From positions 1 to 58,095 of IMG/VR virus record IMGVR_UViG_3300037454_000132: DNA of 58,095 nucleotides. One strand, 5' to 3'. This document shows, piece after piece, positions 1 through 58,095 of this stretch. Each line of letters begins with the position of its first letter. Position 1 is the stretch's first letter. The notes below the pieces were generated by a model. The model was not told where the DNA came from. It saw only the letters and a list, made by a program, of their open reading frames with translations, and did not search any database. This stretch comes from a virus. Both the position numbers and the translations under genes were made by a program.

Positions 1-127
1 GCGTCTTGAGGCCGCACATTCCGCGTCCGAGGACGCGACGGTGCAGAGCTGATGGACGCAACGGGAAAACCGAAAATCGACTTTTCCCAGATGGGCGAAG
101 CCGACAAGCGAAATCTCTGTACCACGT
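1..127. repeat. Terminal overlap, identical to 57969-58095
   Basis: Read directly: gcgtcttgaggccgcacattccgcg...ctctgtaccacgt occurs at both ends. This indicates circular closure or terminal redundancy. Confidence 0.95.
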
Positions 128-237
128 GTATTGAAGCTGTGAAACGGTTTTACGATGATCCGACAAACCGTGACCGCTTTGAACGCTGGTTACAGACGCG
201 GCGACAGACCCGCACGGTTGCCGCACAACACATCTGA
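52..237 (+). CDS. Hypothetical small protein (61 aa)
   Basis: Its ATG overlaps the stop of the Cro-like ORF (ATGA, seen at 58018-58023 in the end copy). No family recognised. Confidence 0.6.
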   Translation: MDATGKPKIDFSQMGEADKRNLCTTCIEAVKRFYDDPTNRDRFERWLQTRRQTRTVAAQHI

Positions 238-264
238 TCGAAAAACGAAATGGAGGCAAAAGCA

Positions 265-738
265 ATGACCGAAATCAAGATCACTCACGTTATCGACTTG
301 ACCCCCGCGCTGGCCGACGCGCTCAAGGCGCTCACGAGCGCCCTGACGGGCCGCATGGCGGCTCCTGTGCCGGATGGTAAGATCATCAACCTGCCTACGG
401 AAAAGCCCGTAGAAACGCCTGTGACGGCTCCTGCGCCGGTGGTAAACCCTATTCCCGCTCCGGCCCCGGCTCCTGTGGCGGCTCCTGCCCCTACTGTGGA
501 AGCCCCTACCCCTGCCCCTGCGCCGGTTGAGGCCCCGGCTCCCGCTCCCGCGCCCACCGAAAAGGTTTATTCCTTTGCGGATATTTCCGCCGCTGGCTCC
601 GCGTTGCTGGAACAGAACAAGATGCCGCAGCTTATGGCCCTGCTTGCGCAGTTCGGCGTTCAGGCCGTGACGCAGCTCAAGCCGGAACAGTACGCCGGTG
701 TCGCCGCTGGCCTGAGAGAGCTGGGCGCGAACATCTGA
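265..738 (+). CDS. Hypothetical protein with a Pro/Ala-rich central linker
   Basis: ORF 250..738. GGAGG lies 8 nt before ATG265. A PAPAPVVNPIPAPAPAPVAAPAP tract sits between ordered N- and C-terminal segments. Confidence 0.65.
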   Translation: MTEIKITHVIDLTPALADALKALTSALTGRMAAPVPDGKIINLPTEKPVETPVTAPAPVVNPIPAPAPAPVAAPAPTVEAPTPAPAPVEAPAPAPAPTEKVYSFADISAAGSALLEQNKMPQLMALLAQFGVQAVTQLKPEQYAGVAAGLRELGANI

Positions 739-753
739 CAGGAGGTACAGACG

Positions 754-1971
754 ATGGCAACACCGAATGCACACGCGATAGTTACCGCGTCGGGCTTTGA
801 ACGGTGGTCACACTGTACCGCAGCTCCCCGGTTTGAAGAACAGTTCCCGGACGGATCGTCTGTCTACGCTGACGAGGGGACGCTTGCCCATGCGGTTTGT
901 GAGCTACACGGAAGAAAGAAGTTCACCGTAATGACAAAGCGGAAGTTCAACGCCGACCTGAAAAAGCTCACGGCAAATGAGCTGTGGTCTGAGGAAATGT
1001 TGAAAACCGCAGCGTTCTACGTGGATTTCCTGACCGAGAAAGCGAACGAGTTTCAGTCTATGCCGCAGGTGTTCTTTGAGACGCGCGTAGACCTGACCGA
1101 GTACATCCCGGAGGGTTTCGGGACGTGTGACTGCATCATGGCCGGGGACGACGTTCTGCGGATCACCGACTACAAGCACGGCAAGGGAGTTCCCGTCAGC
1201 TCCGTCAACAACGGGCAGATGCGGCTTTACGCTCTGGGCGCTCTCAAGTACCTCTACCCGATTTACGGGGACACGATCAAGCGGGTTTGCACCGCGATTG
1301 TCCAGCCCCGGATCACGGAGGACGTGACTGAGGAATGGCTCACCGTGGACGAGCTGAAAGCATGGGGCGAAATGGTCAAGCCGAAAGCACAGGCCGCGTT
1401 TTTCGGAATGGGGACGTTTGAGCCGGGTGATTGGTGTCGTTTCTGCAAGGGCAAGGCACAGTGCCGCGCCCGTGCCGAATACAACGCCGGGTTTGAACAG
1501 TTCGCCAACAAAGCCCCGGCCAACGCGCCCACCGTCAAGCCCGGAAAAGACCCCTGCCTGAGCGACGCCGAAGTTGCCGACCTGCTGACCCGCGCCGCTG
1601 GCCTTGTGAGCTGGTATGAGGATTTGCAGTCCTACGCGACTGAGGCGATCCTTGCGGGGCGTGAAGTCCCCGGCTACAAGGTCATTGAGGGGCAGCGCAA
1701 GCGGGTGTTCACCGACAACGACAAAGCCCTTGAGAAGATGCACGAACAGGGTTACGACGATGCGATCCTGTTTGAGCGGACGCAGAAAAGCCTTGCGGAA
1801 ATGGAAAAGCTCACCGGCAAAAAGGTATTTGCTGAGATCATGGGCGACCTGATTACGTGGACTAAGGGCAAGCCGAAGCTGGTTGTTTCCACCGCGAAAG
1901 GCGACCCCTACAAGACCGCAGGGCCGGAAGAATTTGCGGGTGTGACCGATGGAAAAAGCTCTGACAATTAA
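754..1971 (+). CDS. PD-(D/E)XK (Cas4-like) nuclease, DUF2800-type
   Basis: Motifs: ITDYKHGKG (D-x-K) and a C-terminal Cys cluster WCRFCKGKAQC plus an N-terminal Cys. It sits in the classic DUF2800-DUF2815-PolA cluster. GGAGG is upstream. Confidence 0.85.
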   Translation: MATPNAHAIVTASGFERWSHCTAAPRFEEQFPDGSSVYADEGTLAHAVCELHGRKKFTVMTKRKFNADLKKLTANELWSEEMLKTAAFYVDFLTEKANEFQSMPQVFFETRVDLTEYIPEGFGTCDCIMAGDDVLRITDYKHGKGVPVSSVNNGQMRLYALGALKYLYPIYGDTIKRVCTAIVQPRITEDVTEEWLTVDELKAWGEMVKPKAQAAFFGMGTFEPGDWCRFCKGKAQCRARAEYNAGFEQFANKAPANAPTVKPGKDPCLSDAEVADLLTRAAGLVSWYEDLQSYATEAILAGREVPGYKVIEGQRKRVFTDNDKALEKMHEQGYDDAILFERTQKSLAEMEKLTGKKVFAEIMGDLITWTKGKPKLVVSTAKGDPYKTAGPEEFAGVTDGKSSDN

Positions 1972-2374
1972 ATGCTTTGACGCCTGTGTGTACAACCTGA
2001 TTTTCCCGGCATGGTTTCTGCAAGCTACACAGGCGCAGAGCAAAAAGATGTTCAAGTGGCTGTTTCAGTTCGGTTTCCACCGTGAGAATCAGGAGGCAAT
2101 CGCTTTTCTGTCTGACGCGCTCCCGGCGCTGATTGAGGACACAAAAGCGGACTGGGACAAGAGCTTGTCAGATTATGAATCCGGCAAGCTCTCCCTTGAC
2201 AAGAAATCTCTCCCGGCTGAGTGGTCAGGCAAGCGGAAAGTAGCTGAGATCAAGAAACGCCGGGAGGATAACGCGGCTCTTTTACGAGCTACAAAAGTCG
2301 CAGAGACTACACACAAGAGATCACTGAAACTGCTTGAACAGTTCGATGAAACAAAGTCCGAGTGGTTTCGCTGA
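1949..2374 (+). CDS. Hypothetical protein (141 aa; start uncertain)
   Basis: An ORF between the nuclease and the SSB-like gene. An alternative ATG lies further downstream in the same frame (MFKWLF). Confidence 0.5.
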   Translation: MEKALTIKCFDACVYNLIFPAWFLQATQAQSKKMFKWLFQFGFHRENQEAIAFLSDALPALIEDTKADWDKSLSDYESGKLSLDKKSLPAEWSGKRKVAEIKKRREDNAALLRATKVAETTHKRSLKLLEQFDETKSEWFR

Positions 2375-2412
2375 TAAATCGAAACGCGAAAAGCGAAAAG
2401 GAGAATAAGAAA

Positions 2413-3036
2413 ATGTACATGAATCAAGCCAACAAGTCCCTGACCGGCGAAGTTCGCCTGTCCTACGTCCATCTGGCCGCGCCCTACGCTATGCCGGGTC
2501 AGCCCAACGCGGAGCCGAAGTACAGCGTGACGCTGCTGATCCCCAAGAGCGACACGGCGACCAAGGCCGACCTTGACAACGCCGTTGCCGCCGCGACCCT
2601 TGCCGCCGTGGACAAGACGTGGAAAGGCGTTCGCCCTCCGATCATCCCCAACCCCATTCACGACGGCGACGGTGTGCGTCAGGACGGTACGCCCTACGGC
2701 CCGGAGTGCAAGGGAATGTGGGTTATGACCGCCTCCCGCCGCGCGCAGGACGGCAGACCGTGGGTTTGCGAAATCTCCAACCCCAATGTCGAGCTTGCCC
2801 CGCAGGACAGCTACAGCGGTATGTACGCGCGCTGCACCGTTCATTTTTTCGGCTATTCCAACGCCGGGAAAAAGGGTATCGGCTGCTCCATCGACGGCGT
2901 GATGAAAACCCGCGACGGTGAATCTCTGGGCGGCGCGGTCAAGCCCTCCGCCAATGAGTTTGCGCAGTTCGCCGGGGCGGTTGATCCGATCACCGGTCAG
3001 CCGCGTATCAACCCGATCACCGGACAGCCCATGTGA
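2413..3036 (+). CDS. DUF2815-type phage ssDNA-binding-like protein
   Basis: N-terminus MYMNQANKSLTGEVRLSYVHLAAPYA is typical of DUF2815. AAGGAG lies upstream of ATG2413. Confidence 0.8.
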   Translation: MYMNQANKSLTGEVRLSYVHLAAPYAMPGQPNAEPKYSVTLLIPKSDTATKADLDNAVAAATLAAVDKTWKGVRPPIIPNPIHDGDGVRQDGTPYGPECKGMWVMTASRRAQDGRPWVCEISNPNVELAPQDSYSGMYARCTVHFFGYSNAGKKGIGCSIDGVMKTRDGESLGGAVKPSANEFAQFAGAVDPITGQPRINPITGQPM

Positions 3037-3228
3037 AACGAGTAAAGGCCGCTAAGGGGGAGTGTATCAACATGATCCAATATCACGATTCGCCATAAGC
3101 GGCCTTTCTCATAACCGGCAGTTCCTCCCAGACTGCAAGGGGCTACGGCTGAATCTGAAAGGCCGTGGCCGGTGTCAGGGAAAGCCCCTACCGCAGCACC
3201 GGCCTTTCTCTATAAAGGAGGCTACACC

Positions 3229-5244
3229 ATGCACAAGCTGAGTATCGACCTTGAAACGTACTCAAGCATTCCCATAGGCAAGGCCGGAGCTTTCCGGTAC
3301 GTGGACAGCGACGATTTTGAAATCCTGCTGTTCGCCTATTCTCTGGACAATGGCCCGGTTACGGTAATCGACGTGGCAAGCGGTGAGACTGTCCCGGAGT
3401 GGCTTATCAAGGCTCTGCATGATCCTGACTACCTGAAATACGCCTACAACGCAGCGTTTGAATGGGCCTGTCTCTCCAAGGTCTACGGGGCCATGATCCC
3501 GGAACAGTGGCGCGACACGATGTTACACGGGCTTTACGCGGGGTACACCGCAGGTTTGGAAGCGACGGGACGCGCGCTGGGCTTGCCGGAGGACAAGCAA
3601 AAGCTGAATACTGGCAAGGCTCTGATCCGTTATTTCTGCGTCCCCTGCCGCCCCACAAAGGCAAACGGACAGCGGACACGCAACTATCCGAAACATGATC
3701 CCGAAAAGTGGCGGCTGTTCCGAGAGTACAACGCGCAGGACGTGGTTACGGAAATGGAAATCGCGTCAAGGCTGGCGGCGTTCCCTGTTCCTGACTTTGT
3801 GCAGAAACAATGGGAAACCGACCTGAGAATCAATGCGCGGGGCGTTTTCGTGGATATGGAGTTCACGCGCGCGGCGCTCTACGTCGGTGATGTGGTCAAG
3901 AACGAGCTGACCGCTGAGGCAATCCGCATATCCGGCCTTGATAATCCGAACAGCATAAAGCAGCTCACGGAATGGCTGAACGGAGAGGCCGTCATAGAGT
4001 TTGATTCCGAAACGAATACCTATGTTGAGATCAAGAATCTCCGAAAAGAAACCGTGAGTGACCTGCTGGCAAAAGAGCATATCAAAGGTGACACACGCAG
4101 GATGCTTGAAATCCGGCAAGAGCTGGGAAAAACGTCTACGAAGAAATATGAGGCCATTGAGAATTGCGTTTGCGACGATGGCCGGGTACGCGGACTGTTG
4201 CAGTTCTACGGCGCAAACCGCACGGGGCGCTGGGCGGGGCGTCTGGTACAGGTGCAAAACCTCCCCCGGACGTACACGGAGCCGATTGACCTTGCGCGTG
4301 ACTTTGTGCGAGGCCGGAAAAAGGATCATCTGAGAGCGTTCTACGGCAACGTGCCTGATACCCTGTCGCAGCTCATACGGACGGCGTTCATAGCTACACC
4401 GGGCAACGTCCTTATCGACGCGGACTTTTCCGCAATCGAGGCGCGCGTTATCGCGTGGCTGTCCGGGGAACAGTGGGTGCTTGACGCTTTCAAGGCCGGG
4501 AAAGATATTTACTGCGAAACGGCAAGTCAGATGTTCAAAGTCCCGGTTGTCAAGGGCGGTGAAAACGGGCATCTGCGGCAGCGCGGCAAAGTGGCTGTGC
4601 TGGCCTGTGGCTATCAGGGCGGCGTCGGAGCTATGCGCCGGATGGACACCGGACACCTGCTGGACGAAGCGTCAGACGACGAAGTGCAGGGCCTTGTGAA
4701 CGACTGGCGGAACGCAAACCCCCATACCGTGAACCTGTGGCATGACATAGAGGACGCGGCGGTGCAGGTGATCGCCTACGGCGGCTCTGAGCGGGTGCGT
4801 AGTCTGGTTTTGTCCCGTGAGTTTGACCTTATGCAAGGGACGCAGGTGTTCACGATCCAGTTACCGTCCGGGCGCAAGCTCTACTACATCAACCCTACAC
4901 TGACGGAAAACCGCTGGGGCAATCCGTCAATCGCCTACTACGGCGTGGATCAGACAAGCAAGAAGTGGAAACAGATCGAAACCTACGGCGGCAAGCTCAC
5001 GGAAAACTGTGTGCAAGCAATCGCCCGTGACTGTCTGGCGGAGGCCATTGAGCATCTTGAGGCGGCGGGGCTTCCCATCGTGTTCCACGTCCACGACGAA
5101 GTTGTGATAGATACCCCGGCCTTTGACACCGACAAGGCCATGTTGGAAAAGGTCAAGACCATAATGACGACCCCCATTCCGTGGGCGCAGGGCCTACCGC
5201 TGGGCGCTGACGGCTGGGTAGGGACGTTCTTCAAGAAAGACTGA
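3229..5244 (+). CDS. Family A DNA polymerase with 3'-5' exonuclease domain
   Basis: Exo I: SIDLETYS. Pol motif A: DADFSAIEARV. Motif B: RQRGKVAVLACGYQGG. Motif C: VHDEVV. AAGGAGG lies before ATG3229. Confidence 0.9.
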   Translation: MHKLSIDLETYSSIPIGKAGAFRYVDSDDFEILLFAYSLDNGPVTVIDVASGETVPEWLIKALHDPDYLKYAYNAAFEWACLSKVYGAMIPEQWRDTMLHGLYAGYTAGLEATGRALGLPEDKQKLNTGKALIRYFCVPCRPTKANGQRTRNYPKHDPEKWRLFREYNAQDVVTEMEIASRLAAFPVPDFVQKQWETDLRINARGVFVDMEFTRAALYVGDVVKNELTAEAIRISGLDNPNSIKQLTEWLNGEAVIEFDSETNTYVEIKNLRKETVSDLLAKEHIKGDTRRMLEIRQELGKTSTKKYEAIENCVCDDGRVRGLLQFYGANRTGRWAGRLVQVQNLPRTYTEPIDLARDFVRGRKKDHLRAFYGNVPDTLSQLIRTAFIATPGNVLIDADFSAIEARVIAWLSGEQWVLDAFKAGKDIYCETASQMFKVPVVKGGENGHLRQRGKVAVLACGYQGGVGAMRRMDTGHLLDEASDDEVQGLVNDWRNANPHTVNLWHDIEDAAVQVIAYGGSERVRSLVLSREFDLMQGTQVFTIQLPSGRKLYYINPTLTENRWGNPSIAYYGVDQTSKKWKQIETYGGKLTENCVQAIARDCLAEAIEHLEAAGLPIVFHVHDEVVIDTPAFDTDKAMLEKVKTIMTTPIPWAQGLPLGADGWVGTFFKKD

Positions 5245-5255
5245 GGTAAAGCGAA

Positions 5256-5918
5256 ATGCGAAAAGCGATTTGTATTGTGATAGCTCTGCTGGCTGCGTTC
5301 ATGCTGGGCGGAGCTATGGGACACAGCTTGACCGGAGAGGCCGACGCTGCGGTTGCCGTGGCGGAAGTCAGAGCGGAGGCCCCGGCAGAGCTGCGGGTAG
5401 TTGTTCCGGTTGATCCGCCTGTGGTGATCCCGCATGAGCCGGAGCCGGAGCCGGTAGAGCTTGAGCCGGAGGCAGACGCTACACAGGACGAAACCCCGGA
5501 ACCGGAAATCCCCGACCTTGCGTCCGCCTACGATATTGAGCTGATCGCCCGTACCATCTGGGGCGAGGCGGAGATCGTCAAGAGCCGTGCGGAGCAAGCC
5601 GCCGTCGCATGGTGTGTGCTGAATCGGGTAGACCTCTACGAAAAGCCCATTGCGGAAATCGTACTGGCCCCGTATCAGTTTGCGCCGCGTCTGAGGGGCG
5701 ACGTTCCCGACTACTTTATTGAGCTGGCGGAGGACGTTGTTTATCGCTGGGAATGCGAAAAGGCCGGTATTGAGGATGTGGGCCGGACGCTCCCCGCCGA
5801 ATACACGTTCTTTGTGGGCGACGGACGCCGCAATCATTTCTCCATCGTCTGGAAAAGCACCATCTACTGGGATTGGTCATTGCCTGATCCCTACACACAA
5901 GAAGAACAGGAGGCATGA
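5256..5918 (+). CDS. SleB-family cell wall hydrolase with N-terminal signal/TM segment
   Basis: IARTIWGEAE...AAVAWCVLNRV...PYQFA resembles the Hydrolase_2 (SleB) domain. The N-terminus is hydrophobic (AICIVIALLAAFMLGGA). Confidence 0.7.
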   Translation: MRKAICIVIALLAAFMLGGAMGHSLTGEADAAVAVAEVRAEAPAELRVVVPVDPPVVIPHEPEPEPVELEPEADATQDETPEPEIPDLASAYDIELIARTIWGEAEIVKSRAEQAAVAWCVLNRVDLYEKPIAEIVLAPYQFAPRLRGDVPDYFIELAEDVVYRWECEKAGIEDVGRTLPAEYTFFVGDGRRNHFSIVWKSTIYWDWSLPDPYTQEEQEA

Positions 5919-5922
5919 AAAT

Positions 5923-6096
5923 ATGAAAAAGAATCCGGGCAGACGGGAGCGCCGGGATCAGTATTTCAAGAATCGGCGCGCGGACGGCAAGCGCAGAATG
6001 AAGCTGCACAACTACTATATGTCTCATTCGTGGTTGCCGAAGTTTCAGAAGTTCCGTGAGGAAGTGGATGCGCGGGAGGCGGCAAAGAGAGCATGA
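5923..6096 (+). CDS. Hypothetical basic protein (57 aa)
   Basis: An internal ATG of ORF 5719..6096 lying just after the previous stop. Its stop overlaps the thyX ATG (ATGA). Confidence 0.5.
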   Translation: MKKNPGRRERRDQYFKNRRADGKRRMKLHNYYMSHSWLPKFQKFREEVDAREAAKRA

Positions 6097-6728
6097 AGAT
6101 CATCAAACCTGCTGTCGAGTTCATCACGCCGGTTGACGGCGACGTGATCCTCTCCCGGATCGAGGAATGCGGGAGAGTGTGCTACAAGTCCGAGGATAAG
6201 ATCACCGCAGGAAGCGCCGAAAAGTTTTGCCGGGGGATCATCCAGCGCGGACACGAGGCAGTCCTTGAGCATTGTTCCTTTACGCTCAAGTTCATCTGTG
6301 ACCGGGGCGTTACGCATGAGATCGTCCGTCACCGGCTGGCGTCCTACTGTCAGGAAAGCACCCGGTACTGCAACTACTCTAAAGGGCAGTTTGGGGCTGA
6401 AATCACGGTCATAGAGCCGCTTTACCTGACGCCGGGTACTGCGGTATACGACACGTGGAAAAAGGCGTGTGAGGCCGCTGAGAGCGCCTATTTTGAGCTG
6501 TTGAATTGGGGATGCACCCCGCAGGAGGCGCGCGCGGTACTCCCGAACAGTCTGAAAGCCGAAATCTGCATGACCGCGAACATCCGCGAGTGGCGACACT
6601 TTTTCCGGCTGCGCTGCTCACGGGGCGCACACCCGCAGATGAAAGAGGTTGCGCAACAGGCCCTTATCATGTGTTGTGCGGCTGTTCCGGTGCTGTTCGA
6701 GGACGTGTACGCGGAGGTATTCAAATGA
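6093..6728 (+). CDS. thyX: FAD-dependent thymidylate synthase ThyX
   Basis: ThyX signature RHRLASYCQES (RHRxxS) plus REWRHFFRLR. Confidence 0.9.
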   Translation: MKIIKPAVEFITPVDGDVILSRIEECGRVCYKSEDKITAGSAEKFCRGIIQRGHEAVLEHCSFTLKFICDRGVTHEIVRHRLASYCQESTRYCNYSKGQFGAEITVIEPLYLTPGTAVYDTWKKACEAAESAYFELLNWGCTPQEARAVLPNSLKAEICMTANIREWRHFFRLRCSRGAHPQMKEVAQQALIMCCAAVPVLFEDVYAEVFK

Positions 6729-6892
6729 TCCTGAAAACCGTGATCGCCCCCGTTCTGCTTATGGTGCTGGGAACAATCTGCTTTCTGGCCTGTCTGGGCG
6801 AGAGAAAAGAGGAAAACAAGGCCGTTTACATGGTGTTCTCTGTCGCCCTGTTTATCCTGCTGCTGTTCAGCCTGAGCGGTATCGGAAAATGA
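6725..6892 (+). CDS. Small two-TM membrane protein (55 aa)
   Basis: ATGA overlaps at both ends. Sequence: MILKTVIAPVLLMVLGTICFLA...VALFILLLFSL. Confidence 0.55.
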   Translation: MILKTVIAPVLLMVLGTICFLACLGERKEENKAVYMVFSVALFILLLFSLSGIGK

Positions 6893-7563
6893 ACGTACTT
6901 GTCGCCTGTGAGGAAAGTCAGGCAGTCACGATAGAGCTACACAGGCTGGGACACAATGCCTTTAGCTGCGACGTGCTGCCGTGTTCGGGCGGACACCCGG
7001 AATGGCATATTCAAGGCGACGTGCTACCCCTTATCAATGGAAACTGCGACTTTATGACCATGACGGGGGGGGAGTACCAGATCAACAACTCTTGGGATAT
7101 GCTGATCGCTTTTCCACCCTGCACCTATTTATCCAACGCCGGAGCTTGCCGGTTGTACCCGAAAAAAGGTCAGCTTGATATGGAGCGGTATCAAAAAGGC
7201 TTAGAGGGTAAAGCGTTCTTTATGAAGTTCCTGAATGCCGATTGTCCCCGGATCGCCGTTGAAAACCCTGTCTCAAGCAAGGTCTTTCAGATGCCGCCCC
7301 ATACTCAGGAAATCCAACCGTGGATGTTCGGCCACCCGGTCACAAAGAAAACCCGGCTGTGGCTGCGCGGACTACCACCGCTGAACGCTACACAGATTGT
7401 ACAACCGACAGCACCGTATGTTCCCGCTGGTACTGGCCGGAAAGACCCGTCAAAGTACGGCAAGGCCAAACGCGGCGAGGACGCAAAGAACAGAGCGAAA
7501 ACATTTCCCGGTATCGCACGGGCTATGGCCGAACAGTGGGCCGGGATCGCAAAGGAGAATTGA
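6889..7563 (+). CDS. Short C5-cytosine-methyltransferase-like protein (no obvious SAM motif I)
   Basis: FPPCTYLSNAG (PC motif), AVENPVS (ENV-like) and TFPGIARAMAEQW are present. The N-terminus MNVLVACEESQ replaces FxGxG. Confidence 0.55.
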   Translation: MNVLVACEESQAVTIELHRLGHNAFSCDVLPCSGGHPEWHIQGDVLPLINGNCDFMTMTGGEYQINNSWDMLIAFPPCTYLSNAGACRLYPKKGQLDMERYQKGLEGKAFFMKFLNADCPRIAVENPVSSKVFQMPPHTQEIQPWMFGHPVTKKTRLWLRGLPPLNATQIVQPTAPYVPAGTGRKDPSKYGKAKRGEDAKNRAKTFPGIARAMAEQWAGIAKEN

Positions 7564-7564
7564 A

Positions 7565-7942
7565 ATGCTGGAACGTGAAAAACGGCCTACGAGCCTGTTG
7601 AACAGCTCTGACGAGCTGCGCAAGCTCATTCTTGGCAACCCTGACCTGCCGATACTGTGTTTCGTCTCTGAGGACGCGAACAACGGGGACTATACCTATA
7701 TGTCCGCAAGCTGTTCCGCGACAATAGGAGAGTTCCTTGACTGTATGCAGGAAGTCAAAGAAGATCGCTGCTATACAGACCGGGACGATTTCGGTGAGGA
7801 CTTGGCGGATTGCCTGTACGACAACGAATACCACAACTGGGACGGCACGGAAAGCGAGTGGGACGCCTACGTTGAAAAGCGGATCGCTGAGTATGACCCC
7901 TACTGGCGCAAGTGCATAATCCTGTACGTGGACAACGGCTGA
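7565..7942 (+). CDS. Hypothetical acidic protein (125 aa)
   Basis: ATG7565 lies 2 nt after the previous stop. The ORF is clean with good codon periodicity. Confidence 0.6.
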   Translation: MLEREKRPTSLLNSSDELRKLILGNPDLPILCFVSEDANNGDYTYMSASCSATIGEFLDCMQEVKEDRCYTDRDDFGEDLADCLYDNEYHNWDGTESEWDAYVEKRIAEYDPYWRKCIILYVDNG

Positions 7943-7957
7943 GAAAGGACACCGACC

Positions 7958-8323
7958 ATGAACAGACCTGAAATCCTTGACGCCGCGAAGAAATGCGTTT
8001 GCGGCAAACGTGAACAGGACTACGGAAGCCCTGAAAACAATTTCGGCCTTATCGGTATGCTCTGGACGACCTATACCGGCACGATGATAACCGCGACGGA
8101 CGTTGCAATGATGATGGCCCTTTTCAAGATCGCCCGGATCAAGACCGGCACCGCGACAGAGGACAGTTTCGTAGACCTTGCCGGGTACGCGGCTTGCGGC
8201 GGCGAAATCGCTACACAGCGAGTAGCGAAACCTGCGACGGAAAACCGTTGCGTCTGCTGCGGTGAGATCATACCAGAGGGCCGTCACGTCTGCCCCCGCT
8301 GTGAGGCCGGGAAAGGCGGCTGA
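7958..8323 (+). CDS. Phage protein, DUF6378-like, with C-terminal zinc ribbon
   Basis: KREQDYGSPENNFGLIG...ALFKIARIKTG resembles DUF6378 (recalled from memory). The zinc ribbon is CVCCGEIIPEGRHVCPRC. Confidence 0.55.
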   Translation: MNRPEILDAAKKCVCGKREQDYGSPENNFGLIGMLWTTYTGTMITATDVAMMMALFKIARIKTGTATEDSFVDLAGYAACGGEIATQRVAKPATENRCVCCGEIIPEGRHVCPRCEAGKGG

Positions 8324-8418
8324 CATGGGCTATCGGAAAGTGAGCTGCGCGGAACAGCTCTGGTATATTCTGAAATACTATCTGAGCCGGGTATTCCGGC
8401 CTGACCGGAGGTAACGCC

Positions 8419-8646
8419 ATGATCGAGAAACTTTACGGCGATTACTACGTTTCCTGCGACTGCTGCGGACGGGAGCTGGACGGCACGTTTGAGGACTTTG
8501 ACGACGCGCGGGACAGCATGAAAGCCAACGGCTGGAAGATTCGCAAGCGCGGGGACGACTGGCACGATTACTGCCCGAAGTGCGCGCCCGAAATGATGCG
8601 CCCCGGTGCGGATGAATTTGCGGGTTTACGACATGGGAAAAGGTAA
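8419..8646 (+). CDS. Small zinc-ribbon protein (75 aa)
   Basis: CDCCGRE...DYCPKC. GGAGG lies upstream. Confidence 0.6.
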   Translation: MIEKLYGDYYVSCDCCGRELDGTFEDFDDARDSMKANGWKIRKRGDDWHDYCPKCAPEMMRPGADEFAGLRHGKR

Positions 8647-9007
8647 TCGAAACAGGCAGCTACACAAGCAGGAGGCAGAGGCGGCGGCGCTGACCCCGGC
8701 ACAGCGCCGCGCTATGAAAAAGGAGATCAACGCGCAAATCTTGGAGAGCGACACCGCGTATAAGCTGGACATGGACGCCGCCGTTCTCTACGTCCTGCAT
8801 GAGACGTTCGGGTTTGGTAAGAAGCGTCTGAGGCGTTTCTTTGACGCTTTTACCGCCCAGCATCAAGAGCTGCGAGACTACTACCAACTTGACGACGACA
8901 CCAACACGTGGATATGCCGTCGATTGCTGAAAGAGCGTGTGGGTGTGGATATTGAAGCATGGGAAAAGGAGTTTACGGAACATGGAAAAGAAGCCGCTGA
9001 CGCTTAA
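8633..9007 (+). CDS. Hypothetical protein (124 aa)
   Basis: Internal ATG of ORF 8606..9007 (MGKGNRNRQ). It overlaps the neighbouring genes in operon fashion. Confidence 0.55.
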   Translation: MGKGNRNRQLHKQEAEAAALTPAQRRAMKKEINAQILESDTAYKLDMDAAVLYVLHETFGFGKKRLRRFFDAFTAQHQELRDYYQLDDDTNTWICRRLLKERVGVDIEAWEKEFTEHGKEAADA

Positions 9008-9431
9008 CGAGCTTGTCCGGGAAGCCCATCAGAACGCCGTAGAACACGGTTTTTGGGACGATCCCCCGGAGTTTGGTACATCTATAGCCCTGATCCATTC
9101 GGAGCTTTCTGAGGCCCTTGAGGAAGTCAGAAAGGGCAGACCCGCAGTCTACTACCCCTGCAACGCCGGGGGCGTCTGTTGTGAGGACGACGGCAGCGCA
9201 TCTTGTGGTAGCCGCGTATGGAATCCTGAGACGCCGGAAGTTTTCTGCAAGGCCAAAAGCAAGAAAGCGGAGGGGTACGCGGTGGAGCTGGCCGACGCCA
9301 TAATCCGCATTGCCGATTTGTGGGGCTATCTGGAAACTGATATTGAGCTGGGTATCGACCTTGAGGCTGTGATCCGGGAGAAGATGGCCTACAACGCGAC
9401 GCGCCCCTACAAGCACGGAAAGAAGTTCTGA
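8982..9431 (+). CDS. MazG-like nucleoside triphosphate pyrophosphohydrolase
   Basis: AHQNAVEHGFWD...IHSELSEALEE...ELADAIIRIADL is typical of phage MazG/NTP-PPase helices. Confidence 0.7.
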   Translation: MEKKPLTLNELVREAHQNAVEHGFWDDPPEFGTSIALIHSELSEALEEVRKGRPAVYYPCNAGGVCCEDDGSASCGSRVWNPETPEVFCKAKSKKAEGYAVELADAIIRIADLWGYLETDIELGIDLEAVIREKMAYNATRPYKHGKKF

Positions 9432-9433
9432 CT

Positions 9434-9646
9434 ATGGCGGACAATAACGACCTGAGAAAGAACGCTGAGGGCTACGTAGACCCTACCGCATACGCCGCGC
9501 TCAAGTCCATCGTGAACGACGAAAAGGCAGAGAAGAAAGCGGCCTATCTGGTATCGGTCTTGAAGTTCATCATCAAAGAATCCGGCTTTGAGCTGGTCAA
9601 CCGGATCGAGCTGCGGCACAAACAGTCTGGCCGGTTGTTCAGGTGA
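9434..9646 (+). CDS. Hypothetical protein (70 aa)
   Basis: ATG lies 2 nt after the previous stop. No family recognised. Confidence 0.6.
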   Translation: MADNNDLRKNAEGYVDPTAYAALKSIVNDEKAEKKAAYLVSVLKFIIKESGFELVNRIELRHKQSGRLFR

Positions 9647-9685
9647 AAAACTACACACAGGGCAAAATAAAGTTGACTGTGCCGG

Positions 9686-9714
9686 TTGACAGTTCAAATA
9701 ATTTGACTTATATT
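9686..9714 (+). promoter_or_regulatory. Sigma70-type promoter upstream of the primase gene
   Basis: TTGACA-17 nt-TATATT, flanked by TTGAC/AGTCA half-sites (agttgactgtgccggttgaca ... tttgacttatattcaaagtcagtcaaa). Confidence 0.55.
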
Positions 9715-9755
9715 CAAAGTCAGTCAAACAATTCAAGCTGTAGAGAGGGTGCAAC

Positions 9756-12203
9756 ATGATAACCCTACAAAACGATAAGACCATTCACATCACCGTGGGC
9801 GCAAGCCGTAAGTCCACGAAATGGGCGACGCAGGAGATCACGCTTTCCGCGCTCTATACGCGCCTTGAAACGCCCCTGAGAGGCATTGAGAATATCAATG
9901 ACTATCTGGCCTTGAGCAAGGCCGAACAGGACGAGAGAAAGGACGTGGGCGGCTTTGTAGGCGGTGTGCTGAAAGGACAGCGCCGGAAAGCTGACAACGT
10001 GGAGAGCCGGGATATTGTCACGCTGGACATTGACACGATCCCCCCGTTTCAGGCCGAGCTTATACGCACACAGGCCGAGGCGTTAGGGTGCGGGTATCTG
10101 GTATACCCCACGCGGAAAGACCGTCCAGCGGCCCCCAGAAAGCGCCTGATCGTCCCTACCAACCGGAGCATGACCGTAGACGAGTACGACGCTGTGAGCC
10201 GCCGTATCGCCGCTCTGATCGGCATAGAAATGTGCGATCCGACGACCTTTGAGCCGTCCCGTCTCATGTACTGGCCGTCATGCTGCGCGGACAGCGATTA
10301 TCAGGTGTGGTATAAGGACGCCCCGGCACTGGACGTGGACAAGACGCTGGCAAGCTACACGGACTGGAAAGACTGGAACGAGAGGCCGCAAGTCCCCGGC
10401 GCGATCAGCTATCAAAAGCTGGCCGTGCGTCAGGGCGATCCTGAGAGCAAGCCCGGTGTAATCGGTGCGTTCAACCGCGTCTATGACATTTACAGCGCAA
10501 TGGACGAGCTGTTGCCGGGTATCTACGCCCCCTGCGACAATGACCCGCACAGGTTTACCTACCTGAACGGCTCCACGACGGGCGGCGCGATCATCTACGA
10601 CGACGGCAAGTTCCTGTATTCCCATCATGCAACAGACCCTTGCGGCGGGAAGCTGGTCAACGCTGCTGACCTTGTGCGGCTGCACAAATTCGGGCAGTTG
10701 GATATAAACTCCGCGATTGACACCCCGATCAACAAGCTCCCGTCCTACAAGGCGTTCTGCGAGTTCGCCGTTTCGGATCAAAAGGTTGCTACCCTTATGA
10801 TGCAGGAACGGTACAACGCCGGACAGAAAGAGTTTGAGGGCGTGGGCGCGGGGACAGCTACACAGACGGAGAACACAGACCCGGACGCATGGCTGACCGA
10901 GGCCGGTTTACAGCTCAATCCGCAGACCGGCGCAATCTACCCGACGATTGACAACATCCGAATCATTCTTGAATGTGACCCCATGCTGAAAGGCCGCTTT
11001 GCCCTGAACAAGTTTGCCGGACGCGGTGAAGTGCTGGGCGTTCTCCCGTGGGATCAGGACGGCAAGCGCCGCCTGTGGAGCGACACGGACACCAACGGCC
11101 TGTACTGGTACATGGAAAAGCGTTTCAACATCACGAAGCGGCAGAACATCGACGCGGCCCTTGATATTCACGCATCGGTACACGCTTTCAACGACGTGCA
11201 GGACTACATAAAGCGGCTGGTATGGGATATGACCCCCCGGCTTGATACCGTCTTTATAGACTATCTGGGCGCGGCTGACAACGAGTACAACCGGGCCGTG
11301 TGCCGGAAGTCTTTTACGGCGGCAATCGCACGGGCTATGGAGCCGGGATGCAAGTACGACAATATGCTGATCCTGTGCGGACGGCAAGGGCTGGGAAAAA
11401 GTACGCTGCTGGACAAAATGTCCCGTGGCTGGTTTAACGACAGCATACGGACGTTTGAGGGCAAAGAGGCGTCTGAGCTTTTGCAGGGCGTTTGGCTGGT
11501 AGAGGTTGCGGAGCTGGACGCATTCCGGCGCACGGACGTTTCCCGCATCAAACAGTTTCTTTCCCTGAGAGCTGACCGATACCGCGCGGCCTATGGCCGG
11601 AACGTCAAAGAGTTGCCCCGCTGCTGCGCGTTCTTTGGGACGTGTAATCAGATGGACTTTTTGCAGGATATGACCGGCAATCGGCGTTTCTGGCCGGTGG
11701 ACGTAGGCGAAACACTCCCTGTGGGCGAGGAAAAGGAACATCACCCCAACGTCTGGGACGACCTGACCGACGACGTGATTGACCAACTCTGGGCGGAAGC
11801 AAAGGCGCGCTGGCAGATCGGGGAACAGCTCTATTTGTCCGGTGAGATCGAGAAACAGGCACAGGAAATGCAGGAACAGCACCGCGAGGCAAGCCCGAAA
11901 GAGGGCGTGATCCTGAATTTCATCGGGCAGGAAATCCCGGAGGACTGGCAGAAGTGGACGCTTGACCGGAGGCGCGATTGGTGGGCGCAAACTACACACG
12001 GGGAAATCAAAACGGTAAAAAGAACCCGGATCACCGCCGTTGAAATCTGGTGCGAGGCGTTCAACAACAATCTGAAAGACGTGAAGCAAGCCGATTCCCG
12101 CGAGATAAATGCCGTCATTATGAAAATGCCGAACGCCCGGAGGGTAAAAAGCCCGTTCAAATGCGGCCCGTATGGGGTGCAAAGAGGTTTTGAGCTGGTG
12201 TAG
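9756..12203 (+). CDS. Primase/helicase, VirE (virulence-associated protein E) family
   Basis: 815 aa. Walker A: CGRQGLGKSTLLDKM. It has an N-terminal primase-like region and sits in the PolA/SNF2/VRR-NUC replication cluster. Confidence 0.85.
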   Translation: MITLQNDKTIHITVGASRKSTKWATQEITLSALYTRLETPLRGIENINDYLALSKAEQDERKDVGGFVGGVLKGQRRKADNVESRDIVTLDIDTIPPFQAELIRTQAEALGCGYLVYPTRKDRPAAPRKRLIVPTNRSMTVDEYDAVSRRIAALIGIEMCDPTTFEPSRLMYWPSCCADSDYQVWYKDAPALDVDKTLASYTDWKDWNERPQVPGAISYQKLAVRQGDPESKPGVIGAFNRVYDIYSAMDELLPGIYAPCDNDPHRFTYLNGSTTGGAIIYDDGKFLYSHHATDPCGGKLVNAADLVRLHKFGQLDINSAIDTPINKLPSYKAFCEFAVSDQKVATLMMQERYNAGQKEFEGVGAGTATQTENTDPDAWLTEAGLQLNPQTGAIYPTIDNIRIILECDPMLKGRFALNKFAGRGEVLGVLPWDQDGKRRLWSDTDTNGLYWYMEKRFNITKRQNIDAALDIHASVHAFNDVQDYIKRLVWDMTPRLDTVFIDYLGAADNEYNRAVCRKSFTAAIARAMEPGCKYDNMLILCGRQGLGKSTLLDKMSRGWFNDSIRTFEGKEASELLQGVWLVEVAELDAFRRTDVSRIKQFLSLRADRYRAAYGRNVKELPRCCAFFGTCNQMDFLQDMTGNRRFWPVDVGETLPVGEEKEHHPNVWDDLTDDVIDQLWAEAKARWQIGEQLYLSGEIEKQAQEMQEQHREASPKEGVILNFIGQEIPEDWQKWTLDRRRDWWAQTTHGEIKTVKRTRITAVEIWCEAFNNNLKDVKQADSREINAVIMKMPNARRVKSPFKCGPYGVQRGFELV

Positions 12204-12208
12204 AAAAA

Positions 12209-12472
12209 CGGTCTACAAAGTGGTCTACAAAGTGGTCTACAGTTGCAAAAAATTTGTAGACTTTGTAGACCGGAACGGTCTACAAATAAACAATTCGTCT
12301 ACAAATTTACAGGGTATTTGTAGACCGCTCAAAGCCTTATATTTCAAGGGTTTCCGGGACTTTATAAACAGATAAACAAATTATTCTAATAGACTATAAG
12401 AATTAGGCAGATTAGGCGGTAAAATCCCGCCTGAAACGCCTGAACGCACATATAAGTATACGCGCGCGTGTG
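12209..12472. repeat. Composite iteron-rich intergenic element, copy A
   Basis: Eight GTCTACA/TGTAGAC 7-mers (12211, 12223, 12235, 12255, 12264, 12278, 12297, 12319), AAACAGATAAACA, two hairpins, and TATACGCGCGCGTG at 12457-12470. Homologous to 21047-21286 and 46938-47210. Confidence 0.9.
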
Positions 12473-12508
12473 TTTTGTTTATGGCGCGGTTTTGGAGAGG
12501 GAACGGAT

Positions 12509-12808
12509 ATGGTGTTTTACGTGATCCGAAACAAAAAGACCGGACAGCTTGTGGCTGGTACGGATTTTAATTCCACCCCGCCCCGGCAGATATACGCATC
12601 AGCTTTCCGGCCCCCGCTGCTTTTGTCCGTAGAGCCGAAGATGTATTCCCCGGAGCTGCGGAAAAGACAAATCCGGCTGAGGACGTTTGAGCTGGTTTGC
12701 GTGGACGTAATCGAAAACAGAAACGAGTGGAATAGCCCGGAGAGCCGAAAGGGAGAGGGCCGCGCCGCGTGTGGAATTGGACACGCTCACGCGCATAAGG
12801 GCTTTTGA
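12509..12808 (+). CDS. Hypothetical protein (99 aa)
   Basis: GGAGAGGGA precedes ATG12509 (MVFYVIRNKKTG). The longer ORF from 12470 would run into the repeat element. Confidence 0.5.
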   Translation: MVFYVIRNKKTGQLVAGTDFNSTPPRQIYASAFRPPLLLSVEPKMYSPELRKRQIRLRTFELVCVDVIENRNEWNSPESRKGEGRAACGIGHAHAHKGF

Positions 12809-12810
12809 CC

Positions 12811-13113
12811 ATGCTGGAACGGGAGATCGAAAGCAAGTTGCGGGAGCCGATAAAGGCGCTGGGCGGCTTGTGTTTGAAGTTTGAGACACCCGGTTATACC
12901 GGCGTCCCGGATCGGATCATCCTTTTACCCGGTGGCGTGATCCGGTTTGTCGAGACGAAGCAGCCGGGGAAGAAAGAGCGCGCCCGTCAACGTCTTGTGC
13001 ATGGATTGTTGCGGGAGCTGGGCTTTACCGTCTACAGCACGGTTGACAGCGTGGAGAAGATCGGCGCGATCATTGCGGAATGCAGGGAGGCAGTCAATGG
13101 CAAAGGTGTATAA
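12811..13113 (+). CDS. VRR-NUC domain nuclease
   Basis: GVPDRIILLPGGVIRFVETKQPGKK (D...ExK). The ORF track start at 12805 is TTG; ATG is at 12811. Confidence 0.8.
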   Translation: MLEREIESKLREPIKALGGLCLKFETPGYTGVPDRIILLPGGVIRFVETKQPGKKERARQRLVHGLLRELGFTVYSTVDSVEKIGAIIAECREAVNGKGV

Positions 13114-14482
13114 CCCCTATCCGTATCAGCAATACGCGGAGCGGGAGATCATCGAAAAACCGAACATCGGGCTTTTCCTTGACATGGGCTTAGGGAAAAC
13201 CGTTATCACCCTGACCGCCCTACAGGAAATGAAGTTTGACCGCTGGTGCGTCAACAAGACCTTGATTATCGCCCCGAAAAAGGTTGCGGAAGATACGTGG
13301 CAGACGGAGGCGCAGAAGTGGCAGCATCTACAGGGCTTGCGGATCGTCGGTGTGCTGGGGACAGCTACACAGAGAGAACACGCGCTTGACACCCCCGCCG
13401 ATATTTACGTTATCAACCGGGAAAATACGCAATGGCTGGTAGAGCATTACGGGCGGGACTGGCCGTTTGATACCGTGGTACTGGACGAAAGCAGTTCTTT
13501 CAAGAATCATCAGGCAAAGCGTTTCCGGGCCTTGCGTACCGTGCGCCCCCGGATCAACCGTCTTATCGAGCTGACCGGGACGCCCAACCCCCACGGGCTT
13601 ATGGACTTGTGGTCACAGGTCTTTCTACTGGACGGCGGAAAGCGGCTGGGGCGAACAATCAGCGTTTACCGGGATATGTATTTCAACCCGGACAAGCGCA
13701 ACCGGACTACGATATTTTCGTATGCCCCGAAAGAGGGCGCGGAACAGGAAATCCACCGGCTCATATCGGATATTTGTATCAGCATGAAAGCGTCTGACTA
13801 TCTGGATTTGCCGGAGCTGGTCTATGAGGATATTCCGGTTGTGCTGGACGACAAGGCTGCGAAAGCATACCGGCGCATGGAGCGCGACGCGGTTTTGCAG
13901 GTGGACGAAGATACCATAACGGCGACAAATGCCGCCGCGCTGTCTGGAAAGCTCCTACAGCTCTGTAACGGCGCTGTGTACGACGAAAACAGAGAGGTAG
14001 TACAAGTTCACGACTGCAAAATAGAGGCGTTCTTAGAGGCCGTGGAGGGCCTTAACGGGCAACACGCGATTGTGTGCTATTCGTTCATCCACGACAAGGA
14101 CAGGCTGCTACAGGCCCTTGAGAAAACCGGCTTGCGTGTGCGCGTGTACAAGGACACCCGCGACAAGGACGATTGGAACGCGGGAAACATCGACTTGCTT
14201 TTGATTCACCCGGCGTCTTGCGGTTACGGCCTGAATCTGCAAGAGGGAGGGCATCACATCATCTGGTTTGGCCTGACGTGGAATCTTGAAGAATACCAAC
14301 AGGCGAACAAGCGTCTGCACCGGCAGGGGCAGGATCACCCCGTTATCGTGCATCATCTGGTAGTCAAGGGCGGACGCGACGAAGATGTGATAAAGAGCCT
14401 TGAGGGAAAGGACAACGTACAAGAGGCCCTTTTGCAGTCTTTGAAAGTGAGAATCAAAGGGATCAAGGGAGGCGTGGCATGA
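13097..14482 (+). CDS. SNF2/DEAD-like helicase
   Basis: Motif I: DMGLGKT. Motif II: VVLDESSSFKN. Motif VI: QANKRLHRQGQ. AGGGAGG lies before ATG13097. Confidence 0.85.
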   Translation: MAKVYNPYPYQQYAEREIIEKPNIGLFLDMGLGKTVITLTALQEMKFDRWCVNKTLIIAPKKVAEDTWQTEAQKWQHLQGLRIVGVLGTATQREHALDTPADIYVINRENTQWLVEHYGRDWPFDTVVLDESSSFKNHQAKRFRALRTVRPRINRLIELTGTPNPHGLMDLWSQVFLLDGGKRLGRTISVYRDMYFNPDKRNRTTIFSYAPKEGAEQEIHRLISDICISMKASDYLDLPELVYEDIPVVLDDKAAKAYRRMERDAVLQVDEDTITATNAAALSGKLLQLCNGAVYDENREVVQVHDCKIEAFLEAVEGLNGQHAIVCYSFIHDKDRLLQALEKTGLRVRVYKDTRDKDDWNAGNIDLLLIHPASCGYGLNLQEGGHHIIWFGLTWNLEEYQQANKRLHRQGQDHPVIVHHLVVKGGRDEDVIKSLEGKDNVQEALLQSLKVRIKGIKGGVA

Positions 14483-14805
14483 TAGAGGTTAGAGACAATC
14501 CGCGCGCCGTGTTTGTAGACGGGCGCAGGGAGCCGACAACCGCAATGCTGGACTATATGCGGCATATCGAAATATGGTCTGGCGTCCCGGCAGACGAGGC
14601 AACCCGGCACGATTTTTGGAGCTGTCACGATTACATAGCCGCAAACGCAGCCGCCGCAGAACGGGAGTACGGAAAGGCCGTTGCGTCCCGACGCCGTGAG
14701 CAGCGCAGAACAACGGAATTCATCGGCGGCGACTATGGAATCTGTAACAACGATATGGGGATCAGTTGTTTTGACTACGGCATTTATCCGTGGGGCGACA
14801 GTTAA
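14479..14805 (+). CDS. Hypothetical protein (108 aa)
   Basis: ATGA overlap with the helicase stop. Confidence 0.6.
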   Translation: MIEVRDNPRAVFVDGRREPTTAMLDYMRHIEIWSGVPADEATRHDFWSCHDYIAANAAAAEREYGKAVASRRREQRRTTEFIGGDYGICNNDMGISCFDYGIYPWGDS

Positions 14806-14908
14806 AACAATAGCGTAACGCGAAACACGAAAAGCGACACCCGACAATCGAATCACGACAAGCGGTAAAGCGATAATCTCAAACCCCAACAGGGAGAAAG
14901 GACAGGAA

Positions 14909-15388
14909 ATGACCCTGAAAGAATTATCGCAGCTCTATTGGCTGAATCGTGAAATCGAGGCGGATCAGAGGCGGCTTGACGAGCTGGAACGCCTGAGAGG
15001 ATCACCGTCAAGCCCCCAACTAACCGGAATGCCCCACGCGCCCAACCGGAACGACAGCAAGGTTGAACGGCTGGCGGCGGAGATCGTTGACCTACAGGCG
15101 ATCATAGCCGCCCGACAGATACAGTGCATCCACGAGCGCGCGCGGCTGGAAAGGTGGATCAGTGATATTCCCGACAGCTTGACGCGGCAGGTGTTTACGT
15201 TGCGCTTTGTGGACGGCCTACAGTGGCCGCAGGTGGCCGTTTTTATCGGGGAGGGTACTACCCCTGACCGGGCAAAGAAAATCTGCTACAGGTACATAGA
15301 CAGGCAGGACGCGCGGACTGAGAGGCAGCTACGAGAGGCGGAGAAAGCAAGCCGGGAGTATGAACAGGGTTTGAGGTCGAGGCCGTGA
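14909..15388 (+). CDS. Sigma-70 region-4-like phage transcriptional regulator (DUF1492/RinA/ArpU-like late activator)
   Basis: LSQLYWLNREIE...LTGMP...DSLTRQVFTLRFVDGLQWPQVA resembles DUF1492-type regulators. It lies upstream of the packaging genes. Confidence 0.65.
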   Translation: MTLKELSQLYWLNREIEADQRRLDELERLRGSPSSPQLTGMPHAPNRNDSKVERLAAEIVDLQAIIAARQIQCIHERARLERWISDIPDSLTRQVFTLRFVDGLQWPQVAVFIGEGTTPDRAKKICYRYIDRQDARTERQLREAEKASREYEQGLRSRP

Positions 15389-15456
15389 AAAGGGGTATTC
15401 CCCTGTGTAAGCGTAAGTGTCCCCCATGTCCCGCCTGACCGTGCTATAATGGTAGA

Positions 15457-15583
15457 CGCGATAAAGCACCGTGAGGGCGCAAGGGTCTTTGCCTCCGCCC
15501 TTGCAGCCGTAGGGCAAGCCCTACGCGGGAAGCAATCGCAGGGGACACCGTGAGCGCGCGTGACTTGCGGTGTTTCCCCTTTT
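15457..15583 (+). ncRNA. Candidate small structured RNA or transcribed leader
   Basis: Extended -10 (TGCTATAAT, 15442-15450). Internal hairpins at 15479-15504 and 15508-15525. Terminator-like 10-bp GC stem at 15541-15579 followed by TTTT. No ORF. Confidence 0.3.
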
Positions 15584-15715
15584 CATAAACAGGGTACTTC
15601 CGAGAGCCGCCCCACGATCCGGGGACAGGCTGAGAGTTGACGCCCTTATGTGCAAGCGTGAGGACGCGGGACTGAGACACCCGCGCCCCCGCGCTTTTTC
15701 TTTGGAGGCGGGGCA

Positions 15716-16345
15716 ATGTACAAGCAGCAGCGCAACTATGAAAACCTGAATAAATACATCTTTGACGGCGTAGGCAAGTACGGCATCCCGGAGATCAAGC
15801 CGGAACAGTTCACGGTTGATAACTGGATCAGCTTCAACTTTGCGAAAAGCTGTGACGAGCCGGAGAAACACGGCATCCACTTTTTCATTGACGACTATCA
15901 GTTTATCCGGCTGTGGACAAACCCGGACGCCTACCTTGCCATGCTGGGGCGCTTTCAGGCGGTGTGTACGCCTGACTTTTCCACGTATACGGACTTTCCT
16001 ATGGCGATCCAGCTTTACAATCACTACCGCAAGCACTGGCTGGGCGCGTATTGGCAGCAGAACGGCGTCAAGGTCATTCCGACAATCTCATGGAGCGACG
16101 AAAGCTCCTTTGATTGGTGCTTTGATGGGGAGCCGGTAGGCGGTATGGTGGCCGTCAGCAGCGTCGGAACACAGCAGAACAAGAGAGCTACACGGCTTTT
16201 TGAGCTGGGCTATCAGGAAATGATGGACAGGCTCAAGCCGTCCGCTGTTATCATGTACGGCAATATCCCGGAGAGCTGCACCGGAAACGTGATCCCCGTT
16301 CGGGCGTTCACTACGAAATGGCGCGAATCAGACGCCGAAGATTGA
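15716..16345 (+). CDS. DUF4417 domain protein
   Basis: HGIHFFIDDYQFIRLW...TPDFSTYTDFP...NHYRKHWLGAYWQ matches DUF4417 as I recall it. GGAGG lies upstream. Confidence 0.65.
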   Translation: MYKQQRNYENLNKYIFDGVGKYGIPEIKPEQFTVDNWISFNFAKSCDEPEKHGIHFFIDDYQFIRLWTNPDAYLAMLGRFQAVCTPDFSTYTDFPMAIQLYNHYRKHWLGAYWQQNGVKVIPTISWSDESSFDWCFDGEPVGGMVAVSSVGTQQNKRATRLFELGYQEMMDRLKPSAVIMYGNIPESCTGNVIPVRAFTTKWRESDAED

Positions 16346-16388
16346 CAAGTCAAAGTATATTGACTTTATCGAAAGAGAGTGCTATAAT
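16342..16388 (+). promoter_or_regulatory. Operator palindrome plus promoter-like hexamers abutting the ART start codon
   Basis: AGTCAA-N6-TTGACT at 16348-16365. TTGACT-17 nt-TATAAT ends at 16388, and the ATG is at 16389. Confidence 0.45.
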
Positions 16389-17066
16389 ATGGGCGGCAGA
16401 GGTTCAAGCAGCGGCGGCGGATCAAGCCGCTCATTCCATACGATCCATCAAGCAAATGACTTTTTCGGCGTAGGCCGCGCGGACGGTATGTTTCCTGACT
16501 GGGAACGCGCCGTCCCGGACGACGAAAAGCAGTCCGCTATCCTGTACACGAAGCAAGCCTATATTCCGATGAACAAGCTCTTGCGGGAGGGCGAGGACGG
16601 CTATAAGAAATGGCTTGAGACGCATTCCGACAGCTATTTCCACGGTGACGCGGCTTTGATCCGTGAACACGCGGCCCGGATTGAAAGGGCTATGGACAAA
16701 TTCGACCTGAAAGAAAGCATCACCGTCTGGCGCGGCGGCAGCAGCCGTCTTGTGGGCGGCGCAACGACTGTGGAGGAATTGAAATCCTTGGTAGGCTCCA
16801 TCGTGCATGACAACGGCGTTATGAGTACCGCCGTCACCCGTGGCGGAATGTGGGACAAGAGCGGCGGAAAGAACATCGGCTATGAAATCGAAGTCCCGAA
16901 AGGCCGGGGACGCGGCGTGTTCATCGACCCCGTTTCCGCGCATCACGGCGAACAGGAGTTCATGGTACGTCCCGGAACGAAATTCAAGATCACCGGCGCG
17001 TACACGGACACCCACGGCGACGTGATTTGCAAGCTCAAGGCAATCTACCCGAAGAAACGCAAGTGA
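16389..17066 (+). CDS. ADP-ribosyltransferase (C3/Vip2-like R-S-E exotoxin fold)
   Basis: YTKQAYIPMNKLLREG, VWRG (Arg), MSTAV (STS-like), GEQEFMV (ExE). Confidence 0.8.
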   Translation: MGGRGSSSGGGSSRSFHTIHQANDFFGVGRADGMFPDWERAVPDDEKQSAILYTKQAYIPMNKLLREGEDGYKKWLETHSDSYFHGDAALIREHAARIERAMDKFDLKESITVWRGGSSRLVGGATTVEELKSLVGSIVHDNGVMSTAVTRGGMWDKSGGKNIGYEIEVPKGRGRGVFIDPVSAHHGEQEFMVRPGTKFKITGAYTDTHGDVICKLKAIYPKKRK

Positions 17067-17081
17067 TAGGAGGCAAGCACA

Positions 17082-17243
17082 ATGGCAGAGAAGAAGAACA
17101 TCCGCAAAGACCGCTTTACCGCGCAGGAGAGCGATTTTGTCTTTGACAAGCTCGTTGTCAACGGCAAAGAGGTAAAGCAGGGGCAGAAGCCCCCGAAAAA
17201 GCCCACCGCCCCGAAAAAGACCGGGAACGGCGGCAAAAAGTAA
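17082..17243 (+). CDS. Lys-rich microprotein (53 aa)
   Basis: TAGGAGG lies 8 nt before the ATG. C-terminal tail: KPPKKPTAPKKTGNGGKK. Below the ORF-track size cutoff. Confidence 0.5.
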   Translation: MAEKKNIRKDRFTAQESDFVFDKLVVNGKEVKQGQKPPKKPTAPKKTGNGGKK

Positions 17244-17258
17244 GGGAGGCCCTACGCT

Positions 17259-17888
17259 ATGGGCGGACGCGGCTCTATCTCAAAATTCAATAACGGGAAC
17301 AGCGGCAACACGCCCCGCCCACAGACCCTTGACGACTACTTAGGGCAGAAAGGCGATCCGAAAAGCCTTGATACCGCTATGACGACGGCAAATCCCCACT
17401 GGCTGGAATCCGCGCAGAAAAAGGACGGGCTGTATACTCACAACTGTCAACGCTGTATCTGGGCGGTAGAGCTTATGCGGCGCGGCTATGACGTGGAAGC
17501 CCTGCCCCGGACAGCGGATAACACCTATGCCCTGCTTGACCCGGACAAACCGCACAGCTTTGTCAACGTGGGCGATCCCCCGTTGCAGTTCAGCGCGGCA
17601 ATCGGCAACATCTGGTACAAGGCCAAAGCAACCGACGTGAAGAACGAAATCCTGAGACACCCGGAGGGATCACGCGGCGCGCTGGTTATGCACGGCCTGA
17701 AAAAAGGCCATGTGTGCAACTGGGAGATCGTCAAGGGCAAGGTGGTTATCTATGACGGGCAGGTAGGCCAAAAGCATACCTTGACCGACCTGATGAAAAA
17801 GGGCTTTGTGTCGTTCAAGGTGGCCCGTATGGATAACGTCGGCATCACCGACCTTGCGAAAGACTTTGTGAAAAGGAGGCAGTCATAA
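17259..17888 (+). CDS. Papain-fold (Tox-PL1/glutamine-deamidase-like) effector domain protein
   Basis: YTHNCQRCIWAVEL (Cys), KKGHVCNWEIV (His), VIYDGQ (Asp). N-terminus is MGGRGS. GGGAGG lies upstream. Confidence 0.55.
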   Translation: MGGRGSISKFNNGNSGNTPRPQTLDDYLGQKGDPKSLDTAMTTANPHWLESAQKKDGLYTHNCQRCIWAVELMRRGYDVEALPRTADNTYALLDPDKPHSFVNVGDPPLQFSAAIGNIWYKAKATDVKNEILRHPEGSRGALVMHGLKKGHVCNWEIVKGKVVIYDGQVGQKHTLTDLMKKGFVSFKVARMDNVGITDLAKDFVKRRQS

Positions 17889-18043
17889 TGGCACAGGCAA
17901 AGGGCAAGAAGCCGAGCCGGGAGGAAGCGCAGCGGTTGACTGAGGAAGCTATGAAAAAGCAGCTCTATGTTGACCCCATCGACCCGATCCCCGGAAAGAA
18001 AGCCCCGGCAAAGAAGAAAGCCCCCGCAAAGGGCAAGAAGTAA
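17888..18043 (+). CDS. Lys-rich microprotein (51 aa)
   Basis: ATG overlaps the previous stop (TAATG). C-terminal tail: GKKAPAKKKAPAKGKK. Analogous to 17082..17243. Confidence 0.5.
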   Translation: MAQAKGKKPSREEAQRLTEEAMKKQLYVDPIDPIPGKKAPAKKKAPAKGKK

Positions 18044-18060
18044 AACCGCATATCCTGAAA

Positions 18061-18095
18061 CCCCGCAACGGCGAAAAGCTGTTGCGGGGATTTTT
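18061..18095 (+). terminator. Rho-independent terminator
   Basis: CCCCGCAAC-11 nt loop-GTTGCGGGG followed by ATTTTT. Confidence 0.7.
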
Positions 18096-18125
18096 ATACC
18101 ATTCTGACAGAGGGGAGGAAACACA

Positions 18126-18908
18126 ATGCAGATCGAAGCATTCAAAAGAGAGTTTCGGGACGTGGTAGCCGTTCCGTTTGGTGCGGATCATGCGTTATTC
18201 CGTAGCCCCCTGCGCCTTGTCAATCTGGAAACCGGCAAGGAAAAGCGGCTCAAGTCCCTTGAGGACGCGCTTGACCTTGACGTGGAGGGCAAGACCATAG
18301 CTGAGTACATTGAGGAAATGGATCATATCAGCTTTGAGCGCGAGGGCGGCAGAGGCGGCAGCTCCGGCTTGCGCAACGGAGAGAACGAACAGTCTTTCAA
18401 GTTCGGCCACGCGCCCCACGGCAGGGGCAGCGGTCATGACGTGAAAGACCTGCCCGCGAAACTCAATGTGCGCATCCCGATCAACGGCAAGTCCCCGGAG
18501 GCCGCGCTTGCGGAGTTCCGCAAGCTACACGCGCTGAGTAACACCGAGTACGGCGTTACGGTTGACGAACAGGGCTTTATCACTCAGTACGTCAAGGGCG
18601 GTGCTACGAGCGTCGGCATCTGGGGCAAAAAGGGCGAAATGGTTTACCACAATCACCCGTCCGGGGGCGCGTTCTCCGACAGCGACTTGCTCAGTACGTC
18701 CATGAGCGCGGAAAAGGGCATCGTCGCAAGCGGAAAGAACGGCGACTACATCTTTGTGAAGAACGGCGGTCATTTCAAGGCTCAGGCGTTTATGAAAGCC
18801 GTCAGGAATGCAAAGATGAAAGGCACAAGCTACGACGACGCCGTTGACAAGTGGCTGAAAGCGAATCAGAAAAAGTACGGGTACACCTACGTTTTCAAGA
18901 AAGCGTGA
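18126..18908 (+). CDS. JAB/MPN-like metallopeptidase domain protein
   Basis: YHNHPSGGAFSDSD (HxH...S..D, RadC/JAMM-like). An internal EGGRGGSSG linker follows a 75-aa N-terminal domain. Confidence 0.55.
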   Translation: MQIEAFKREFRDVVAVPFGADHALFRSPLRLVNLETGKEKRLKSLEDALDLDVEGKTIAEYIEEMDHISFEREGGRGGSSGLRNGENEQSFKFGHAPHGRGSGHDVKDLPAKLNVRIPINGKSPEAALAEFRKLHALSNTEYGVTVDEQGFITQYVKGGATSVGIWGKKGEMVYHNHPSGGAFSDSDLLSTSMSAEKGIVASGKNGDYIFVKNGGHFKAQAFMKAVRNAKMKGTSYDDAVDKWLKANQKKYGYTYVFKKA

Positions 18909-18943
18909 GCGGCGCGCTTGCGCAGAAAGGTAGGTGACTGACA

Positions 18944-19429
18944 ATGGCAAGACGCGGAGTGCTGACATATAACACCCCCGAAGAAATGCAGGAAAAGATC
19001 GACGCTTATTTTGAAAGCTGTGAGGGGCATATCCTGACCGACGACAATGGAAAGCCGATTCTTGATAAGTTCGGCCATCCGAACATCATAGACGCGAAGC
19101 CCCCCACCATCACCGGCCTTGCCCTTGCCATCGGTTTTAATTCCCGGCAAACCCTTTTGAATTATCAGGCAAAGGCCGCTTTCCGCGACGTGCTTATTCG
19201 TGCGAAGTCCCGCGTTGAAATGTATACGGAGGAACGTCTTTTCGATAAAGACGGCGCGGCTGGCGCGCGTTTCTCCCTACAGTTCAATTTCAAGGGCTGG
19301 CGTGAGGATAAGGACGACGAAAACAAGGCACCGGTTGTCAACATCATCTGTGACATTCCGAAAGCCGCCCCGACTGAGGCGGCAGCGCCGGAAAGCACCG
19401 GCGAGGCGGTGAGCGATAATGCCGACTGA
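18944..19429 (+). CDS. terS: Terminase small subunit
   Basis: TPEEMQEKIDAYFESC...PPTITGLALAIGFNSRQTLLNY is typical of TerS. It lies immediately upstream of and overlaps TerL. Confidence 0.75.
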   Translation: MARRGVLTYNTPEEMQEKIDAYFESCEGHILTDDNGKPILDKFGHPNIIDAKPPTITGLALAIGFNSRQTLLNYQAKAAFRDVLIRAKSRVEMYTEERLFDKDGAAGARFSLQFNFKGWREDKDDENKAPVVNIICDIPKAAPTEAAAPESTGEAVSDNAD

Positions 19430-20666
19430 CGGCGTAAGACTGTCTGACTGTATCGCTCCCGCCTTTTATCCGGTCTACTGGGACATTCAAAACGGGGATC
19501 ACACGTTCTATGACCTGTTCGGCGGACGTGGATCAACAAAATCGTCCTTTATCAGTATCATGCTGATTCTGGGGATCGTGCAGGACAGGGACGCAAACGC
19601 AATCGTTTTCCGCAAGGTAGGAAACACGCTGGGAACGTCCGTCTATGAACAGGTCTTGTGGGCGATCAACGCCCTTGAAATGCAGGATCAGTGGAAATGC
19701 ACGACAAGCCCGTACAAATGTACGTATAAGCGTACAGGGCAGGTCATTCTTTTCCGTGGTTTGGACTACGCGAAAAAGCTGAAATCCATCAAGGTATCAA
19801 AGGGCTATCTCAAGTACCTCTGGTTTGAGGAATTGGACGAGTTCGCCGGGGAAGAAGAAATACGATCCGTGCAACAGTCCGTCCTACGCGGCGGCGAGAA
19901 GCACGTTGTATTCAAGTCCTTTAACCCCCCGATCAGCAAGGCAAACTGGGCGAATCAGTACGTTATGAAGCCGCAGCGCAGGGCGCTACGGCACAAATCC
20001 TGTTATACCGAAGTTCCCCCGGAGTGGTTAGGGCAACAGTTCCTTGACGACGCGGAGGACTTGAAAGAGACAAACCCCCGCGCGTATCAGCATGAATATC
20101 TGGGCGAGGCCGTAGGCACGGGCGGCGAGGTCTTTGAAAACCTTGAAATCCGGGAGATCACCGACGAGGAAATCAGTCATTTCGACAACATCTTTATGGG
20201 GATTGACTGGGGCTGGTATCCTGACCCGTTCCACTGGGGAAAGATGCACTACGACAGCACCCGGAAAACCCTGTACATCTACGACGAGTACCGCGCGAAC
20301 AAGCAATCCAACGCTGAGACGTGGAACAACCTTGTCATGCTCAAAGGCGTCACGGAATCCGACCTTATCACGGCGGACAGCGCGGAGCCGAAAAGCGTGA
20401 GCGACTACCGGGACTATGGCTCCCTTTGCCGGGGCGCGATCAAAGGCCCCGACAGTGTGCGGTACGGCATGAAGTGGCTGCAATCGCTCAAGAAGATCGT
20501 CATTGACCCCGGCAGGTGTCCGGCCACGGCGAAAGAGTTTTCCGAGTATGAGTACGAGCGAACGCCTGACGATGAAATAATCAGCGGTTATCCCGACCTG
20601 AACAATCATTCCATCGACTGTGTGCGGTACGCTATGGAACGCATCTGGAAGCGGAAAGGACAGTAA
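19419..20666 (+). CDS. terL: Terminase large subunit (PBSX-like)
   Basis: Walker A: FGGRGSTKSS. Walker B: YLWFEELDE. C-terminal nuclease region: DWGWYPDP...HSIDCVRY. Confidence 0.9.
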   Translation: MPTDGVRLSDCIAPAFYPVYWDIQNGDHTFYDLFGGRGSTKSSFISIMLILGIVQDRDANAIVFRKVGNTLGTSVYEQVLWAINALEMQDQWKCTTSPYKCTYKRTGQVILFRGLDYAKKLKSIKVSKGYLKYLWFEELDEFAGEEEIRSVQQSVLRGGEKHVVFKSFNPPISKANWANQYVMKPQRRALRHKSCYTEVPPEWLGQQFLDDAEDLKETNPRAYQHEYLGEAVGTGGEVFENLEIREITDEEISHFDNIFMGIDWGWYPDPFHWGKMHYDSTRKTLYIYDEYRANKQSNAETWNNLVMLKGVTESDLITADSAEPKSVSDYRDYGSLCRGAIKGPDSVRYGMKWLQSLKKIVIDPGRCPATAKEFSEYEYERTPDDEIISGYPDLNNHSIDCVRYAMERIWKRKGQ

Positions 20667-21023
20667 ATGACCGTTTCGGTTTTGGGTACAGACTACGAGA
20701 TCGTCAGAAAGAAATACGCGGACGATCCTGATTTCAAAGAACGAAGCATCGACGGCTACTGTGACGGCGTGTATCATAGAATCGTTCTTTGCGATATGAC
20801 AACCTTTCCCGGCATGGAAAAAGAGCCGGAAGAACGCTGCCGGATCATAGAACGCGCAACGCTGCGGCATGAGATCATTCACGCCTTTTTCAACGAGAGC
20901 GGTTTGAAAGACTGCGCGTTTTTGGTGGAACAGGCGTGGTCAAAGAATGAGGAAATGGTAGATTGGTTTGCCCTGCAAGGGCCGAAAATCTACGCGGCGT
21001 GGAAATCGGTTGACGCGGTGTGA
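20667..21023 (+). CDS. Putative HExxH zinc-metallopeptidase-like protein
   Basis: The LRHEIIHAFFNESG motif. ATG follows directly after the TerL stop. Confidence 0.55.
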   Translation: MTVSVLGTDYEIVRKKYADDPDFKERSIDGYCDGVYHRIVLCDMTTFPGMEKEPEERCRIIERATLRHEIIHAFFNESGLKDCAFLVEQAWSKNEEMVDWFALQGPKIYAAWKSVDAV

Positions 21024-21046
21024 GCTGACAGCTACACGGCAGAGGC

Positions 21047-21286
21047 GGTAAACAGATTGGTCTACAAAGTGGTCTACAGTTGCCGAAAATCTGTAGCAAC
21101 TGTAGACCGCAACTGTTTATCTGTAACCTATCTGTTTACCTATTTGTAGACCGCTCAAAGCCTTATGTATCAAGGCTTTCCGGGCTTTTATAAACAGATA
21201 AACAGGTTGTTCTAATAGACCCCTTGAAATAGGGAGTAATCAGGCTGAAAACCGCCTGAGCGCGCATATATGTATACGCGCGCGTG
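21047..21286. repeat. Composite iteron-rich intergenic element, copy B
   Basis: GTCTACA/TGTAGAC at 21060, 21072, 21101 and 21145 (plus a degenerate TGTAGCA). AAACAGAT repeats in both orientations. AAAGCCTT/AAGGCTTT hairpin. TATACGCGCGCGTG at 21273-21286. Confidence 0.9.
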
Positions 21287-21304
21287 GAAACTGTAGCTGA
21301 CGCC

Positions 21305-21333
21305 TTGTAAACATCAACACGGAATGCTATAAT
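21305..21333 (+). promoter_or_regulatory. Sigma70-type promoter ahead of the morphogenesis block
   Basis: TTGTAA-17 nt-TATAAT, with TGC directly upstream of the -10 (extended -10). Confidence 0.5.
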
Positions 21334-21363
21334 GATAACATCCGTAAACAGGAGGCTTTCATC

Positions 21364-21735
21364 ATGGCGGTGTGTCCGAAGTGCGGCGGCAGGAATTTTC
21401 GGTATGAGCTGCGGTCAGCCGGTACGCGATCCCGGACAAACTATTACCGGACAGGTGTTCGGCAGAGCTGGGTAATCCCGGCAGGGCGCAAGACCTACCG
21501 TAGTCAGCGCCTACAAAAATCGGTTGGCATCTGTGCGGACTGCGGCTATACCGCACAGGAACGCAGCGGGTGGTTTTACGTGCTGTGCTTTCTGTTCTTC
21601 CCGGTTTCGCTGTCCGTCTGGTTTTACCGAACACCGGCGATCCGGCTTGACCGGAAATGGCGGCTGTTGATTATCGTCGGTTTCTGGGCGGTACTGATAA
21701 CGATAGGCGCGTTACGGTCTGAACAAATCATCTGA
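21364..21735 (+). CDS. Zinc-ribbon membrane protein (123 aa)
   Basis: CPKCGG...CADCGY, followed by two hydrophobic helices. Confidence 0.65.
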   Translation: MAVCPKCGGRNFRYELRSAGTRSRTNYYRTGVRQSWVIPAGRKTYRSQRLQKSVGICADCGYTAQERSGWFYVLCFLFFPVSLSVWFYRTPAIRLDRKWRLLIIVGFWAVLITIGALRSEQII

Positions 21736-21806
21736 TTTTTTCGCAGAGGGTGTCAGTAATGACGCCCTCTTTTCATATCCGCCAAAAGGTGGTGAGAGAA
21801 AACCCC

Positions 21807-23300
21807 ATGTTCACAAAGCTACTCAATTTTATCCGACAGGTGGTGAGAAAGATTTTACCGTACAAAGATATTGAATCGGTTGAGCGCATAGAAACACCGC
21901 TGTCAAACGAAATGGCACAGGCGCTTGACGATTGGTACAATATGTATCTGAACAAGGCGGAGTGGTTAAAGCCTGATACGGTGAAGTCCCTTAACCTCCC
22001 CGCCTTTATCTGTGCGGAGCTGTCCCGGCAGATCGTTCTTGAAATGAAGTGGAACATCACCGGCAAGAACGTAGACGGCAGCACTCAGAACGAGGACGGC
22101 GAGGCGATTATGAATCCCCGCGCCGAATTTCTCAAGGCTGAGTTTGAGCGGTGCATTACCGTTCTCCGGCAAAAGCTGGAACAGGGCTGCGCGGCTGGCG
22201 GCATGACGATCAAGCCCTATCCCAAAGGCGAACACATCTACTTTGACTGGACAATGGATTGGAGCCTGTACCCGATTGCCTTTGACGACGACGGGAATCT
22301 GAGCGACGTAATTTTCCGGGACAGCTACACGCAGGGCAAGGTATTCTATACCCGCCTTGAGCGTCATACCGTGGACGGCAATAACGTTAAGATCAGTCAG
22401 AGGGCTTTCAAATCCACCATGCGGGACAATATCGGAACGGAAATCAGTCTTTCCGAAGTCCCGGCGTGGGCAGAGCTTGAGCCGGAGGCCACCGTACAGA
22501 ACACGGGCGGTCAGATGTTCGGCTGGTTCAAGGTTGCCGCTGCGAACAGCATTGACGTTGACAGTCCTATGGGCGCGTCCGTCTACTGCAAGGCCCGGAA
22601 CACCATCAAGGAAGCCGACATACAGTATTCCCGCATTCTCTGGGAGTATGAGGCGTCCGAAATGGCGATTGACGTTGATCCTACCGTCCTGCGTCCGAAA
22701 AAGGGCGCTGACGGCAAGATGGAAATGCCGAAGCTGAATGAACGGCTTTTCCGTGGCGTCGATATGGGGAAAGACGACAACTACAACGTCTTTGCCCCCG
22801 CGATCCGGGACAGCTCCCTTATGAATGGCCTGAATCAGCTCCTTATGCGGATCGAAGATCAGTGCGGCCTTGCGCGTGGTACGCTTTCCGACGCCAACAG
22901 TGAGGCGCGGACGGCTACGGAGCTGCGGATCGTCAAACAGCGGTCTTATGCGACGGTTGCGGACAATCAGACGGCCCTTGAAAACTGTCTGAAAGACGTG
23001 ATCCGGGCTATGGACAAGTACGCGACAATGTATCATCTTGCCCCGGAGGGCGAATACGACGTTTCCTTTGAGTGGGACGACAGCATTATTACTGACACCG
23101 AACAGCAGATGAATGAAAGAATGCTCTTGCTGACCAACGGCGTTATCAGTAAAGCTGAGTTCCGCGAGTGGTACTTTGGTGAGACAAAAGCACAGGCGAA
23201 CGCCGCGATTGAAAACATTGCCGCCGAAAAAGCCGCCGACATGGAACAGCTTTTGCCGAAGCTCCCCACGAATCAGACCGGCGAGGACGACGAGGAATAG
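21807..23300 (+). CDS. Portal protein (SPP1 gp6-like)
   Basis: About 497 aa, positioned between terminase and MuF. Start is MFTKLLNFIRQ with an AAGGTGGTGAG RBS. The C-terminus is acidic. Confidence 0.85.
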   Translation: MFTKLLNFIRQVVRKILPYKDIESVERIETPLSNEMAQALDDWYNMYLNKAEWLKPDTVKSLNLPAFICAELSRQIVLEMKWNITGKNVDGSTQNEDGEAIMNPRAEFLKAEFERCITVLRQKLEQGCAAGGMTIKPYPKGEHIYFDWTMDWSLYPIAFDDDGNLSDVIFRDSYTQGKVFYTRLERHTVDGNNVKISQRAFKSTMRDNIGTEISLSEVPAWAELEPEATVQNTGGQMFGWFKVAAANSIDVDSPMGASVYCKARNTIKEADIQYSRILWEYEASEMAIDVDPTVLRPKKGADGKMEMPKLNERLFRGVDMGKDDNYNVFAPAIRDSSLMNGLNQLLMRIEDQCGLARGTLSDANSEARTATELRIVKQRSYATVADNQTALENCLKDVIRAMDKYATMYHLAPEGEYDVSFEWDDSIITDTEQQMNERMLLLTNGVISKAEFREWYFGETKAQANAAIENIAAEKAADMEQLLPKLPTNQTGEDDEE

Positions 23301-23311
23301 GGAGGCCGTAA

Positions 23312-24463
23312 ATGCTGACTGAGAAAGAGCTTGAGGCGGCGATCAAGCGGATCACTGACCGGCTGGACGAGGTAAACCGGCTGTTCGTCAAAAAGATTGC
23401 CGTGCAAATCCTGAAAATCGGAGAGCTGAATCAGTCCAGCATCAACCGTCTTATCGTCATGGCCGATATGGGCGCGGACGTTGCGGACATAAACCGGCAG
23501 CTCCAAGAGGCTACCGCTCTGAATATCCGTGACCTGTTCAAAATCTACCAAGCGGCGCTGACGGAAACCTACACGGACAAACGATTCAAAGTGTTCCTGC
23601 AACAGACCCCGCTTTCCACTGAACAGCGGGACAGGATCACGCAGTTTGCGCAGAATGTCAGCGTACAGACCGCGCAGACCATGTTGAATATCTCAAACAC
23701 CACCGCCGTTCAGGATCAGTACAAAGAGGCCGTTGACAAGGCGATCACCGCCGTTTCCGTGGGGCTGTCCGATTATCAGTCCGCCACCCGGAGCGTGATA
23801 CGGGATATAGGCTACAACGGCTTGCAGGTCTACTATGAAAGCGGCTACCACCGGCGACTTGATACCGCCGTTCGGCAAAACATCATCGACGGCGTGAATC
23901 AGATCAATCAAAACGCCTCCCTTGAAATGGGGGAAGCTCTGGGGTTTGACGCGATTGAGCTTTCCGCACACGCGCACAGTGCCCCGGATCACGAGCCGGT
24001 ACAGGGCCGCGTCTTTCTCAAAGCGGAATTTGAGAAGATGCAGAACGGCGAGGACTTTTCCGACGTGGACGGCCACCGCTACGAGGGATTCCCCCGGCCT
24101 ATCGGTGAATGGAATTGTCAGCATATCGCAATGAGCTTTTCAACAGCTCATTCCGTGCGTCGGTATACGGAGGATCAGCTTTCCCAGTGGGCGCGGGATA
24201 ACGCCAAAGGCTGCACGTTCAACGGAAAGCATATGACGACCTATCAGGCGCAACAGTATATGCGGCGGCTGGAAACCCGTGTCCGGCGCGAAAAGGACAG
24301 CGCAAACGCGGCGCGGGATGTGAACGACGACGAGCTGCGGCGATCCTGTCAGGTCAGGATCAACAAGCTCTCAAAACAGTATTATGCTCTTGCCAAAGCT
24401 GCGGGACTGAAACCGCATGGAAACCGGCTGTCTGTGGAGGGATTCAAGGCAGTCAAGGTTTAA
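23312..24463 (+). CDS. Minor head protein, MuF/SPP1 gp7 family (no C-terminal toxin domain)
   Basis: ELSAHAHSAPDHEPVQGRVF...PIGEWNCQH is typical of the gp7 domain. It follows the portal gene. Confidence 0.85.
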   Translation: MLTEKELEAAIKRITDRLDEVNRLFVKKIAVQILKIGELNQSSINRLIVMADMGADVADINRQLQEATALNIRDLFKIYQAALTETYTDKRFKVFLQQTPLSTEQRDRITQFAQNVSVQTAQTMLNISNTTAVQDQYKEAVDKAITAVSVGLSDYQSATRSVIRDIGYNGLQVYYESGYHRRLDTAVRQNIIDGVNQINQNASLEMGEALGFDAIELSAHAHSAPDHEPVQGRVFLKAEFEKMQNGEDFSDVDGHRYEGFPRPIGEWNCQHIAMSFSTAHSVRRYTEDQLSQWARDNAKGCTFNGKHMTTYQAQQYMRRLETRVRREKDSANAARDVNDDELRRSCQVRINKLSKQYYALAKAAGLKPHGNRLSVEGFKAVKV

Positions 24464-24701
24464 CGGCCCGTCAAAGGCCGTAGACAGGCGCAGGAGCGTT
24501 TCTTTCACGCGGGGCAGGAACGTATACCCCCGCAAATATCGGCGCGTATAGCGCCTCTCAGAGCGTTCTACGGTCATTCCGTAGGGCGTTCTCTTTATCC
24601 GTATCAATGGCACTCAGCCTTTGATATACAAAATCATCCCCTCAGCATGGGAATTAAACCGCTGGCGGCGGACACTCAGTCTTGCCGTAAAAGGAGGAAG
24701 T

Positions 24702-25382
24702 ATGACACTGAAAGACCTGCTTACCCCGGAGCTGTACACACAGGTACAGGCGAGGATTGACGAAGTGAACGCGGGGCAGACCGACAAGACAAAGCACGTC
24801 CGTTTTGCGGACTTGTCCGAGGGCGGTTATGTCAGCGTTGACAAGTACAATTCTCAGGTGAACGCCCTGAATCAGCAGATCACCGATTTGCAGGGGCAGA
24901 TCACCAAGCGCGACAGCGACATTACCGGCCTGAAAGATAAGCTGACCGCTGCGCAGGGCGACGCGACGAAGCTGACCGAGGCCCAGAACGCCCTTACCGC
25001 TTTGCAGTCTCAGTATGACACTGAGCGGCAGGACTGGGAGAAGAAAACCCAGAAACAGCGGTATGAGTTCATGGTGCGTGAAAAGGCAAACGGCCTGAAT
25101 TTCTCGTCCCCGGCTGCGAAGCGTGACTTTATCAGTCAGGCCAACGGCAAGGAGTTCAAGGTAGACGGCGAAACCTTGCTGGGCTACGAGGATTTCCTTA
25201 CCAAGTACAAGGCCGAAAATCCCGGCGCGCTGGTCGATGCTACACCGCCTGACGGCGGTACTCCCCCGGAGGGCGGCAAGGCCCCGACAATCGTACTCCC
25301 GAAAACCGGAAAGCCGGAGCCGGAAAAGAGTGCGTTCGGCTTCCATTTCAACGGGGTACGCCCGAAACCCGCTGACGAGTAA
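24702..25382 (+). CDS. Scaffolding protein (GP20-like)
   Basis: Coiled-coil and Q-rich (NALNQQITDLQGQITKRD). AAAGGAGG lies before ATG24702. It sits directly upstream of the capsid gene. Confidence 0.75.
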   Translation: MTLKDLLTPELYTQVQARIDEVNAGQTDKTKHVRFADLSEGGYVSVDKYNSQVNALNQQITDLQGQITKRDSDITGLKDKLTAAQGDATKLTEAQNALTALQSQYDTERQDWEKKTQKQRYEFMVREKANGLNFSSPAAKRDFISQANGKEFKVDGETLLGYEDFLTKYKAENPGALVDATPPDGGTPPEGGKAPTIVLPKTGKPEPEKSAFGFHFNGVRPKPADE

Positions 25383-25426
25383 AACACCGGGCAACATCAT
25401 CAATCTACGAAAGGAAGAATGTAACA

Positions 25427-26620
25427 ATGGCTGCTATCAACTACGCTGCGCAGTACGCACAGGCGCTTGCTCAGGCGTACCCCTACGCTCTGAATTTCGG
25501 CGCTCTGTACGCCACTCCCAACAATGGCCGTTATCGCATGGGCGAGGACGGCAAGACCATCTACATCCCCAACCTGTCCACCACCGGGCGCGTTGCGGCT
25601 GACCGTGACACCATCGCCACCGCCACCCGCAACTACGACAATGCGTGGGAACCCAAGACCCTCAAGAATCAGCGCAAGTGGTCTACCCTTGTCCATCCCA
25701 AGGACATCGACCAGACCAACGAGGTTGCGTCCATCACGAACATCACTCAGGTGTTCAACGAGGAACAGAAGTTCCCTGAGATGGACGCCTACTGCATTTC
25801 CGAGCTGTACAAGCTCTGGACTGAGCAGGGCCACACCGCCGACCATACTGTGCTGTCCGCCGCGAACGTGCTGACTGTCTTTGACAGCCTCATGCTCAAC
25901 ATGGACAACGCCCGTGTCCCGGCGAATGGCCGCATCCTCTACTGCACCAACGAGGTCAAGACCATGCTCAAGCAGGCGTCCGGCCTCACCCGCAATTTCG
26001 ATGTTCAGGGCGGCGGTAACGCCATCAGCCGCGACGTGTCCCGCATCGAAGAAGTGGAGGTTATCGGCGTCCCGGCTACCCTGATGCGTACCGAGTACGT
26101 TTTCAGCTCCGGCTGGGCTGTCAAGGAGGGCGCGGATCAGATCAATATGTTCCTTGTCCACCCGTCCGCCGTCATTACCCCCGTGTCCTATCAGTTCTCC
26201 CAGCTTGACCCCCCGTCCGCTGTGACCGAGGGCAAGTACATCTACTACGAGGAGAGCTTTGAGGACGTGTTCATCCTGAACAAGAAGTCCGACGCGATCC
26301 AGTTCAACACCACCGTCTATCAGTCCGACGACAACGGCCTGACCGCCCTGAGCGTGGGCAGCATCACCCTGACCCCGACCTTTGCCAAGGGCACCACGTC
26401 CTACACCGGCAGCGGTGACACCGGCTCCGTCAAGGTGACTGCGGTTGCCGCCGATCCTGACGCGGCTCTGGAAATCAAGCTGGGCGGCACCTCCAAGGGC
26501 ACCGGCACCGGCGCGATCCAGAAGAACGTCACCCTTGCGTCCGGCTCCAACGTGATTACCGTTGAAGTCACCACCAACGGCAACACCAAGACCTACACGG
26601 CGACGATCACCGCGTCCTGA
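25427..26620 (+). CDS. Major capsid protein with C-terminal cadherin-like/Ig-like beta-sandwich domain
   Basis: Position after the scaffold gene. The last ~95 aa (LTALSVGSITLTPTFAKGTTSYTG...NVITVEVTTNGNTKTYTATITAS) match the Cadherin-like beta-sandwich pattern. Confidence 0.8.
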   Translation: MAAINYAAQYAQALAQAYPYALNFGALYATPNNGRYRMGEDGKTIYIPNLSTTGRVAADRDTIATATRNYDNAWEPKTLKNQRKWSTLVHPKDIDQTNEVASITNITQVFNEEQKFPEMDAYCISELYKLWTEQGHTADHTVLSAANVLTVFDSLMLNMDNARVPANGRILYCTNEVKTMLKQASGLTRNFDVQGGGNAISRDVSRIEEVEVIGVPATLMRTEYVFSSGWAVKEGADQINMFLVHPSAVITPVSYQFSQLDPPSAVTEGKYIYYEESFEDVFILNKKSDAIQFNTTVYQSDDNGLTALSVGSITLTPTFAKGTTSYTGSGDTGSVKVTAVAADPDAALEIKLGGTSKGTGTGAIQKNVTLASGSNVITVEVTTNGNTKTYTATITAS

Positions 26621-26642
26621 GCCGAAAGCACGGAGGTAGAGT

Positions 26643-27035
26643 ATGGCCCATTCTAAGTATCTGACCTATGCGGAATACGTGGAGCGCGGCGGTACTCTCC
26701 CCGAAACGTCCTTTAACCTTTTGGAGTTCAAGAGCCGCAAGCGGATTGACTACCTGACGGATTCCCGTGTGCAGAGCATGGCCGAAGTCCCGGAGGCGGT
26801 CAAGATGTGCGTCATGTGCCTTATCTCTCTGGAAAGCACTGTAGGCGTTCAGGCACAGGCCGAAAACCCTGTTGTCACGTCTTTCAGTACGGACGGCTAT
26901 TCGGAGAGCTACGGTAAGGCTATGGGCGCAGCGGACGCGGACAAGAGTATGAATGCCGTTGTCGGTGAGTATCTCTATGGGGAGAAAGACGACAACGGCG
27001 TTCCCCTGCTCTACCGGGGGGTGAACGGCTATTGA
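26643..27035 (+). CDS. Head-tail connector protein
   Basis: 130 aa, immediately after the capsid gene. Typical gp6/gp15-like position. Confidence 0.6.
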   Translation: MAHSKYLTYAEYVERGGTLPETSFNLLEFKSRKRIDYLTDSRVQSMAEVPEAVKMCVMCLISLESTVGVQAQAENPVVTSFSTDGYSESYGKAMGAADADKSMNAVVGEYLYGEKDDNGVPLLYRGVNGY

Positions 27036-27451
27036 GACTGTGCAACGATACGATAACCGTTTTCAACGCACGGTACGACAGCGGCAATGACTGTGACGTG
27101 TATCACGCCACGGTCATTGTCGGCGTTTCGTGGTACGACGAAATAGCGTCTACCGTCGATTCATCGGGGTTAAAAGCCGCCGACAAGTACACGATCCGCA
27201 TACCGCAGGACGCGGATTTCGGCGGAAAGACGTATGTTGACCCTATCACCTATGCGCAAGCTGGCAGCGATCCCGCGCAGGTGTTCACGTTGAAAAGCGG
27301 GGACATTATCGTAAAGGGCGCAGTCACCGCAGGGGCTAACGTGCGTCCCGCCGACCTGCAAAAGCAGTATGCAGAGGCCGCAACGGTGCTGGCTGTGACG
27401 GACAACCGCCGCGCGCCGAACGCGCCGCATTGGAAAGTAGTAGGTAAGTAG
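27032..27451 (+). CDS. Head closure/head-tail adaptor protein (TTG start)
   Basis: The TTG start overlaps the previous stop. Assigned by position in the head-tail joining block. Confidence 0.55.
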   Translation: MRLCNDTITVFNARYDSGNDCDVYHATVIVGVSWYDEIASTVDSSGLKAADKYTIRIPQDADFGGKTYVDPITYAQAGSDPAQVFTLKSGDIIVKGAVTAGANVRPADLQKQYAEAATVLAVTDNRRAPNAPHWKVVGK

Positions 27452-27452
27452 C

Positions 27453-27914
27453 ATGAGCAACGGAGTGTTTCGGGTACGTGTCCAGTGGAACGGATCGTCC
27501 GACCTGCTTAAAAAGTTTCACCTTGAAAAAGGCGGTCTGGTACAGCAGGTTATTGACAAGACTGTGATTGACTGGAACCTGCAATACTGCCCGTGGGAAA
27601 CCGGCAGTCTGGCGAAAAGCGCCTATTCTGCTACGACCATCGGCAGCGGCAGGGTTATCTATCCGGGGCCTTATGCCCGATACCTGTACTACGGTGAGGT
27701 CTACGGGCCGAACATTCCGGTCTTTGAGGACGATTCGGGCATACCGACCCGCTTTTTCTCTCCGCCCGGACAGAAGAAGCACCCCACGGGGCGAAAGCTA
27801 CACTACAACATGGACACAAACCCGCTGGCCGGTGCGTTCTGGTTTGAGCGTATGAAAGCCGACCACAAGGACGATATTCTGAGGGAGGCGAAAGCAGTTG
27901 CCGGACTTAAATAA
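27453..27914 (+). CDS. Minor capsid/tail-completion protein
   Basis: PWETGSLAKSAY...GPYARYLYYGEVYGP is reminiscent of phage minor-capsid family proteins. Confidence 0.6.
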   Translation: MSNGVFRVRVQWNGSSDLLKKFHLEKGGLVQQVIDKTVIDWNLQYCPWETGSLAKSAYSATTIGSGRVIYPGPYARYLYYGEVYGPNIPVFEDDSGIPTRFFSPPGQKKHPTGRKLHYNMDTNPLAGAFWFERMKADHKDDILREAKAVAGLK

Positions 27915-28338
27915 CGTCGATCAGCTCAGGAAATGGTTTCGGACGTGTCCGGCACTTTCCGACCAAAACCGCTTTCGTGTGGACTACCTTTCGGAAAGTC
28001 CTACGGAGTACGCGATTTATGCGTCCCCGTCTACGATCACGTATCACGAGAACGTGTTAGGTGAGGAAATCCCGGATGATATTCAAACGCTCAATTTCAT
28101 CTTTGCGTCAAAGGAATCCTACGGCGCAGACGTTCAGACAAACCTTGCCAACTTAGGCTTTTATGACGCGGTTGTGATGTGGGTTATTGAACAGAACGCT
28201 TCAAGGAATTTTCCTGAGATCAACGGTGGGCGCGTCAAGTCCATCGTTCCGACTTTGACCGCGTTTCCGGTAGAGATCGGAAGCGACACGGCGAAGTATC
28301 AAATCCAGTTACGCATGACCTACAAACGGCAAGCGTGA
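27898..28338 (+). CDS. Tail terminator/completion protein (TTG start)
   Basis: GGGAGG lies 10 nt before TTG27898. Assigned by position before the major tail gene. Confidence 0.5.
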   Translation: MPDLNNVDQLRKWFRTCPALSDQNRFRVDYLSESPTEYAIYASPSTITYHENVLGEEIPDDIQTLNFIFASKESYGADVQTNLANLGFYDAVVMWVIEQNASRNFPEINGGRVKSIVPTLTAFPVEIGSDTAKYQIQLRMTYKRQA

Positions 28339-28516
28339 GTTTCCCCAAAAATGTTAAATGGGGGGGGGACGCATGATTCAATTCAGAAGTGGTTGCCTCT
28401 CCGTTCCGGGGACAATCATTCGCAGCGAACTTATCTTGTCCGACCGGGCTACGACACAGGTTGTCGTAACCGAAACGGGCGAAATCTCTTTTACTGACGA
28501 AAGGAGTAACAGCAGT

Positions 28517-29032
28517 ATGAAACTCGACAGAAACAGAGGTATGTTCTTTGCCGGTTTCGCCTCTGGCACCGGCACCGCTCCCGCAAACGTGACGTGGGAA
28601 GTGCTGGGCCGCGACAACGACGATCTGAGCAAGGAGCTTAACCCCGACACCGAAACGTCCAAGAACGTTCTCGGTGAATCCACGTTCAAGCACAAGGGCT
28701 ATGAGCCGTCCGTCAACGTCGATCCCTACTACGCTGACCCGGATAGCGCCCTGTACACCAAGCTCAAGGCCGCTGCGGTGGAGGAAAAGTACGGCGACGC
28801 CGACATTAAAGGCTACTTTGTCGAAGTGGTCTTTGACCAGACCCAGTCCACCGCTGGCCACCTGACCGGCTCCGGTCATATGCGCGAGGCGTACATCGTC
28901 CCGCAGTCCACGGGCGGCAGCACGGAGGGTTACGGCATCCCCTTTACCGTCAACCCTGTCGGCCCCATGACCACCGTGACCGTGGACTATACTCTCTCGA
29001 CCCGCGCGGTCACTATCGCGCTCCCGAACTAA
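28517..29032 (+). CDS. Major tail protein
   Basis: AAGGAG lies 9 nt before ATG28517 (MKLDRNRGMFFAG...). Alternative upstream in-frame starts are at 28373 and 28358. A strong hairpin follows the gene. Confidence 0.6.
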   Translation: MKLDRNRGMFFAGFASGTGTAPANVTWEVLGRDNDDLSKELNPDTETSKNVLGESTFKHKGYEPSVNVDPYYADPDSALYTKLKAAAVEEKYGDADIKGYFVEVVFDQTQSTAGHLTGSGHMREAYIVPQSTGGSTEGYGIPFTVNPVGPMTTVTVDYTLSTRAVTIALPN

Positions 29033-29056
29033 AAACCGGGAAAATTGCTACACACT

Positions 29057-29088
29057 GAGCCGGAAAACGTCAAAGCGTTTTCCGGCTC
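29057..29088 (+). terminator. 13-bp stem hairpin after the major tail gene (attenuator/terminator-like, no T-run)
   Basis: GAGCCGGAAAACG-tcaaag-CGTTTTCCGGCTC. Confidence 0.4.
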
Positions 29089-29125
29089 TCGTAGTATCTG
29101 ACACAAAAAACGGAGGTAAAAATCA

Positions 29126-29647
29126 ATGGCAAACGAGGCAAACGCTCACAAGCCCGTCGTCGTAGTTGACGACGGTACGCGGGAATATCCCCTTGTCAAC
29201 ACATTCGGAAAACTGATCTGCAAGATCCATTTCCGCCCTGCGGATTTCTCCATCATTGACCGCTACAACGCTATGATGACCGACTTTGACAAGCTGGTGG
29301 AGCCGTTGAAAGACCTGTCCCTGCGCAACGACGGCACGGCGGCTTTTGAACAGGACTGGCTTACGCTCAAGCAGGTCGAAAACGAGCTGAAAGACAAGAT
29401 CAACTGGCTGTTCGATATGGACGAGGCCGATGAAATCTTTGCCAACCGCAACCCGTTTTCCTCTGTCGGTGGCAAGTTTTTCTGCCTGAACGTCCTGAAC
29501 GCCTTGCAGAGCGTCGTCAACGCGGCTGTGGAGGAAGAAACCCGCCTGTCTAAGCAGCGCATGGCAAAGTATCTGGAAGATATTGAGCCTGTGAAACCGG
29601 CTACGGAGGAACAGACCGATGCTGGGGCAGCTTCCGACAAGTCTTGA
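29126..29647 (+). CDS. Tail assembly chaperone
   Basis: Acidic 173-aa protein between the major tail gene and the Gp15-like/tape measure genes. Confidence 0.6.
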   Translation: MANEANAHKPVVVVDDGTREYPLVNTFGKLICKIHFRPADFSIIDRYNAMMTDFDKLVEPLKDLSLRNDGTAAFEQDWLTLKQVENELKDKINWLFDMDEADEIFANRNPFSSVGGKFFCLNVLNALQSVVNAAVEEETRLSKQRMAKYLEDIEPVKPATEEQTDAGAASDKS

Positions 29648-30191
29648 GGTAAACGGCAAGTCCTACGCGATCCGCTCAGACTATCGGAACATTTTGCAGA
29701 TTATTACGGCCTACGACGCCGAAGAATTGAAAGACGGCGAAAAAGTCCTCATCTGCCTGAAACGTATGTATGTGGACTTTGACGCGATCCCTACCGACGA
29801 CTATGAGGCGGCGTACAAAGCCGCAACCGTCTTTATCGAATGTCAGATGCGTTCCGACAACCCCGGCCCGAAAGTAGTTGACTGGAACAAGGATTCGCAA
29901 CTGATTTTTTCGGCGGTGAACAAGGTTGCGGGGCGGGAAGTCCGCGCGGTGGAGTATATGCACTGGTGGACGTTCTTAGGCTACTTTCAGTCCGTAGACC
30001 GGGACGACTTGTGGGGATTCATCCTGACGATCCGGCAGAAACAGGCCAAAGGTCGCAAGCTGGAAAAATACGAAACGGAGTTTTACAACGCAAACCGTTC
30101 TATGTGCGACATTGGAAAGCGCGTAGATAGGAAAAAAGAAGCGATTGACTACATGGAAGCTCTCTACGCGGAACTTTACGGAAAGGGGTGA
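29619..30191 (+). CDS. Phage Gp15-family tail assembly protein
   Basis: LPTSLEVNGKSYAIRSDYRNILQIITAY is typical of the Gp15 family. It has its own GGAGG and ATG. Confidence 0.65.
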   Translation: MLGQLPTSLEVNGKSYAIRSDYRNILQIITAYDAEELKDGEKVLICLKRMYVDFDAIPTDDYEAAYKAATVFIECQMRSDNPGPKVVDWNKDSQLIFSAVNKVAGREVRAVEYMHWWTFLGYFQSVDRDDLWGFILTIRQKQAKGRKLEKYETEFYNANRSMCDIGKRVDRKKEAIDYMEALYAELYGKG

Positions 30192-30197
30192 TACCCT

Positions 30198-33100
30198 ATG
30201 GCAGCAGAGAATAGCGACGGCTCCCTTATCATTGATACCGAACTGGATAACAACGGCTTTGAAAAGGGCGTTGACAAGCTCCTGAATGCTGTCAAGGAAC
30301 TCACACAGGCCGTCGATACTCTGGGCGATAACCTGATGCGCTCTTTCGGGCAAATGGCCCCTATGCTGCAAGCTGTGGCGTCTGCTACGTCCGCCATCAA
30401 TGAAAGGATGGGGGCGACAGCTACACAGACGGCAGCGGCAAACGAACGCATTGTAGATACGGAGGAACGGGTTACGGGCGCAGCTCAGGAAGCCGCAAAC
30501 GCTGTCAATCAGCAGAGCGTAGCGGCGAACACTACGCGCACGTCGATTTCCTCCCTTGAAAAAGAGGTAAATTCCCTGTCCAGCGGCCTACAGGCCGTGT
30601 CTCAGAGCGCAGAGGGCGGCTTTGCCAACGGCAAGGCCGTTCTTGCTTTTGACAACAAGATCACCGCACTTGAACAGCGGCTTACAGAAGCCCGTCAGCG
30701 GCTTGCGGATTTCGGGAATACTCAGATACCTACCGAGGCATTCAAAGAGATTTCAGCGCAGGTAGAGAAAGCGGAACAGTCTCTTTTCAAGCTCTATGAG
30801 CGCAGAGATACCTTTGAGGCTTTGGGCGTCAAGGAAAACAGTAAACAGTGGCAACGGCTGACGCTGGATATTAAAAACGCAGAAACGATCCTGTCCCAGT
30901 ACGAGCGGCAGCGTGACAGTCTGGCCGCAAACGGCGGGGCGTTCATTTCCGGCAATGAGACGGCCGAATTTGCCCGGATGCAGGAAGCCTTAAACAACGC
31001 CGGGACAGTGCTTGAGCGCAACAAGTCCCTTGTGGATCAGGAAGCCCTTGCACAAGCCCGCCTGAACGTCCTGACGGCGCAGGAAGCAGTAGCGGCGGCA
31101 ACTACTACGGCGGAGCGCGAAGCGGCCCTACAGAGGCTACAGACGGCTCAGGCGGAGCTTAACGAGCTGGCCGCGTCTATGTCAAACAATCCCGGCGCGC
31201 AGCCTCCGGCCCCGGACGAGGAAAAGATCACCCTCTGGCAGCGGTTAGGCGCGGCCATCAAGACGGCGGGATCAGCCGCAATGAAAGCGACAGCTACACT
31301 TGCGAAAGTCCCGTTTCAGGCAATGGCAAAAGGCGTCAAAGCACTGGGGGCAGGGCTGAAAAACTTTATCGGTCACGCGAAACGGGCGAAAACGCAGTCC
31401 AACGCCCTTGTTAAAACCCTTACGAGCCTGAAACGTATGCTTATCACGCGCATCAAGAGAATGTTCATAAGCAGCATTTTCAACAGCGCGAAAGAGAGCT
31501 TACAGACCCTTGCGAAATTCTCAGATTCGTTCAACAACGCCATGTCGAATATCAAAAATTCGTCTAAGGAGCTGTCCGCGAATCTGGCCGTTTCAATGGG
31601 GAGGCTCATTGAGAAAATTGAGCCGATTATCACGAGGCTCATTGATTCGCTGTCCAAAGCGATCACCTACATCAATGCTTTTTTTGCCCTGTTGAGCGGA
31701 AAGCAGACCATGACCGTTGCGAAAAAACAGACCGATTCTTACCGGGACAGTCTGGACGGCGCGGCGAAGTCTGCGGAAGAACTGAAAAATCAGGTCTACG
31801 GCTTTGACGAGCTGAACAAGCGCAGCGATAACGACAAGGACAGCGGCGGGGCAAACGACGGCTCCGACCTCTTTGAAGAAGTCCCCATAGACAGTGTGTT
31901 GCCCGACAAGCTCAAAGACCTCTTTGAAGAACTCAAAAAGCTCTGGGAGGACGCCGACTTTTTCAACTTTGGAAAGAAGCTGGCCGAGGGCTTGAATATG
32001 CTCATGCAGGAGGCCGACGACTGGATCAACAACAAATTCCGGCCAAAGGGCGTAGAGTGGGCGAAGAACATTGCCGAAATTTTGAACGGCCTTGTTGACG
32101 GTTTCGACTGGGAACTTATGGGGAAAACCCTTGCGGACGGCCTGAACTCAGTCTTTGACATTATCAACACGTTCCTGACGACCTTTGACTTTGAGGCTTT
32201 GGGAAAAGGCATCGGCAAAGCAATCAACGGCTGGTTTGACAATGTTGAATGGGATTTGCTGGGACAGACCTTTGCCAACGGCTGGAACGCCCTTGTAGAT
32301 TTCATTTTCGGCATCGTGAGTGAAGTTGACTGGGCGAACGTCGGAGATTCTATTGCTGAGTTTATCCAGAATTTCTTTGACACCATCGACTGGGACAAGA
32401 CCGCACAGACCATCATCACCGCGATCAACGGCATTGTCGAAGCCTTTGACCACCTGTTCACCGGCGTTGACTGGAACGGCATCGGTCAGAATATCGGCAA
32501 ATTCCTGTCCGATTCTCTGTCCGGCATCGACTGGGGCGCTTTGTTCCAGACGGTCATTGACGGCGTGAATAGCATCTTTGAGCTGATCCTTGGCGTCTTG
32601 GAGGGCTTTGACTGGGGCGAGGTTGCCCGTAGTCTGGCCGAGGGCGTGAACAAGATTGATATTGCCGAAATGCTCACCAACGCGGCCCGGATCGTCAGCG
32701 AGTTTGTCACCGGAGTTTTGGAGTTTGCCGTAAATTTCATCGAAACGGTTGACTGGCACGAGCTGATTTCTAAGCTCTGGGACGGCCTTGTGAGCATCGT
32801 CAATTCTATCGACTTTGAAAAATTGGTGGAGCTGGCCTTTGAATTGCTGGGTGCAGCGATTGGTGCCGCTACACAGATCATCTTTACGCAGTGTGAAAAA
32901 ATCTGGGAGCTGTTCAAGGAAGCGTGGGAGGGCATCAAGTCCTATTTCAGCGAGTACATTGAAGCCTACGGCGGGGATATTATTGCAGGACTTTTCATGG
33001 GGATCGTGAATGCGCTGGTAAACATCGGACAGTGGATTTACGATCACATTTTCAAGCCGTTCATTGACGGTTTCAAGAAAGCCTTTGGCATCAACTCCCC

Positions 33101-34385
33101 GTCAACCGTTATGGCCGAAATGGGAAAATACATCGTCGAGGGCTTGTTGCAGGGCATTAAAAACGTCTGGAACTCCATCACGCAATTTTTCACGACGGCC
33201 CTGAACACCATCAAACAGGCCATTACCACGGCTTGGAACGCGGTCAAACAGGCCACTACTCAGGCTTGGGAGGCCATCAAAAACGGCATTAAGGAGAAAT
33301 TCGACGCCGTAAAGACCACGATCACGAACACGGCAAACGCGATCAAGACCACTCTGACCAACGCTTGGAACGCCATCAAGCAGACGGCTACTCAGGCATG
33401 GGAGAACATCAAGAGCGGGATCAAGCAGAAATTCGACGCGGCGAAACAGGCGATCACGTCTACCGCTGACGCAATCAAAAACGGGCTGACCAACGCTTGG
33501 AACAATATCAAATCTTCCGCTACTACGGTTTGGGAGAATATCAAGTCTACGATTTCTCAGAAATGGGAAGCCCTGAAAAACGGCCTGAACACGGCAACAC
33601 AGAACATGAACACGGCCATTACCAACGGCTGGAACGCGCTCAAGCAGACGGCATCCAGCTCTTGGGACAGCATCACATCTACCGTGTCCAACCTGTGGAA
33701 TAGCCTGAAAAACACGCTGTCTAATACCAACTGGCGTGACGTGGGTACAAACCTTGTGAACGGCATCCAGAGCGGCATTACAAGCGCGTGGACGTGGCTT
33801 TCCTCTACGGTCAGTAGTCTTGCCTCCGGCCTTGTGAGCGGCGTCAAGTCCTTGCTTGGTATTCATTCCCCGTCCAAAGTCTTTGCTGAGATCGGTAAAT
33901 ACATCGACTTGGGTTTGACTGAGGGCATCGAGAAGCACGAACGCGCGGTACTGGAATCCGTGTCCGGTATGGCGCAGGACGTGACAGATCAGTTTGACGC
34001 GGAGAAAGCTACACTACAGATAGACGCGGAGGGAACCGGGCTGGTGGACAAGCTGGCCGGGATCACTACGAAGCTGTCTGACATTGCAAACGTGTTCCGC
34101 GAAATCAACGCTGTTCTGGCGAACATGGGCGGTCTGCAAGTCCCCGCAATCGCAACCGGCACCGAAGTACCCTACAAAACGCGCGTCAGCTCTGACACGC
34201 CGCAGGACACGCCGCAGGGAACGACAAGCGGGATGCTGGATGAAAGACTATCCGACTTTACTTTCCTGCTGCGGCAGATTCTTGACCTGCTTGAGCGTAA
34301 AAATCTGGGCGTCGATAATGACGAGCTGGCAGCGGCTATTGCCTTTGCCCTGACCGGGGCGCAAAGAGGATTTGGAGGGACGTAA
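30198..34385 (+). CDS. Tape measure protein (1395 aa)
   Basis: Assigned by size and position. Coiled-coil N-terminal half. DW-x-G repeats. About 44-aa tandem repeats (AWNAxKQ..W..IK) encoded around 33180-33720. Confidence 0.9.
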   Translation: MAAENSDGSLIIDTELDNNGFEKGVDKLLNAVKELTQAVDTLGDNLMRSFGQMAPMLQAVASATSAINERMGATATQTAAANERIVDTEERVTGAAQEAANAVNQQSVAANTTRTSISSLEKEVNSLSSGLQAVSQSAEGGFANGKAVLAFDNKITALEQRLTEARQRLADFGNTQIPTEAFKEISAQVEKAEQSLFKLYERRDTFEALGVKENSKQWQRLTLDIKNAETILSQYERQRDSLAANGGAFISGNETAEFARMQEALNNAGTVLERNKSLVDQEALAQARLNVLTAQEAVAAATTTAEREAALQRLQTAQAELNELAASMSNNPGAQPPAPDEEKITLWQRLGAAIKTAGSAAMKATATLAKVPFQAMAKGVKALGAGLKNFIGHAKRAKTQSNALVKTLTSLKRMLITRIKRMFISSIFNSAKESLQTLAKFSDSFNNAMSNIKNSSKELSANLAVSMGRLIEKIEPIITRLIDSLSKAITYINAFFALLSGKQTMTVAKKQTDSYRDSLDGAAKSAEELKNQVYGFDELNKRSDNDKDSGGANDGSDLFEEVPIDSVLPDKLKDLFEELKKLWEDADFFNFGKKLAEGLNMLMQEADDWINNKFRPKGVEWAKNIAEILNGLVDGFDWELMGKTLADGLNSVFDIINTFLTTFDFEALGKGIGKAINGWFDNVEWDLLGQTFANGWNALVDFIFGIVSEVDWANVGDSIAEFIQNFFDTIDWDKTAQTIITAINGIVEAFDHLFTGVDWNGIGQNIGKFLSDSLSGIDWGALFQTVIDGVNSIFELILGVLEGFDWGEVARSLAEGVNKIDIAEMLTNAARIVSEFVTGVLEFAVNFIETVDWHELISKLWDGLVSIVNSIDFEKLVELAFELLGAAIGAATQIIFTQCEKIWELFKEAWEGIKSYFSEYIEAYGGDIIAGLFMGIVNALVNIGQWIYDHIFKPFIDGFKKAFGINSPSTVMAEMGKYIVEGLLQGIKNVWNSITQFFTTALNTIKQAITTAWNAVKQATTQAWEAIKNGIKEKFDAVKTTITNTANAIKTTLTNAWNAIKQTATQAWENIKSGIKQKFDAAKQAITSTADAIKNGLTNAWNNIKSSATTVWENIKSTISQKWEALKNGLNTATQNMNTAITNGWNALKQTASSSWDSITSTVSNLWNSLKNTLSNTNWRDVGTNLVNGIQSGITSAWTWLSSTVSSLASGLVSGVKSLLGIHSPSKVFAEIGKYIDLGLTEGIEKHERAVLESVSGMAQDVTDQFDAEKATLQIDAEGTGLVDKLAGITTKLSDIANVFREINAVLANMGGLQVPAIATGTEVPYKTRVSSDTPQDTPQGTTSGMLDERLSDFTFLLRQILDLLERKNLGVDNDELAAAIAFALTGAQRGFGGT

Positions 34386-34387
34386 TT

Positions 34388-34786
34388 ATGTCTGCAATTC
34401 AGGGAGTATTCAAGATCAACGGCCATGATTACACCCGCTATGTCAAGCAGCTCACCGGGCTTGGCTGGTCAAGAGAAAACACCAACGATAAGGACGCTGG
34501 GCGCGACGAGGACGATGTTATGCACACCAACGTCCGATCCCATCAGCGGAAGTTGACAATGAAGCTGGGGCCTATGCCCTTTGACGTGGCTATGCAGCTT
34601 GAGGCCGACCTTGAGGGCGGGGACGACGGCGTGAACGTCCAGTACCCCGACCTTATGAACGGCCTTTGCACCCGCGTTTTCTACAATACGTCTATCACCG
34701 CAGCCGAAGAACAATTCAGAGAGGACGGTATTGTGGTGGATAACATCAACTTTACGCTGATTAGTGTAAAGGAGGCAACGGTATAA
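34388..34786 (+). CDS. Distal tail (Dit-position) protein, short
   Basis: 132-aa ORF directly after the TMP. Assignment is by position only. Confidence 0.45.
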   Translation: MSAIQGVFKINGHDYTRYVKQLTGLGWSRENTNDKDAGRDEDDVMHTNVRSHQRKLTMKLGPMPFDVAMQLEADLEGGDDGVNVQYPDLMNGLCTRVFYNTSITAAEEQFREDGIVVDNINFTLISVKEATV

Positions 34787-37700
34787 ATGCAAAGCGTACC
34801 CGCCAACTGGGGCAGCATTTTTTCGGCCTCTCACAAAACAGAGTATCGCTTTACGGTAAACGGCGTGAACTATGAGGGCGACGACCTGAAAGACACGCCG
34901 GTTATCGTCAAGCCCCTGCTGGATAAACCCGCAATCGGGCGGTGCTGTACCGGGCAAGCGAAATTCAAAATCTACCCGAAAGGCACGATCCCGAAAGCGG
35001 CAACGGTTGACGCCTATTGCCGGTTGCGTTCTGCAACCGGCAATACCGTTACCAACTGGATTCCGCAGGGCAAATTTTACATTTCCAACCGCAAGGGAAA
35101 AGACCTGCTGGAAATCACCTGCCTTGACCGCATGATTAAGGCCGGGGTTACGTACCGCGACAAGTGCAATTTCAATTCGTGGCCGCAGCCTATGACCTCT
35201 GTGGTCAGCGATATTTGCCGGATCATGGGCGTCTCTCTGGACGCCCGGACGGTAATCAAAACCGGCGCGGGTTACACCGTTGACTACCCGAATGACGACG
35301 TTCTTATCTCTGAAATTCTGGGGATGATCGGCGCAGCTCACGGCGGCAACTGGATCATTACGGAGGCCGGAAAGCTCCGGCTGGTAGTGCTGGCTTCCCC
35401 CTCCGGCGACGCCGTACAGATTCTTGGAAAGGCTCACACGGGCTTTGTGGAGCGCGGCAAGACACAGACGATCAGCCGCGTCATTCTGGTAGACGACGCC
35501 GATAACGAGTTTACGGCTGGCGACGATTCCGGCCTGACGATCAGCGCGAAGTGCAACTATGCTACACAGGCGATAGCGTCAGCCCTTTGCAGCGCGGGAG
35601 GCATCCCGATTGACAACGGCTGTCTGACGATCCCGGACGCGGCTTTTTCAAACGGCATGATTTCCGTGGGCGCTGGCACCGTGGCGAACGGCAAAATTGA
35701 CCTGCAAACCGCCTCTGTGCTGTACGGTGTGATCTTTGAGCCGTACACGCTCTCCGGGGCGTATCTCAATCCGGCTGTTGAACTGGGCGACACCATGTCC
35801 GTCACAGACCGGGCGGGGAACGTCCATCGGGTAGTTGTGTTCTCCGTCAACATGAGCTGTACGGTTTCCTGTACGTGTTCTCTGTCCGCCCTGATTGACG
35901 GGGAAACGGAGGACGAATACCCGTACATCACCATGCAGGACTTGACCCTGAAACGGGCAGTACGGACGGATCAGACCTATTTCGGCAACCGGATCAACCG
36001 CTCTGAGGGTTTTGTAAGTGAACTGCTTGTCAATGACGTAGTGACCGCGCGCATGACCGCGAATGCGTCAAAGTTTTCGATGCAGTCCAAAGAGGGTAAT
36101 AGCTGGATTGACCGCATTTACTTTGACAACCTGACGGGAAAGTACGTTATCACCGGCGACGTGACTGTACAGGGCCTTGCGACGTTCAAAAGTGAGCTGG
36201 CCGTAAGCGGCTCCACGGTCATTAACGGCGGCAATATCACAACCGGGCAGATCAAGAGCAACAACGGCAGCGGCTTCACGATTGACCTGACCAACGGCAC
36301 AATCAGCGTCGGCAACAAAGACCTGAATACCGCGCTGAACGCCATTGATAACGAAATTGCTATCAGCGCAACGGCGCAGATGTTCACGAAAGCGGCTGAG
36401 GCGTCGTCCTATTCTCCGGCAAGTATCACGCTCACGGCGGTTTCCACGAACACCCTTGCGTCCTATCAGTGGTACAAAAACAATACGGCCATGAGCGGTA
36501 AGACCGCTCGGACACTGACCATTACGCCCAGTGACATAAGCGGCACGTCCGCGACGTTCAAGGTGGTAGGCACGGATTCTGGCGGACAGACCTACACGGA
36601 CGTTATGACGATTGCAAAGCTGGCGGACGGTGCAGACGGCGACCCCGGCGCAAAAGGTGACAAGGGGGATAAAGGCGATAAGGGCGACAAGGGAGATTCC
36701 GGCGTCGGTATCAGCTCCGTTGTGGAATACTACGCCATCAATAACAGCTCGTCCACGGCTCCGGCTGACAGCGCCTTTTCGACTACGGTACAGTCCCCGA
36801 CAAACGCAAACCGCTACCTGTGGAACTATGAACTTCTCACCTATTCTGACGGCTCCACCACAAAGACGCCGAAGCACGTTGCGGCGGTTTACGGTCAGAA
36901 AGGCGATACGGGCGACCCCGGCAGTCCGGGCGACCCCGGCAAGGGCATTGTGTCCATCACGGAATACTATGCTGTTAATAACTCCACGACGGCCCCGGTT
37001 GACAGCGCCTTTTCGACCTCGGTACAGACGCCGACAGCTTCAAACAAATACCTGTGGAACTATGAGCTGATTTCCTATACGGACGGCACGACGGCGAAAA
37101 CCGACAAGCGGATCATAGGAACATACGGCGACAAGGGCGATACGGGCGATCCCGGCAGTCCGGGCGTCGGCATTTCCTCGATCACTGAATACTACGCAAT
37201 CAACAACTCCACAACCGCCCCTGCGGACAGCGCCTTTTCGACTACCGTAAAGACGCCGACGACTTCAAACCGCTATCTGTGGAACTATGAGCTTGTCACG
37301 TACTCCAACGGAACGACGACAAAGCTGAGTAAGCACATTGCGGCAGTCTACGGTCAGACCGGTACGAAAGGCGACACGGGTAGTCAAGGTGATCCGGGCG
37401 TCGGCATTGCGTCCATCGTCGAATACTACGCTGTCAACAATTCCACAACGGCCCCCGACGACAACACCTTTTCCACCGTCGTTCTTTCGCCTACGTCGTC
37501 GAATAAGTACCTGTGGAACTATGAGCTGATTACCTATACCGACAATACGACGCACAAGACCGACAAGCGGATCATTGGCACCTACGGCGAGAAAGGCAGC
37601 AAGGGCAATAAAGGTGATAAGGGCGACGCTGGCGAGGACAGCTATACGGCGATTCTCAGCAATGAGTACATTGAGATTCCCGTAAACGTAGAAAGAAAAC

Positions 37701-39553
37701 CCCTGACCGCAAAAACCTATACCTGCGTCGTGTCCGTGTATAAGGGCATTACGGCTATGACGGCCACGCTCGACACCCCCGCAGCCGGTCAATTCAAGGT
37801 TGCTACGGGTACGGCTCCTACAGGCGTTACCGTCGCACAGTCCACGGCTGGAACGATCACCCTGACCGTTGCGACGAATAAAGCTATCATCGACGCCTCT
37901 GAGCTGGCCTTGACGATCACGGTTTACGGCGGGATTACGGTCAACGCGAAAATCTCCATCCACGCGAACATGAACGATGTGACGGTCACGCAGCAGTCCA
38001 GCATCGAACAGAACGCGACCAACATCACCCTGAAAGTCAGCAAGAATAGCGTTATCAGTGAGATTAACCAGAGCGCCGAACAGATCACCATTTCCGCCGC
38101 AAAGATCAATCTCTCCGGGCTGATTACCGCCATCAACGCTGACGGTCAGACCTCGACCATCGACGGCAGCAAAATCACTACGGGAACGGTCACAGCTACA
38201 CAGATTGCAGCTTCGACTATTACCGGCTCAAAGATCGCCTCCAACACCATTACGGCGTCCAACATCAAGGCAAGTACGATCACCGGCGCAAAAATCGCCT
38301 CTGAAACCATTACGGCGACCAACATAGCTGCCGGTACGATCACGGCAACGCAAATCGCCTCCGGTACGATCACCGCAACGCAGATCGCGGCCTCTACCAT
38401 TACCGGGGCAAAAATCGCGTCACAAACCATCGAGGCCGAGAACATCAAGTCCGGCACGATCACCGCCACCCAAATTGCGGCAAGCACCATCACCGGTGCG
38501 AAAATTGCGTCACAAACCATCGAGGCCGGGAACATCAAGTCCGGCACGATAACAGCAACACAGATCGCGTCCGGGACGATTACGGCAACTCAAATCGCCT
38601 CCGGGACGATTACCGCAACGCAGATCGCGGCATCGACCATCACCGGCGCGAAAATTGCGGCGAACACCATTGAGGCCGGAAACATCAAGGCAAGCACCAT
38701 TACCGGCGCAAAAATCGCATCGAACACCATTGAGGCCGGGAACATCAAGGCCGGAGCTATTACGGCGGACAAGATCGCATCTGGCGCTATCACCGCGAAC
38801 ATGATTACCTCTGGCACAATGTCAGCGGATCGCATTTCGGGCGGCACGATTGACGCAAACAACGTCACGATCACAAACCTTGACGTTTCCAACGCTCACA
38901 TTCAGACGATTTACGCCTATTCTTCGTCCTACTATGTCGCTCTGAAAACCTCTGGTACTACAACGCTGTACGTAGGTAGTGACGGGGCGTGGGCGGGTAT
39001 GTCGTATGTGTATGTATACGCGACGACCTCTTTTGAGGTTGGGAAATACGGAGCGTCGGATTGGTCGTACCGTTTGTGTTTTGATACCGTAAACCGTGAA
39101 CTCAAGCCAAACGGAACGAGCGTTTATGCGTGGGCGCTTGGAACAAGCGTTCGTCCATTCAAAGCAGGTTATTTCACGGAACTCTACGTGAATGGGACGG
39201 CAGTTACCGGAGGTACACCTACAATCTCTGTGCTGACTGGGAGCGGTACATATAACACGCTCACGTTGAACAGCTCAAGGCAGCTCGTACCCGGCTATAG
39301 CGGGACAAGCAGCACCTATGGTATTTCACTGGGAACCAGCAGCTACCCGTTTTATGCTCTGTACACGCACATTGCCAGTCTTGGTACGACAAGCACTTTG
39401 TCAAAGATCAGTTTCTTTGGCGCGACACTTTACGCAAAACAGACGGTCAATAAGATTTCATCCCCATCGTCCGCGACAGCGGCCACGATTGCGACAAAAG
39501 TAAATGACCTGTTGACCGCCCTGAAAAACTACGGTCTTATCGCAAGCAGCTAA
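34787..39553 (+). CDS. Tail-associated/tail fibre protein (1588 aa), modular
   Basis: Tal-like N-terminus, collagen-like GDKGDKGDKG tracts, four ~75-80-aa repeats, a long xITAxxIAxG decapeptide array, and a C-terminal tip ending KVNDLLTALKNYGLIASS. Confidence 0.85.
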   Translation: MQSVPANWGSIFSASHKTEYRFTVNGVNYEGDDLKDTPVIVKPLLDKPAIGRCCTGQAKFKIYPKGTIPKAATVDAYCRLRSATGNTVTNWIPQGKFYISNRKGKDLLEITCLDRMIKAGVTYRDKCNFNSWPQPMTSVVSDICRIMGVSLDARTVIKTGAGYTVDYPNDDVLISEILGMIGAAHGGNWIITEAGKLRLVVLASPSGDAVQILGKAHTGFVERGKTQTISRVILVDDADNEFTAGDDSGLTISAKCNYATQAIASALCSAGGIPIDNGCLTIPDAAFSNGMISVGAGTVANGKIDLQTASVLYGVIFEPYTLSGAYLNPAVELGDTMSVTDRAGNVHRVVVFSVNMSCTVSCTCSLSALIDGETEDEYPYITMQDLTLKRAVRTDQTYFGNRINRSEGFVSELLVNDVVTARMTANASKFSMQSKEGNSWIDRIYFDNLTGKYVITGDVTVQGLATFKSELAVSGSTVINGGNITTGQIKSNNGSGFTIDLTNGTISVGNKDLNTALNAIDNEIAISATAQMFTKAAEASSYSPASITLTAVSTNTLASYQWYKNNTAMSGKTARTLTITPSDISGTSATFKVVGTDSGGQTYTDVMTIAKLADGADGDPGAKGDKGDKGDKGDKGDSGVGISSVVEYYAINNSSSTAPADSAFSTTVQSPTNANRYLWNYELLTYSDGSTTKTPKHVAAVYGQKGDTGDPGSPGDPGKGIVSITEYYAVNNSTTAPVDSAFSTSVQTPTASNKYLWNYELISYTDGTTAKTDKRIIGTYGDKGDTGDPGSPGVGISSITEYYAINNSTTAPADSAFSTTVKTPTTSNRYLWNYELVTYSNGTTTKLSKHIAAVYGQTGTKGDTGSQGDPGVGIASIVEYYAVNNSTTAPDDNTFSTVVLSPTSSNKYLWNYELITYTDNTTHKTDKRIIGTYGEKGSKGNKGDKGDAGEDSYTAILSNEYIEIPVNVERKPLTAKTYTCVVSVYKGITAMTATLDTPAAGQFKVATGTAPTGVTVAQSTAGTITLTVATNKAIIDASELALTITVYGGITVNAKISIHANMNDVTVTQQSSIEQNATNITLKVSKNSVISEINQSAEQITISAAKINLSGLITAINADGQTSTIDGSKITTGTVTATQIAASTITGSKIASNTITASNIKASTITGAKIASETITATNIAAGTITATQIASGTITATQIAASTITGAKIASQTIEAENIKSGTITATQIAASTITGAKIASQTIEAGNIKSGTITATQIASGTITATQIASGTITATQIAASTITGAKIAANTIEAGNIKASTITGAKIASNTIEAGNIKAGAITADKIASGAITANMITSGTMSADRISGGTIDANNVTITNLDVSNAHIQTIYAYSSSYYVALKTSGTTTLYVGSDGAWAGMSYVYVYATTSFEVGKYGASDWSYRLCFDTVNRELKPNGTSVYAWALGTSVRPFKAGYFTELYVNGTAVTGGTPTISVLTGSGTYNTLTLNSSRQLVPGYSGTSSTYGISLGTSSYPFYALYTHIASLGTTSTLSKISFFGATLYAKQTVNKISSPSSATAATIATKVNDLLTALKNYGLIASS
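36636..37640 (+). repeat. Four tandem 224-237-bp coding repeats separated by collagen-like G-X-Y tracts (inside the fibre gene)
   Basis: Units start near 36701, 36938, 37162 and 37397. Each encodes G(V/K)GI.S..EYYA.NNS.TAP.D..FST.V..PT..N.YLWNYEL..Y..G...K. Confidence 0.85.
38170..38880 (+). repeat. Decapeptide (30-bp) repeat array inside the fibre gene
   Basis: Motifs such as ITATQIASGT, ITGAKIASQT and IEAGNIKSGT are iterated more than 20 times. Near-identical ~90-bp DNA blocks occur around 38380-38640. Confidence 0.85.
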
Positions 39554-39583
39554 ACCCAAAATCAAAATAGGAGGCTACACAAA

Positions 39584-39955
39584 ATGAAGATGGGAAAACT
39601 CGTGGAGGCGCTTCCCGCGCTTCAAAAACTGGCGGCTGCGGAGCTGACACCGAAAACGCTCTACTGGGTAAGCAAGCTCATGTCGAAGATCGACAAAGAG
39701 CTTGATTTTTTCAATGAGCAACGGCTGAAAGCTCTCTCAGAGCTGGGGACGGAGGTAGAGCCGGACAAGTGGAAGATCGACCCGGATAAACGCCCCGTCT
39801 TTGAGGAACGCATGACGGAGCTTGCCAACATCGACGTTGACGAGACGTTCAAGGTTGTCAAGCTCCCCATGTCCGAAAATGTCAGCCTGTCCTACAATGA
39901 CCTGCGGTCTTTGGAGGGACTTGTTGAACTCGACTTTGTTGAGGAAACTGAATGA
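39584..39955 (+). CDS. Hypothetical protein (123 aa)
   Basis: AGGAGG lies upstream. A GCTACAC motif sits between the SD and the ATG. Confidence 0.6.
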   Translation: MKMGKLVEALPALQKLAAAELTPKTLYWVSKLMSKIDKELDFFNEQRLKALSELGTEVEPDKWKIDPDKRPVFEERMTELANIDVDETFKVVKLPMSENVSLSYNDLRSLEGLVELDFVEETE

Positions 39956-39970
39956 AAGGACGGTACTCAA

Positions 39971-40201
39971 ATGAAAGCTGTGTCTGTCAAGCCGGTAAGC
40001 GTTGACGGGAACGGGCGTCAGGTTGTGGATGCTTTTCTTGTGTCCGACACGACCCCTAACCCGCTGCCGACTACCGGCGCGGGGATCGTAGGCTTGGGCG
40101 AAAACTACGTCTTTGCCCCGCTCTCCATCCTCTACGTCGTCGGAGCGGTGACGACAAAAATCTACATTGCCAACGAATCCGGGCAATTCGTTGCGCAGTA
40201 A
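39971..40201 (+). CDS. Hypothetical protein (76 aa)
   Basis: Clean ORF in the tail-accessory block. Confidence 0.55.
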   Translation: MKAVSVKPVSVDGNGRQVVDAFLVSDTTPNPLPTTGAGIVGLGENYVFAPLSILYVVGAVTTKIYIANESGQFVAQ

Positions 40202-40214
40202 GGAGGCCCAAAGC

Positions 40215-40730
40215 ATGGATAGTAACGCGGTAAAACTCGCCATTGTCTTTGCGCAGAACGCTTTGAGGGACGCGAACGCCTACACCGACACGGCTATTGC
40301 CGCCATCATCAACGGCTTGCAGTACCGGGGCGCTGTGGACTACTACGCCGACCTTGCGAACGTGGCGCGGAAGATCGGCTACGTGTACACAGTCAAGTAC
40401 AAGGGCGACAGCGGCGAAGTGCCTGACGGTACGGAATACGTCTGGGGCGAATATCAGGACGTGGCTCAGTGGATTCCGCTTGGCCCTGATATTACCAGCA
40501 AGGCGGACAAGGTAGCAAATCCGACCAGCGGCCACTTTGCCGGACTGGATTCAAACGGCAATCTCACGGACAGCGGTAAAGGCCCGAACGACTTTTACAC
40601 GTCCGAAGATCGGGGCGCGATCAACGGTATCGCCGCGCTGGATCAGTCCGGGTGCGTCCCGCCCTCTCAGCTTCCCGTTTCGTGCGGTATCTCCAACATG
40701 GAGCTGCGCATCAACACTGAACTCATTTAA
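40215..40730 (+). CDS. Putative tail fibre accessory protein (171 aa)
   Basis: AAGGAGG lies before ATG40215. The C-terminal segment GAINGIAALDQSGCVPPSQLP resembles fibre-like proteins. Confidence 0.5.
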   Translation: MDSNAVKLAIVFAQNALRDANAYTDTAIAAIINGLQYRGAVDYYADLANVARKIGYVYTVKYKGDSGEVPDGTEYVWGEYQDVAQWIPLGPDITSKADKVANPTSGHFAGLDSNGNLTDSGKGPNDFYTSEDRGAINGIAALDQSGCVPPSQLPVSCGISNMELRINTELI

Positions 40731-40745
40731 GGAGGACAAAAAGCA

Positions 40746-41843
40746 ATGTCTATGAATCCCTTTGTTGACCGGTTTTCGGTCAACGGCGGCGCAAGCAACG
40801 CCGTTATCGGCGCAAGCGGCGATAGGTACTACGAGGGCGTAGACCTGACGCTGAAATTCGCAACAGAAATTGCCGCCTCTCCCTACAGCGGCAACCCGTG
40901 GGCGTGGATCAAGGCCCGTATTCAGGCTGCGGATTTCACCGGCATCCACGTGAACGACTACATCCCGTTCGTGACCACGGACAACAAGACCCTGAAAGCC
41001 TGTGTGGGCGGCATCAACACCTACAAGGGCTACGGCGACACGGCGGTAGGCAATCACATTGATTTCATCTGCCGTGAGCTGTGGCCTACCAGAAAGCCCG
41101 TCAACCCCGTCAACTACAACAACGGCCTGATCCCCGTCGAAACCCTGACCGGCGACGGTACGACCACTACCTTTGTTCTGGCAAAGGAAATGGACGGTAT
41201 CGCCTCCGTCACGCAGGGCGGCGAGGGCTTGACTGGCTACACCTACGACGCCTCCACGTTCACGCTGACCTTTGCGGAGGCTCCCGCCGCTGGCACGATC
41301 ACCGTCACCGGCACCGGCACGGAACATCCGTGGCTGGCCTCTGACCTCTATCACTGGCTGAACAGCCTTGCCGGTCAGGTGCCGAACGGTACGGGCCTCA
41401 ATCCCGCCGTGAAGCACGTGGATTACACGCAGGGCGGCGTGTACTACTACCTCCCGGCCAACCTGAAAAACGTGATCGTGGAAAAGAGGGCGTACCTGCC
41501 GAAGCGGTACAGCGCGTCCGGTCTGCTTTCCGACGACAACGCCGGAGCGTGGGCCGATATTGGCAAGCTGTGGCTCCCGTCCGAATACGAGGTCTACGGT
41601 GGCCCCGTCTGGGGCGGCAAGAACGGCTATGCGCTGGCCGGTAACTGCGTGCAGTACCCGATTTTCGCCCACAACATGAACCGCGTCAAGAACAGGAGCG
41701 GTAGCCGGGAGCGGTGGTGGGTACTCTCTGTCTATTCAGGCAATACCACGGATTGGTGCCATGTCAACAACAGCGGCGGTGCCGGCAACACCGGCGCGTC
41801 CTACACCAGCCGTGCCGCGCCCGTCTGCTTCCGTATCTCATAA
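40746..41843 (+). CDS. DGR target protein 1 (C-type-lectin-like/DUF1566-like variable C-terminus)
   Basis: Its 3' end carries VR1. The C-terminus is WWVLSVYSGNTTDWCHVNNSGGAGNTGASYTSRAAPVCFRIS. Confidence 0.85.
   Translation: MSMNPFVDRFSVNGGASNAVIGASGDRYYEGVDLTLKFATEIAASPYSGNPWAWIKARIQAADFTGIHVNDYIPFVTTDNKTLKACVGGINTYKGYGDTAVGNHIDFICRELWPTRKPVNPVNYNNGLIPVETLTGDGTTTTFVLAKEMDGIASVTQGGEGLTGYTYDASTFTLTFAEAPAAGTITVTGTGTEHPWLASDLYHWLNSLAGQVPNGTGLNPAVKHVDYTQGGVYYYLPANLKNVIVEKRAYLPKRYSASGLLSDDNAGAWADIGKLWLPSEYEVYGGPVWGGKNGYALAGNCVQYPIFAHNMNRVKNRSGSRERWWVLSVYSGNTTDWCHVNNSGGAGNTGASYTSRAAPVCFRIS
41715..41835 (+). repeat. DGR variable region VR1
   Basis: 121 nt aligned to TR 42414-42534 with 15 mismatches. 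Fourteen are at TR adenines and one is at TR T42511. Confidence 0.9.
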
Positions 41844-41858
41844 TCTGTTTTGGCAATC

Positions 41859-41877
41859 CGCGCCCCTTGTGGGCGCG
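41859..41877 (+). promoter_or_regulatory. GC hairpin downstream of VR1 (DGR target-recognition hairpin candidate)
   Basis: CGCGCCC-cttgt-GGGCGCG, about 24 nt after the VR end. The same sequence follows VR2. Confidence 0.7.
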
Positions 41878-41894
41878 CACAGGAGAAATGGATT

Positions 41895-42362
41895 ATGAGT
41901 AACGTGCTGAAACGATTTCAGGGGATCAGCGAAATGGAGTTTTACCATACCGCTGACGACCTGCGCACGGAGCTTTCCAGTTTGTTGTACAGGGATAAGG
42001 TTGTCCCGAAAAAGTATCGGTACAACGTCACGTATGCGGCGGTAGACGCCGTAAACCGCATGATGCGGCTGATGCACCGGGCCAACCGAAAATCCCTGTA
42101 CGACCCGGAGGAAGTAAAAGAACGCCGTGACCTACAGCAAGAGTGTATCGAATGCCTTGACGAGATTTGCGAGATCATCCAGTACGCGATTCGCAATGTG
42201 TGGTGGCAAAAGCTACACGCGGTAAACAAGGAAACGGGAGAGCCGACACAGGAACGGTTGCTTTTGGAAAAGCACCTGACCGATATAGGCGATCTGATTG
42301 ACCGCGAAGATCGTTTACTCAAAGGCTGGAAACGCTCTACAAGACTTCTCAAAAACAAATAA
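41895..42362 (+). CDS. avd: DGR accessory variability determinant (Avd-like)
   Basis: 155-aa helical, basic protein located between target and TR. AGGAG lies before ATG41895. Confidence 0.75.
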   Translation: MSNVLKRFQGISEMEFYHTADDLRTELSSLLYRDKVVPKKYRYNVTYAAVDAVNRMMRLMHRANRKSLYDPEEVKERRDLQQECIECLDEICEIIQYAIRNVWWQKLHAVNKETGEPTQERLLLEKHLTDIGDLIDREDRLLKGWKRSTRLLKNK

Positions 42363-42413
42363 GCAAATCGGTTATTTTCTGCTGCATAAAATCCTGAGAG
42401 TAGCCGGGATAAT

Positions 42414-42534
42414 TGGTGGGTACTCTCTGTCTATTCAGGCAATACCACGAATTGGTGCAATGTCAACAACAACGGCAATGCCAACAACAACAACGCGTCC
42501 AACACCAACATTGCCGCGCCCGTCTGATTCCGTA
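42414..42534 (+). repeat. DGR template repeat (TR)
   Basis: Non-coding copy of the VRs, rich in AAC triplets (caacaacaacggcaatgccaacaacaacaac). No downstream GC hairpin. Confidence 0.9.
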
Positions 42535-42758
42535 AAACACCGCTGATTCCGAAACAGCATATCCCCTATGGCCCGTATAGAGTAAGCGCCCCGCGCGCTG
42601 AAATTAGTGCCTACCCCAAAGCAAATGTTTACGGAAGGAGAAAATAACCGTCCCGAATCGAAAAGGGTAAATACGCACCGTGACGCGGCTGGCCGGACGC
42701 TTCTTGCATGGCCGGGGATGGCGACTGAGCTGACGGAATCCAGCAAGTACCCGGTTAC

Positions 42759-44087
42759 ATGACCATTGCCGCTATGGAGATCACAACGCGCCCCTACAAT
42801 AACACTCTGCGCGGTGCTTTCCCCCAGTTGAAAGAGGCAAACGAATTGAATAGTCAGGAACGACACGAAGCGCGCTACCAGCGCCGGAAAGCAGCACGGG
42901 CCGCGAAACGTCGGGAGAAGATCGGAAAGTATGACGACTTTGACCGGCTATCCTCCGTCCCCGCGATCCTCCATGCGAACTGGGAAACGCGGCAGGGCGT
43001 GATGTTCAAGGCAAACGTAGCGCGATACAACATGAATTATTACAAGAACGCTACACGGCAGTCAAAGGATTTGCGCGAGGGAAAAGACGTGCGGCGGTCA
43101 TTCTACGTTTTCGATATTCGGGAGCGTGGGAAGCTGCGGCACATTCACAGTCTGCATTACTCCGAACGTGTGATCCGGCGCTCCGCCTGTACCAACGCCT
43201 TTGTTCCTGTTCTCTCAAACGGTCTGATTTACGACAACGGGGCAAGCCTGAAAGGAAAAGGCGTGTCTTTCGCTGCGAATCGGTGTGAGGCACACTTGCA
43301 TAAGTATTTCCGGGAAACCGGGAGCAATGAGGGTTATATCCTGATAATCGACTTCAAAGGCTACTTTGACCATATTCTGCATGAGCCTTTGAAAGAACTC
43401 ATTGACCGGGCGTTTGAGGACAAGCGGATTGTCAACTTGAGCTACAGCTTTATCGACGCGACCAACCGGGACAAGCCGCCCGAACAACACGGGCAGGGCT
43501 TGTACATCGGGCCGGAGGACAGTCAGATTTACGCCGTCGCCTACCCAAATCGGATTGACCACAAGATCAAAGACGAGCTGCGGCAAAAGTATTACAACCG
43601 CTACATGGACGATTCCTACATCATTCACCGCGATAAGGACGTTCTACAGGCTATTCTTGACGTTCTGCTGAAAGAGTACGCGAAATACGGTATTATCCCT
43701 AACCCGAAGAAAACGCAGATCGTGAAGCTCTCAAAGGGCTTTACGTACCTTAAAACCCGCTATTACCTGACCGAAACCGGACGGGTAATCAAAAAGGCGG
43801 ATCATAGCTGCATCGTGCGCGAAAGGCGGAAGCTGAAAAGGCTACACGGGCTGTACGTGGCAGGTGAGGTTACACTTGACCAAATCGTACAGTCCTATAT
43901 GTCGTGGCGCGGCTCAATCCTGAAACGGGATGCCTACCGCTCTGTGCAAAGCATGGACGCCCTGTTCTTTGGACTTTACGGCGTCAAGCCGTGGAGAAAT
44001 CTTAAAAAGAAACGAGGTAAGTACAATGGACGAAACCCGCGATCAGATCATCGGGGAGATTACCGCCCTGAAATCCCTGCTGCGTGA
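42759..44087 (+). CDS. DGR reverse transcriptase
   Basis: LYIGPEDSQIYA (DGR-type IGxxxSQ) and NRYMDDSYI (YxDD). Confidence 0.9.
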   Translation: MTIAAMEITTRPYNNTLRGAFPQLKEANELNSQERHEARYQRRKAARAAKRREKIGKYDDFDRLSSVPAILHANWETRQGVMFKANVARYNMNYYKNATRQSKDLREGKDVRRSFYVFDIRERGKLRHIHSLHYSERVIRRSACTNAFVPVLSNGLIYDNGASLKGKGVSFAANRCEAHLHKYFRETGSNEGYILIIDFKGYFDHILHEPLKELIDRAFEDKRIVNLSYSFIDATNRDKPPEQHGQGLYIGPEDSQIYAVAYPNRIDHKIKDELRQKYYNRYMDDSYIIHRDKDVLQAILDVLLKEYAKYGIIPNPKKTQIVKLSKGFTYLKTRYYLTETGRVIKKADHSCIVRERRKLKRLHGLYVAGEVTLDQIVQSYMSWRGSILKRDAYRSVQSMDALFFGLYGVKPWRNLKKKRGKYNGRNPRSDHRGDYRPEIPAA

Positions 44088-44427
44088 TACCGATTATGAG
44101 GTCACGAAGTATGCCGAGGGCCTGACGGCCTGTACCACTCAGGCCGAGATCGAAGCCTACCGGGAGGCTTTCATGGCCCAGTACGGGGAGGTTATCGCCA
44201 ACCGGCAGACGTGGAGAAACAAGATCAGAGAGCTTGAGGAAGCCCTTGACGCTCTGGACGACGAAGCTGCTGAGGACGAGCCGGAGCCGGAGGGCGAGGA
44301 CGACGAATGGCCTGTGACCCCCGAAGTGAACGACGGTGAGCCTGAACCGGAGAGCGAGGACGAGCCGGAGGGTGAGGATGCCCCCGGCGAGGATGCCCCC
44401 GCCGCCGAGGACGATTCCGAGGACTGA
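44026..44427 (+). CDS. Hypothetical protein with highly acidic C-terminus (133 aa)
   Basis: Internal ATG of ORF 43930..44427, overlapping the RT 3' end. The tail is rich in DDEAAEDEPEPEGEDDE. Confidence 0.55.
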   Translation: MDETRDQIIGEITALKSLLRDTDYEVTKYAEGLTACTTQAEIEAYREAFMAQYGEVIANRQTWRNKIRELEEALDALDDEAAEDEPEPEGEDDEWPVTPEVNDGEPEPESEDEPEGEDAPGEDAPAAEDDSED

Positions 44428-44457
44428 GAGACTACACACGGGGGAGGATAACAGCCA

Positions 44458-44754
44458 ATGAATGAACTGGAAACTGAGCGCCGCTTAACCGCTGTGGAGG
44501 AACGGTCAAAATCGAACACACACCGGATCGACGAGGTTGAAAGACGGCAGGACAACTTTGACAAGCTGGTTTCTTCCGTTGAAGTCCTTGCCACACGGCA
44601 AGAGACTGTCGAAACCGACGTGAAAGAGATCAAAGCAGACGTGAAAGCCCTGACCGAAAAACCCGGCAAACGCTGGGAAAATCTTGTCTGGGAGGTTATC
44701 AAGTTGATTGTCGCTGCGGCAATCGGCTTTGGACTGGCCCACATCGGTTTCTGA
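44458..44754 (+). CDS. xhlA: XhlA-like lysis-associated membrane protein
   Basis: Coiled-coil N-terminus (RLTAVEERSKSNTHRIDEVE) plus a C-terminal TM helix (VIKLIVAAAIGFGLAHIGF). Confidence 0.65.
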   Translation: MNELETERRLTAVEERSKSNTHRIDEVERRQDNFDKLVSSVEVLATRQETVETDVKEIKADVKALTEKPGKRWENLVWEVIKLIVAAAIGFGLAHIGF

Positions 44755-44764
44755 GGGAACGGGC

Positions 44765-45046
44765 ATGGAGTTTTCAAAGAAAATGCTTGTTCTGCAATAC
44801 GCAATATCCTTTGTGCTGGTCGTCGTCACGATCATAGGTACTTTCAAGGGCTATGACGTGACGGCGATTGCCGCACTTGCCGGAGGCTCAATACTGGCGG
44901 ATGGATCATCCACCGCCTTTTATTTCTGGAAAGCCCGTACCGAAAATCGCGCGAAATATGCACAGCGGTTTGTGTCCCGCTTTGCACAAGAGTACGGGAT
45001 CGAGGCTGCTATCAGTCTTTCCGAAACGGTATTCCGCGACAACTGA
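44765..45046 (+). CDS. Holin (two-TM, phi-LC3/SPP1-like)
   Basis: Two hydrophobic helices followed by FYFWKARTENRAKY. Located upstream of the endolysin. Confidence 0.7.
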   Translation: MEFSKKMLVLQYAISFVLVVVTIIGTFKGYDVTAIAALAGGSILADGSSTAFYFWKARTENRAKYAQRFVSRFAQEYGIEAAISLSETVFRDN

Positions 45047-45078
45047 ATAACAGGATCACAAACGAAAGGAGGAACGCT

Positions 45079-46383
45079 ATGTCCTTGAGAGGAAACAGCA
45101 ATGAGGAAAGGATATGGAACTTTCTCAGCGATAAGGGCCTGTCCCCCTGCGGCGTCGGGGGCCTGATGGGAAACCTCTACTGGGAAAGCGCCCTGATCCC
45201 TACCAACTTGCAGAACACGTTTGAAAAGAAGCTGGGCTACACGGACAAGGAATACACCGCCGCCGTGGATAACGGCGTGTACACCAACTTTGCCCGTGAC
45301 GGAGCGGGTTACGGTCTGGCCCAGTGGACGTACCATACCCGCAAGGCGGCTCTGCTGGCCTTTTCTCAGGCCACAGGACGCAGCGTGGGCGACCTTGAGT
45401 GTCAGCTTGACTTTCTGTACAAAGAGCTGTCTGAGAGCTTTAAGAGCCTCCTGACGGCCCTCAAAACCGCTACCACTGTTCGGGCCGCGTCTGACCTTGT
45501 TCTGACGCAGTTTGAGCGCCCCGCCAACATGGGCGAGAGCGTGAAAAAGCAGCGCGCAGAGGCCGGACAGAAGTACGTTGACAAGTACGGCCCGAAACAG
45601 GCCGCAGAAGCCCCCACAGCGCCCGTAGAGCCGCTTAAACCGGAGTTTGGTATCTCTACCCCTATCACGACTGCGGCGCAGCTTGCGGCCAAAGCAAGCC
45701 TTGTAGCGAAGAACTACAAGACGCTGTATGTGATGGGTTGTTTCGGCGCGCCCATGACCGCCGCGAACAAGCCCCGGTACTGCACGAATCACGCCTACAA
45801 CAGACAGGCGGCACGTACCGCCATGATTAAGGCCGCGTCCGCTGACACGTTCGGCTTTGACTGCGTGTGCCTTATCAAAGGTCTGCTGTGGGGCTGGTGC
45901 GGGGACAAGAGCAAGGTTTACGGCGGCGCGCAGTATGCGTCCCGGAACGTCCCTGACATTGGAGCCGATCAGATGATCCGCGTCTGTAAGGACGTGTCTA
46001 CCGATTTCCGCAGCGTGGAGGTCGGGGAAGCGGTCTGGACAGACGGTCATATCGGCGTCTACATCGGGAACGGCCTTGCCGTGGAGTGTACGCCCCGCTG
46101 GGGAAACTGCGTCCAGATCACCGCCTGTAACCGGAGCGTGGCCGGGTATAACCGGCGCGACTGGAAGAAGCACGGCAAACTGCCCTACGTCACCTACGAC
46201 GGCATGACGGGCGGAAACGGCAGCGCCGGGAACGCTACACCGACAAAAACCGTGGACGAGCTGGCGCGGGAAGTGCTGGCCGGGAAGTGGGGCAACGGTG
46301 CTGTCCGCAAGCAGCGGTTGACGGCGGCTGGTTACGACTACGCAGCCGTCCAGAAGCGCGTCAATGAGCTGTTGAAGAAGTGA
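45079..46383 (+). CDS. Multidomain endolysin (lysozyme-like N-terminus, NlpC/P60- or CHAP-like middle, CW_7 C-terminus)
   Basis: GGLMGNLYWES...GYGLAQWT; FDCVCLIKG...GHIGVYIG; VDELAREVLAGKWGNGAVRKQRL..GYDYAAVQKRVNELL. Confidence 0.8.
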   Translation: MSLRGNSNEERIWNFLSDKGLSPCGVGGLMGNLYWESALIPTNLQNTFEKKLGYTDKEYTAAVDNGVYTNFARDGAGYGLAQWTYHTRKAALLAFSQATGRSVGDLECQLDFLYKELSESFKSLLTALKTATTVRAASDLVLTQFERPANMGESVKKQRAEAGQKYVDKYGPKQAAEAPTAPVEPLKPEFGISTPITTAAQLAAKASLVAKNYKTLYVMGCFGAPMTAANKPRYCTNHAYNRQAARTAMIKAASADTFGFDCVCLIKGLLWGWCGDKSKVYGGAQYASRNVPDIGADQMIRVCKDVSTDFRSVEVGEAVWTDGHIGVYIGNGLAVECTPRWGNCVQITACNRSVAGYNRRDWKKHGKLPYVTYDGMTGGNGSAGNATPTKTVDELAREVLAGKWGNGAVRKQRLTAAGYDYAAVQKRVNELLKK

Positions 46384-46389
46384 GCCGGA

Positions 46390-46554
46390 ATGATATTCGG
46401 TAAAATCGTCGTCATAACGGCTCTGGTGTTCTTTACCGTTCTGGCCGTCGCTGCAAACCTGATTTACGATCCGAGGCGGGACGGACGGTGTGACACCACG
46501 AAATGCCGGGACTGCCCGTTCCCTTGTGAACGGCACAACAAAGAAAGGAAGTAA
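46390..46554 (+). CDS. Small membrane protein with Cys-rich tail (54 aa)
   Basis: MIFGKIVVITALVFFTVLAVAANLIY...CDTTKCRDCPFPCE. Below the ORF-track cutoff and the RBS is weak. Confidence 0.4.
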   Translation: MIFGKIVVITALVFFTVLAVAANLIYDPRRDGRCDTTKCRDCPFPCERHNKERK

Positions 46555-46560
46555 AAGCCT

Positions 46561-46866
46561 ATGGACATTACCCCCATTGTTCGGGCGGTTATCGCCCTGC
46601 TTATGGCGGTGTTGACCTGCGTGATTATTCCCCTGATCCGGGAGAAAGTCAGCGCAGATCAGCTTGCCATTATCAAAATGTGGGTCGGGATCGCCGTCAA
46701 AGCCGCTGAACAGATTTTCGTCGGCAGCGGCAAAGGCAAGGAAAAGAAAGCCTACGTTATTGACTTTCTGGAAAGCAAAGGTTTCAAGCTGGACGAAGAT
46801 AGCCTTGATAATTTGATCGAATCGGCTGTCTTGGAGCTGAAACAGGCCACCGAAACAAGCGAATAA
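46561..46866 (+). CDS. Holin, LL-H-like
   Basis: N-terminal TM helix (IVRAVIALLMAVLTCVIIPLI), then VGIAVKAAEQIF...KGKEKKAYV. Confidence 0.65.
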   Translation: MDITPIVRAVIALLMAVLTCVIIPLIREKVSADQLAIIKMWVGIAVKAAEQIFVGSGKGKEKKAYVIDFLESKGFKLDEDSLDNLIESAVLELKQATETSE

Positions 46867-46876
46867 ACTACACACA

Positions 46877-46924
46877 AGAGAGCCGCACGAGGTCGGATTG
46901 TCCGTCCCGTGCGGCTCTTTTTTG
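46877..46924 (+). terminator. Rho-independent terminator closing the late operon
   Basis: AGAGCCGCACG-loop-CGTGCGGCTCT followed by TTTTTTG. Confidence 0.8.
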
Positions 46925-46937
46925 TTGCCTATAAGCC

Positions 46938-47210
46938 GGTAAACAGATTGGTCTACAAAGTGGGCTACAGTTTCGGAAAGTTTGTAGACTTTGTAGACCG
47001 GCGCGGTCTACAAATAAACAGATTTTTTGCAACTGTAGACCGATTTGTAGACCGTTCAAAGCCTTGTGTATCAAGGGTTTTCAGCTATTCGTAAACAGAT
47101 AAACAGATATTTCTAATAGACTTATGAAAACAGAGGAATTAGGCGGTAAAACCCCGCCTGACACGCCTATACGCATATGTCATATACGCGCGCGTGTATT
47201 TGTAGACCGA
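46938..47210. repeat. Composite iteron-rich intergenic element, copy C
   Basis: GTCTACA/TGTAGAC at 46951, 46983, 46992, 47006, 47034, 47046 and 47201. AAACAGATAAACAGAT. Hairpins. TATACGCGCGCGTG at 47183-47196. Confidence 0.9.
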
Positions 47211-47269
47211 GGGCAAAAACGCGGTGTGTATGCGTCTTTTGGCTGGTCGAAAAATTTTCCAAAAAATTT

Positions 47270-47334
47270 AGTCAAAAGTTATTGACAAGTCTATGAACGT
47301 GTGCTATAATTCAGACAGTCAAAAAACTTTGACT
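47270..47334 (+). promoter_or_regulatory. Early promoter with two flanking operators
   Basis: AGTCAA-N6-TTGACA (47270-47287; TTGACA is the -35), 17 nt, TATAAT at 47305-47310, then AGTCAA-N6-TTGACT at 47317-47334. Confidence 0.75.
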
Positions 47335-47376
47335 AAAACGACAACCGAAACGCGACACGCGAAAGGAGATAACACG

Positions 47377-47550
47377 ATGAAATACTTTGTGATCGCCACC
47401 AAATGGGACAGTGAAAAGGAAGCAGCAGTCAAGTACATTGCCGGTGAGTTCGACAGCTACATGAACGCCTCCCTTTTCCGGGATGCCTACAACAAGCACT
47501 ACAGCGCACACGCGAAAGTCGTTGAGGCTTTCAATCTGGTAAACGCTTGA
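47377..47550 (+). CDS. Hypothetical protein (57 aa)
   Basis: AAAGGAG lies before ATG47377 (MKYFVIATKW). The longer ORF from 47293 would start inside the promoter. Confidence 0.55.
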   Translation: MKYFVIATKWDSEKEAAVKYIAGEFDSYMNASLFRDAYNKHYSAHAKVVEAFNLVNA

Positions 47551-47571
47551 GACGGTAAGGAGGTAGAGACA

Positions 47572-47829
47572 ATGATTAAGTTCTACAAGGTCAAAGATAC
47601 GGAGATCAGAAAGGCCGCGAAAGTGGACGAGGATGGAAAGGTTGTGGCGGTGGTCGCAATCATCGGACGGATCGGTGAGCTGGTTGAACGCGAGATCATC
47701 AGCGACGTAGAGAATTTCAACCGTGTCCGGGATCGCTGGTTGGTTATGCCGAAAGAGGCAATCGACACGGAACGCTGCGACGTAACCTATGAGACGCTTG
47801 CAGAGGCGAAAGCGAGTATCGCAGAGTGA
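47572..47829 (+). CDS. Hypothetical protein (85 aa)
   Basis: AAGGAGG lies upstream. A GC hairpin follows at 47830-47845. Confidence 0.6.
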   Translation: MIKFYKVKDTEIRKAAKVDEDGKVVAVVAIIGRIGELVEREIISDVENFNRVRDRWLVMPKEAIDTERCDVTYETLAEAKASIAE

Positions 47830-47897
47830 CGCCCCTCCGGGGGCGGTAATGCGGGAGGCCGGTCACAACCCCGGCCACAGAAAGAGAGGCAAGAGCA

Positions 47898-48140
47898 ATG
47901 ACCAGAGCTGAGTATATGAAACGGGCGTTTGACGCATGGAGCGCCGGGAAGATCGACGAAGAAACCTACGACGCTATGATGCTCAATGCGGACGTGTTCT
48001 GCGACGACGAGGACGACGACACTGACGAGCGGTTGCCGGACACCTACGCTGAGATCGAGTACGAGGACTTTGACGACCCCGAAGCGATTGAGGGCGCGAA
48101 GTGGGACGACCTGAATTACCTGCACTACATGGAGCGGTAA
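47898..48140 (+). CDS. Hypothetical acidic protein (80 aa)
   Basis: Clean ORF with an acidic DDEDDDTDE tract. Confidence 0.6.
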   Translation: MTRAEYMKRAFDAWSAGKIDEETYDAMMLNADVFCDDEDDDTDERLPDTYAEIEYEDFDDPEAIEGAKWDDLNYLHYMER

Positions 48141-48145
48141 GGCAC

Positions 48146-48355
48146 ATGACGGCATGGGAAAAGGAAAAAGCCTACTGCGCCCGACGCGCTGAAAAGCTGG
48201 GCGCGGAAATGGACGCCGCGATAGAGGCGGGAGATCGGGAGCGGTTTATTGCTGCCTACCAGACGGCCATGAGGTATATGACCGTAAAGCGGAGATCACA
48301 GTATTTCAGAAAGTGGCTGGAAAGTCCGAACAGAGAAAGGAGCTACACGAAATGA
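48146..48355 (+). CDS. Hypothetical protein (69 aa)
   Basis: Internal ATG (MTAWEKEKAY) of ORF 48101..48355. Confidence 0.5.
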   Translation: MTAWEKEKAYCARRAEKLGAEMDAAIEAGDRERFIAAYQTAMRYMTVKRRSQYFRKWLESPNRERSYTK

Positions 48356-48717
48356 CGAGGATGAACAATGGAACGTACAACATGGCGACGGCAAAGGACG
48401 TGGCCGTGTTCGTGGACGAGGCGAACGCTATGATCGAAAAGTACGGCTGGCAGGATCGAACGGTCATGCCGTACAGCTACCCCGAAAAGGTCACGAAGAT
48501 CGTGAACGAGCTGCGCGACTACAGCAGATGCACCACCGGCAGCAAGCACTACCTGATCGCCCTTGCAAACGGGCTGGCTGACATTCTGGAAGCGTGGGAG
48601 CGCCACGAGCTGGAACCGAAACGTACCATCCGTTCCAAAAAGACCGGCAAGATCGTAGAGGTCAGCTTTGACATTGCGCAGGAGTTGATCGAGGACGGTT
48701 ACGCCGAGGCAGTTTGA
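48352..48717 (+). CDS. Hypothetical protein (121 aa)
   Basis: AAAGGAG-ctacacgaa-ATG48352. A 10-bp GC hairpin follows at 48726-48749. Confidence 0.6.
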   Translation: MTRMNNGTYNMATAKDVAVFVDEANAMIEKYGWQDRTVMPYSYPEKVTKIVNELRDYSRCTTGSKHYLIALANGLADILEAWERHELEPKRTIRSKKTGKIVEVSFDIAQELIEDGYAEAV

Positions 48718-48771
48718 AACCGGCAGTCCCGCCCCTCCGGGGGCGGGACGTTATACGAAAGGGAGGGAAAC

Positions 48772-48984
48772 ATGAGGGTTTACATCGTCGAGTACCGGCA
48801 CTACGACAAGCTGTTTGACCGCTGGATCAGCGCCGTATCTCAGGAGGGGTACACTACCCTACAGGCGGCACAGGCGTTCATCGAATCCCGTGCAAACGAG
48901 CCGTCGAAGCAGACCGAATACTATTATCAGACCCCGCTACTGGAAGAATACTACATCACCGAGGTTGCAATCCGGGAGGCGTAG
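48772..48984 (+). CDS. Hypothetical protein (70 aa)
   Basis: GGGAGGG lies upstream. A terminator follows the gene. Confidence 0.6.
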   Translation: MRVYIVEYRHYDKLFDRWISAVSQEGYTTLQAAQAFIESRANEPSKQTEYYYQTPLLEEYYITEVAIREA

Positions 48985-49004
48985 AACTACACACAGTAAA
49001 GATA

Positions 49005-49038
49005 TTTTGACCGGTCAATCGTGGCCGGTCAAAAATTT
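49005..49038. terminator. Bidirectional-looking terminator hairpin
   Basis: TTTTGACCGG-10 nt-CCGGTCAAAA followed by ATTT. Confidence 0.55.
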
Positions 49039-49050
49039 CTTACAAAATAT

Positions 49051-49115
49051 AGTCAAAAGGTGTTGACAAGTCTATGTTCGTTTGCTATACTGTGCATAGT
49101 CAAAAATCATTGACT
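49051..49115 (+). promoter_or_regulatory. Early promoter with two flanking operators (paralog of 47270-47334)
   Basis: AGTCAA-N6-TTGACA (49051-49068), 17 nt, TATACT at 49086-49091, then AGTCAA-N6-TTGACT at 49098-49115. Confidence 0.75.
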
Positions 49116-49155
49116 GAACACGATAAGCGACAAGCGAAAAACGGAGGTACGCGAA

Positions 49156-49488
49156 ATGACAGACCTGAGAACTTTCAACGACACCATCAAGGCGGCTGTG
49201 GCCCGTGAGCGTGAGGCTGACGCAAATTGGAGCTGGAATATCAAGGCCGTCAATAAGAGCTGCGTCAAGATCGGCTGGGGCTATCTGGACTACATCGGAG
49301 AAAAGGACTGCTTCAAGGTCGAGGTTACTGAGGACGAAGCCTTTACCGTGGTTGTCGGCACGATGCCGAACGGCTGCAAGCATCACGCTTTCATCGGCCC
49401 TGACCGCTGGGACGACGCAAAGACCATTGAGGGCGGTATCTCCCAGATCATTCACAGCATGGCGCGCAGCGCCCACAACACGTACTGA
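49156..49488 (+). CDS. Hypothetical protein (110 aa)
   Basis: ACGGAGG lies upstream. No family recognised. Confidence 0.6.
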   Translation: MTDLRTFNDTIKAAVAREREADANWSWNIKAVNKSCVKIGWGYLDYIGEKDCFKVEVTEDEAFTVVVGTMPNGCKHHAFIGPDRWDDAKTIEGGISQIIHSMARSAHNTY

Positions 49489-49503
49489 GGGGAGGCGTGA
49501 ACG

Positions 49504-49698
49504 ATGTACAAGAGCTTTTCCGTAGGAGATAAGGTTACGTTGACCGAAAGCGCGCGTCGTCAGAACGTCGCCCCTGAGAAATATCAGATCGGCGTCATTA
49601 CGGCTGTGGGATCGTGGAACATCTATGACGTGAAGTGGAACGGCATTGACCGCCCTATCGGTATGCGGGGCGACGAGATTCAGGGGGTGCAGGAATGA
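49504..49698 (+). CDS. Hypothetical protein (64 aa)
   Basis: Clean ORF whose stop overlaps the next gene's ATG (ATGA). Confidence 0.55.
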   Translation: MYKSFSVGDKVTLTESARRQNVAPEKYQIGVITAVGSWNIYDVKWNGIDRPIGMRGDEIQGVQE

Positions 49699-49973
49699 GC
49701 GTGTTCACTGAGTACGATTTCCGGCAGATGCACGTCAACGCGGCGCGGATGCCGCTGTGCGTCGGGAAGCTCCGCAAGATCGCCCACGCGGATAGCAACT
49801 GGGAATACTACTACGATCCGCAGGGCGGCTTTTGCAGGGCCATAGCGAAACCGGAAAGCGGCGCGGGATCGTCCGTGTTCGGTAAGGTCAGCTACGTTCG
49901 ACAGCTTGTGCGGGAGGGCAGGATCAAGCCCTCCACGCTCACGAAATACGGTAGGAGGTTATTGAGAACATGA
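49695..49973 (+). CDS. Hypothetical protein (92 aa)
   Basis: Operon-style overlaps at both ends. Confidence 0.55.
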   Translation: MSVFTEYDFRQMHVNAARMPLCVGKLRKIAHADSNWEYYYDPQGGFCRAIAKPESGAGSSVFGKVSYVRQLVREGRIKPSTLTKYGRRLLRT

Positions 49974-50167
49974 AACGCTGTAAGCTCTGCGGTGTTGAGA
50001 TCGTCCCCGGCGAAAACGGCTGTACGATGTACGACACCTGCTTTACCTGCAAGCCGATTCACTATCCGAAACAGCAAAAACGAAACTGGATGCCGCTGAA
50101 CGTAACCCCGATGGTGGATTTTGAAAATCTGATCCTTGAGCGGCAGGAAATGGAGGAATTGGCATGA
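49970..50167 (+). CDS. Small zinc-ribbon protein (65 aa)
   Basis: CKLCG...CTMYDTCFTCK. Confidence 0.55.
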   Translation: MKRCKLCGVEIVPGENGCTMYDTCFTCKPIHYPKQQKRNWMPLNVTPMVDFENLILERQEMEELA

Positions 50168-50331
50168 GAGCGAGACGACAGAAAAGAAAGACCGTTTGGG
50201 CCTATCTGGACGGAAAGCGGCTGGTAGACGTGGTACAGGCCGCGCTTGACAATAACATGACGGTGGACGACCTGAAAGCTGTCCTGATCCGGGAGAATCC
50301 CGGCCATACCGTGACATTCAAAGTGGAATAA
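50164..50331 (+). CDS. Hypothetical protein (55 aa)
   Basis: GGAGG lies 7 nt before ATG50164. Below the ORF-track cutoff. Confidence 0.5.
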   Translation: MRARRQKRKTVWAYLDGKRLVDVVQAALDNNMTVDDLKAVLIRENPGHTVTFKVE

Positions 50332-50351
50332 GAGAAAGGGAGGCAACTGAA

Positions 50352-51263
50352 ATGACGTATTACGAGATCAATGAGAACGCCGCGCGCAGGGCAAAGGAAA
50401 TGAACAGCTTTTCCGATTACCGGGAGGGCGAAGCTACACAGGAATACAGGCGGATGGTGGACAAGGCTGTGCAGATCGCAGAACGGCAGAAGTCCCGCGT
50501 CGATTCCATGTACCATGAGAAGATTGACCGGCTGCTGGACACCTACGCCCGGAAGCTGGCCGACAACCTGAATCACCGCTACGAGATTGACGCTCGTGTT
50601 CCGTCCGTGATGATCGCTGGCCCCGCAAACTTTCCCGTCCGCAAGAAAGAAAAGCAGAATGCAGCGCGGGACACCAATGATGCGGAGTACCGGGAGATTC
50701 AGGAGATTCTTTCCCGGATTCAGAGTTGCGGCATGGGCGGCATTATGAGCGACGACGAGAACGCCCTTGCGAAGCTCCGGGCGAAGCTCAAGGCCCTTGA
50801 GGGCTTGCAGGAACACATGAAAGCGGCGAACGCCTACTACCGGAAGCACGGGACGCTTGACGGATGCCCGGAGGCGTCTGACGAGGTAAGGCGTCAGATG
50901 GAAGCGGATCACCTGACCGCTCCGAAAAATCAGCCGTACCCCGGCTGGGCGCTGTCGAACAACAACGCGAACATTCACCGCGTCCGGGATCGGATCGCCG
51001 CGCTTGAGAAAGAGGCGGCGAGAGCTGCGGAACAGGCCGACGCTGCCCCGGAACAGGGCGACGGCTACATTCTCAAGGAAAACTTTGAGCTGTGCCGGAT
51101 TCAGTTCATCTTTGACGGCAAGCCGGACGACGATACCCGCGCCCTGCTCAAGTCCTACGGTTTTCGCTGGTCGCCGTCTCAGGGCGCATGGCAGAGGATG
51201 TTGAATGACAACGGGCGGTATGCGGCTGAGAGGATCAAGGAAAGGCTGGCCGCGAATGGCTGA
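50352..51263 (+). CDS. DUF3560-like protein
   Basis: The C-terminal CRIQFIFDGKPDDDTRALLKSYGFRWSPSQGAWQR resembles DUF3560 proteins of conjugative elements and phages (recalled from memory). Confidence 0.55.
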   Translation: MTYYEINENAARRAKEMNSFSDYREGEATQEYRRMVDKAVQIAERQKSRVDSMYHEKIDRLLDTYARKLADNLNHRYEIDARVPSVMIAGPANFPVRKKEKQNAARDTNDAEYREIQEILSRIQSCGMGGIMSDDENALAKLRAKLKALEGLQEHMKAANAYYRKHGTLDGCPEASDEVRRQMEADHLTAPKNQPYPGWALSNNNANIHRVRDRIAALEKEAARAAEQADAAPEQGDGYILKENFELCRIQFIFDGKPDDDTRALLKSYGFRWSPSQGAWQRMLNDNGRYAAERIKERLAANG

Positions 51264-51432
51264 GTACAGATGCCGCTTTTGCGGCGAGGAATTTTCCAAA
51301 GAGGACTTGCGGGAGCTGCGGGAAATGGGAGAGGCGTACAGTCTGGACGGGGCGGATTTCATCTGCCCGGACTGCTACGACACCTTTTCCCGGCTCACGC
51401 CGGAGGATCAGATCAAAGAACTGCTGCGGTAA
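51256..51432 (+). CDS. Small zinc-ribbon protein (58 aa)
   Basis: MAEYRCRFCG...FICPDCY. Overlaps the previous gene's end. Confidence 0.5.
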   Translation: MAEYRCRFCGEEFSKEDLRELREMGEAYSLDGADFICPDCYDTFSRLTPEDQIKELLR

Positions 51433-51459
51433 CGCTACACAAGAAGAAAGGAAAAAACC

Positions 51460-51882
51460 ATGATTCAGATTACAGATTTCAAACCCGGACAGATAGTTTT
51501 CGTTTCTTGTTGGAGAGGTCAGTTTTGCTATACAGGCGGCAAGCACTTTTGCAAGAAAGAGGTAATTGAGACGGTTGATTATGACCGGGACTGTGTTACA
51601 TTGGCCGAATTACCCGGTATGCGGCCTCTTTTCATTAGTCTCGCGGAGGGTTGTTTAATCGAAGAACCCGATCGTTCTGCTTATTTCCCAGACCTGTTTA
51701 CCACAAAAGCCTATTTGACAGAGGAAGATTGTCGGAAAGGCGCAGATCGGCCAAAGCTGATAAAGAAAATCCGAACACGTTTTCATGGAGAGAAAGCGTT
51801 TGAGTTGAGCCATGACCAACTCAAAGCGATTGATGAAGCGATCACCACAATTATTGAGGGCGAAGCCGCTAAAGAAGATTGA
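51460..51882 (+). CDS. Hypothetical protein (140 aa), visibly AT-richer than its neighbours
   Basis: Clean ORF bracketed by identical AACGCTACAC 10-mers at 51431-51440 and 51887-51896. Confidence 0.6.
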   Translation: MIQITDFKPGQIVFVSCWRGQFCYTGGKHFCKKEVIETVDYDRDCVTLAELPGMRPLFISLAEGCLIEEPDRSAYFPDLFTTKAYLTEEDCRKGADRPKLIKKIRTRFHGEKAFELSHDQLKAIDEAITTIIEGEAAKED

Positions 51883-51918
51883 CTGGAACGCTACACCAAA
51901 GGACGGAGGTAAAAGGGG

Positions 51919-52098
51919 ATGGAAAACGTATTCGGGGGCGCGGCTGTGCTGTGCATCTATCTTGGGCCGCTGCTGTTGGCACTGGCCGTAGGCGGGTTTA
52001 TTTCGGACGTACTTTTGCCGCGCTGCCCGTTCCTGCTCCGTCTGCTGGAACGGCTGACCGGCGTAGATTTAGGAGGTAATGACTATGAGGACGATTGA
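51919..52098 (+). CDS. Small membrane protein (59 aa)
   Basis: GGAGG lies 9 nt before ATG51919 (MENVFGGAAVLCIYLGPLLLALAVGGFI). Preferred over the Arg-rich ORF 51879..52079. Confidence 0.45.
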   Translation: MENVFGGAAVLCIYLGPLLLALAVGGFISDVLLPRCPFLLRLLERLTGVDLGGNDYEDD

Positions 52099-53134
52099 TA
52101 GGTTTCTGGGCTGTCTGGTGGGTGGCGCGCTGGGGGACGCTCTGGGCTACCCCGTCGAGTTTATGAGCATGAATGACATATGCCGCATCTACGGCCACCG
52201 GGGGATCAGGGAGCCGCTTGTAAACCGGCTGGACAAGACCGCGCATATCTCCGACGACACGCAAATGACCTTGTTCACGGCGAATGGGCTTTTGCTGGCG
52301 CACAACGATGGGCTTGATCTTACTGACGCCCTATGGATCGCGTATCAGCGGTGGTATTACACTCAGACGATGCGGTGTGAGAACATCGAGTATACGATCC
52401 GCCGCGCCGGTGATCCACTTCCGTACATTCTGGATCAACACGCACTTCACGCTTGCCGCGCTCCCGGTACTACCTGTCTGACGGAGCTTGGCAACGGACA
52501 CCGGGGCGCTCCCGGCAAGAATCTGAATGACCGTAAGGGCTGTGGCGGCGTCATGCGTGTTGCGCCCTGTGGTCTGTTCTTTGCGGAGGAACCGGACGTT
52601 GCGTGTCTGGCAGCGGTCAAGGCCGCAGCTCTGACGCACGGCCACCCGACAGGCTACACGGCGGCGGGGGCGTTTGCGTACATGATCGCCCGGATTGTGA
52701 AAGACGGGATTTCCATTCGGGCGGCGGCGGAGGCGGCTATGCAGCTTGTCCCGGCTATCTCCGACAACACGGAAACGGCTGAGGCAATCGAAATGGCCCT
52801 GTTCTATGCGGAACAGGACACCTACCCGCAGAAAGCTATAAACGTGCTGGGCGAGGGCTGGACGGCTGAGGAAGCCCTTGCAATCGGCCTGTACTGCGCT
52901 CTGAGAGGTAAGACCACAAAGGAAGCCCTGATACTTGCCGTCAATCACAAGGGCGACAGCGACAGCACAGGCGCGATTTGCGGCAATATCGTAGGCGCGT
53001 ACTACGGCTATGACGCGCTTCCGGCTGACTGGATCAAGGCGCTTGAGCTTGAGGGTTTTATCCGCGTGACGGCCTTTGAGCTTTACAACAACAGCGACAG
53101 CAAAAGAAAGGAGTACAAGGATGCTGAAAAGTGA
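52085..53134 (+). CDS. ADP-ribosylglycohydrolase (ARH/DraG family)
   Basis: GGALGDALGYPVEF, HISDDTQMT, GCGGVMRVAP, HGHPTGY, GDSDSTGAICGNIVGAYYG. An alternative ATG is at 52079. Confidence 0.85.
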   Translation: MRTIDRFLGCLVGGALGDALGYPVEFMSMNDICRIYGHRGIREPLVNRLDKTAHISDDTQMTLFTANGLLLAHNDGLDLTDALWIAYQRWYYTQTMRCENIEYTIRRAGDPLPYILDQHALHACRAPGTTCLTELGNGHRGAPGKNLNDRKGCGGVMRVAPCGLFFAEEPDVACLAAVKAAALTHGHPTGYTAAGAFAYMIARIVKDGISIRAAAEAAMQLVPAISDNTETAEAIEMALFYAEQDTYPQKAINVLGEGWTAEEALAIGLYCALRGKTTKEALILAVNHKGDSDSTGAICGNIVGAYYGYDALPADWIKALELEGFIRVTAFELYNNSDSKRKEYKDAEK

Positions 53135-53450
53135 AAACCCCTATAGCTGTGACTACGATTTTGTCCAGCAGGGCGGGGCTATGAACGAGCTGACCGTTAC
53201 GATCACGCTTGCGGAGTACCGGGACTTGATCGAGGACGTTACCCGCCTGAACATCGAGCTTGACCAACTGAAAGCAGAGAAGAAAGAGCTTGAGGACAAG
53301 GCGAAGTCCCTGAGTGAAGCCCTTGCCGCGTGTGAGCTGCCGAGGTGGATCAAGGCTTTCGCAAACAGTCTGGCCCACTGGGGCGAGGATCAGGACGACG
53401 ATTCCGACGACGAGGCGGAGGAATCTGAAGATCAGGAGGACACCGACTGA
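53121..53450 (+). CDS. Hypothetical coiled-coil protein with acidic tail (109 aa)
   Basis: AAAGGAG lies before ATG53121. The tail is rich in DQDDDSDDEAEESEDQ. Confidence 0.55.
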   Translation: MLKSENPYSCDYDFVQQGGAMNELTVTITLAEYRDLIEDVTRLNIELDQLKAEKKELEDKAKSLSEALAACELPRWIKAFANSLAHWGEDQDDDSDDEAEESEDQEDTD

Positions 53451-53704
53451 TGGACGTTGAGGACAAGCAGGAGCTTTTCGCGTGGCTGGAACAAAGCCTA
53501 AAGGCGCTGGTGGACGGGAACCCGGTCAGCGCGGCGGTTGTCGGGATCAACGACAAAGGCGAAACCCTGACCGGCTATTTCCACGCGGACGCTCAGGCAA
53601 AGGCGATATTTGCCCACAACATCAATGCTGATGCCATGCTTGACGTTGTTCTGAACAACATCGACATGGTGCGGGACGCTCTGGACGAGCTGGACGAGGA
53701 CTGA
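53450..53704 (+). CDS. Hypothetical protein (84 aa)
   Basis: ATGA-type overlap with the previous stop. Confidence 0.55.
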   Translation: MDVEDKQELFAWLEQSLKALVDGNPVSAAVVGINDKGETLTGYFHADAQAKAIFAHNINADAMLDVVLNNIDMVRDALDELDED

Positions 53705-53738
53705 AAAACTACACACAAAGAAAACGGAGGTAAGAAAA

Positions 53739-54527
53739 ATGTTCGACGCGATTAGAAAACCCACAGGCGAAGTGATACACGTTTATGCTGTGGAGGGCCA
53801 CAAATTTCTGATAACCGATGGCGGAATGTTCCTTTGGGACGATAAGGTGAACTACGCTCCGGTCAGCGGACAGGCCCCGGAAGTCAAAGCTGCACCGAAG
53901 AAAGACAACGCCAAGAATACCGCAACACTGTTCAAGGCTCTTGAGCTGGACTTTTCACTTGCGGATTTGCTTTCGCAGATGTGTTCTGGGGAGCTGGAAA
54001 TGTTTGTCGGAGATTACTTCACGACCCGTCTGAAAAACGGCAAGGAGGTTGATTTTGTTTGCACCGACAAAGACGGGCAGTCCTACCGGTTTGAGAGCCG
54101 GGATTGTCTGGGCCGGTATGATCCCATGACGAAGATTGACCGCTTTTTCAATGCGGTCTGGGCGGAGCTTCCTGATCCTTTGACGGACAGGATTATGGAG
54201 ATCATCAGGCAGTACAAGTCCGCTGACGGTGAGCTGATGGAACGTAAGTGCAAGCTGTTCCTCCCGTCCGCCTCTGAAATCTTCCCGGCTGACGAGTGCT
54301 ACGGGGATCAGGGTGTGTATGAACAGCTTGAGTGGTATAAGGACGTACACAACCGCATCCGGGCTTACGAGAAAGGCGGGGCCGCTGACTGGTACTGGAC
54401 GCAATCTCCCCGCTCAGGCAATACCACGCATTGGTGCACTGTCTACAACTACGGCGGTGCCGACTACGACCTCGCGTCCTCCACCACCATTGCCGCGCCC
54501 GTCTGCTTCCGTATTCCCCGAATCTAA
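53739..54527 (+). CDS. DGR target protein 2 (remote), C-type-lectin-like variable C-terminus
   Basis: The 3' end carries VR2. The C-terminus WYWTQSPRSGNTTHWCTVYNYGGADYDLASSTTIAAPVCFRI parallels target 1. Confidence 0.85.
   Translation: MFDAIRKPTGEVIHVYAVEGHKFLITDGGMFLWDDKVNYAPVSGQAPEVKAAPKKDNAKNTATLFKALELDFSLADLLSQMCSGELEMFVGDYFTTRLKNGKEVDFVCTDKDGQSYRFESRDCLGRYDPMTKIDRFFNAVWAELPDPLTDRIMEIIRQYKSADGELMERKCKLFLPSASEIFPADECYGDQGVYEQLEWYKDVHNRIRAYEKGGAADWYWTQSPRSGNTTHWCTVYNYGGADYDLASSTTIAAPVCFRIPRI
54404..54503 (+). repeat. DGR variable region VR2
   Basis: 100 nt aligned to TR 42435-42534 with 15 mismatches, all at TR adenines. Confidence 0.9.
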
Positions 54528-54541
54528 AATCCGCGCCCCTT
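54521..54541 (+). promoter_or_regulatory. GC hairpin downstream of VR2
   Basis: CCGCGCCC-cttgt-GGGCGCGG. The core sequence is the same as at 41859-41877. Confidence 0.7.
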
Positions 54542-54580
54542 GTGGGCGCGGCTACACAGCGAGAAAGGAGAATGCGAAAG

Positions 54581-54721
54581 ATGGCTTGTGATCCATGCCT
54601 CTTTTGTGAGTGGTACGCCATTGGTCAAGGTTGTACAAACCCAGATGTTCACCGGATCACGGATTGCCCAGAAATGAGAAAGGAGAAGCCGCATGAAACG
54701 CCTGACGATGAAAAACGGTGA
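54581..54721 (+). CDS. Small Cys-rich protein (46 aa)
   Basis: GAAAGGAG lies before ATG54581 (MACDPCLFCEW...). An alternative ATG is at 54572. The longer ORF from 54431 would run through VR2. Confidence 0.4.
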   Translation: MACDPCLFCEWYAIGQGCTNPDVHRITDCPEMRKEKPHETPDDEKR

Positions 54722-55112
54722 CGGGTATTCCCTCTGTCACGACAACTGCCCGAAGAAAGGCGACTGCTACGACGGCGCTGATTGCGCGGAGGTATTGACC
54801 GCGCGTCTGGGCGGATATGAGGACGCTGAGGAAGCCGGACGCCTTTTGCTCCTGCCCTGCAAGGTAGGTGATACCGTTATGGCCTACCTTGAGGACGCTC
54901 CGAAGAAAGGCCGCAACGTCTATCACCTGAGCGAATGCAGGATTACGGAGATTACTATTTCCGCCGACTACCCGGAGCCGTACTTTACGGCTGTCAGCAA
55001 GATCAAGGCGCTGTTTGACCGGTTTTGGCTGAGTGACTTCAACAAGGAAATCTTCACGCTGGATCAATACTGGGCGCGGGTGGACGCTACACGGGAGAAA
55101 AGCAATGCCTAA
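54693..55112 (+). CDS. Hypothetical protein (139 aa)
   Basis: AGGAG lies upstream. Clean ORF. Confidence 0.6.
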   Translation: MKRLTMKNGDGYSLCHDNCPKKGDCYDGADCAEVLTARLGGYEDAEEAGRLLLLPCKVGDTVMAYLEDAPKKGRNVYHLSECRITEITISADYPEPYFTAVSKIKALFDRFWLSDFNKEIFTLDQYWARVDATREKSNA

Positions 55113-55359
55113 GTACCCGAAGAATTACCACGATGTAGATTACTACGCCCCGAAACGTAAGCGCCCGGTTGCCGGATCGACAAAGGCCACGAGTGACTTT
55201 CTGGCCGTCGTCCATGAACAGCACCCCACCTGTACGATCCGGCAGCTCCGCGACCTGCTGACCGACAGGACACAGTACATTTTCCAGCCGGAGGCCGTAG
55301 CAGTCTGCGACGCCCATATCAAAGCCGGTTACGGCGACGTTATCCCGCACTGGCGGTAA
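55105..55359 (+). CDS. Hypothetical protein (84 aa)
   Basis: Internal ATG (MPKYPKNYHD) of ORF 55033..55359. It is the last + strand gene before the integrase. Confidence 0.5.
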   Translation: MPKYPKNYHDVDYYAPKRKRPVAGSTKATSDFLAVVHEQHPTCTIRQLRDLLTDRTQYIFQPEAVAVCDAHIKAGYGDVIPHWR

Positions 55360-55365
55360 GTTTCT

Positions 55366-55398
55366 GCAAGTTACCGGCAAGTTACAAGCAAGTTAAAA
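55366..55398. repeat. Three tandem 11-bp repeats (GCAAGTTAnnn)
   Basis: gcaagttaccg, gcaagttacaa and gcaagttaaaa starting at 55366, 55377 and 55388, between convergent gene ends next to the integrase. Confidence 0.85.
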
Positions 55399-55429
55399 TG
55401 CCCCGGAGGATTTACCTCCGAGGCATTTT
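55395..55429. terminator. Bidirectional terminator hairpin between convergent genes
   Basis: AAAATGCC-CCGGAGG-attta-CCTCCG-AGGCATTTT. It overlaps the last integrase codons. Confidence 0.65.
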
Positions 55430-57019
55430 CAGTATGAGCGCAAATACGTTCCCGTAAAAAACGAGTTCGTATGCGCGCGTTATGGTGGAGCATTGCGCGC
55501 GGCATCCGAACACCCCGGCCTTGCGTAACCGATCAAAGTCTGTGAATCGTACTTGTGCTTTGTCCCCGCCGAAATTGAAATTGATGGTCATTTCATCGTC
55601 GGTGATGTAGATGGAGTTCACAAACACGTCTACGAGCCGTTTTTGCCATGCTCTGTCCTTAAAGTCAGCTTCCCGGAATTGCAGTAGGAAAAACTCAATA
55701 TGCTCCCGCGTCAGATGAAAGCCGCCGTCGAGCTGCGTTTCAGCGATAGCCTTTGAAAGAGCTGTCCGCTGGGCGTCCAGCTCCGATAGGCGGCTTTTTG
55801 TTATATCCGTAAAGGGCAGACCGTTTTCTACGGCGCGGATCAGGTTGTTCATTGCCGTTTCCGTTTCGTGTAGCTGTGCTTCCAGCCCCTTGACCTTTTC
55901 CCGCCGCTGATCCTCCGCGAGATAGAACGCCCACACGCTGTCCGTTATAAACTGGATCGCTTCATCGTCCATGACCAGACCTTGCACCTGATCCATAACG
56001 TAGTCCTCAATCCAGTCCTGCCGGATCGCTTTTCGGGCGCAGCTTTTCCCGCGCTTATGGTTTGCGCAAAGGTAGTAGTTGTACTTTGCCCCGGTCTTGC
56101 TTGTACCGCTCTCTCCGACCATCTGAGCGCCGCAGGAGCCGCAGAACAGCTTGTCGGTAAGAAGATAGTCCGCCTTGCTCCAACGGGCCGCAGGAGCGCG
56201 TTGATTGACCTGTAGGAGCTTTTGCACTTTGTAGAACGTGTCTTTATCCACGATTGCCGGTACAAGCCCCTCCGTTCGGATTTCCCCGCCCTTGAAGCTG
56301 TAAATCCCGATGTACTTTTCATTCGACAAGACGGTACGCAGACTGTTCTTTGTGAACGGTTTGCCTTGGCTTGTGTGTAGTCCCTCCGCGTTGAGCTGAT
56401 TGATTATTTCGGTGATCGTCCACCCCTCCGCGTACATGGAATAGATGCGGCTGACGAGCGGGGCGCTGTCAGGGTCTATCACAAATTTGTGTTCCGGGGA
56501 GAGTTTGTAACCGAGCGGAACGCGCCCACCCGTGAATTGTCCTTTTTTGGCTGCTTCCCGGTTGCCGCGCTTGATGTTTTGGGAAAGCTGCAAGGAGTAG
56601 TATTCGGCCATACCCTCAAGGACACTCTCAAGGATCACACCCTCCGGGCCGTCCGGCATCGTCTCAGCGACATACTCTACCCGGACGCCGTGTTTTCGGC
56701 ACCGGTATTTGTTGAACGTGATTTCCTCCCGGTTGCGCCCGAAGCGGTCAACTTTCCAGACGATAATGACCTGAAATTGCTTTTTAGCACAGTCCGAAAG
56801 CATCTGCTGAAAATCGTCCCGGTTGTCGTTCCTCCCGGTCATAGCCCTGTCAATGTATTCGTGTATGATCGTGTAGCCTCTGGCCTCTGCATACTTTCGC
56901 GCTGCTGCAAGCTGCCCCTCTATAGACTGTTCGCCCTGACTGTGCGAGGAATACCGGGCATAAACGACGGCGTTCTTTCCGCCTTTGTCGAGGCCGTTAT
57001 AGTTTATCTGGACGCTCAT
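55412..57019 (-). CDS. Large serine recombinase (integrase)
   Basis: N-terminal resolvase motif VVYARYSSHSQ. Recombinase domain. Zinc ribbon CGSCGAQM...YYLCANHKRGKSC. GAGGGGG lies before ATG57019. Confidence 0.9.
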   Translation of the reverse strand: MSVQINYNGLDKGGKNAVVYARYSSHSQGEQSIEGQLAAARKYAEARGYTIIHEYIDRAMTGRNDNRDDFQQMLSDCAKKQFQVIIVWKVDRFGRNREEITFNKYRCRKHGVRVEYVAETMPDGPEGVILESVLEGMAEYYSLQLSQNIKRGNREAAKKGQFTGGRVPLGYKLSPEHKFVIDPDSAPLVSRIYSMYAEGWTITEIINQLNAEGLHTSQGKPFTKNSLRTVLSNEKYIGIYSFKGGEIRTEGLVPAIVDKDTFYKVQKLLQVNQRAPAARWSKADYLLTDKLFCGSCGAQMVGESGTSKTGAKYNYYLCANHKRGKSCARKAIRQDWIEDYVMDQVQGLVMDDEAIQFITDSVWAFYLAEDQRREKVKGLEAQLHETETAMNNLIRAVENGLPFTDITKSRLSELDAQRTALSKAIAETQLDGGFHLTREHIEFFLLQFREADFKDRAWQKRLVDVFVNSIYITDDEMTINFNFGGDKAQVRFTDFDRLRKAGVFGCRAQCSTITRAYELVFYGNVFALILKMPRR

Positions 57020-57070
57020 TGTTCGCCCCCTCAAAGAATAGGTAGATCACTTTGCCGCGTCGGATCGCTC

Positions 57071-57541
57071 TCACGCCTGTTTTTTCCTATCGGCCTGTTC
57101 TGCGTATTTTTCCTGCGACAAAAGCCCTTGCGCGAAGCCCTCCAACTTGCCCTTGTCTGTGTCGTCCAGCCGGTTATAAAGGGAGAGTATCAGCGGTGTA
57201 GCGTTGCGCTCCCGCCGCACGTCGTTTTCAACTGCGCGCTGGAACGCGACGGCCTTTTTCACGTCCCCGTCAAAGGCGTCGAGCTGTGGCCCCGCGAGTT
57301 CGGCCAAAAGGTCAGGGTTTGTGTAATCGGTAGGATCGTCCGTGCGCCCCAAAAGGTAGTCCGTCGAGACGCCGTACACGTCTGCAATCGCAGCGAGATA
57401 TTCCCCTTTAGGCGCTCTGTCGTTCGCTTTCCATGAGGAAATAGTACCCCGGTTTGTACCGAGGGCTTGCGCGGCTTGCTCTGACACCGGCTTGTAGCCG
57501 CGCGCAAGACACAATTTTTCGTACCGGTCAAAAAAGGTCAT
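57071..57541 (-). CDS. XRE/CI-type repressor
   Basis: HTH region SEQAAQALGTNRGTISSWKANDRAPKGEYLAAIADVYGVSTDYLLG. Divergent from the Cro-like gene. The longer ORF to 57610 would overlap the promoter. Confidence 0.85.
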   Translation of the reverse strand: MTFFDRYEKLCLARGYKPVSEQAAQALGTNRGTISSWKANDRAPKGEYLAAIADVYGVSTDYLLGRTDDPTDYTNPDLLAELAGPQLDAFDGDVKKAVAFQRAVENDVRRERNATPLILSLYNRLDDTDKGKLEGFAQGLLSQEKYAEQADRKKQA

Positions 57542-57581
57542 CTTGTTTTGTCCTTTCTGCCAGTACGAAAATTTTTTCTGA

Positions 57582-57656
57582 AAAATAGTCAAAGTGTATT
57601 GACAAGTCAAAATTCATAGACTATAATTACTGCGTAGCAGTCAAGAAACGTGGACT
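57582..57656. promoter_or_regulatory. Genetic switch: rightward early promoter with operators, and a divergent repressor promoter
   Basis: AGTCAA-N6-TTGACA (57587-57604), 17 nt, TATAAT at 57622-57627, then AGTCAA-N6-TGGACT at 57639-57656. On the - strand, TTGACT-17 nt-TATTTT reads toward the repressor. Confidence 0.7.
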
Positions 57657-57795
57657 TGCAAGGAAACCCCGCCGAGTTGTGGAAGATGGAGCGGCGTTCC
57701 GAAAGAGCGTACTGACACAGACAGTATAGCGCATTAGTCAAAGATTTTCAACTGCTATTTGTAAATTTTCATCATTGGAGAAAGGGAGTGAGAAA

Positions 57796-58020
57796 GTGCC
57801 GGAGAATTGGACTGCCGAGGTCGTAGGGCGTATGCACGTCGCCCGGATCACGCAAAGGGCGCTGGCTAAGGAATGCGGGTATTCCGAAGCATACGTTTCC
57901 GAAGTCCTGAACAGCAGACGTGACAAGGGCAGCGAACAGACGAAAGTGAACATCTACGCCGCTCTTGAGCGTCTTGAGGCCGCACATTCCGCGTCCGAGG
58001 ACGCGACGGTGCAGAGCTGA
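57796..58020 (+). CDS. Cro-like/XRE HTH protein
   Basis: ITQRALAKECGYSEAYVSEVLN. GGGAG lies 7 nt before GTG57796. The ORF track start at 57775 is TTG. Confidence 0.65.
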   Translation: MPENWTAEVVGRMHVARITQRALAKECGYSEAYVSEVLNSRRDKGSEQTKVNIYAALERLEAAHSASEDATVQS

Positions 58021-58095
58021 TGGACGCAACGGGAAAACCGAAAATCGACTTTTCCCAGATGGGCGAAGCCGACAAGCGAAATCTCTGTACCACGT
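57969..58095. repeat. Terminal overlap, identical to 1-127
   Basis: Read directly. See the feature at 1-127. Confidence 0.95.

Follow-up and report, generated by a model that had tools for sequence, protein, structure and literature searches.

A polar, evenly spaced heptamer, GCTACAC, in a clade of temperate gut phages

At the start of the lysis block of this phage genome, the 9-mer ACTACACAC lies just past a stop codon, as it does at four other junctions. This arrangement raises the question of whether the 9-mer and the heptamer GCTACAC form a gene-boundary signal, as a sequence-only reading had proposed, or belong to an element of another kind. We analyzed the window, that is, the whole stretch of 58,095 nt, which represents a complete circular temperate siphovirus genome of 57,968 bp, and its relatives. 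GCTACAC, of which ACTACACAC is a minor variant, forms a polar, cis-acting word of the phage chromosome; its signal extends over the whole genome, and most copies lie away from junctions.

The heptamer in the window

RCTACAC occurs 50 times in the window, as 42 G-class (GCTACAC) and eight A-class copies. GCTACAC is the top-ranked 7-mer by count (42 copies vs. 4.9 expected), and ACTACACAC occurs eight times vs. 0.30 expected, a count reached in 0 of 100 shuffles. The ACTACACAC sites start at 2306, 9650, 11991, 44431, 46867, 48986, and 53708 on the + strand and at 56373 on the − strand, three of which (2306, 11991, and 56373) are intragenic; beyond the window and one relative (L006), this 9-mer is scarce. 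The copies are listed below.

903..909, +: GCTACAC within the DUF2800 nuclease gene 754-1971
2024..2030, +: GCTACAC, coding, 1949-2374
2306..2314, +: ACTACACAC, coding, 1949-2374, frame 0
3221..3227, +: GCTACAC, non-coding, between the Shine-Dalgarno and ATG 3229 of PolA, downstream of a predicted terminator
4393..4399, +: GCTACAC within the PolA gene
5478..5484, +: GCTACAC, coding, 5256-5918
6936..6942, +: GCTACAC, 43 nt past stop 6892 by the gene calls; may fall in a longer methyltransferase-like ORF 6649-7563
7387..7393, +: GCTACAC, coding, 7021-7563
8210..8216, +: GCTACAC, coding, DUF6378 gene 7958-8323
8659..8665, +: GCTACAC, coding, 8618-9007
9650..9658, +: ACTACACAC, 3 nt past TGA 9644-9646; a promoter-like TTGACT/TTGACA starts 14 nt further on, upstream of the primase gene
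10354..10360, +: GCTACAC within the VapE primase-helicase gene 9756-12203
10857..10863, +: GCTACAC within primase gene 9756-12203
11991..11999, +: ACTACACAC within primase gene 9756-12203, frame 0
13364..13370, +: GCTACAC within the SNF2 helicase gene
16187..16193, +: GCTACAC within the DUF4417 gene
18524..18530, +: GCTACAC, coding, 18126-18908
21031..21037, +: GCTACAC, 7 nt past stop 21023, shortly upstream of iteron array 21049-21200
22324..22330, +: GCTACAC within the portal gene
25239..25245, +: GCTACAC, coding, 24702-25382
27797..27803, +: GCTACAC, coding, 27465-27914
29047..29053, +: GCTACAC, 14 nt past stop 29032
30420..30426, +: GCTACAC within the 1395-aa ORF 30198-34385, a putative tape-measure gene by size and position
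31293..31299, +: GCTACAC within the same putative tape-measure ORF
32868..32874, +: GCTACAC within the same putative tape-measure ORF
34008..34014, +: GCTACAC within the same putative tape-measure ORF
35561..35567, +: GCTACAC within the 1588-aa ORF 34787-39553, a putative tail gene by size and position
38195..38201, +: GCTACAC within the same putative tail ORF
39574..39580, +: GCTACAC, non-coding, between a Shine-Dalgarno and ATG 39584
41236..41242, +: GCTACAC, coding, DUF6273 gene 40746-41843
42212..42218, +: GCTACAC, coding, 41895-42362
43050..43056, +: GCTACAC within the DGR reverse transcriptase gene
43841..43847, +: GCTACAC within the DGR reverse transcriptase gene
44431..44439, +: ACTACACAC, 3 nt past TGA 44425-44427, which ends a small acidic-tailed ORF dropped by the gene caller; followed by a Shine-Dalgarno and ATG 44458 of a holin/XhlA-like gene
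45236..45242, +: GCTACAC within the endolysin gene
46234..46240, +: GCTACAC within the endolysin gene
46867..46875, +: ACTACACAC, abutting TAA 46864-46866 of the holin gene; terminator hairpin 46880-46925 lies 6 nt on
48342..48348, +: GCTACAC in the final codons of 48146-48355, also between a Shine-Dalgarno and ATG 48352
48986..48994, +: ACTACACAC, 1 nt past TAG 48982-48984; terminator hairpin 49005-49034 lies 10 nt on, then promoter 49063-49091
50433..50439, +: GCTACAC, coding, 50352-51263
51434..51440, +: GCTACAC, 1 nt past stop 51432, upstream of a Shine-Dalgarno and ATG 51460
51890..51896, +: GCTACAC, 7 nt past stop 51882
52653..52659, +: GCTACAC within the ADP-ribosylglycohydrolase gene
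53708..53716, +: ACTACACAC, 3 nt past TGA 53702-53704, upstream of a Shine-Dalgarno and ATG 53739 of the second DUF6273 gene
54551..54557, +: GCTACAC, 23 nt past stop 54527, adjoining hairpin 54531-54551
55086..55092, +: GCTACAC, coding, 54693-55112; final + strand copy
55868..55874, −: GCTACAC, sense to the serine integrase gene 55412-57019
56373..56381, −: ACTACACAC, sense to integrase gene 55412-57019
56871..56877, −: GCTACAC, sense to the integrase gene; homologous position occupied in 5 lineages
57196..57202, −: GCTACAC, sense to the CI-like repressor gene 57071-57541

As listed, 37 of the 50 copies (74%) are coding; they span all three reading frames, with frame 0 (Ala-Thr) the most frequent (22/37). 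The heptamer exceeds dinucleotide or Markov expectation 8-14-fold, and its information is confined to the seven core positions, as the flanks hold ≤0.32 bits over 500 unique contexts and no enriched single-base variants of the heptamer were found. Coding sequences carried 190 copies compared to 36 ± 5.5 under a synonymous-codon shuffle (~5-fold), and Ala-Thr-[HQPRL] tripeptides numbered 214 vs. 142 ± 11. The reverse word GTGTAG showed the opposite trend in main-body genes, with eight copies vs. 34 ± 5.6 under a codon-aware null, indicating that it is avoided. Selection on the heptamer is thus strong and ongoing.

The five junction copies of ACTACACAC had been placed 0-3 nt past stop codons, and we obtained distances of 3, 3, 0, 1, and 3 nt (stops at 9644-46, 44425-27, 46864-66, 48982-84, and 53702-04). 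Likewise, GCTACAC at 21031, 29047, and 54551 lies near gene ends (7, 14, and 23 nt past stops), and those at 3221, 39574, and 48342 fall in a Shine-Dalgarno-ATG interval. All coordinates cited in the sequence-only reading were correct, as was its estimate that about a quarter of the copies are non-coding (13/50 vs. 7.9% non-coding DNA; binomial P = 1e-4). A-class copies are more often intergenic than G-class ones (5/8 vs. 8/42; Fisher P = 0.02), and the three long gaps, of 109, 171, and 510 nt, each hold the 9-mer ≤3 nt from the stop (P ~7e-6, post hoc). The same placement was observed in relatives: in gaps of ≥60 nt, 17 of 45 copies were ≤10 nt from the stop vs. 5.2 expected (KS P = 3e-8), and long-gap copies lay near the upstream stop in 17 cases vs. 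one near the next start. The arrangement of a stop, 0 or 3 nt, and ACTACACAC was also present in L006, L012, and L018.

Non-coding enrichment and stop-proximal placement are therefore real and reproducible. A gene-boundary signal does not follow from them, as 74% of the copies are intragenic and only 13 of the 84 gene junctions in the window are occupied; a preferred location had been mistaken for the nature of the element. Its defining traits are genome-wide, namely, one strand, even spacing, an exact 7-mer, and a density, rather than a position, that is conserved across the clade. Translational coupling, one of the roles suggested for the junction copies, cannot account for copies before terminators or inside genes.

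Polarity, spacing, and restriction to the phage

All 50 copies in the window are sense to the local gene, including four in the reversed int/rep block. The gaps between them average 1159 nt, with a CV of 0.57 compared to 0.98 for random placement, and the smallest gap is 282 nt vs. a random median of 16. Density is halved in the 13-30 kb region (0.47 per kb). The same exact 7-mer was found in ~20 related phage lineages of gut Clostridia (GC 41-60%) at 0.4-1.0 copies per kb, with graded loss among relatives (1.0, 0.2, and 0 copies per kb). This phage clade is related to the proposed Heliusvirales and is widespread and abundant in the human and animal gut. Across the ~20 lineages, 437 copies were on one strand vs. 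15 on the other in 924 kb, and 267 vs. 2 in a non-redundant 432 kb. Copy positions turn over between lineages and differ within PolA.

In the oppositely transcribed rep-int block, unique copies across lineages numbered 30 in the sense and 29 in the antisense orientation. The main-body strand is kept through int and rep in about half of the lineages; the window and several other lineages carry opposite-strand copies there, which flip with the genes. Terminator insulation of int and rep was the same in both types. In the window, one boundary between the two polarity domains is the rep/cro divergent promoter region and the other is the int end. Neither an origin nor a GC-skew polarity switch was found, GC skew being uninformative, and polarity does not switch at any of the iteron arrays (12.2, 21.1, and 47.0 kb). 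An unrelated phage, L019, has another word, CATATTT, with 41 copies vs. 0 on one strand, seven of which are antisense inside int. Both the strand kept through int and rep and the antisense copies of L019 suggest that polarity is tied to the DNA strand and not to the transcript.

Prophages further showed to whom the word belongs. Copies cease just past the integrase in L005, L012, L013, L014, and L023, and host flanks contain ~3 RCTACAC in ~47 kb compared to ~0.9 per kb inside the prophage. MAGs of Oscillospiraceae, Lachnospiraceae, Anaerovoracaceae, Eubacterium, and Coprococcus (GC 41-59%) carried prophages with the same word. Since copies stop at prophage ends and the word is constant across host families, the heptamer belongs to the phage, not the host, and a host Chi or uptake sequence was rejected on the same grounds.

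Candidate readers of the word

Gene content was compared with motif presence over ~20-kb segments of relatives, and no phage gene cleanly tracking the motif was found. In the sampled loci, the heptamer occurred only alongside the PolA/primase/SNF2 backbone, and its density was at background in loci with only the integrase and in DUF4417 phages whose replication modules differ. It is not a general property of the DUF2800/SSB/PolA/VapE/SNF2 module; Blautia, S. aureus, Fusobacterium, and Paenibacillus phages with this module lack the word, and no comparable substitute was found in them. L250, L252, and L248 likewise have the entire backbone and no motif. All motif-bearing loci covering the region have a VapE primase. 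The primase of L154, where the motif is absent, is 60% identical to that of the window, and that of L155, with 0.42 copies per kb, is 51% identical.

DUF4417 was the best-correlated gene (29/3/2/20); it is neither sufficient, as the word is missing from Jekyll and from 13 further phages with DUF4417, nor necessary, as L161, L162, and L165 carry the word without it. Its predicted structure (pLDDT 85) had no PDB fold match, and the protein, which is called 'nuclease' in some records, had no PADLOC or NCBIfam hits. DUF4417 is also gene 1 of the stoperator-bearing Cluster A mycobacteriophages. In the PolA sample, motif-rich lineages have the int/rep/cro/w52 module of the window in common. A partner in this lysogeny module (integrase, repressor, cro, or w52) was nevertheless rejected, as the 24/30 vs. 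0/17 association amounts to about one clade contrast and L022 breaks the link. Also rejected were the methyltransferase-like w7021, missing from motif-rich relatives; the late regulator w14909 and the terminase or portal type, which are absent or of other types in motif-bearing L155, L157, and L141-L147; and the 303-aa 'primase' PHROG protein (50352-51263), which is unconserved in relatives. Among the phage's own products are a PD-(D/E)XK exonuclease, a VRR-NUC nuclease, and an SNF2 translocase, the last with relatives among defence helicases; motif-free phage relatives have these candidate enzymes as well.

With moderate confidence, we consider that the heptamer is read as DNA. More tentatively, the reader may be the replisome or primase, the copies being spaced lagging-strand start sites. 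A lineage-specific factor working along the genome would read the word on one DNA strand, and the copies would be regularly spaced points at which a T7-like replisome of the phage itself (PolA, AEP-primase/SF3-helicase, and gp2.5-type SSB) starts discontinuous DNA synthesis. The + strand would serve as the lagging-strand template, the fork would move with transcription, and a copy would be required every ~1-2.5 kb where affordable. The cheapest sites in a compact genome may be those just past a stop codon or in the Shine-Dalgarno-ATG interval; we propose that, because unconstrained bases are cheapest, a quarter of the copies and most 9-mers lie at gene junctions.

The replication model is consistent with the even, one-strand spacing on the scale of Okazaki fragments (mean gap, 1159 nt), the exact 7-mer with flanks of ≤0.32 bits and no enriched single-base variant, the near-exclusive strand (437 vs. 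15 in 924 kb), and the strong ongoing selection (190 vs. 36 ± 5.5 coding copies). The word is, moreover, tied to the phage rather than the host and was seen in the samples only with the PolA/primase/SNF2 backbone. Retention of the main-body strand through int and rep in about half of the lineages, and likewise for CATATTT in L019, also fits. The meeting points of the polarity domains, we infer, may fit forks that leave an origin near cro in an integrated prophage. However, motif presence does not follow primase similarity (L154 and L155; L250, L252, and L248), so the model needs a labile primase specificity, and known primase sites are 3-5 nt, not 7. It leaves unexplained the avoidance of the reverse complement in the main body (GTGTAG, 8 vs. 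34 ± 5.6) and the stop-side rather than start-side placement in long gaps (17 vs. 1). The density at 13-30 kb is only half (0.47 per kb), the iteron arrays (12.2, 21.1, and 47.0 kb) are not switch points, GC skew is uninformative, and single-strand accessibility is not clearly selected. Furthermore, int/rep copies flip with the genes in window-like lineages, for which a transcription-linked model is simpler.

Such a transcription-linked model, which we regard as less probable, holds that GCUACAC in nascent RNA, or GCTACAC on the non-template strand of the bubble, recruits or reloads a factor on long operons. This factor might serve as an antiterminator, shield the transcript from Rho, or protect or process RNA, and the ribosome-free RNA just past a stop codon would be its best site. 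All 50 window copies are sense, including the four in the reversed block, and long-gap copies lie near the upstream stop (17/45 vs. 5.2) and hardly ever near the next start, as would be expected. Two 9-mers lie 6-10 nt upstream of terminator hairpins, avoidance of the reverse complement within the same transcript would leave the word unpaired, and copies are slightly more unpaired than random 7-mers (0.48 vs. 0.43; P = 0.03). In contrast, accessibility was no better than with shuffled flanks (P = 0.18), the rep-int copies across lineages are 29 antisense vs. 30 sense, and early, late, accessory, and lysogeny genes all carry the word. Copies can also follow terminators; the before/after count of 4 vs. 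2 comes from few cases and is not significant (P = 0.06). Rfam 15 covariance models detected only an RT-2 RNA and a twister-P5 ribozyme in the genome, neither at a copy, and neither a partner tRNA or sRNA nor any protein recognisable as an antiterminator or RNA binder was found. The earlier suggestion of mRNA processing, or another RNA-level role, thus gained no specific support. No phage is known to us to use an exact 7-mer, dispersed over its genome, as an RNA signal. The heptamer is complementary to a segment of 16S rRNA, 'GUGUAGC'; pairing with it was set aside because a random 7-mer matches 16S somewhere ~9% of the time and the segment is helical.

It is unlikely that the copies are localized single-strand nick sites of the T5, phiKMV, and tf type, cut late by a phage nickase, in which case virion DNA would carry regularly placed nicks. 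Phage tf has a short exact asymmetric nick consensus with 14 copies on one strand despite convergent genes; near-cognate words are also missing from the other strand, and the number and variant of sites differ among relatives (PMC3517423). The one-strand exclusivity of the heptamer in the main body (267 vs. 2) and its reverse-word avoidance resemble this, and 'uniform' lineages run straight through int and rep. According to the same paper, viable T5 mutants without nicks exist (PMC3517423), and a dispensable function would fit the clade restriction with graded loss (1.0, 0.2, and 0 per kb). However, there are 50 even sites at ~1 per kb with protein-level accommodation, vs. few uneven sites in tf and T5, and because such nicks have no known function, they do not explain why selection is so strong. 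Nor would the model predict the opposite-strand copies in int and rep of the window and similar lineages, and no nickase was found, DUF4417 being neither sufficient nor necessary and having no known fold.

Slightly less probable again is a phage-autonomous, Chi-like 'self' mark that spares phage DNA from a helicase-nuclease. An enzyme entering from an end or nick would switch off or change at a correctly oriented word; it could be phage-encoded (DUF2800 nuclease, VRR-NUC, or SNF2) or a mobile host defence, and, with even spacing, the enzyme would be stopped within the terminal redundancy whatever the permuted end. Like Chi, the heptamer is exact, polar, and over-represented, and the phage encodes a PD-(D/E)XK exonuclease, VRR-NUC, and a defence-related SNF2 translocase. 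An even distribution around the entire circle, with int and rep included, suits headful-packaged, permuted ends, and absence from host flanks is expected of a phage-versus-host mark. Nevertheless, the word is not the host's Chi (~3 copies in ~47 kb of flank; constant across host families), the candidate enzymes occur in motif-free relatives too, and protection would come from only one entry direction. Neither the reverse-word avoidance nor the stop-codon placement is explained.

Repressor roadblocks, as previously suggested for the junction copies, are very improbable, as most defining features of stoperators were not found. Here, the prophage repressor would bind each copy and halt elongating RNA polymerase, silencing the lytic genes. 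Stoperators are the best-known precedent for asymmetric dispersed temperate-phage sites with an orientation tied to transcription, although the 13-mer, which has to accommodate a monomeric two-domain repressor, is itself barely enough for binding (PMC9283540). The window copies are all sense and enriched between genes, motif-rich lineages of the PolA sample have the window's int/rep/cro/w52 module, and DUF4417 is gene 1 of the Cluster A stoperator phages. Against this, only 7 bp are informative compared to a 13-mer, 74% of the copies are intragenic, and the word is invariant, although the repressors are 32-66% identical, unrelated, or undetectable. No RCTACAC was found in the rep/cro intergenic region (57542-57795) or at strong promoters; AGTCAAA/TTTGACT flanks these instead, and the operators of the rep/cro promoters look like half-sites of this sequence. 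Sense copies inside int and rep of the window would mean that stoperator action silences those genes, and the association with the lysogeny module, which L022 breaks, comes down to a single phylogenetic contrast.

Even less credible are conserved boundaries that promote gene-module exchange between phages, the last option of the sequence-only reading, which we tested by the breakpoint comparison proposed there. Some gene-end copies do lie where similarity among relatives starts or stops (3229, 9659, and 21020). Over the ~22 kb of the window covered, however, six breakpoints fell ≤15 nt from a copy vs. 4.7 ± 2.1 (P = 0.33), which is at chance; most copies are intragenic, 13/84 junctions are occupied, and 7-9 bp of identity is too short for homologous exchange. 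Finally, a by-product of composition, codon usage, or a repeated peptide can be dismissed almost entirely; frame 0 (Ala-Thr) leads among coding copies (22/37), but all three frames and non-coding DNA are used, the excess is ~5-fold over a synonymous-codon shuffle and 8-14-fold over dinucleotide/Markov expectation, spacing is even, and related phages of similar composition lack the heptamer.

It is possible, although far from established, that temperate phages of gut Firmicutes carry private, lineage-specific one-strand heptamer codes at ~1-2 copies per kb, read by a phage-encoded tracking machine. If so, such codes (GCTACAC in this clade and CATATTT in L019) would be a phage-autonomous counterpart of Chi and KOPS, marking and organising the viral chromosome independently of the host, with a replisome, helicase-nuclease, or nickase, for example, as reader. 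A DNA-tracking machine came to light through each of several polar words, namely, Chi, KOPS, primase sites, stoperators, and nick sites. The present word, for which no annotated feature accounts, is selected strongly enough to bend protein sequences and to keep spacing even while sites turn over, and identifying its reader would bring to light an unknown step by which these uncultured phages are replicated, expressed, or protected. The heptamer can also serve as a marker of prophage ends, of strand and orientation, and of clade members in metagenomes. The different one-strand heptamer of L019 suggests that a systematic search would yield more.

Comparison with known systems

No known system explains the one-strand heptamer, and no report of it in a relevant context was found in the literature. 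Like the stoperators of Cluster A phages (L5 gp71 sites), it consists of many dispersed copies of an asymmetric word in a temperate siphovirus, enriched between genes (PMC9283540). However, stoperators are ~25-30 mostly intergenic 13-mers, whereas the heptamer is an exact 7-mer with 50 even, mostly intragenic copies. The stoperator sequence doubles as a promoter operator and co-varies with repressor specificity; the heptamer is absent from promoters, is invariant across unrelated repressors, and ignores the orientation of int and rep in half of the lineages.

Similar to the nick sites of T5, phiKMV, and tf/LUZ24, the heptamer has an exact asymmetric consensus, lies almost wholly on one strand in the main body, is specific to a phage group, and varies in its sites among relatives (PMC3517423). 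The T5, phiKMV, and tf sites are 4-14 major, uneven sites with no known function, in contrast to ~50 even copies under selection that alters proteins, and some heptamer lineages have opposite-strand copies in int and rep.

Phage primase sites, at which lagging-strand synthesis starts sequence-specifically, are based on 5'-GTC-3' for T7 gp4 and on GTT/GCT for T4. The heptamer resembles them in its kilobase spacing and a replisome of similar composition, but known primase sites are too frequent to be selected into an even, strand-exclusive set. Phage T7 also has many EcoP15I (CAGCAG) sites in one orientation and none in the other; inverted CAGCAG pairs are avoided, and T7 thereby escapes this Type III enzyme. 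The heptamer is likewise a short asymmetric word with many copies in one orientation. Unlike these sites, it is positively selected and even, and inverted pairs exist via the int/rep block.

Chi (RecBCD/AddAB) and KOPS/SRS (FtsK/SpoIIIE) are exact, over-represented, polar 5-8-mers read by a translocating machine, and KOPS are avoided in the reverse orientation; Chi attenuates its nuclease on approach from the 3' side. The heptamer is similarly exact, polar, and over-represented, and its reverse orientation is avoided as in KOPS. Chi and KOPS belong to the host chromosome and vary by species, whereas the heptamer does not vary between host families and is missing from host flanks; it is not a host-chromosome word pointing to dif, as KOPS/SRS are, and, unlike Chi and KOPS/SRS, it is a C/A-rich word on a purine-rich strand.

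GCTACAC and the gene map of the window

The most frequent 7-mer of the window was GCTACAC, with 42 copies against 4.9 expected, and the 9-mer ACTACACAC was found eight times against 0.30 expected. CTACAC preceded by C or T occurred at background frequency only; therefore, the family was taken as RCTACAC (n = 50). All 50 copies were sense relative to the local gene, 46 being on the + strand (as far as 55086) and four on the − strand, in the serine integrase (int) and CI-like repressor (rep) genes. Coding copies used all three reading frames (22, 7 and 8). The mean gap was 1159 nt with a CV of 0.57, compared to 0.98 for random placement, and the smallest gap was 282 nt, compared to a random median of 16 nt. 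Further strand-biased words were CCTGACCG (21 on the + strand and one on the −) and GATTGGT (11 and 0).

Coding status was assigned with a map of 85 genes from a codon model. Thirteen of the 50 copies were fully non-coding, against 7.9% of non-coding DNA (P = 1e-4), which bears out the sequence-only reading in placing about a quarter of the copies outside genes; the intergenic share was higher for the 9-mer class than for the 7-mer class (Fisher P = 0.02). Its coordinates were all right: the 9-mers at all five junctions lie within 0-3 nt downstream of stop codons, and the GCTACAC copies that it cited either follow stops or separate a Shine-Dalgarno sequence from its ATG. The stop at 44425-44427 ends a small acidic-tailed ORF that gene calling missed at first, and the copy at 3221 comes after a terminator. 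In long gaps of the window, the 9-mer fills the short linker from the stop codon to the terminator or promoter.

Positions 1-127 and 57969-58095, the two ends, are identical, which makes the window a complete, circular genome with a length of 57,968 bp. The phage is a temperate siphovirus that infects a Gram-positive host, and no close nucleotide match was obtained among deposited phages.

Features of the window (main-body genes on the + strand)
Genes: DUF2800 nuclease, Enc34/gp2.5-type SSB, PolA, ThyX, VapE primase-helicase, VRR-NUC, SNF2
Further genes: sigma-like late regulator, DUF4417, TerS, TerL, portal
ORFs of 1395 and 1588 aa, both very large: putative tape-measure and tail genes, by size and position
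Other genes: DGR (reverse transcriptase and RT-2 RNA), CW_7 endolysin, accessory operons
Reversed block: serine integrase and CI-like repressor
57796-58020: cro-like gene, with ORF w52-237 directly after
47282-47310, 49063-49091, 57599-57627: near-consensus sigma-70 promoters, TTGACA-17-TATAAT/TATACT
About 9674-9700: TTGACT/TTGACA promoter-like site, read by eye
12210-12330, 21059-21200, 46940-47210: iteron arrays of TTTGTAGACC/GGTCTACAAA in both orientations and TAAACAGAT repeats, at module junctions (past the primase gene, the TerL-adjacent gene and the late terminator); candidate origin or regulator-binding arrays
55360-55430: three direct repeats of GCAAGTTA and a bidirectional terminator-like hairpin, CCCCGGAGG...CCTCCGAGG, at the convergent accessory/int junction; possible attP region
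42568-42837 (+): RT-2 RNA (116.5 bits), just upstream of the DGR reverse transcriptase gene and overlapping its start
40746-41843, 53739-54527: two DUF6273 proteins, the likely DGR targets
16488-17066, 17259-17888: ADP-ribosyltransferase (exoenzyme type) and papain-fold glutamine-deamidase toxin domain, upstream of the packaging genes
52085-53134: ADP-ribosylglycohydrolase in the accessory region
50352-51263: 303-aa protein matching PHROG 19458 ('primase' label) over its full length (E = 1.6e-115), without a Pfam domain and absent from the motif-bearing relatives sampled
47820-47874 (+): type-P5 twister self-cleaving ribozyme (62.9 bits, E = 9e-11), between two small accessory-operon genes

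AGTCAAA/TTTGACT half-sites flank each promoter (regions 9674-9730, 47270-47335, 49051-49105 and 57587-57627). They are probably operators for the CI-like repressor, and the promoters with their half-sites probably delimit several operons under separate control. The twister-P5 ribozyme is a genuine RNA-processing element at one junction, unconnected with the heptamer.

Conservation and turnover among relatives

About 270 loci were collected by protein searches with primase, integrase, PolA, SNF2 and DUF4417. The same heptamer was observed throughout prophages and viral contigs of Oscillospiraceae, Lachnospiraceae and other Clostridia (GC 41-60%), and its copies end just beyond the integrase, at the presumed start of host DNA. 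In 80 PolA-centred loci, 437 copies lay on the PolA strand and 15 on the opposite one. Non-redundant sense sequence totalling 432 kb held 267 copies against ~19 expected; no single-base variant was enriched there, and flanking positions carried at most 0.32 bits. The word was limited to a clade in which PolA and SNF2 are each at least ~64% identical to those of the window, with a density from 1.0 per kb down to background, and outgroups sharing the replication module were without it. Positions within PolA varied among lineages, indicating that density is kept by turnover and not by descent. Main-body genes held 190 copies, compared to 36 ± 5.5 under synonymous-codon shuffling, which gave 34 ± 5.6 for the reverse 6-mer GTGTAG, observed only 8 times. 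Ala-Thr-[HQPRL] tripeptides were also in excess (214 against 142 ± 11). Exactness, polarity, even spacing, strong selection and restriction to a phage clade are established for the GCTACAC heptamer.

The intergenic share of copies in relatives was 24%. In gaps of at least 60 nt, 17 of 45 copies were within 10 nt of the upstream stop, against 5.2 expected (KS P = 3e-8), and just one lay 12 nt or less from the following start. The pattern of a stop, 0 or 3 nt and ACTACACAC also occurred in loci L006, L012 and L018, this 9-mer being a minor variant, infrequent except in the window and L006. Relative to terminators, taken over all loci, four copies were before, two after and two overlapping, which was not significant. 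Junction copies mirror a preference for unconstrained bases, plus a bias to the stop-codon side. The observation of the sequence-only reading is confirmed, and its interpretation as a gene-boundary signal is partly supported: the stop-side placement is real and recurs in relatives, but junction copies are part of a genome-wide polar signal, and only 13 of 84 junctions in the window are occupied.

DNA strand, candidate readers and function

From the window alone, orientation would seem to follow transcription, a rule not borne out by the clade. In the rep-int block, de-duplicated copies over lineages were 30 sense and 29 antisense, each far above chance. The word flips with the int/rep genes in the window, L005, L006, L013, L033 and L037; it keeps the main-body strand across int and rep in L024, L103/L109, L009, L014, L015 and others. 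Terminators at the convergent junction did not distinguish the two sets. An unrelated temperate phage, L019 (CAMVKW010000013.1, 1-21548, Lachnospiraceae MAG), has its own heptamer, CATATTT, with 41 copies on one strand and none on the other (5.9 expected), seven of them antisense within its integrase gene, unevenly spaced (CV 1.13). Together, the rep-int orientations and CATATTT speak for a signal that belongs to the DNA strand.

L007, L009, L010, L011, L014, L015, L016, L027 and L038 also carry a main-body-oriented GCTACAC in the short spacer between rep and int, 14-30 nt ahead of the start of int. The contexts of these copies were unrelated between lineages, suggesting repeated independent gain. 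Weaker strand-biased candidates were TTAATTC (20:2, a Blautia phage), CCTTGAAT (12:1, phiPaco) and CCTTAAT (17:2, Jekyll).

Candidate readers were judged by gene-content contrasts between motif-bearing and motif-free loci, by which primase, PolA, methyltransferase, late regulator, packaging genes and lysogeny module were dropped as clean correlates. The best-tracking gene was DUF4417 (15716-16345; 29/3/2/20). Its presence is neither enough nor required for the word: Roseburia phage Jekyll and 13 more DUF4417 phages with other replication modules are without the word, as are L248, L250 and L252 with both the PolA/primase/SNF2 backbone and DUF4417, and the word is present in L161, L162 and L165 without DUF4417. 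The family includes gene 1 of Cluster A mycobacteriophages (L5, D29) and occurs in Cluster L and pneumococcal phages, whose homologues are labelled ParB-like nuclease or methylase; its confidently predicted fold (pLDDT 85) had no significant match in PDB.

We consider it fairly probable that the word is a DNA signal, read by a machine that tracks along the molecule. The likeliest specific role, proposed tentatively, is that the copies would mark, at regular intervals, where the phage replisome starts lagging-strand synthesis. An RNA-level or co-transcriptional signal is doubtful: a search of the window turned up neither a known RNA family at the copies nor a tRNA partner, and accessibility of the copies was not clearly under selection. 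Some explanation beyond those named is improbable, as are T5/tf-type nick sites; a Chi-like mark autonomous to the phage seems slightly more remote. Repressor roadblocks of the stoperator type, suggested by the sequence-only reading, are very unlikely: the site is too short, with nearly uninformative flanks, and wrongly located, the word is missing from the operators and constant across differing repressors, and sense copies lie within int and rep themselves. Boundaries for module exchange, another of its suggestions, are unlikely in the extreme, as mosaic breakpoints coincided with copies no better than chance.

No description of the GCTACAC word was found in the literature; the feature is genuine and robust, and it appears not to have been described before. 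It differs from stoperators and from host Chi in most of the properties by which membership of those classes can be tested, and is similar in kind to known polar words.

Follow-up and report, generated by a model that had tools for sequence, protein, structure and literature searches.

The DGR of the phage genome analysed here very probably has a second, distal target. This target, VR2, is the 3' end of the gene at 53739-54527 and is best regarded as a genuine target of functional type, of the kind already known from orf43 of Roseburia phage Shimadzu. The copy of VR2 in the window (the whole stretch of 58,095 nucleotides that was analysed) appears to be active at present. VR2 was taken as a true homing site because of mismatches confined to TR adenines, a full set of cis elements, conservation in 13 elements, hypervariation restricted to the VR, and the published experiments on Shimadzu. 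The window holds a complete 57,968-bp temperate siphovirus-type genome, and the host of the phage is probably an Oscillospirales gut bacterium.

The genome carries one DGR, composed of target 1, a putative avd, the template repeat (TR), an RT-2 RNA, and the reverse transcriptase (RT). Its features are listed below by position in the window.

40746..41843, plus strand: target-1 gene, 365 aa, DUF6273, at the end of the tail module; VR1 at 41701-41835
41859..41877, plus strand: hairpin after VR1 (41701-41835), CGCGCCC-CTTGT-GGGCGCG
41895..42362, plus strand: Avd-like accessory gene, 155 aa, between VR1 and TR, the canonical position
42400..42534, plus strand: TR; 42400-42534 pairs with VR1 and 42435-42534 with VR2
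42568..42837, plus strand: RT-2 RNA motif (Rfam RF03077), directly 3' of TR and overlapping the RT start
42759..44087, plus strand: DGR reverse transcriptase, 442 aa, with IGPEDSQ (aa 250) and YMDD (aa 282)

The reverse transcriptase matches Pfam RVT_1 (1.5e-14) and PHROG 1423 (9e-63), and the IGxxxSQ and YMDD motifs place it among DGR-type enzymes. The 155-aa Avd-like ORF has no Pfam or PHROG match; BLASTP relates it weakly to the protein annotated as Avd in Shimadzu (E 2e-5, 20% identity). The RT-2 RNA match is full length, with 116.5 bits (gathering score, 40). Shimadzu and loci L097, L099, and L116 also have this motif after their TR, and this structured RNA is presumably part of the DGR RNA.

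The features of the second target are as follows.

53739..54527, plus strand: target-2 gene, 262 aa, ATG start, GGAGG 8 nt upstream
54414..54513, plus strand: VR2, homologous to TR 42435-42534, with the mutable tract at 54414-54491
54492-54513: 3' part of VR2, GC-rich block GCCGCGCCCG and IMH-like 3' end, with the VR-specific C at 54506
54531..54551, plus strand: GC hairpin after VR2, 8-bp stem, CTTGT loop, 17 nt past VR2

The initial annotation had called this ORF correctly. Its 100-nt homology to TR 42435-42534 also stands, but the coordinates that it gave for VR2 (54404-54503) are 10 nt too low. TR and VR2 align without gaps over 100 nt in a register of +11979, and the distance of 11,979 nt agrees with the earlier figure of about 12 kb. 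As had been claimed, all 15 of the 15 TR-VR2 mismatches fall at TR adenines (33 A in the 100 nt of TR; hypergeometric P = 4e-9). For VR1, 16 of 19 mismatches over 135 nt are at A; the non-A ones are at 42410 and 42413, on the 5' edge, and at 42511. TR adenines lie mostly at codon positions 1-2 (31/33), and TR contains 13 AAY codons when read in the VR frame. TR also has an in-frame stop, TGA at 42525-42527, where the VRs carry TGC. DNA identity ends exactly at the TR borders, and 5' of 54414 the two target genes are alike only at the protein level. TR pairs with both VR1 and VR2, which supports the proposal that one retroelement serves two different target proteins.

Each cis element of VR1 is also carried by VR2, namely the GC-rich 3' block, the VR-specific C, and the GC hairpin. 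Both VRs have GCCGCGCCCG followed by TCTGCTTCC, and TR has TCTGATTCC. In the 11 elements tabulated, all VRs end in ...GTCTGCTTCC and all TRs in ...GTCTGATTCC, and the IMH position is C in the VR and A in the TR (11/11). A hairpin follows every VR1 and VR2 of these 11 elements and no TR, and the hairpin stems covary among phages, with five different complementary versions. The VR2 hairpin, CCGCGCCC-CTTGT-GGGCGCGG, lies 3 nt past the TAA stop (54525-54527) and has, folded as DNA, an MFE of -12.1 kcal/mol (z = -2.9). We assign it as the predicted DGR target-recognition hairpin. That VR1 and VR2 share a hairpin core had been seen before, and this holds; its position is 54531-54551 and not 54521-54541, and the feature end previously set at 54541 is wrong, as it splits the VR2 hairpin in half. 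The terminator scan lists this hairpin on the minus strand only, with ATTTTAGATT following. It was rejected as an intrinsic terminator on the plus strand since no T-run is found there.

An A-specific distal VR at the 3' end of a target-2 homolog was found in 13 of 13 independent elements (the window and 12 further), a count that covers the elements with both a TR and a target-2 homolog in reach. From 8/8 to 19/20 mismatches are at A in these elements, the TR lies 7.6-13.9 kb from the distal VR, beside a cassette with an adjacent target of its own, and target-2 identity goes down to 35%. Judged by these sequences, the target-2 family is a conserved, dedicated second target across phages of Oscillospirales, Lachnospiraceae, and Anaerovoracaceae, and it appears always with the same IMH mark and a covarying hairpin and always outside the virion module. 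It is often found beside ADP-ribose-processing and DNA-modification genes.

The DGR of BPP-1 reportedly comprises TR, VR, avd, and RT and acts by adenine-specific mutagenesis. A GC-rich IMH is said to mark the VR 3' end and to differ from the IMH* of TR, and a hairpin or cruciform 3' of VR is reported to be required for homing. BPP-1 has a single target, Mtd, which forms trimers at the tip of the tail fibre and contains beta-prism and beta-sandwich domains. The window matches BPP-1 in the A-pattern of TR and VR, the IMH-like VR end, and the hairpin 3' of VR. It differs from BPP-1 in having two targets and in that target 2 is without beta-prism or beta-sandwich domains. By analogy with BPP-1, the C/A mark may have an IMH-type function.

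In the proposed mechanism, RT would copy the TR transcript into cDNA with random substitutions opposite adenines, and the mutated cDNA would replace two recipient sites: VR1, at the 3' end of a tail-module gene 0.7 kb upstream, and VR2, at the 3' end of the gene 53739-54527, 11,979 nt downstream. A recipient would be marked by a TR-homologous tract, a GC-rich block, an IMH-like end with C in place of the A of TR, and a GC hairpin 17-23 nt beyond. The C/A difference would make the transfer one-way, with the in-frame TGA of TR kept out of the VRs.

The closest experimental parallel is Roseburia phage Shimadzu (LR596903.1), for which Cornuault et al. (bioRxiv 10.1101/575076) described VR2 in orf43 and demonstrated that it is diversified by retrohoming. 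DGR-type changes at this VR2 appeared in 2% of the reads from in vitro virions and in 47% of those from mouse viromes; selection was weaker on VR2 than on VR1 alleles, and each isolate had a different VR2 allele (10.1101/575076). Target 2 and orf43 are 37.7% identical (aa 74-259, 71% of the query, tblastn E 1e-29) and share the conserved motifs RFESRDCLG, FLPSxSEIF, and DWYWT. As in the window, the VR of Shimadzu is at the 3' end of orf43, 13.9 kb from TR, and 15/15 mismatches are at A; the GTCTG[C/A]TTCC mark, the hairpin after VR, and the RT-2 RNA after TR are all present, orf43 is not part of the virion module, and a serine integrase is encoded. Shimadzu differs in being a myovirus and in its orf43, which is without the N-terminal beta-barrel and linker, follows the integrase and repressor genes, and has DNA methyltransferases on one side and Erf/SSB on the other. 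Its own two hairpins differ from each other, whereas those of the window are the same. Shimadzu was reached by protein-level search alone; DNA searches with the target-2 region and the DGR cassette against 50,697 phage records gave no match. The 80 loci gathered via the endolysin included many DGRs and no target-2 homolog.

Target 2 begins with a small beta-barrel (aa 1-41), continues through a disordered linker (aa ~45-70), and ends in a DUF6273 domain (aa ~73-262; Pfam E 1.6e-7). The AlphaFold2 model had a pLDDT of 84 for the full length and 93.6 for aa 71-262. The N-terminus was modelled as a 41-aa SH3/Sm-like barrel and the VR-encoded part as a beta-hairpin (aa ~226-251, strands at aa 231-235 and 241-245). 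Hydropathy gave no indication of a signal or TM segment (maximum 19-aa Kyte-Doolittle value 0.89), in line with the earlier remark on the lack of an obvious signal peptide. Targets 1 and 2 both match DUF6273 and are ~35% identical over ~147 aa (target-2 residues 128-259); hence they have the whole domain in common, and not just the C-terminal scaffold to which the initial annotation had limited the resemblance. On the basis of the model, we propose that target 2 is a soluble two-domain protein in which DUF6273 would present the VR hairpin as a diversified ligand-binding surface.

A sequence profile search of the PDB with target 2 returned only a spurious TnpA match (E 0.06) and no Mtd. Foldseek of the full-length model against the PDB gave nothing significant, which the two-domain layout with its linker probably explains. 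With the aa 71-262 model, the sole significant PDB match was the DUF6273 N-terminal domain of an IgA peptidase. A C-type-lectin fold was not recovered for DUF6273 by Foldseek (CD23 lectin matches at TM ~0.27), and a BFVD search returned only other uncharacterised DUF6273 phage proteins. The N-terminal 45 aa gave 8 weak matches among 1.84 billion representatives. All of them were to beta-repeat proteins (Cna_B, RCC1, CarboxypepD_reg, and S74 fibres), involved multiple short stretches, and were judged to be uninformative, as compositional or beta-hairpin noise. PHROGs has no family for target 1, target 2, or most neighbours.

The setting of target 2 is defined by the following features.

49050..49104, plus strand: near-consensus sigma-70 promoter, TTGACA-17-TATACT at 49063-49091, flanked by TAGTCAAA operator-like motifs
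52079..53134, plus strand: ADP-ribosylglycohydrolase gene (Pfam PF03747, E 2.9e-72), same operon as target 2
55412..57034, minus strand: large serine integrase (Pfam Resolvase, Recombinase, and Zn_ribbon_recom; PHROG 95)
57071-57541, minus strand: CI-type repressor gene (Pfam HTH_3, Phage_CI_repr)
57599-57627, plus strand: divergent early promoter beside the repressor, carrying the TAGTCAAA motif

The TAGTCAAA operator-like motif (repeat family D5) occurs in 7 copies against 1.1 expected. No strong plus-strand terminators were found by the scan between the 49-kb promoter and 55.3 kb, and this promoter is likely the start of the operon containing target 2. The promoter and operator-like motif of the operon are common to the repressor-adjacent early promoter, a similarity that suggests early expression of target 2. 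Target 2 sits in a post-lysis, pre-integrase block, and the serine integrase is convergent with its operon. The ADP-ribosylglycohydrolase gene lies three genes 5' of target 2 and is also its neighbour in L003 and L097. Recurrent neighbours of target-2 homologs are ADP-ribosylglycohydrolase, Macro, NADAR, Lar, DarA_C, DNA methyltransferases, and RtcB; the block also has ordinary replication genes (DNA pol A, SSB, Erf, and PD-(D/E)XK). Virion genes flank the target-2 homologs in 0 of 17 non-redundant loci. These 17 loci and the shared promoter and operator-like motif bear out the earlier placement of target 2 outside the virion module, in an early/accessory block, and the integrase directly downstream accords with its description as lying just before the integrase.

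The chances seem about even that target 2 is expressed early and acts inside the infected cell or as a free protein, and not as a tail fibre. A possible but rather unlikely alternative is that target 2 is a virion protein, serving as a second module for receptor binding or adhesion whose gene merely lies apart from the late module. Its N-terminal beta-barrel would then dock to the tail or head, and diversification would serve attachment, as for Mtd of BPP-1. This alternative draws on the DUF6273 scaffold, which is common to target 2 and to target 1, the protein closing the tail module, and on the swapping of N-terminal modules in the target-2 family (beta-barrel, DUF6378, helical, or absent), as is often the case for adaptor domains. 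Receptor binding is also the function proposed for single-domain DUF6273 tgt2 proteins (PMC10743442). However, in the 17 loci the gene is never beside virion genes and has replication, modification, and ADP-ribose-processing genes around it, and the promoter and operator-like motif are those of an early promoter. Neither Mtd-like beta-prism or beta-sandwich domains (PDB sequence search and Foldseek), nor a PHROG structural match, nor a Foldseek match to Mtd or tail proteins was found for target 2. The weaker selection on VR2 than on VR1 alleles in Shimadzu, with a different allele in each isolate, also argues against a virion role.

Another possible but rather unlikely explanation is that target 2 is an intracellular, diversifiable counter-defence binder. 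Its synthesis would begin as infection starts, and its hypervariable hairpin would be under selection to bind and neutralise variable immunity proteins of the host or the products of these proteins. The protein appears cytoplasmic, with neither signal nor TM segment, its operon has an early-type promoter, and the recurrent neighbours named above fit such a role. A 2025 survey of induced human-gut prophages found distal VRs near counter-defence genes (Nature, PMC12629997). The neighbourhoods found here resemble those of that survey, in which the DGRs were mostly in Bacteroidota phages and four species had two VRs. Against this explanation, the argument is one of guilt by association, and ordinary replication genes share the block; no likeness of target 2 to any known anti-defence protein was found, and the only solved DUF6273 domain belongs to a secreted protease. 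In its broader form, in which the orf43/target-2 family would be a non-virion, DGR-diversified intracellular binder that provides adaptive counter-immunity from a repressor-controlled early promoter, the idea is rather doubtful. If it were true, selection on the target-2 hairpin would favour binding to variable components of host defence, and DGR biology would extend from attachment to an intracellular arms race.

The initial annotation had named invariance of VR2 among relatives as the sign of a dead relic. VR2 proved to be the most variable part of the gene, so the invariance test does not refute the assignment of VR2 as a DGR target. Between the window and L003, its closest relative, 25 differences lie within VR2, 18 of them at TR adenines, against ~4 in the 195 nt upstream and 0 downstream. 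In clusters of 90% identity, VR columns hold 3.7-3.8 residue types compared with 1.1 elsewhere, and the invariant VR columns are those of non-A TR codons. Differences between near-identical relatives are almost confined to codons that are AAY in TR. A dead VR2, whether a former DGR target or a duplicated C-terminal domain, in which rewriting has ceased and the A-differences are historical, is very improbable, since VR2 differs sharply between near-identical relatives. Two observations lean towards a relic. The relative L006 keeps both target genes after the loss of avd, TR, and most of RT, which indicates that ongoing diversification is not obligatory for keeping the target gene, and phage Lelie in culture had no read variation at either VR (PMC11792537). 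In the window, however, RT, TR, RT-2 RNA, and the putative avd are intact, and the IMH-like end and hairpin of VR2 are fully conserved and, within each phage, evolve together with their VR1 counterparts. The 0 non-A mismatches in 100 nt imply no decay since the last homing event.

Ordinary paralogy or gene conversion between the two DUF6273 genes and the "TR", without retrohoming, would account for the ~147 aa over which the targets are paralogous, but it would need non-A mismatches at the background rate and is effectively refuted by mismatches exclusively at TR adenines, DNA identity that stops exactly at the TR borders, a non-coding TR with an in-frame stop and AAY codons, and the same pattern in 13 elements; chance similarity of TR and VR2 was also rejected.

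The novelty of the second target had been overstated, as the two-target architecture was already published for the orf43/target-2 protein family. The window instance by itself adds little, because two-target DGRs with a distal DUF6273 VR have been described and rewriting of the Shimadzu homolog has been demonstrated. The family-level picture is more useful than the single instance and makes one question concrete: what benefit a phage draws from hypermutating a soluble protein of an early operon. Should that benefit lie in counter-defence, DGRs would serve a second major purpose besides host attachment.

The Faecalibacterium phages Lelie, CP11, and those of the genus Toutatisvirus have a "large" and a "small" DUF6273 target (PMC11792537; bioRxiv 10.1101/2024.10.15.618418). 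Like the window, they combine one TR with two VRs, and both targets are DUF6273 proteins with a C-terminal VR. Their second target is far from TR (17.5 kb in Toutatis) and is a core-genome gene, and hypervariation is seen at both VRs across cognate genomes. Target 2 of the window had no sequence match at E 1e-5 to these targets in the phage collection, so the second targets of the Faecalibacterium phages belong to a different subfamily. The metagenomic phages nd4 and nd12 have two-target DGRs with tentaclin and tgt2 (PMC10743442). Their tgt2 is a single-domain DUF6273 protein with a 3' VR encoding a surface beta-hairpin, as in the model of target 2. In nd4 and nd12 both targets are inside the cassette, whereas the second target of the window lies 12 kb off, in an early-type operon.

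The distal second target of the diversity-generating retroelement (DGR) is real, and the initial annotation, made from the sequence alone, read it correctly save for a 10-nt coordinate slip. Target 2 is a 262-aa DUF6273 protein whose gene has the claimed coordinates, with its variable repeat, VR2, at the 3' end. All expected DGR components were found in the window, avd by position and a weak match.

Retroelement and target 2 features in the window
41701-41835, VR1, variable repeat of target 1 (gene 40746-41843), one copy of a three-copy repeat family
41895-42362, Avd-like ORF between VR1 and the template repeat (TR), assigned from its position and weak similarity to the Avd of Roseburia phage Shimadzu
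42400-42534, TR, a copy of the same family
42568-42837, + strand, RT-2 RNA motif (Rfam RF03077), full length, 116.5 bits, directly 3' of TR
42759-44087, reverse transcriptase (RT) with RVT_1 and PHROG 1423 matches and the motifs IGPEDSQ and YMDD
53739-54527, + strand, target 2 gene
from 54379, third copy of the repeat family
54531-54551, VR2 hairpin CCGCGCCC-CTTGT-GGGCGCGG, 3 nt beyond the TAA at 54525-54527

In the ungapped register of +11979, VR2 (54414-54513) was paired with TR 42435-42534 over 100 nt, and 15/15 mismatches fell at TR adenines (P = 4e-9, hypergeometric; 33 adenines in the TR segment). DNA similarity between the target 2 gene and TR ends upstream of 54414. The TR-homologous stretch and the hairpin core behind it had both been recognized earlier, 10 nt short of their true positions. 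For the hairpin, the folding energy is -12.1 kcal/mol (z = -2.9). The claim that the two targets are alike only in a C-terminal scaffold did not hold: the proteins, each with a Pfam DUF6273 match, are ~35% identical over ~147 residues.

In the VR reading frame, TR contains 13 AAY codons, with codon positions 1-2 taking 31 of the 33 adenines. The RT-2 motif fills the TR-RT gap, overlaps the RT start codon, and likely forms the section of the DGR RNA that acts as a spacer or in priming. As in the window, it follows TR in Shimadzu (L002 19715-19938) and in three further relatives (L097, L099, and L116). TR reads TGA at 42525-42527, versus TGC (Cys) in VR1 (41826-41828) and VR2 (54504-54506); hence, the template would be lethal if copied past this point. 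The A/C difference lies 3' of the GC-rich block GCCGCGCCCG and is fixed in every element examined, with all VRs reading GTCTGCTTCC and all TRs GTCTGATTCC. In phage BPP-1, the 3' mark of the VR (IMH) is distinguished from its TR counterpart (IMH*) (Doulatov 2004, Guo 2011). By analogy, the A/C mark likely defines which sites are recipients and where transfer stops on the 3' side, which would explain why the TR stop codon never enters the VRs.

Sequence comparison indicates that VR2 is very probably a conserved distal homing site of the functional, live type. TR and a target 2 homolog were present on one fetched sequence in 11 elements (the window, Shimadzu, two ENA contigs, and seven IMG/VR contigs), and two bacterial MAG contigs brought the total to 13. 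The 3' end of the homolog is a VR in 13/13 elements. TR adenines account for 8/8 to 19/20 of its mismatches, its distance from TR is 7.6-13.9 kb, and protein identity to target 2 of the window goes down to 35%. The proposal that one retroelement diversifies two targets is supported, with the adenine-specific VR recurring in 13 elements. In the 11 elements, a GC hairpin lies 15-38 nt after every VR1 and VR2, and none follows TR. The loop is of the CTTG(T/C) type except in Shimadzu (CTCGT and CTATGT, versus CTTGT in the window). The stems differ by phage yet remain complementary (CCGCGCCC/GGGCGCGG, CGCGCCG/CGGCGCG, CCGCCAG/CTGGCGG, CCGGCTAC/GTAGCCGG, and CCGCCGC/GCGGCGG), and both hairpins of one phage usually match one another.

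VR2 is not invariant among relatives. Compared with L003, the closest relative (target 2 83% identical), differences concentrate in VR2 (25, of which 18 are at TR adenines), versus ~4 in the 195 nt before it and 0 in the 38 nt after it. Residue types per column were also counted in three clusters of relatives at 90% identity. Within the VR window of 27 residues, the count was 3.7-3.8 (1.8 for the cluster of 3 members), versus 1.05-1.17 outside it; the VR columns that stay constant (W, C, V, G, A, and S) correspond to TR codons without adenine. In the relative L006 (NCBI JAMQYI010211185.1), avd, TR, and RT residues 1-318 are deleted, and at 2600-3000 the first ~9 avd codons are fused to RT residue ~319. 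Despite this natural DGR deletion, both target genes, their VRs, and their hairpins remain intact.

Shimadzu carries two VRs, and its VR2 lies in orf43, a gene "of unknown function"; reads with DGR-type changes were reported to make up 2% for virions in vitro and 47% for viromes from mice, and allele selection was weaker at VR2 than at VR1 (Cornuault et al., bioRxiv 10.1101/575076). Two VRs are also known in the genus Toutatisvirus and in the Faecalibacterium phages Lagaffe_CP, Lelie, and CP11. DUF6273 is present in both targets of Lelie, CP11, and Toutatisvirus; in the latter, the distal target lies 17.5 kb from TR and belongs to the core genes (PMC11792537; bioRxiv 10.1101/2024.10.15.618418). 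Phages nd4 and nd12 have two C-lec/DUF6273 targets (PMC10743442). Roux et al. state that remote targets were beyond the reach of their survey. Given these reports, the kind is already known, and the target 2 family is already experimentally supported as a DGR target; the window contributes a new uncultured instance, and the architecture itself is not new.

The expected absence of a signal peptide in target 2 was confirmed, and no TM segment was found either. AlphaFold2 predicted a confident 41-residue N-terminal beta-barrel (pLDDT ~94; SH3/Sm-like by marginally significant Foldseek matches), a disordered linker (aa 45-70), and the DUF6273 domain (aa 71-262 modelled separately, pLDDT 93.6), in which the VR forms a beta-hairpin (strands aa 231-235 and 241-245). 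The sole significant PDB match of aa 71-262 was 9qa6, the DUF6273 N-terminal domain of a Thomasclavelia ramosa IgA peptidase (E 4.7e-4, TM 0.64); C-type-lectin chains in the PDB reached a TM of only ~0.25. BFVD matches were further uncharacterised DUF6273 phage proteins. Invariant residues group in RFESRDCLG, FLPSxSEIF, CYGD, and DWYWT, and family N-termini differ (beta-barrel, DUF6378, other, or none). The linker (aa ~50-85; window 53889-53990) is a second divergence hotspot versus L003 (~40 differences/100 nt) between nearly identical flanks; its differences are unrelated to TR and suggest recombination or relaxed constraint.

Target 2 lies outside the virion module, as described initially, at the end of the + strand block 47.3-55.4 kb and convergent on the integrase gene; no capsid or tail gene was found within four genes of it in 17 non-redundant loci. 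Neighbours in these loci include genes for ADP-ribose processing (ADP-ribosylglycohydrolase, Macro, and NADAR), DNA modification or counter-restriction (Lar, DarA_C, DUF4942 and Dam methyltransferases, PAPS-reductase-like, and ParB_N), and RNA repair, replication, or recombination (RtcB, DNA polymerase A, DUF2800/PD-(D/E)XK, Enc34 SSB, and Erf/SSB). Two placements of the gene occur in the family: post-lysis and pre-integrase, as in the window, and within the replication module after integrase and repressor, as in Shimadzu. A non-virion role, counter-defence included, has about an even chance; a virion adhesin or receptor-binding protein is possible, if unlikely, counter-defence within the non-virion share is unlikely, and any other role is quite improbable. 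Prophages with the target 2 family have their closest hosts in Oscillospiraceae, Acutalibacteraceae, and Ruminococcaceae, followed by Lachnospiraceae and Anaerovoracaceae. In L097 (17022-17372, - strand), the related prophage in a 211-kb bacterial contig ends beside a tmRNA gene, and a DUF4368 fragment of 37 aa is found at 17583-17696, consistent with insertion by the serine integrase in ssrA or close to it.

An exact 127-nt direct terminal repeat (1-127 = 57969-58095) marks the record as a complete, circularly closed 57,968-bp assembly, whose junction is crossed by a small early ORF. The gene order is repressor and integrase (both - strand), early/replication, virion, target 1 with the DGR, lysis, and the 47.3-55.4 kb block. 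Three near-perfect sigma-70 promoters occur in 46.8-58.1 kb (47282, 49063, and 57599, the last a divergent promoter beside the CI-type repressor gene). All belong to one repeat family of cassettes (47250-47337, 49031-49118, and 57568-57627; TTGACA-17-TATAAT/TATACT with TAGTCAAA / TTTGACTA) and are flanked by TAGTCAAA motifs, of which the window holds 7 copies versus 1.1 expected, 6 at these promoters. This arrangement suggests one regulator governing three early transcription units, from which we infer that the target 2 operon may be under common repressor control and expressed early.

The intergenic region 46930-47210, after the holin terminator, is dense in short repeats (TTTGTAGAC(C)/GGTCTACAAA ~7x, TAAACAGAT 3x), includes a 36-nt imperfect inverted repeat (46950-47053), and could be an origin, pac site, or attP-related site. 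A full-length type-P5 twister self-cleaving ribozyme (47820-47874, + strand; Rfam RF02684; 62.9 bits versus gathering 37.6; E 9e-11) lies between two small ORFs of the first early-type operon, with a syntenic copy in L003 (3492-3546); in L098, another relative, the same block holds two type-II hammerhead matches in its place (2765-2829 and 5380-5444; ~38 versus gathering 37 bits). In the 1588-aa tail-fibre-like ORF 34787-39553, which has weak Pfam Collagen and PKD matches, a 30-nt-period array at 38156-38875 encodes 10-residue repeats.
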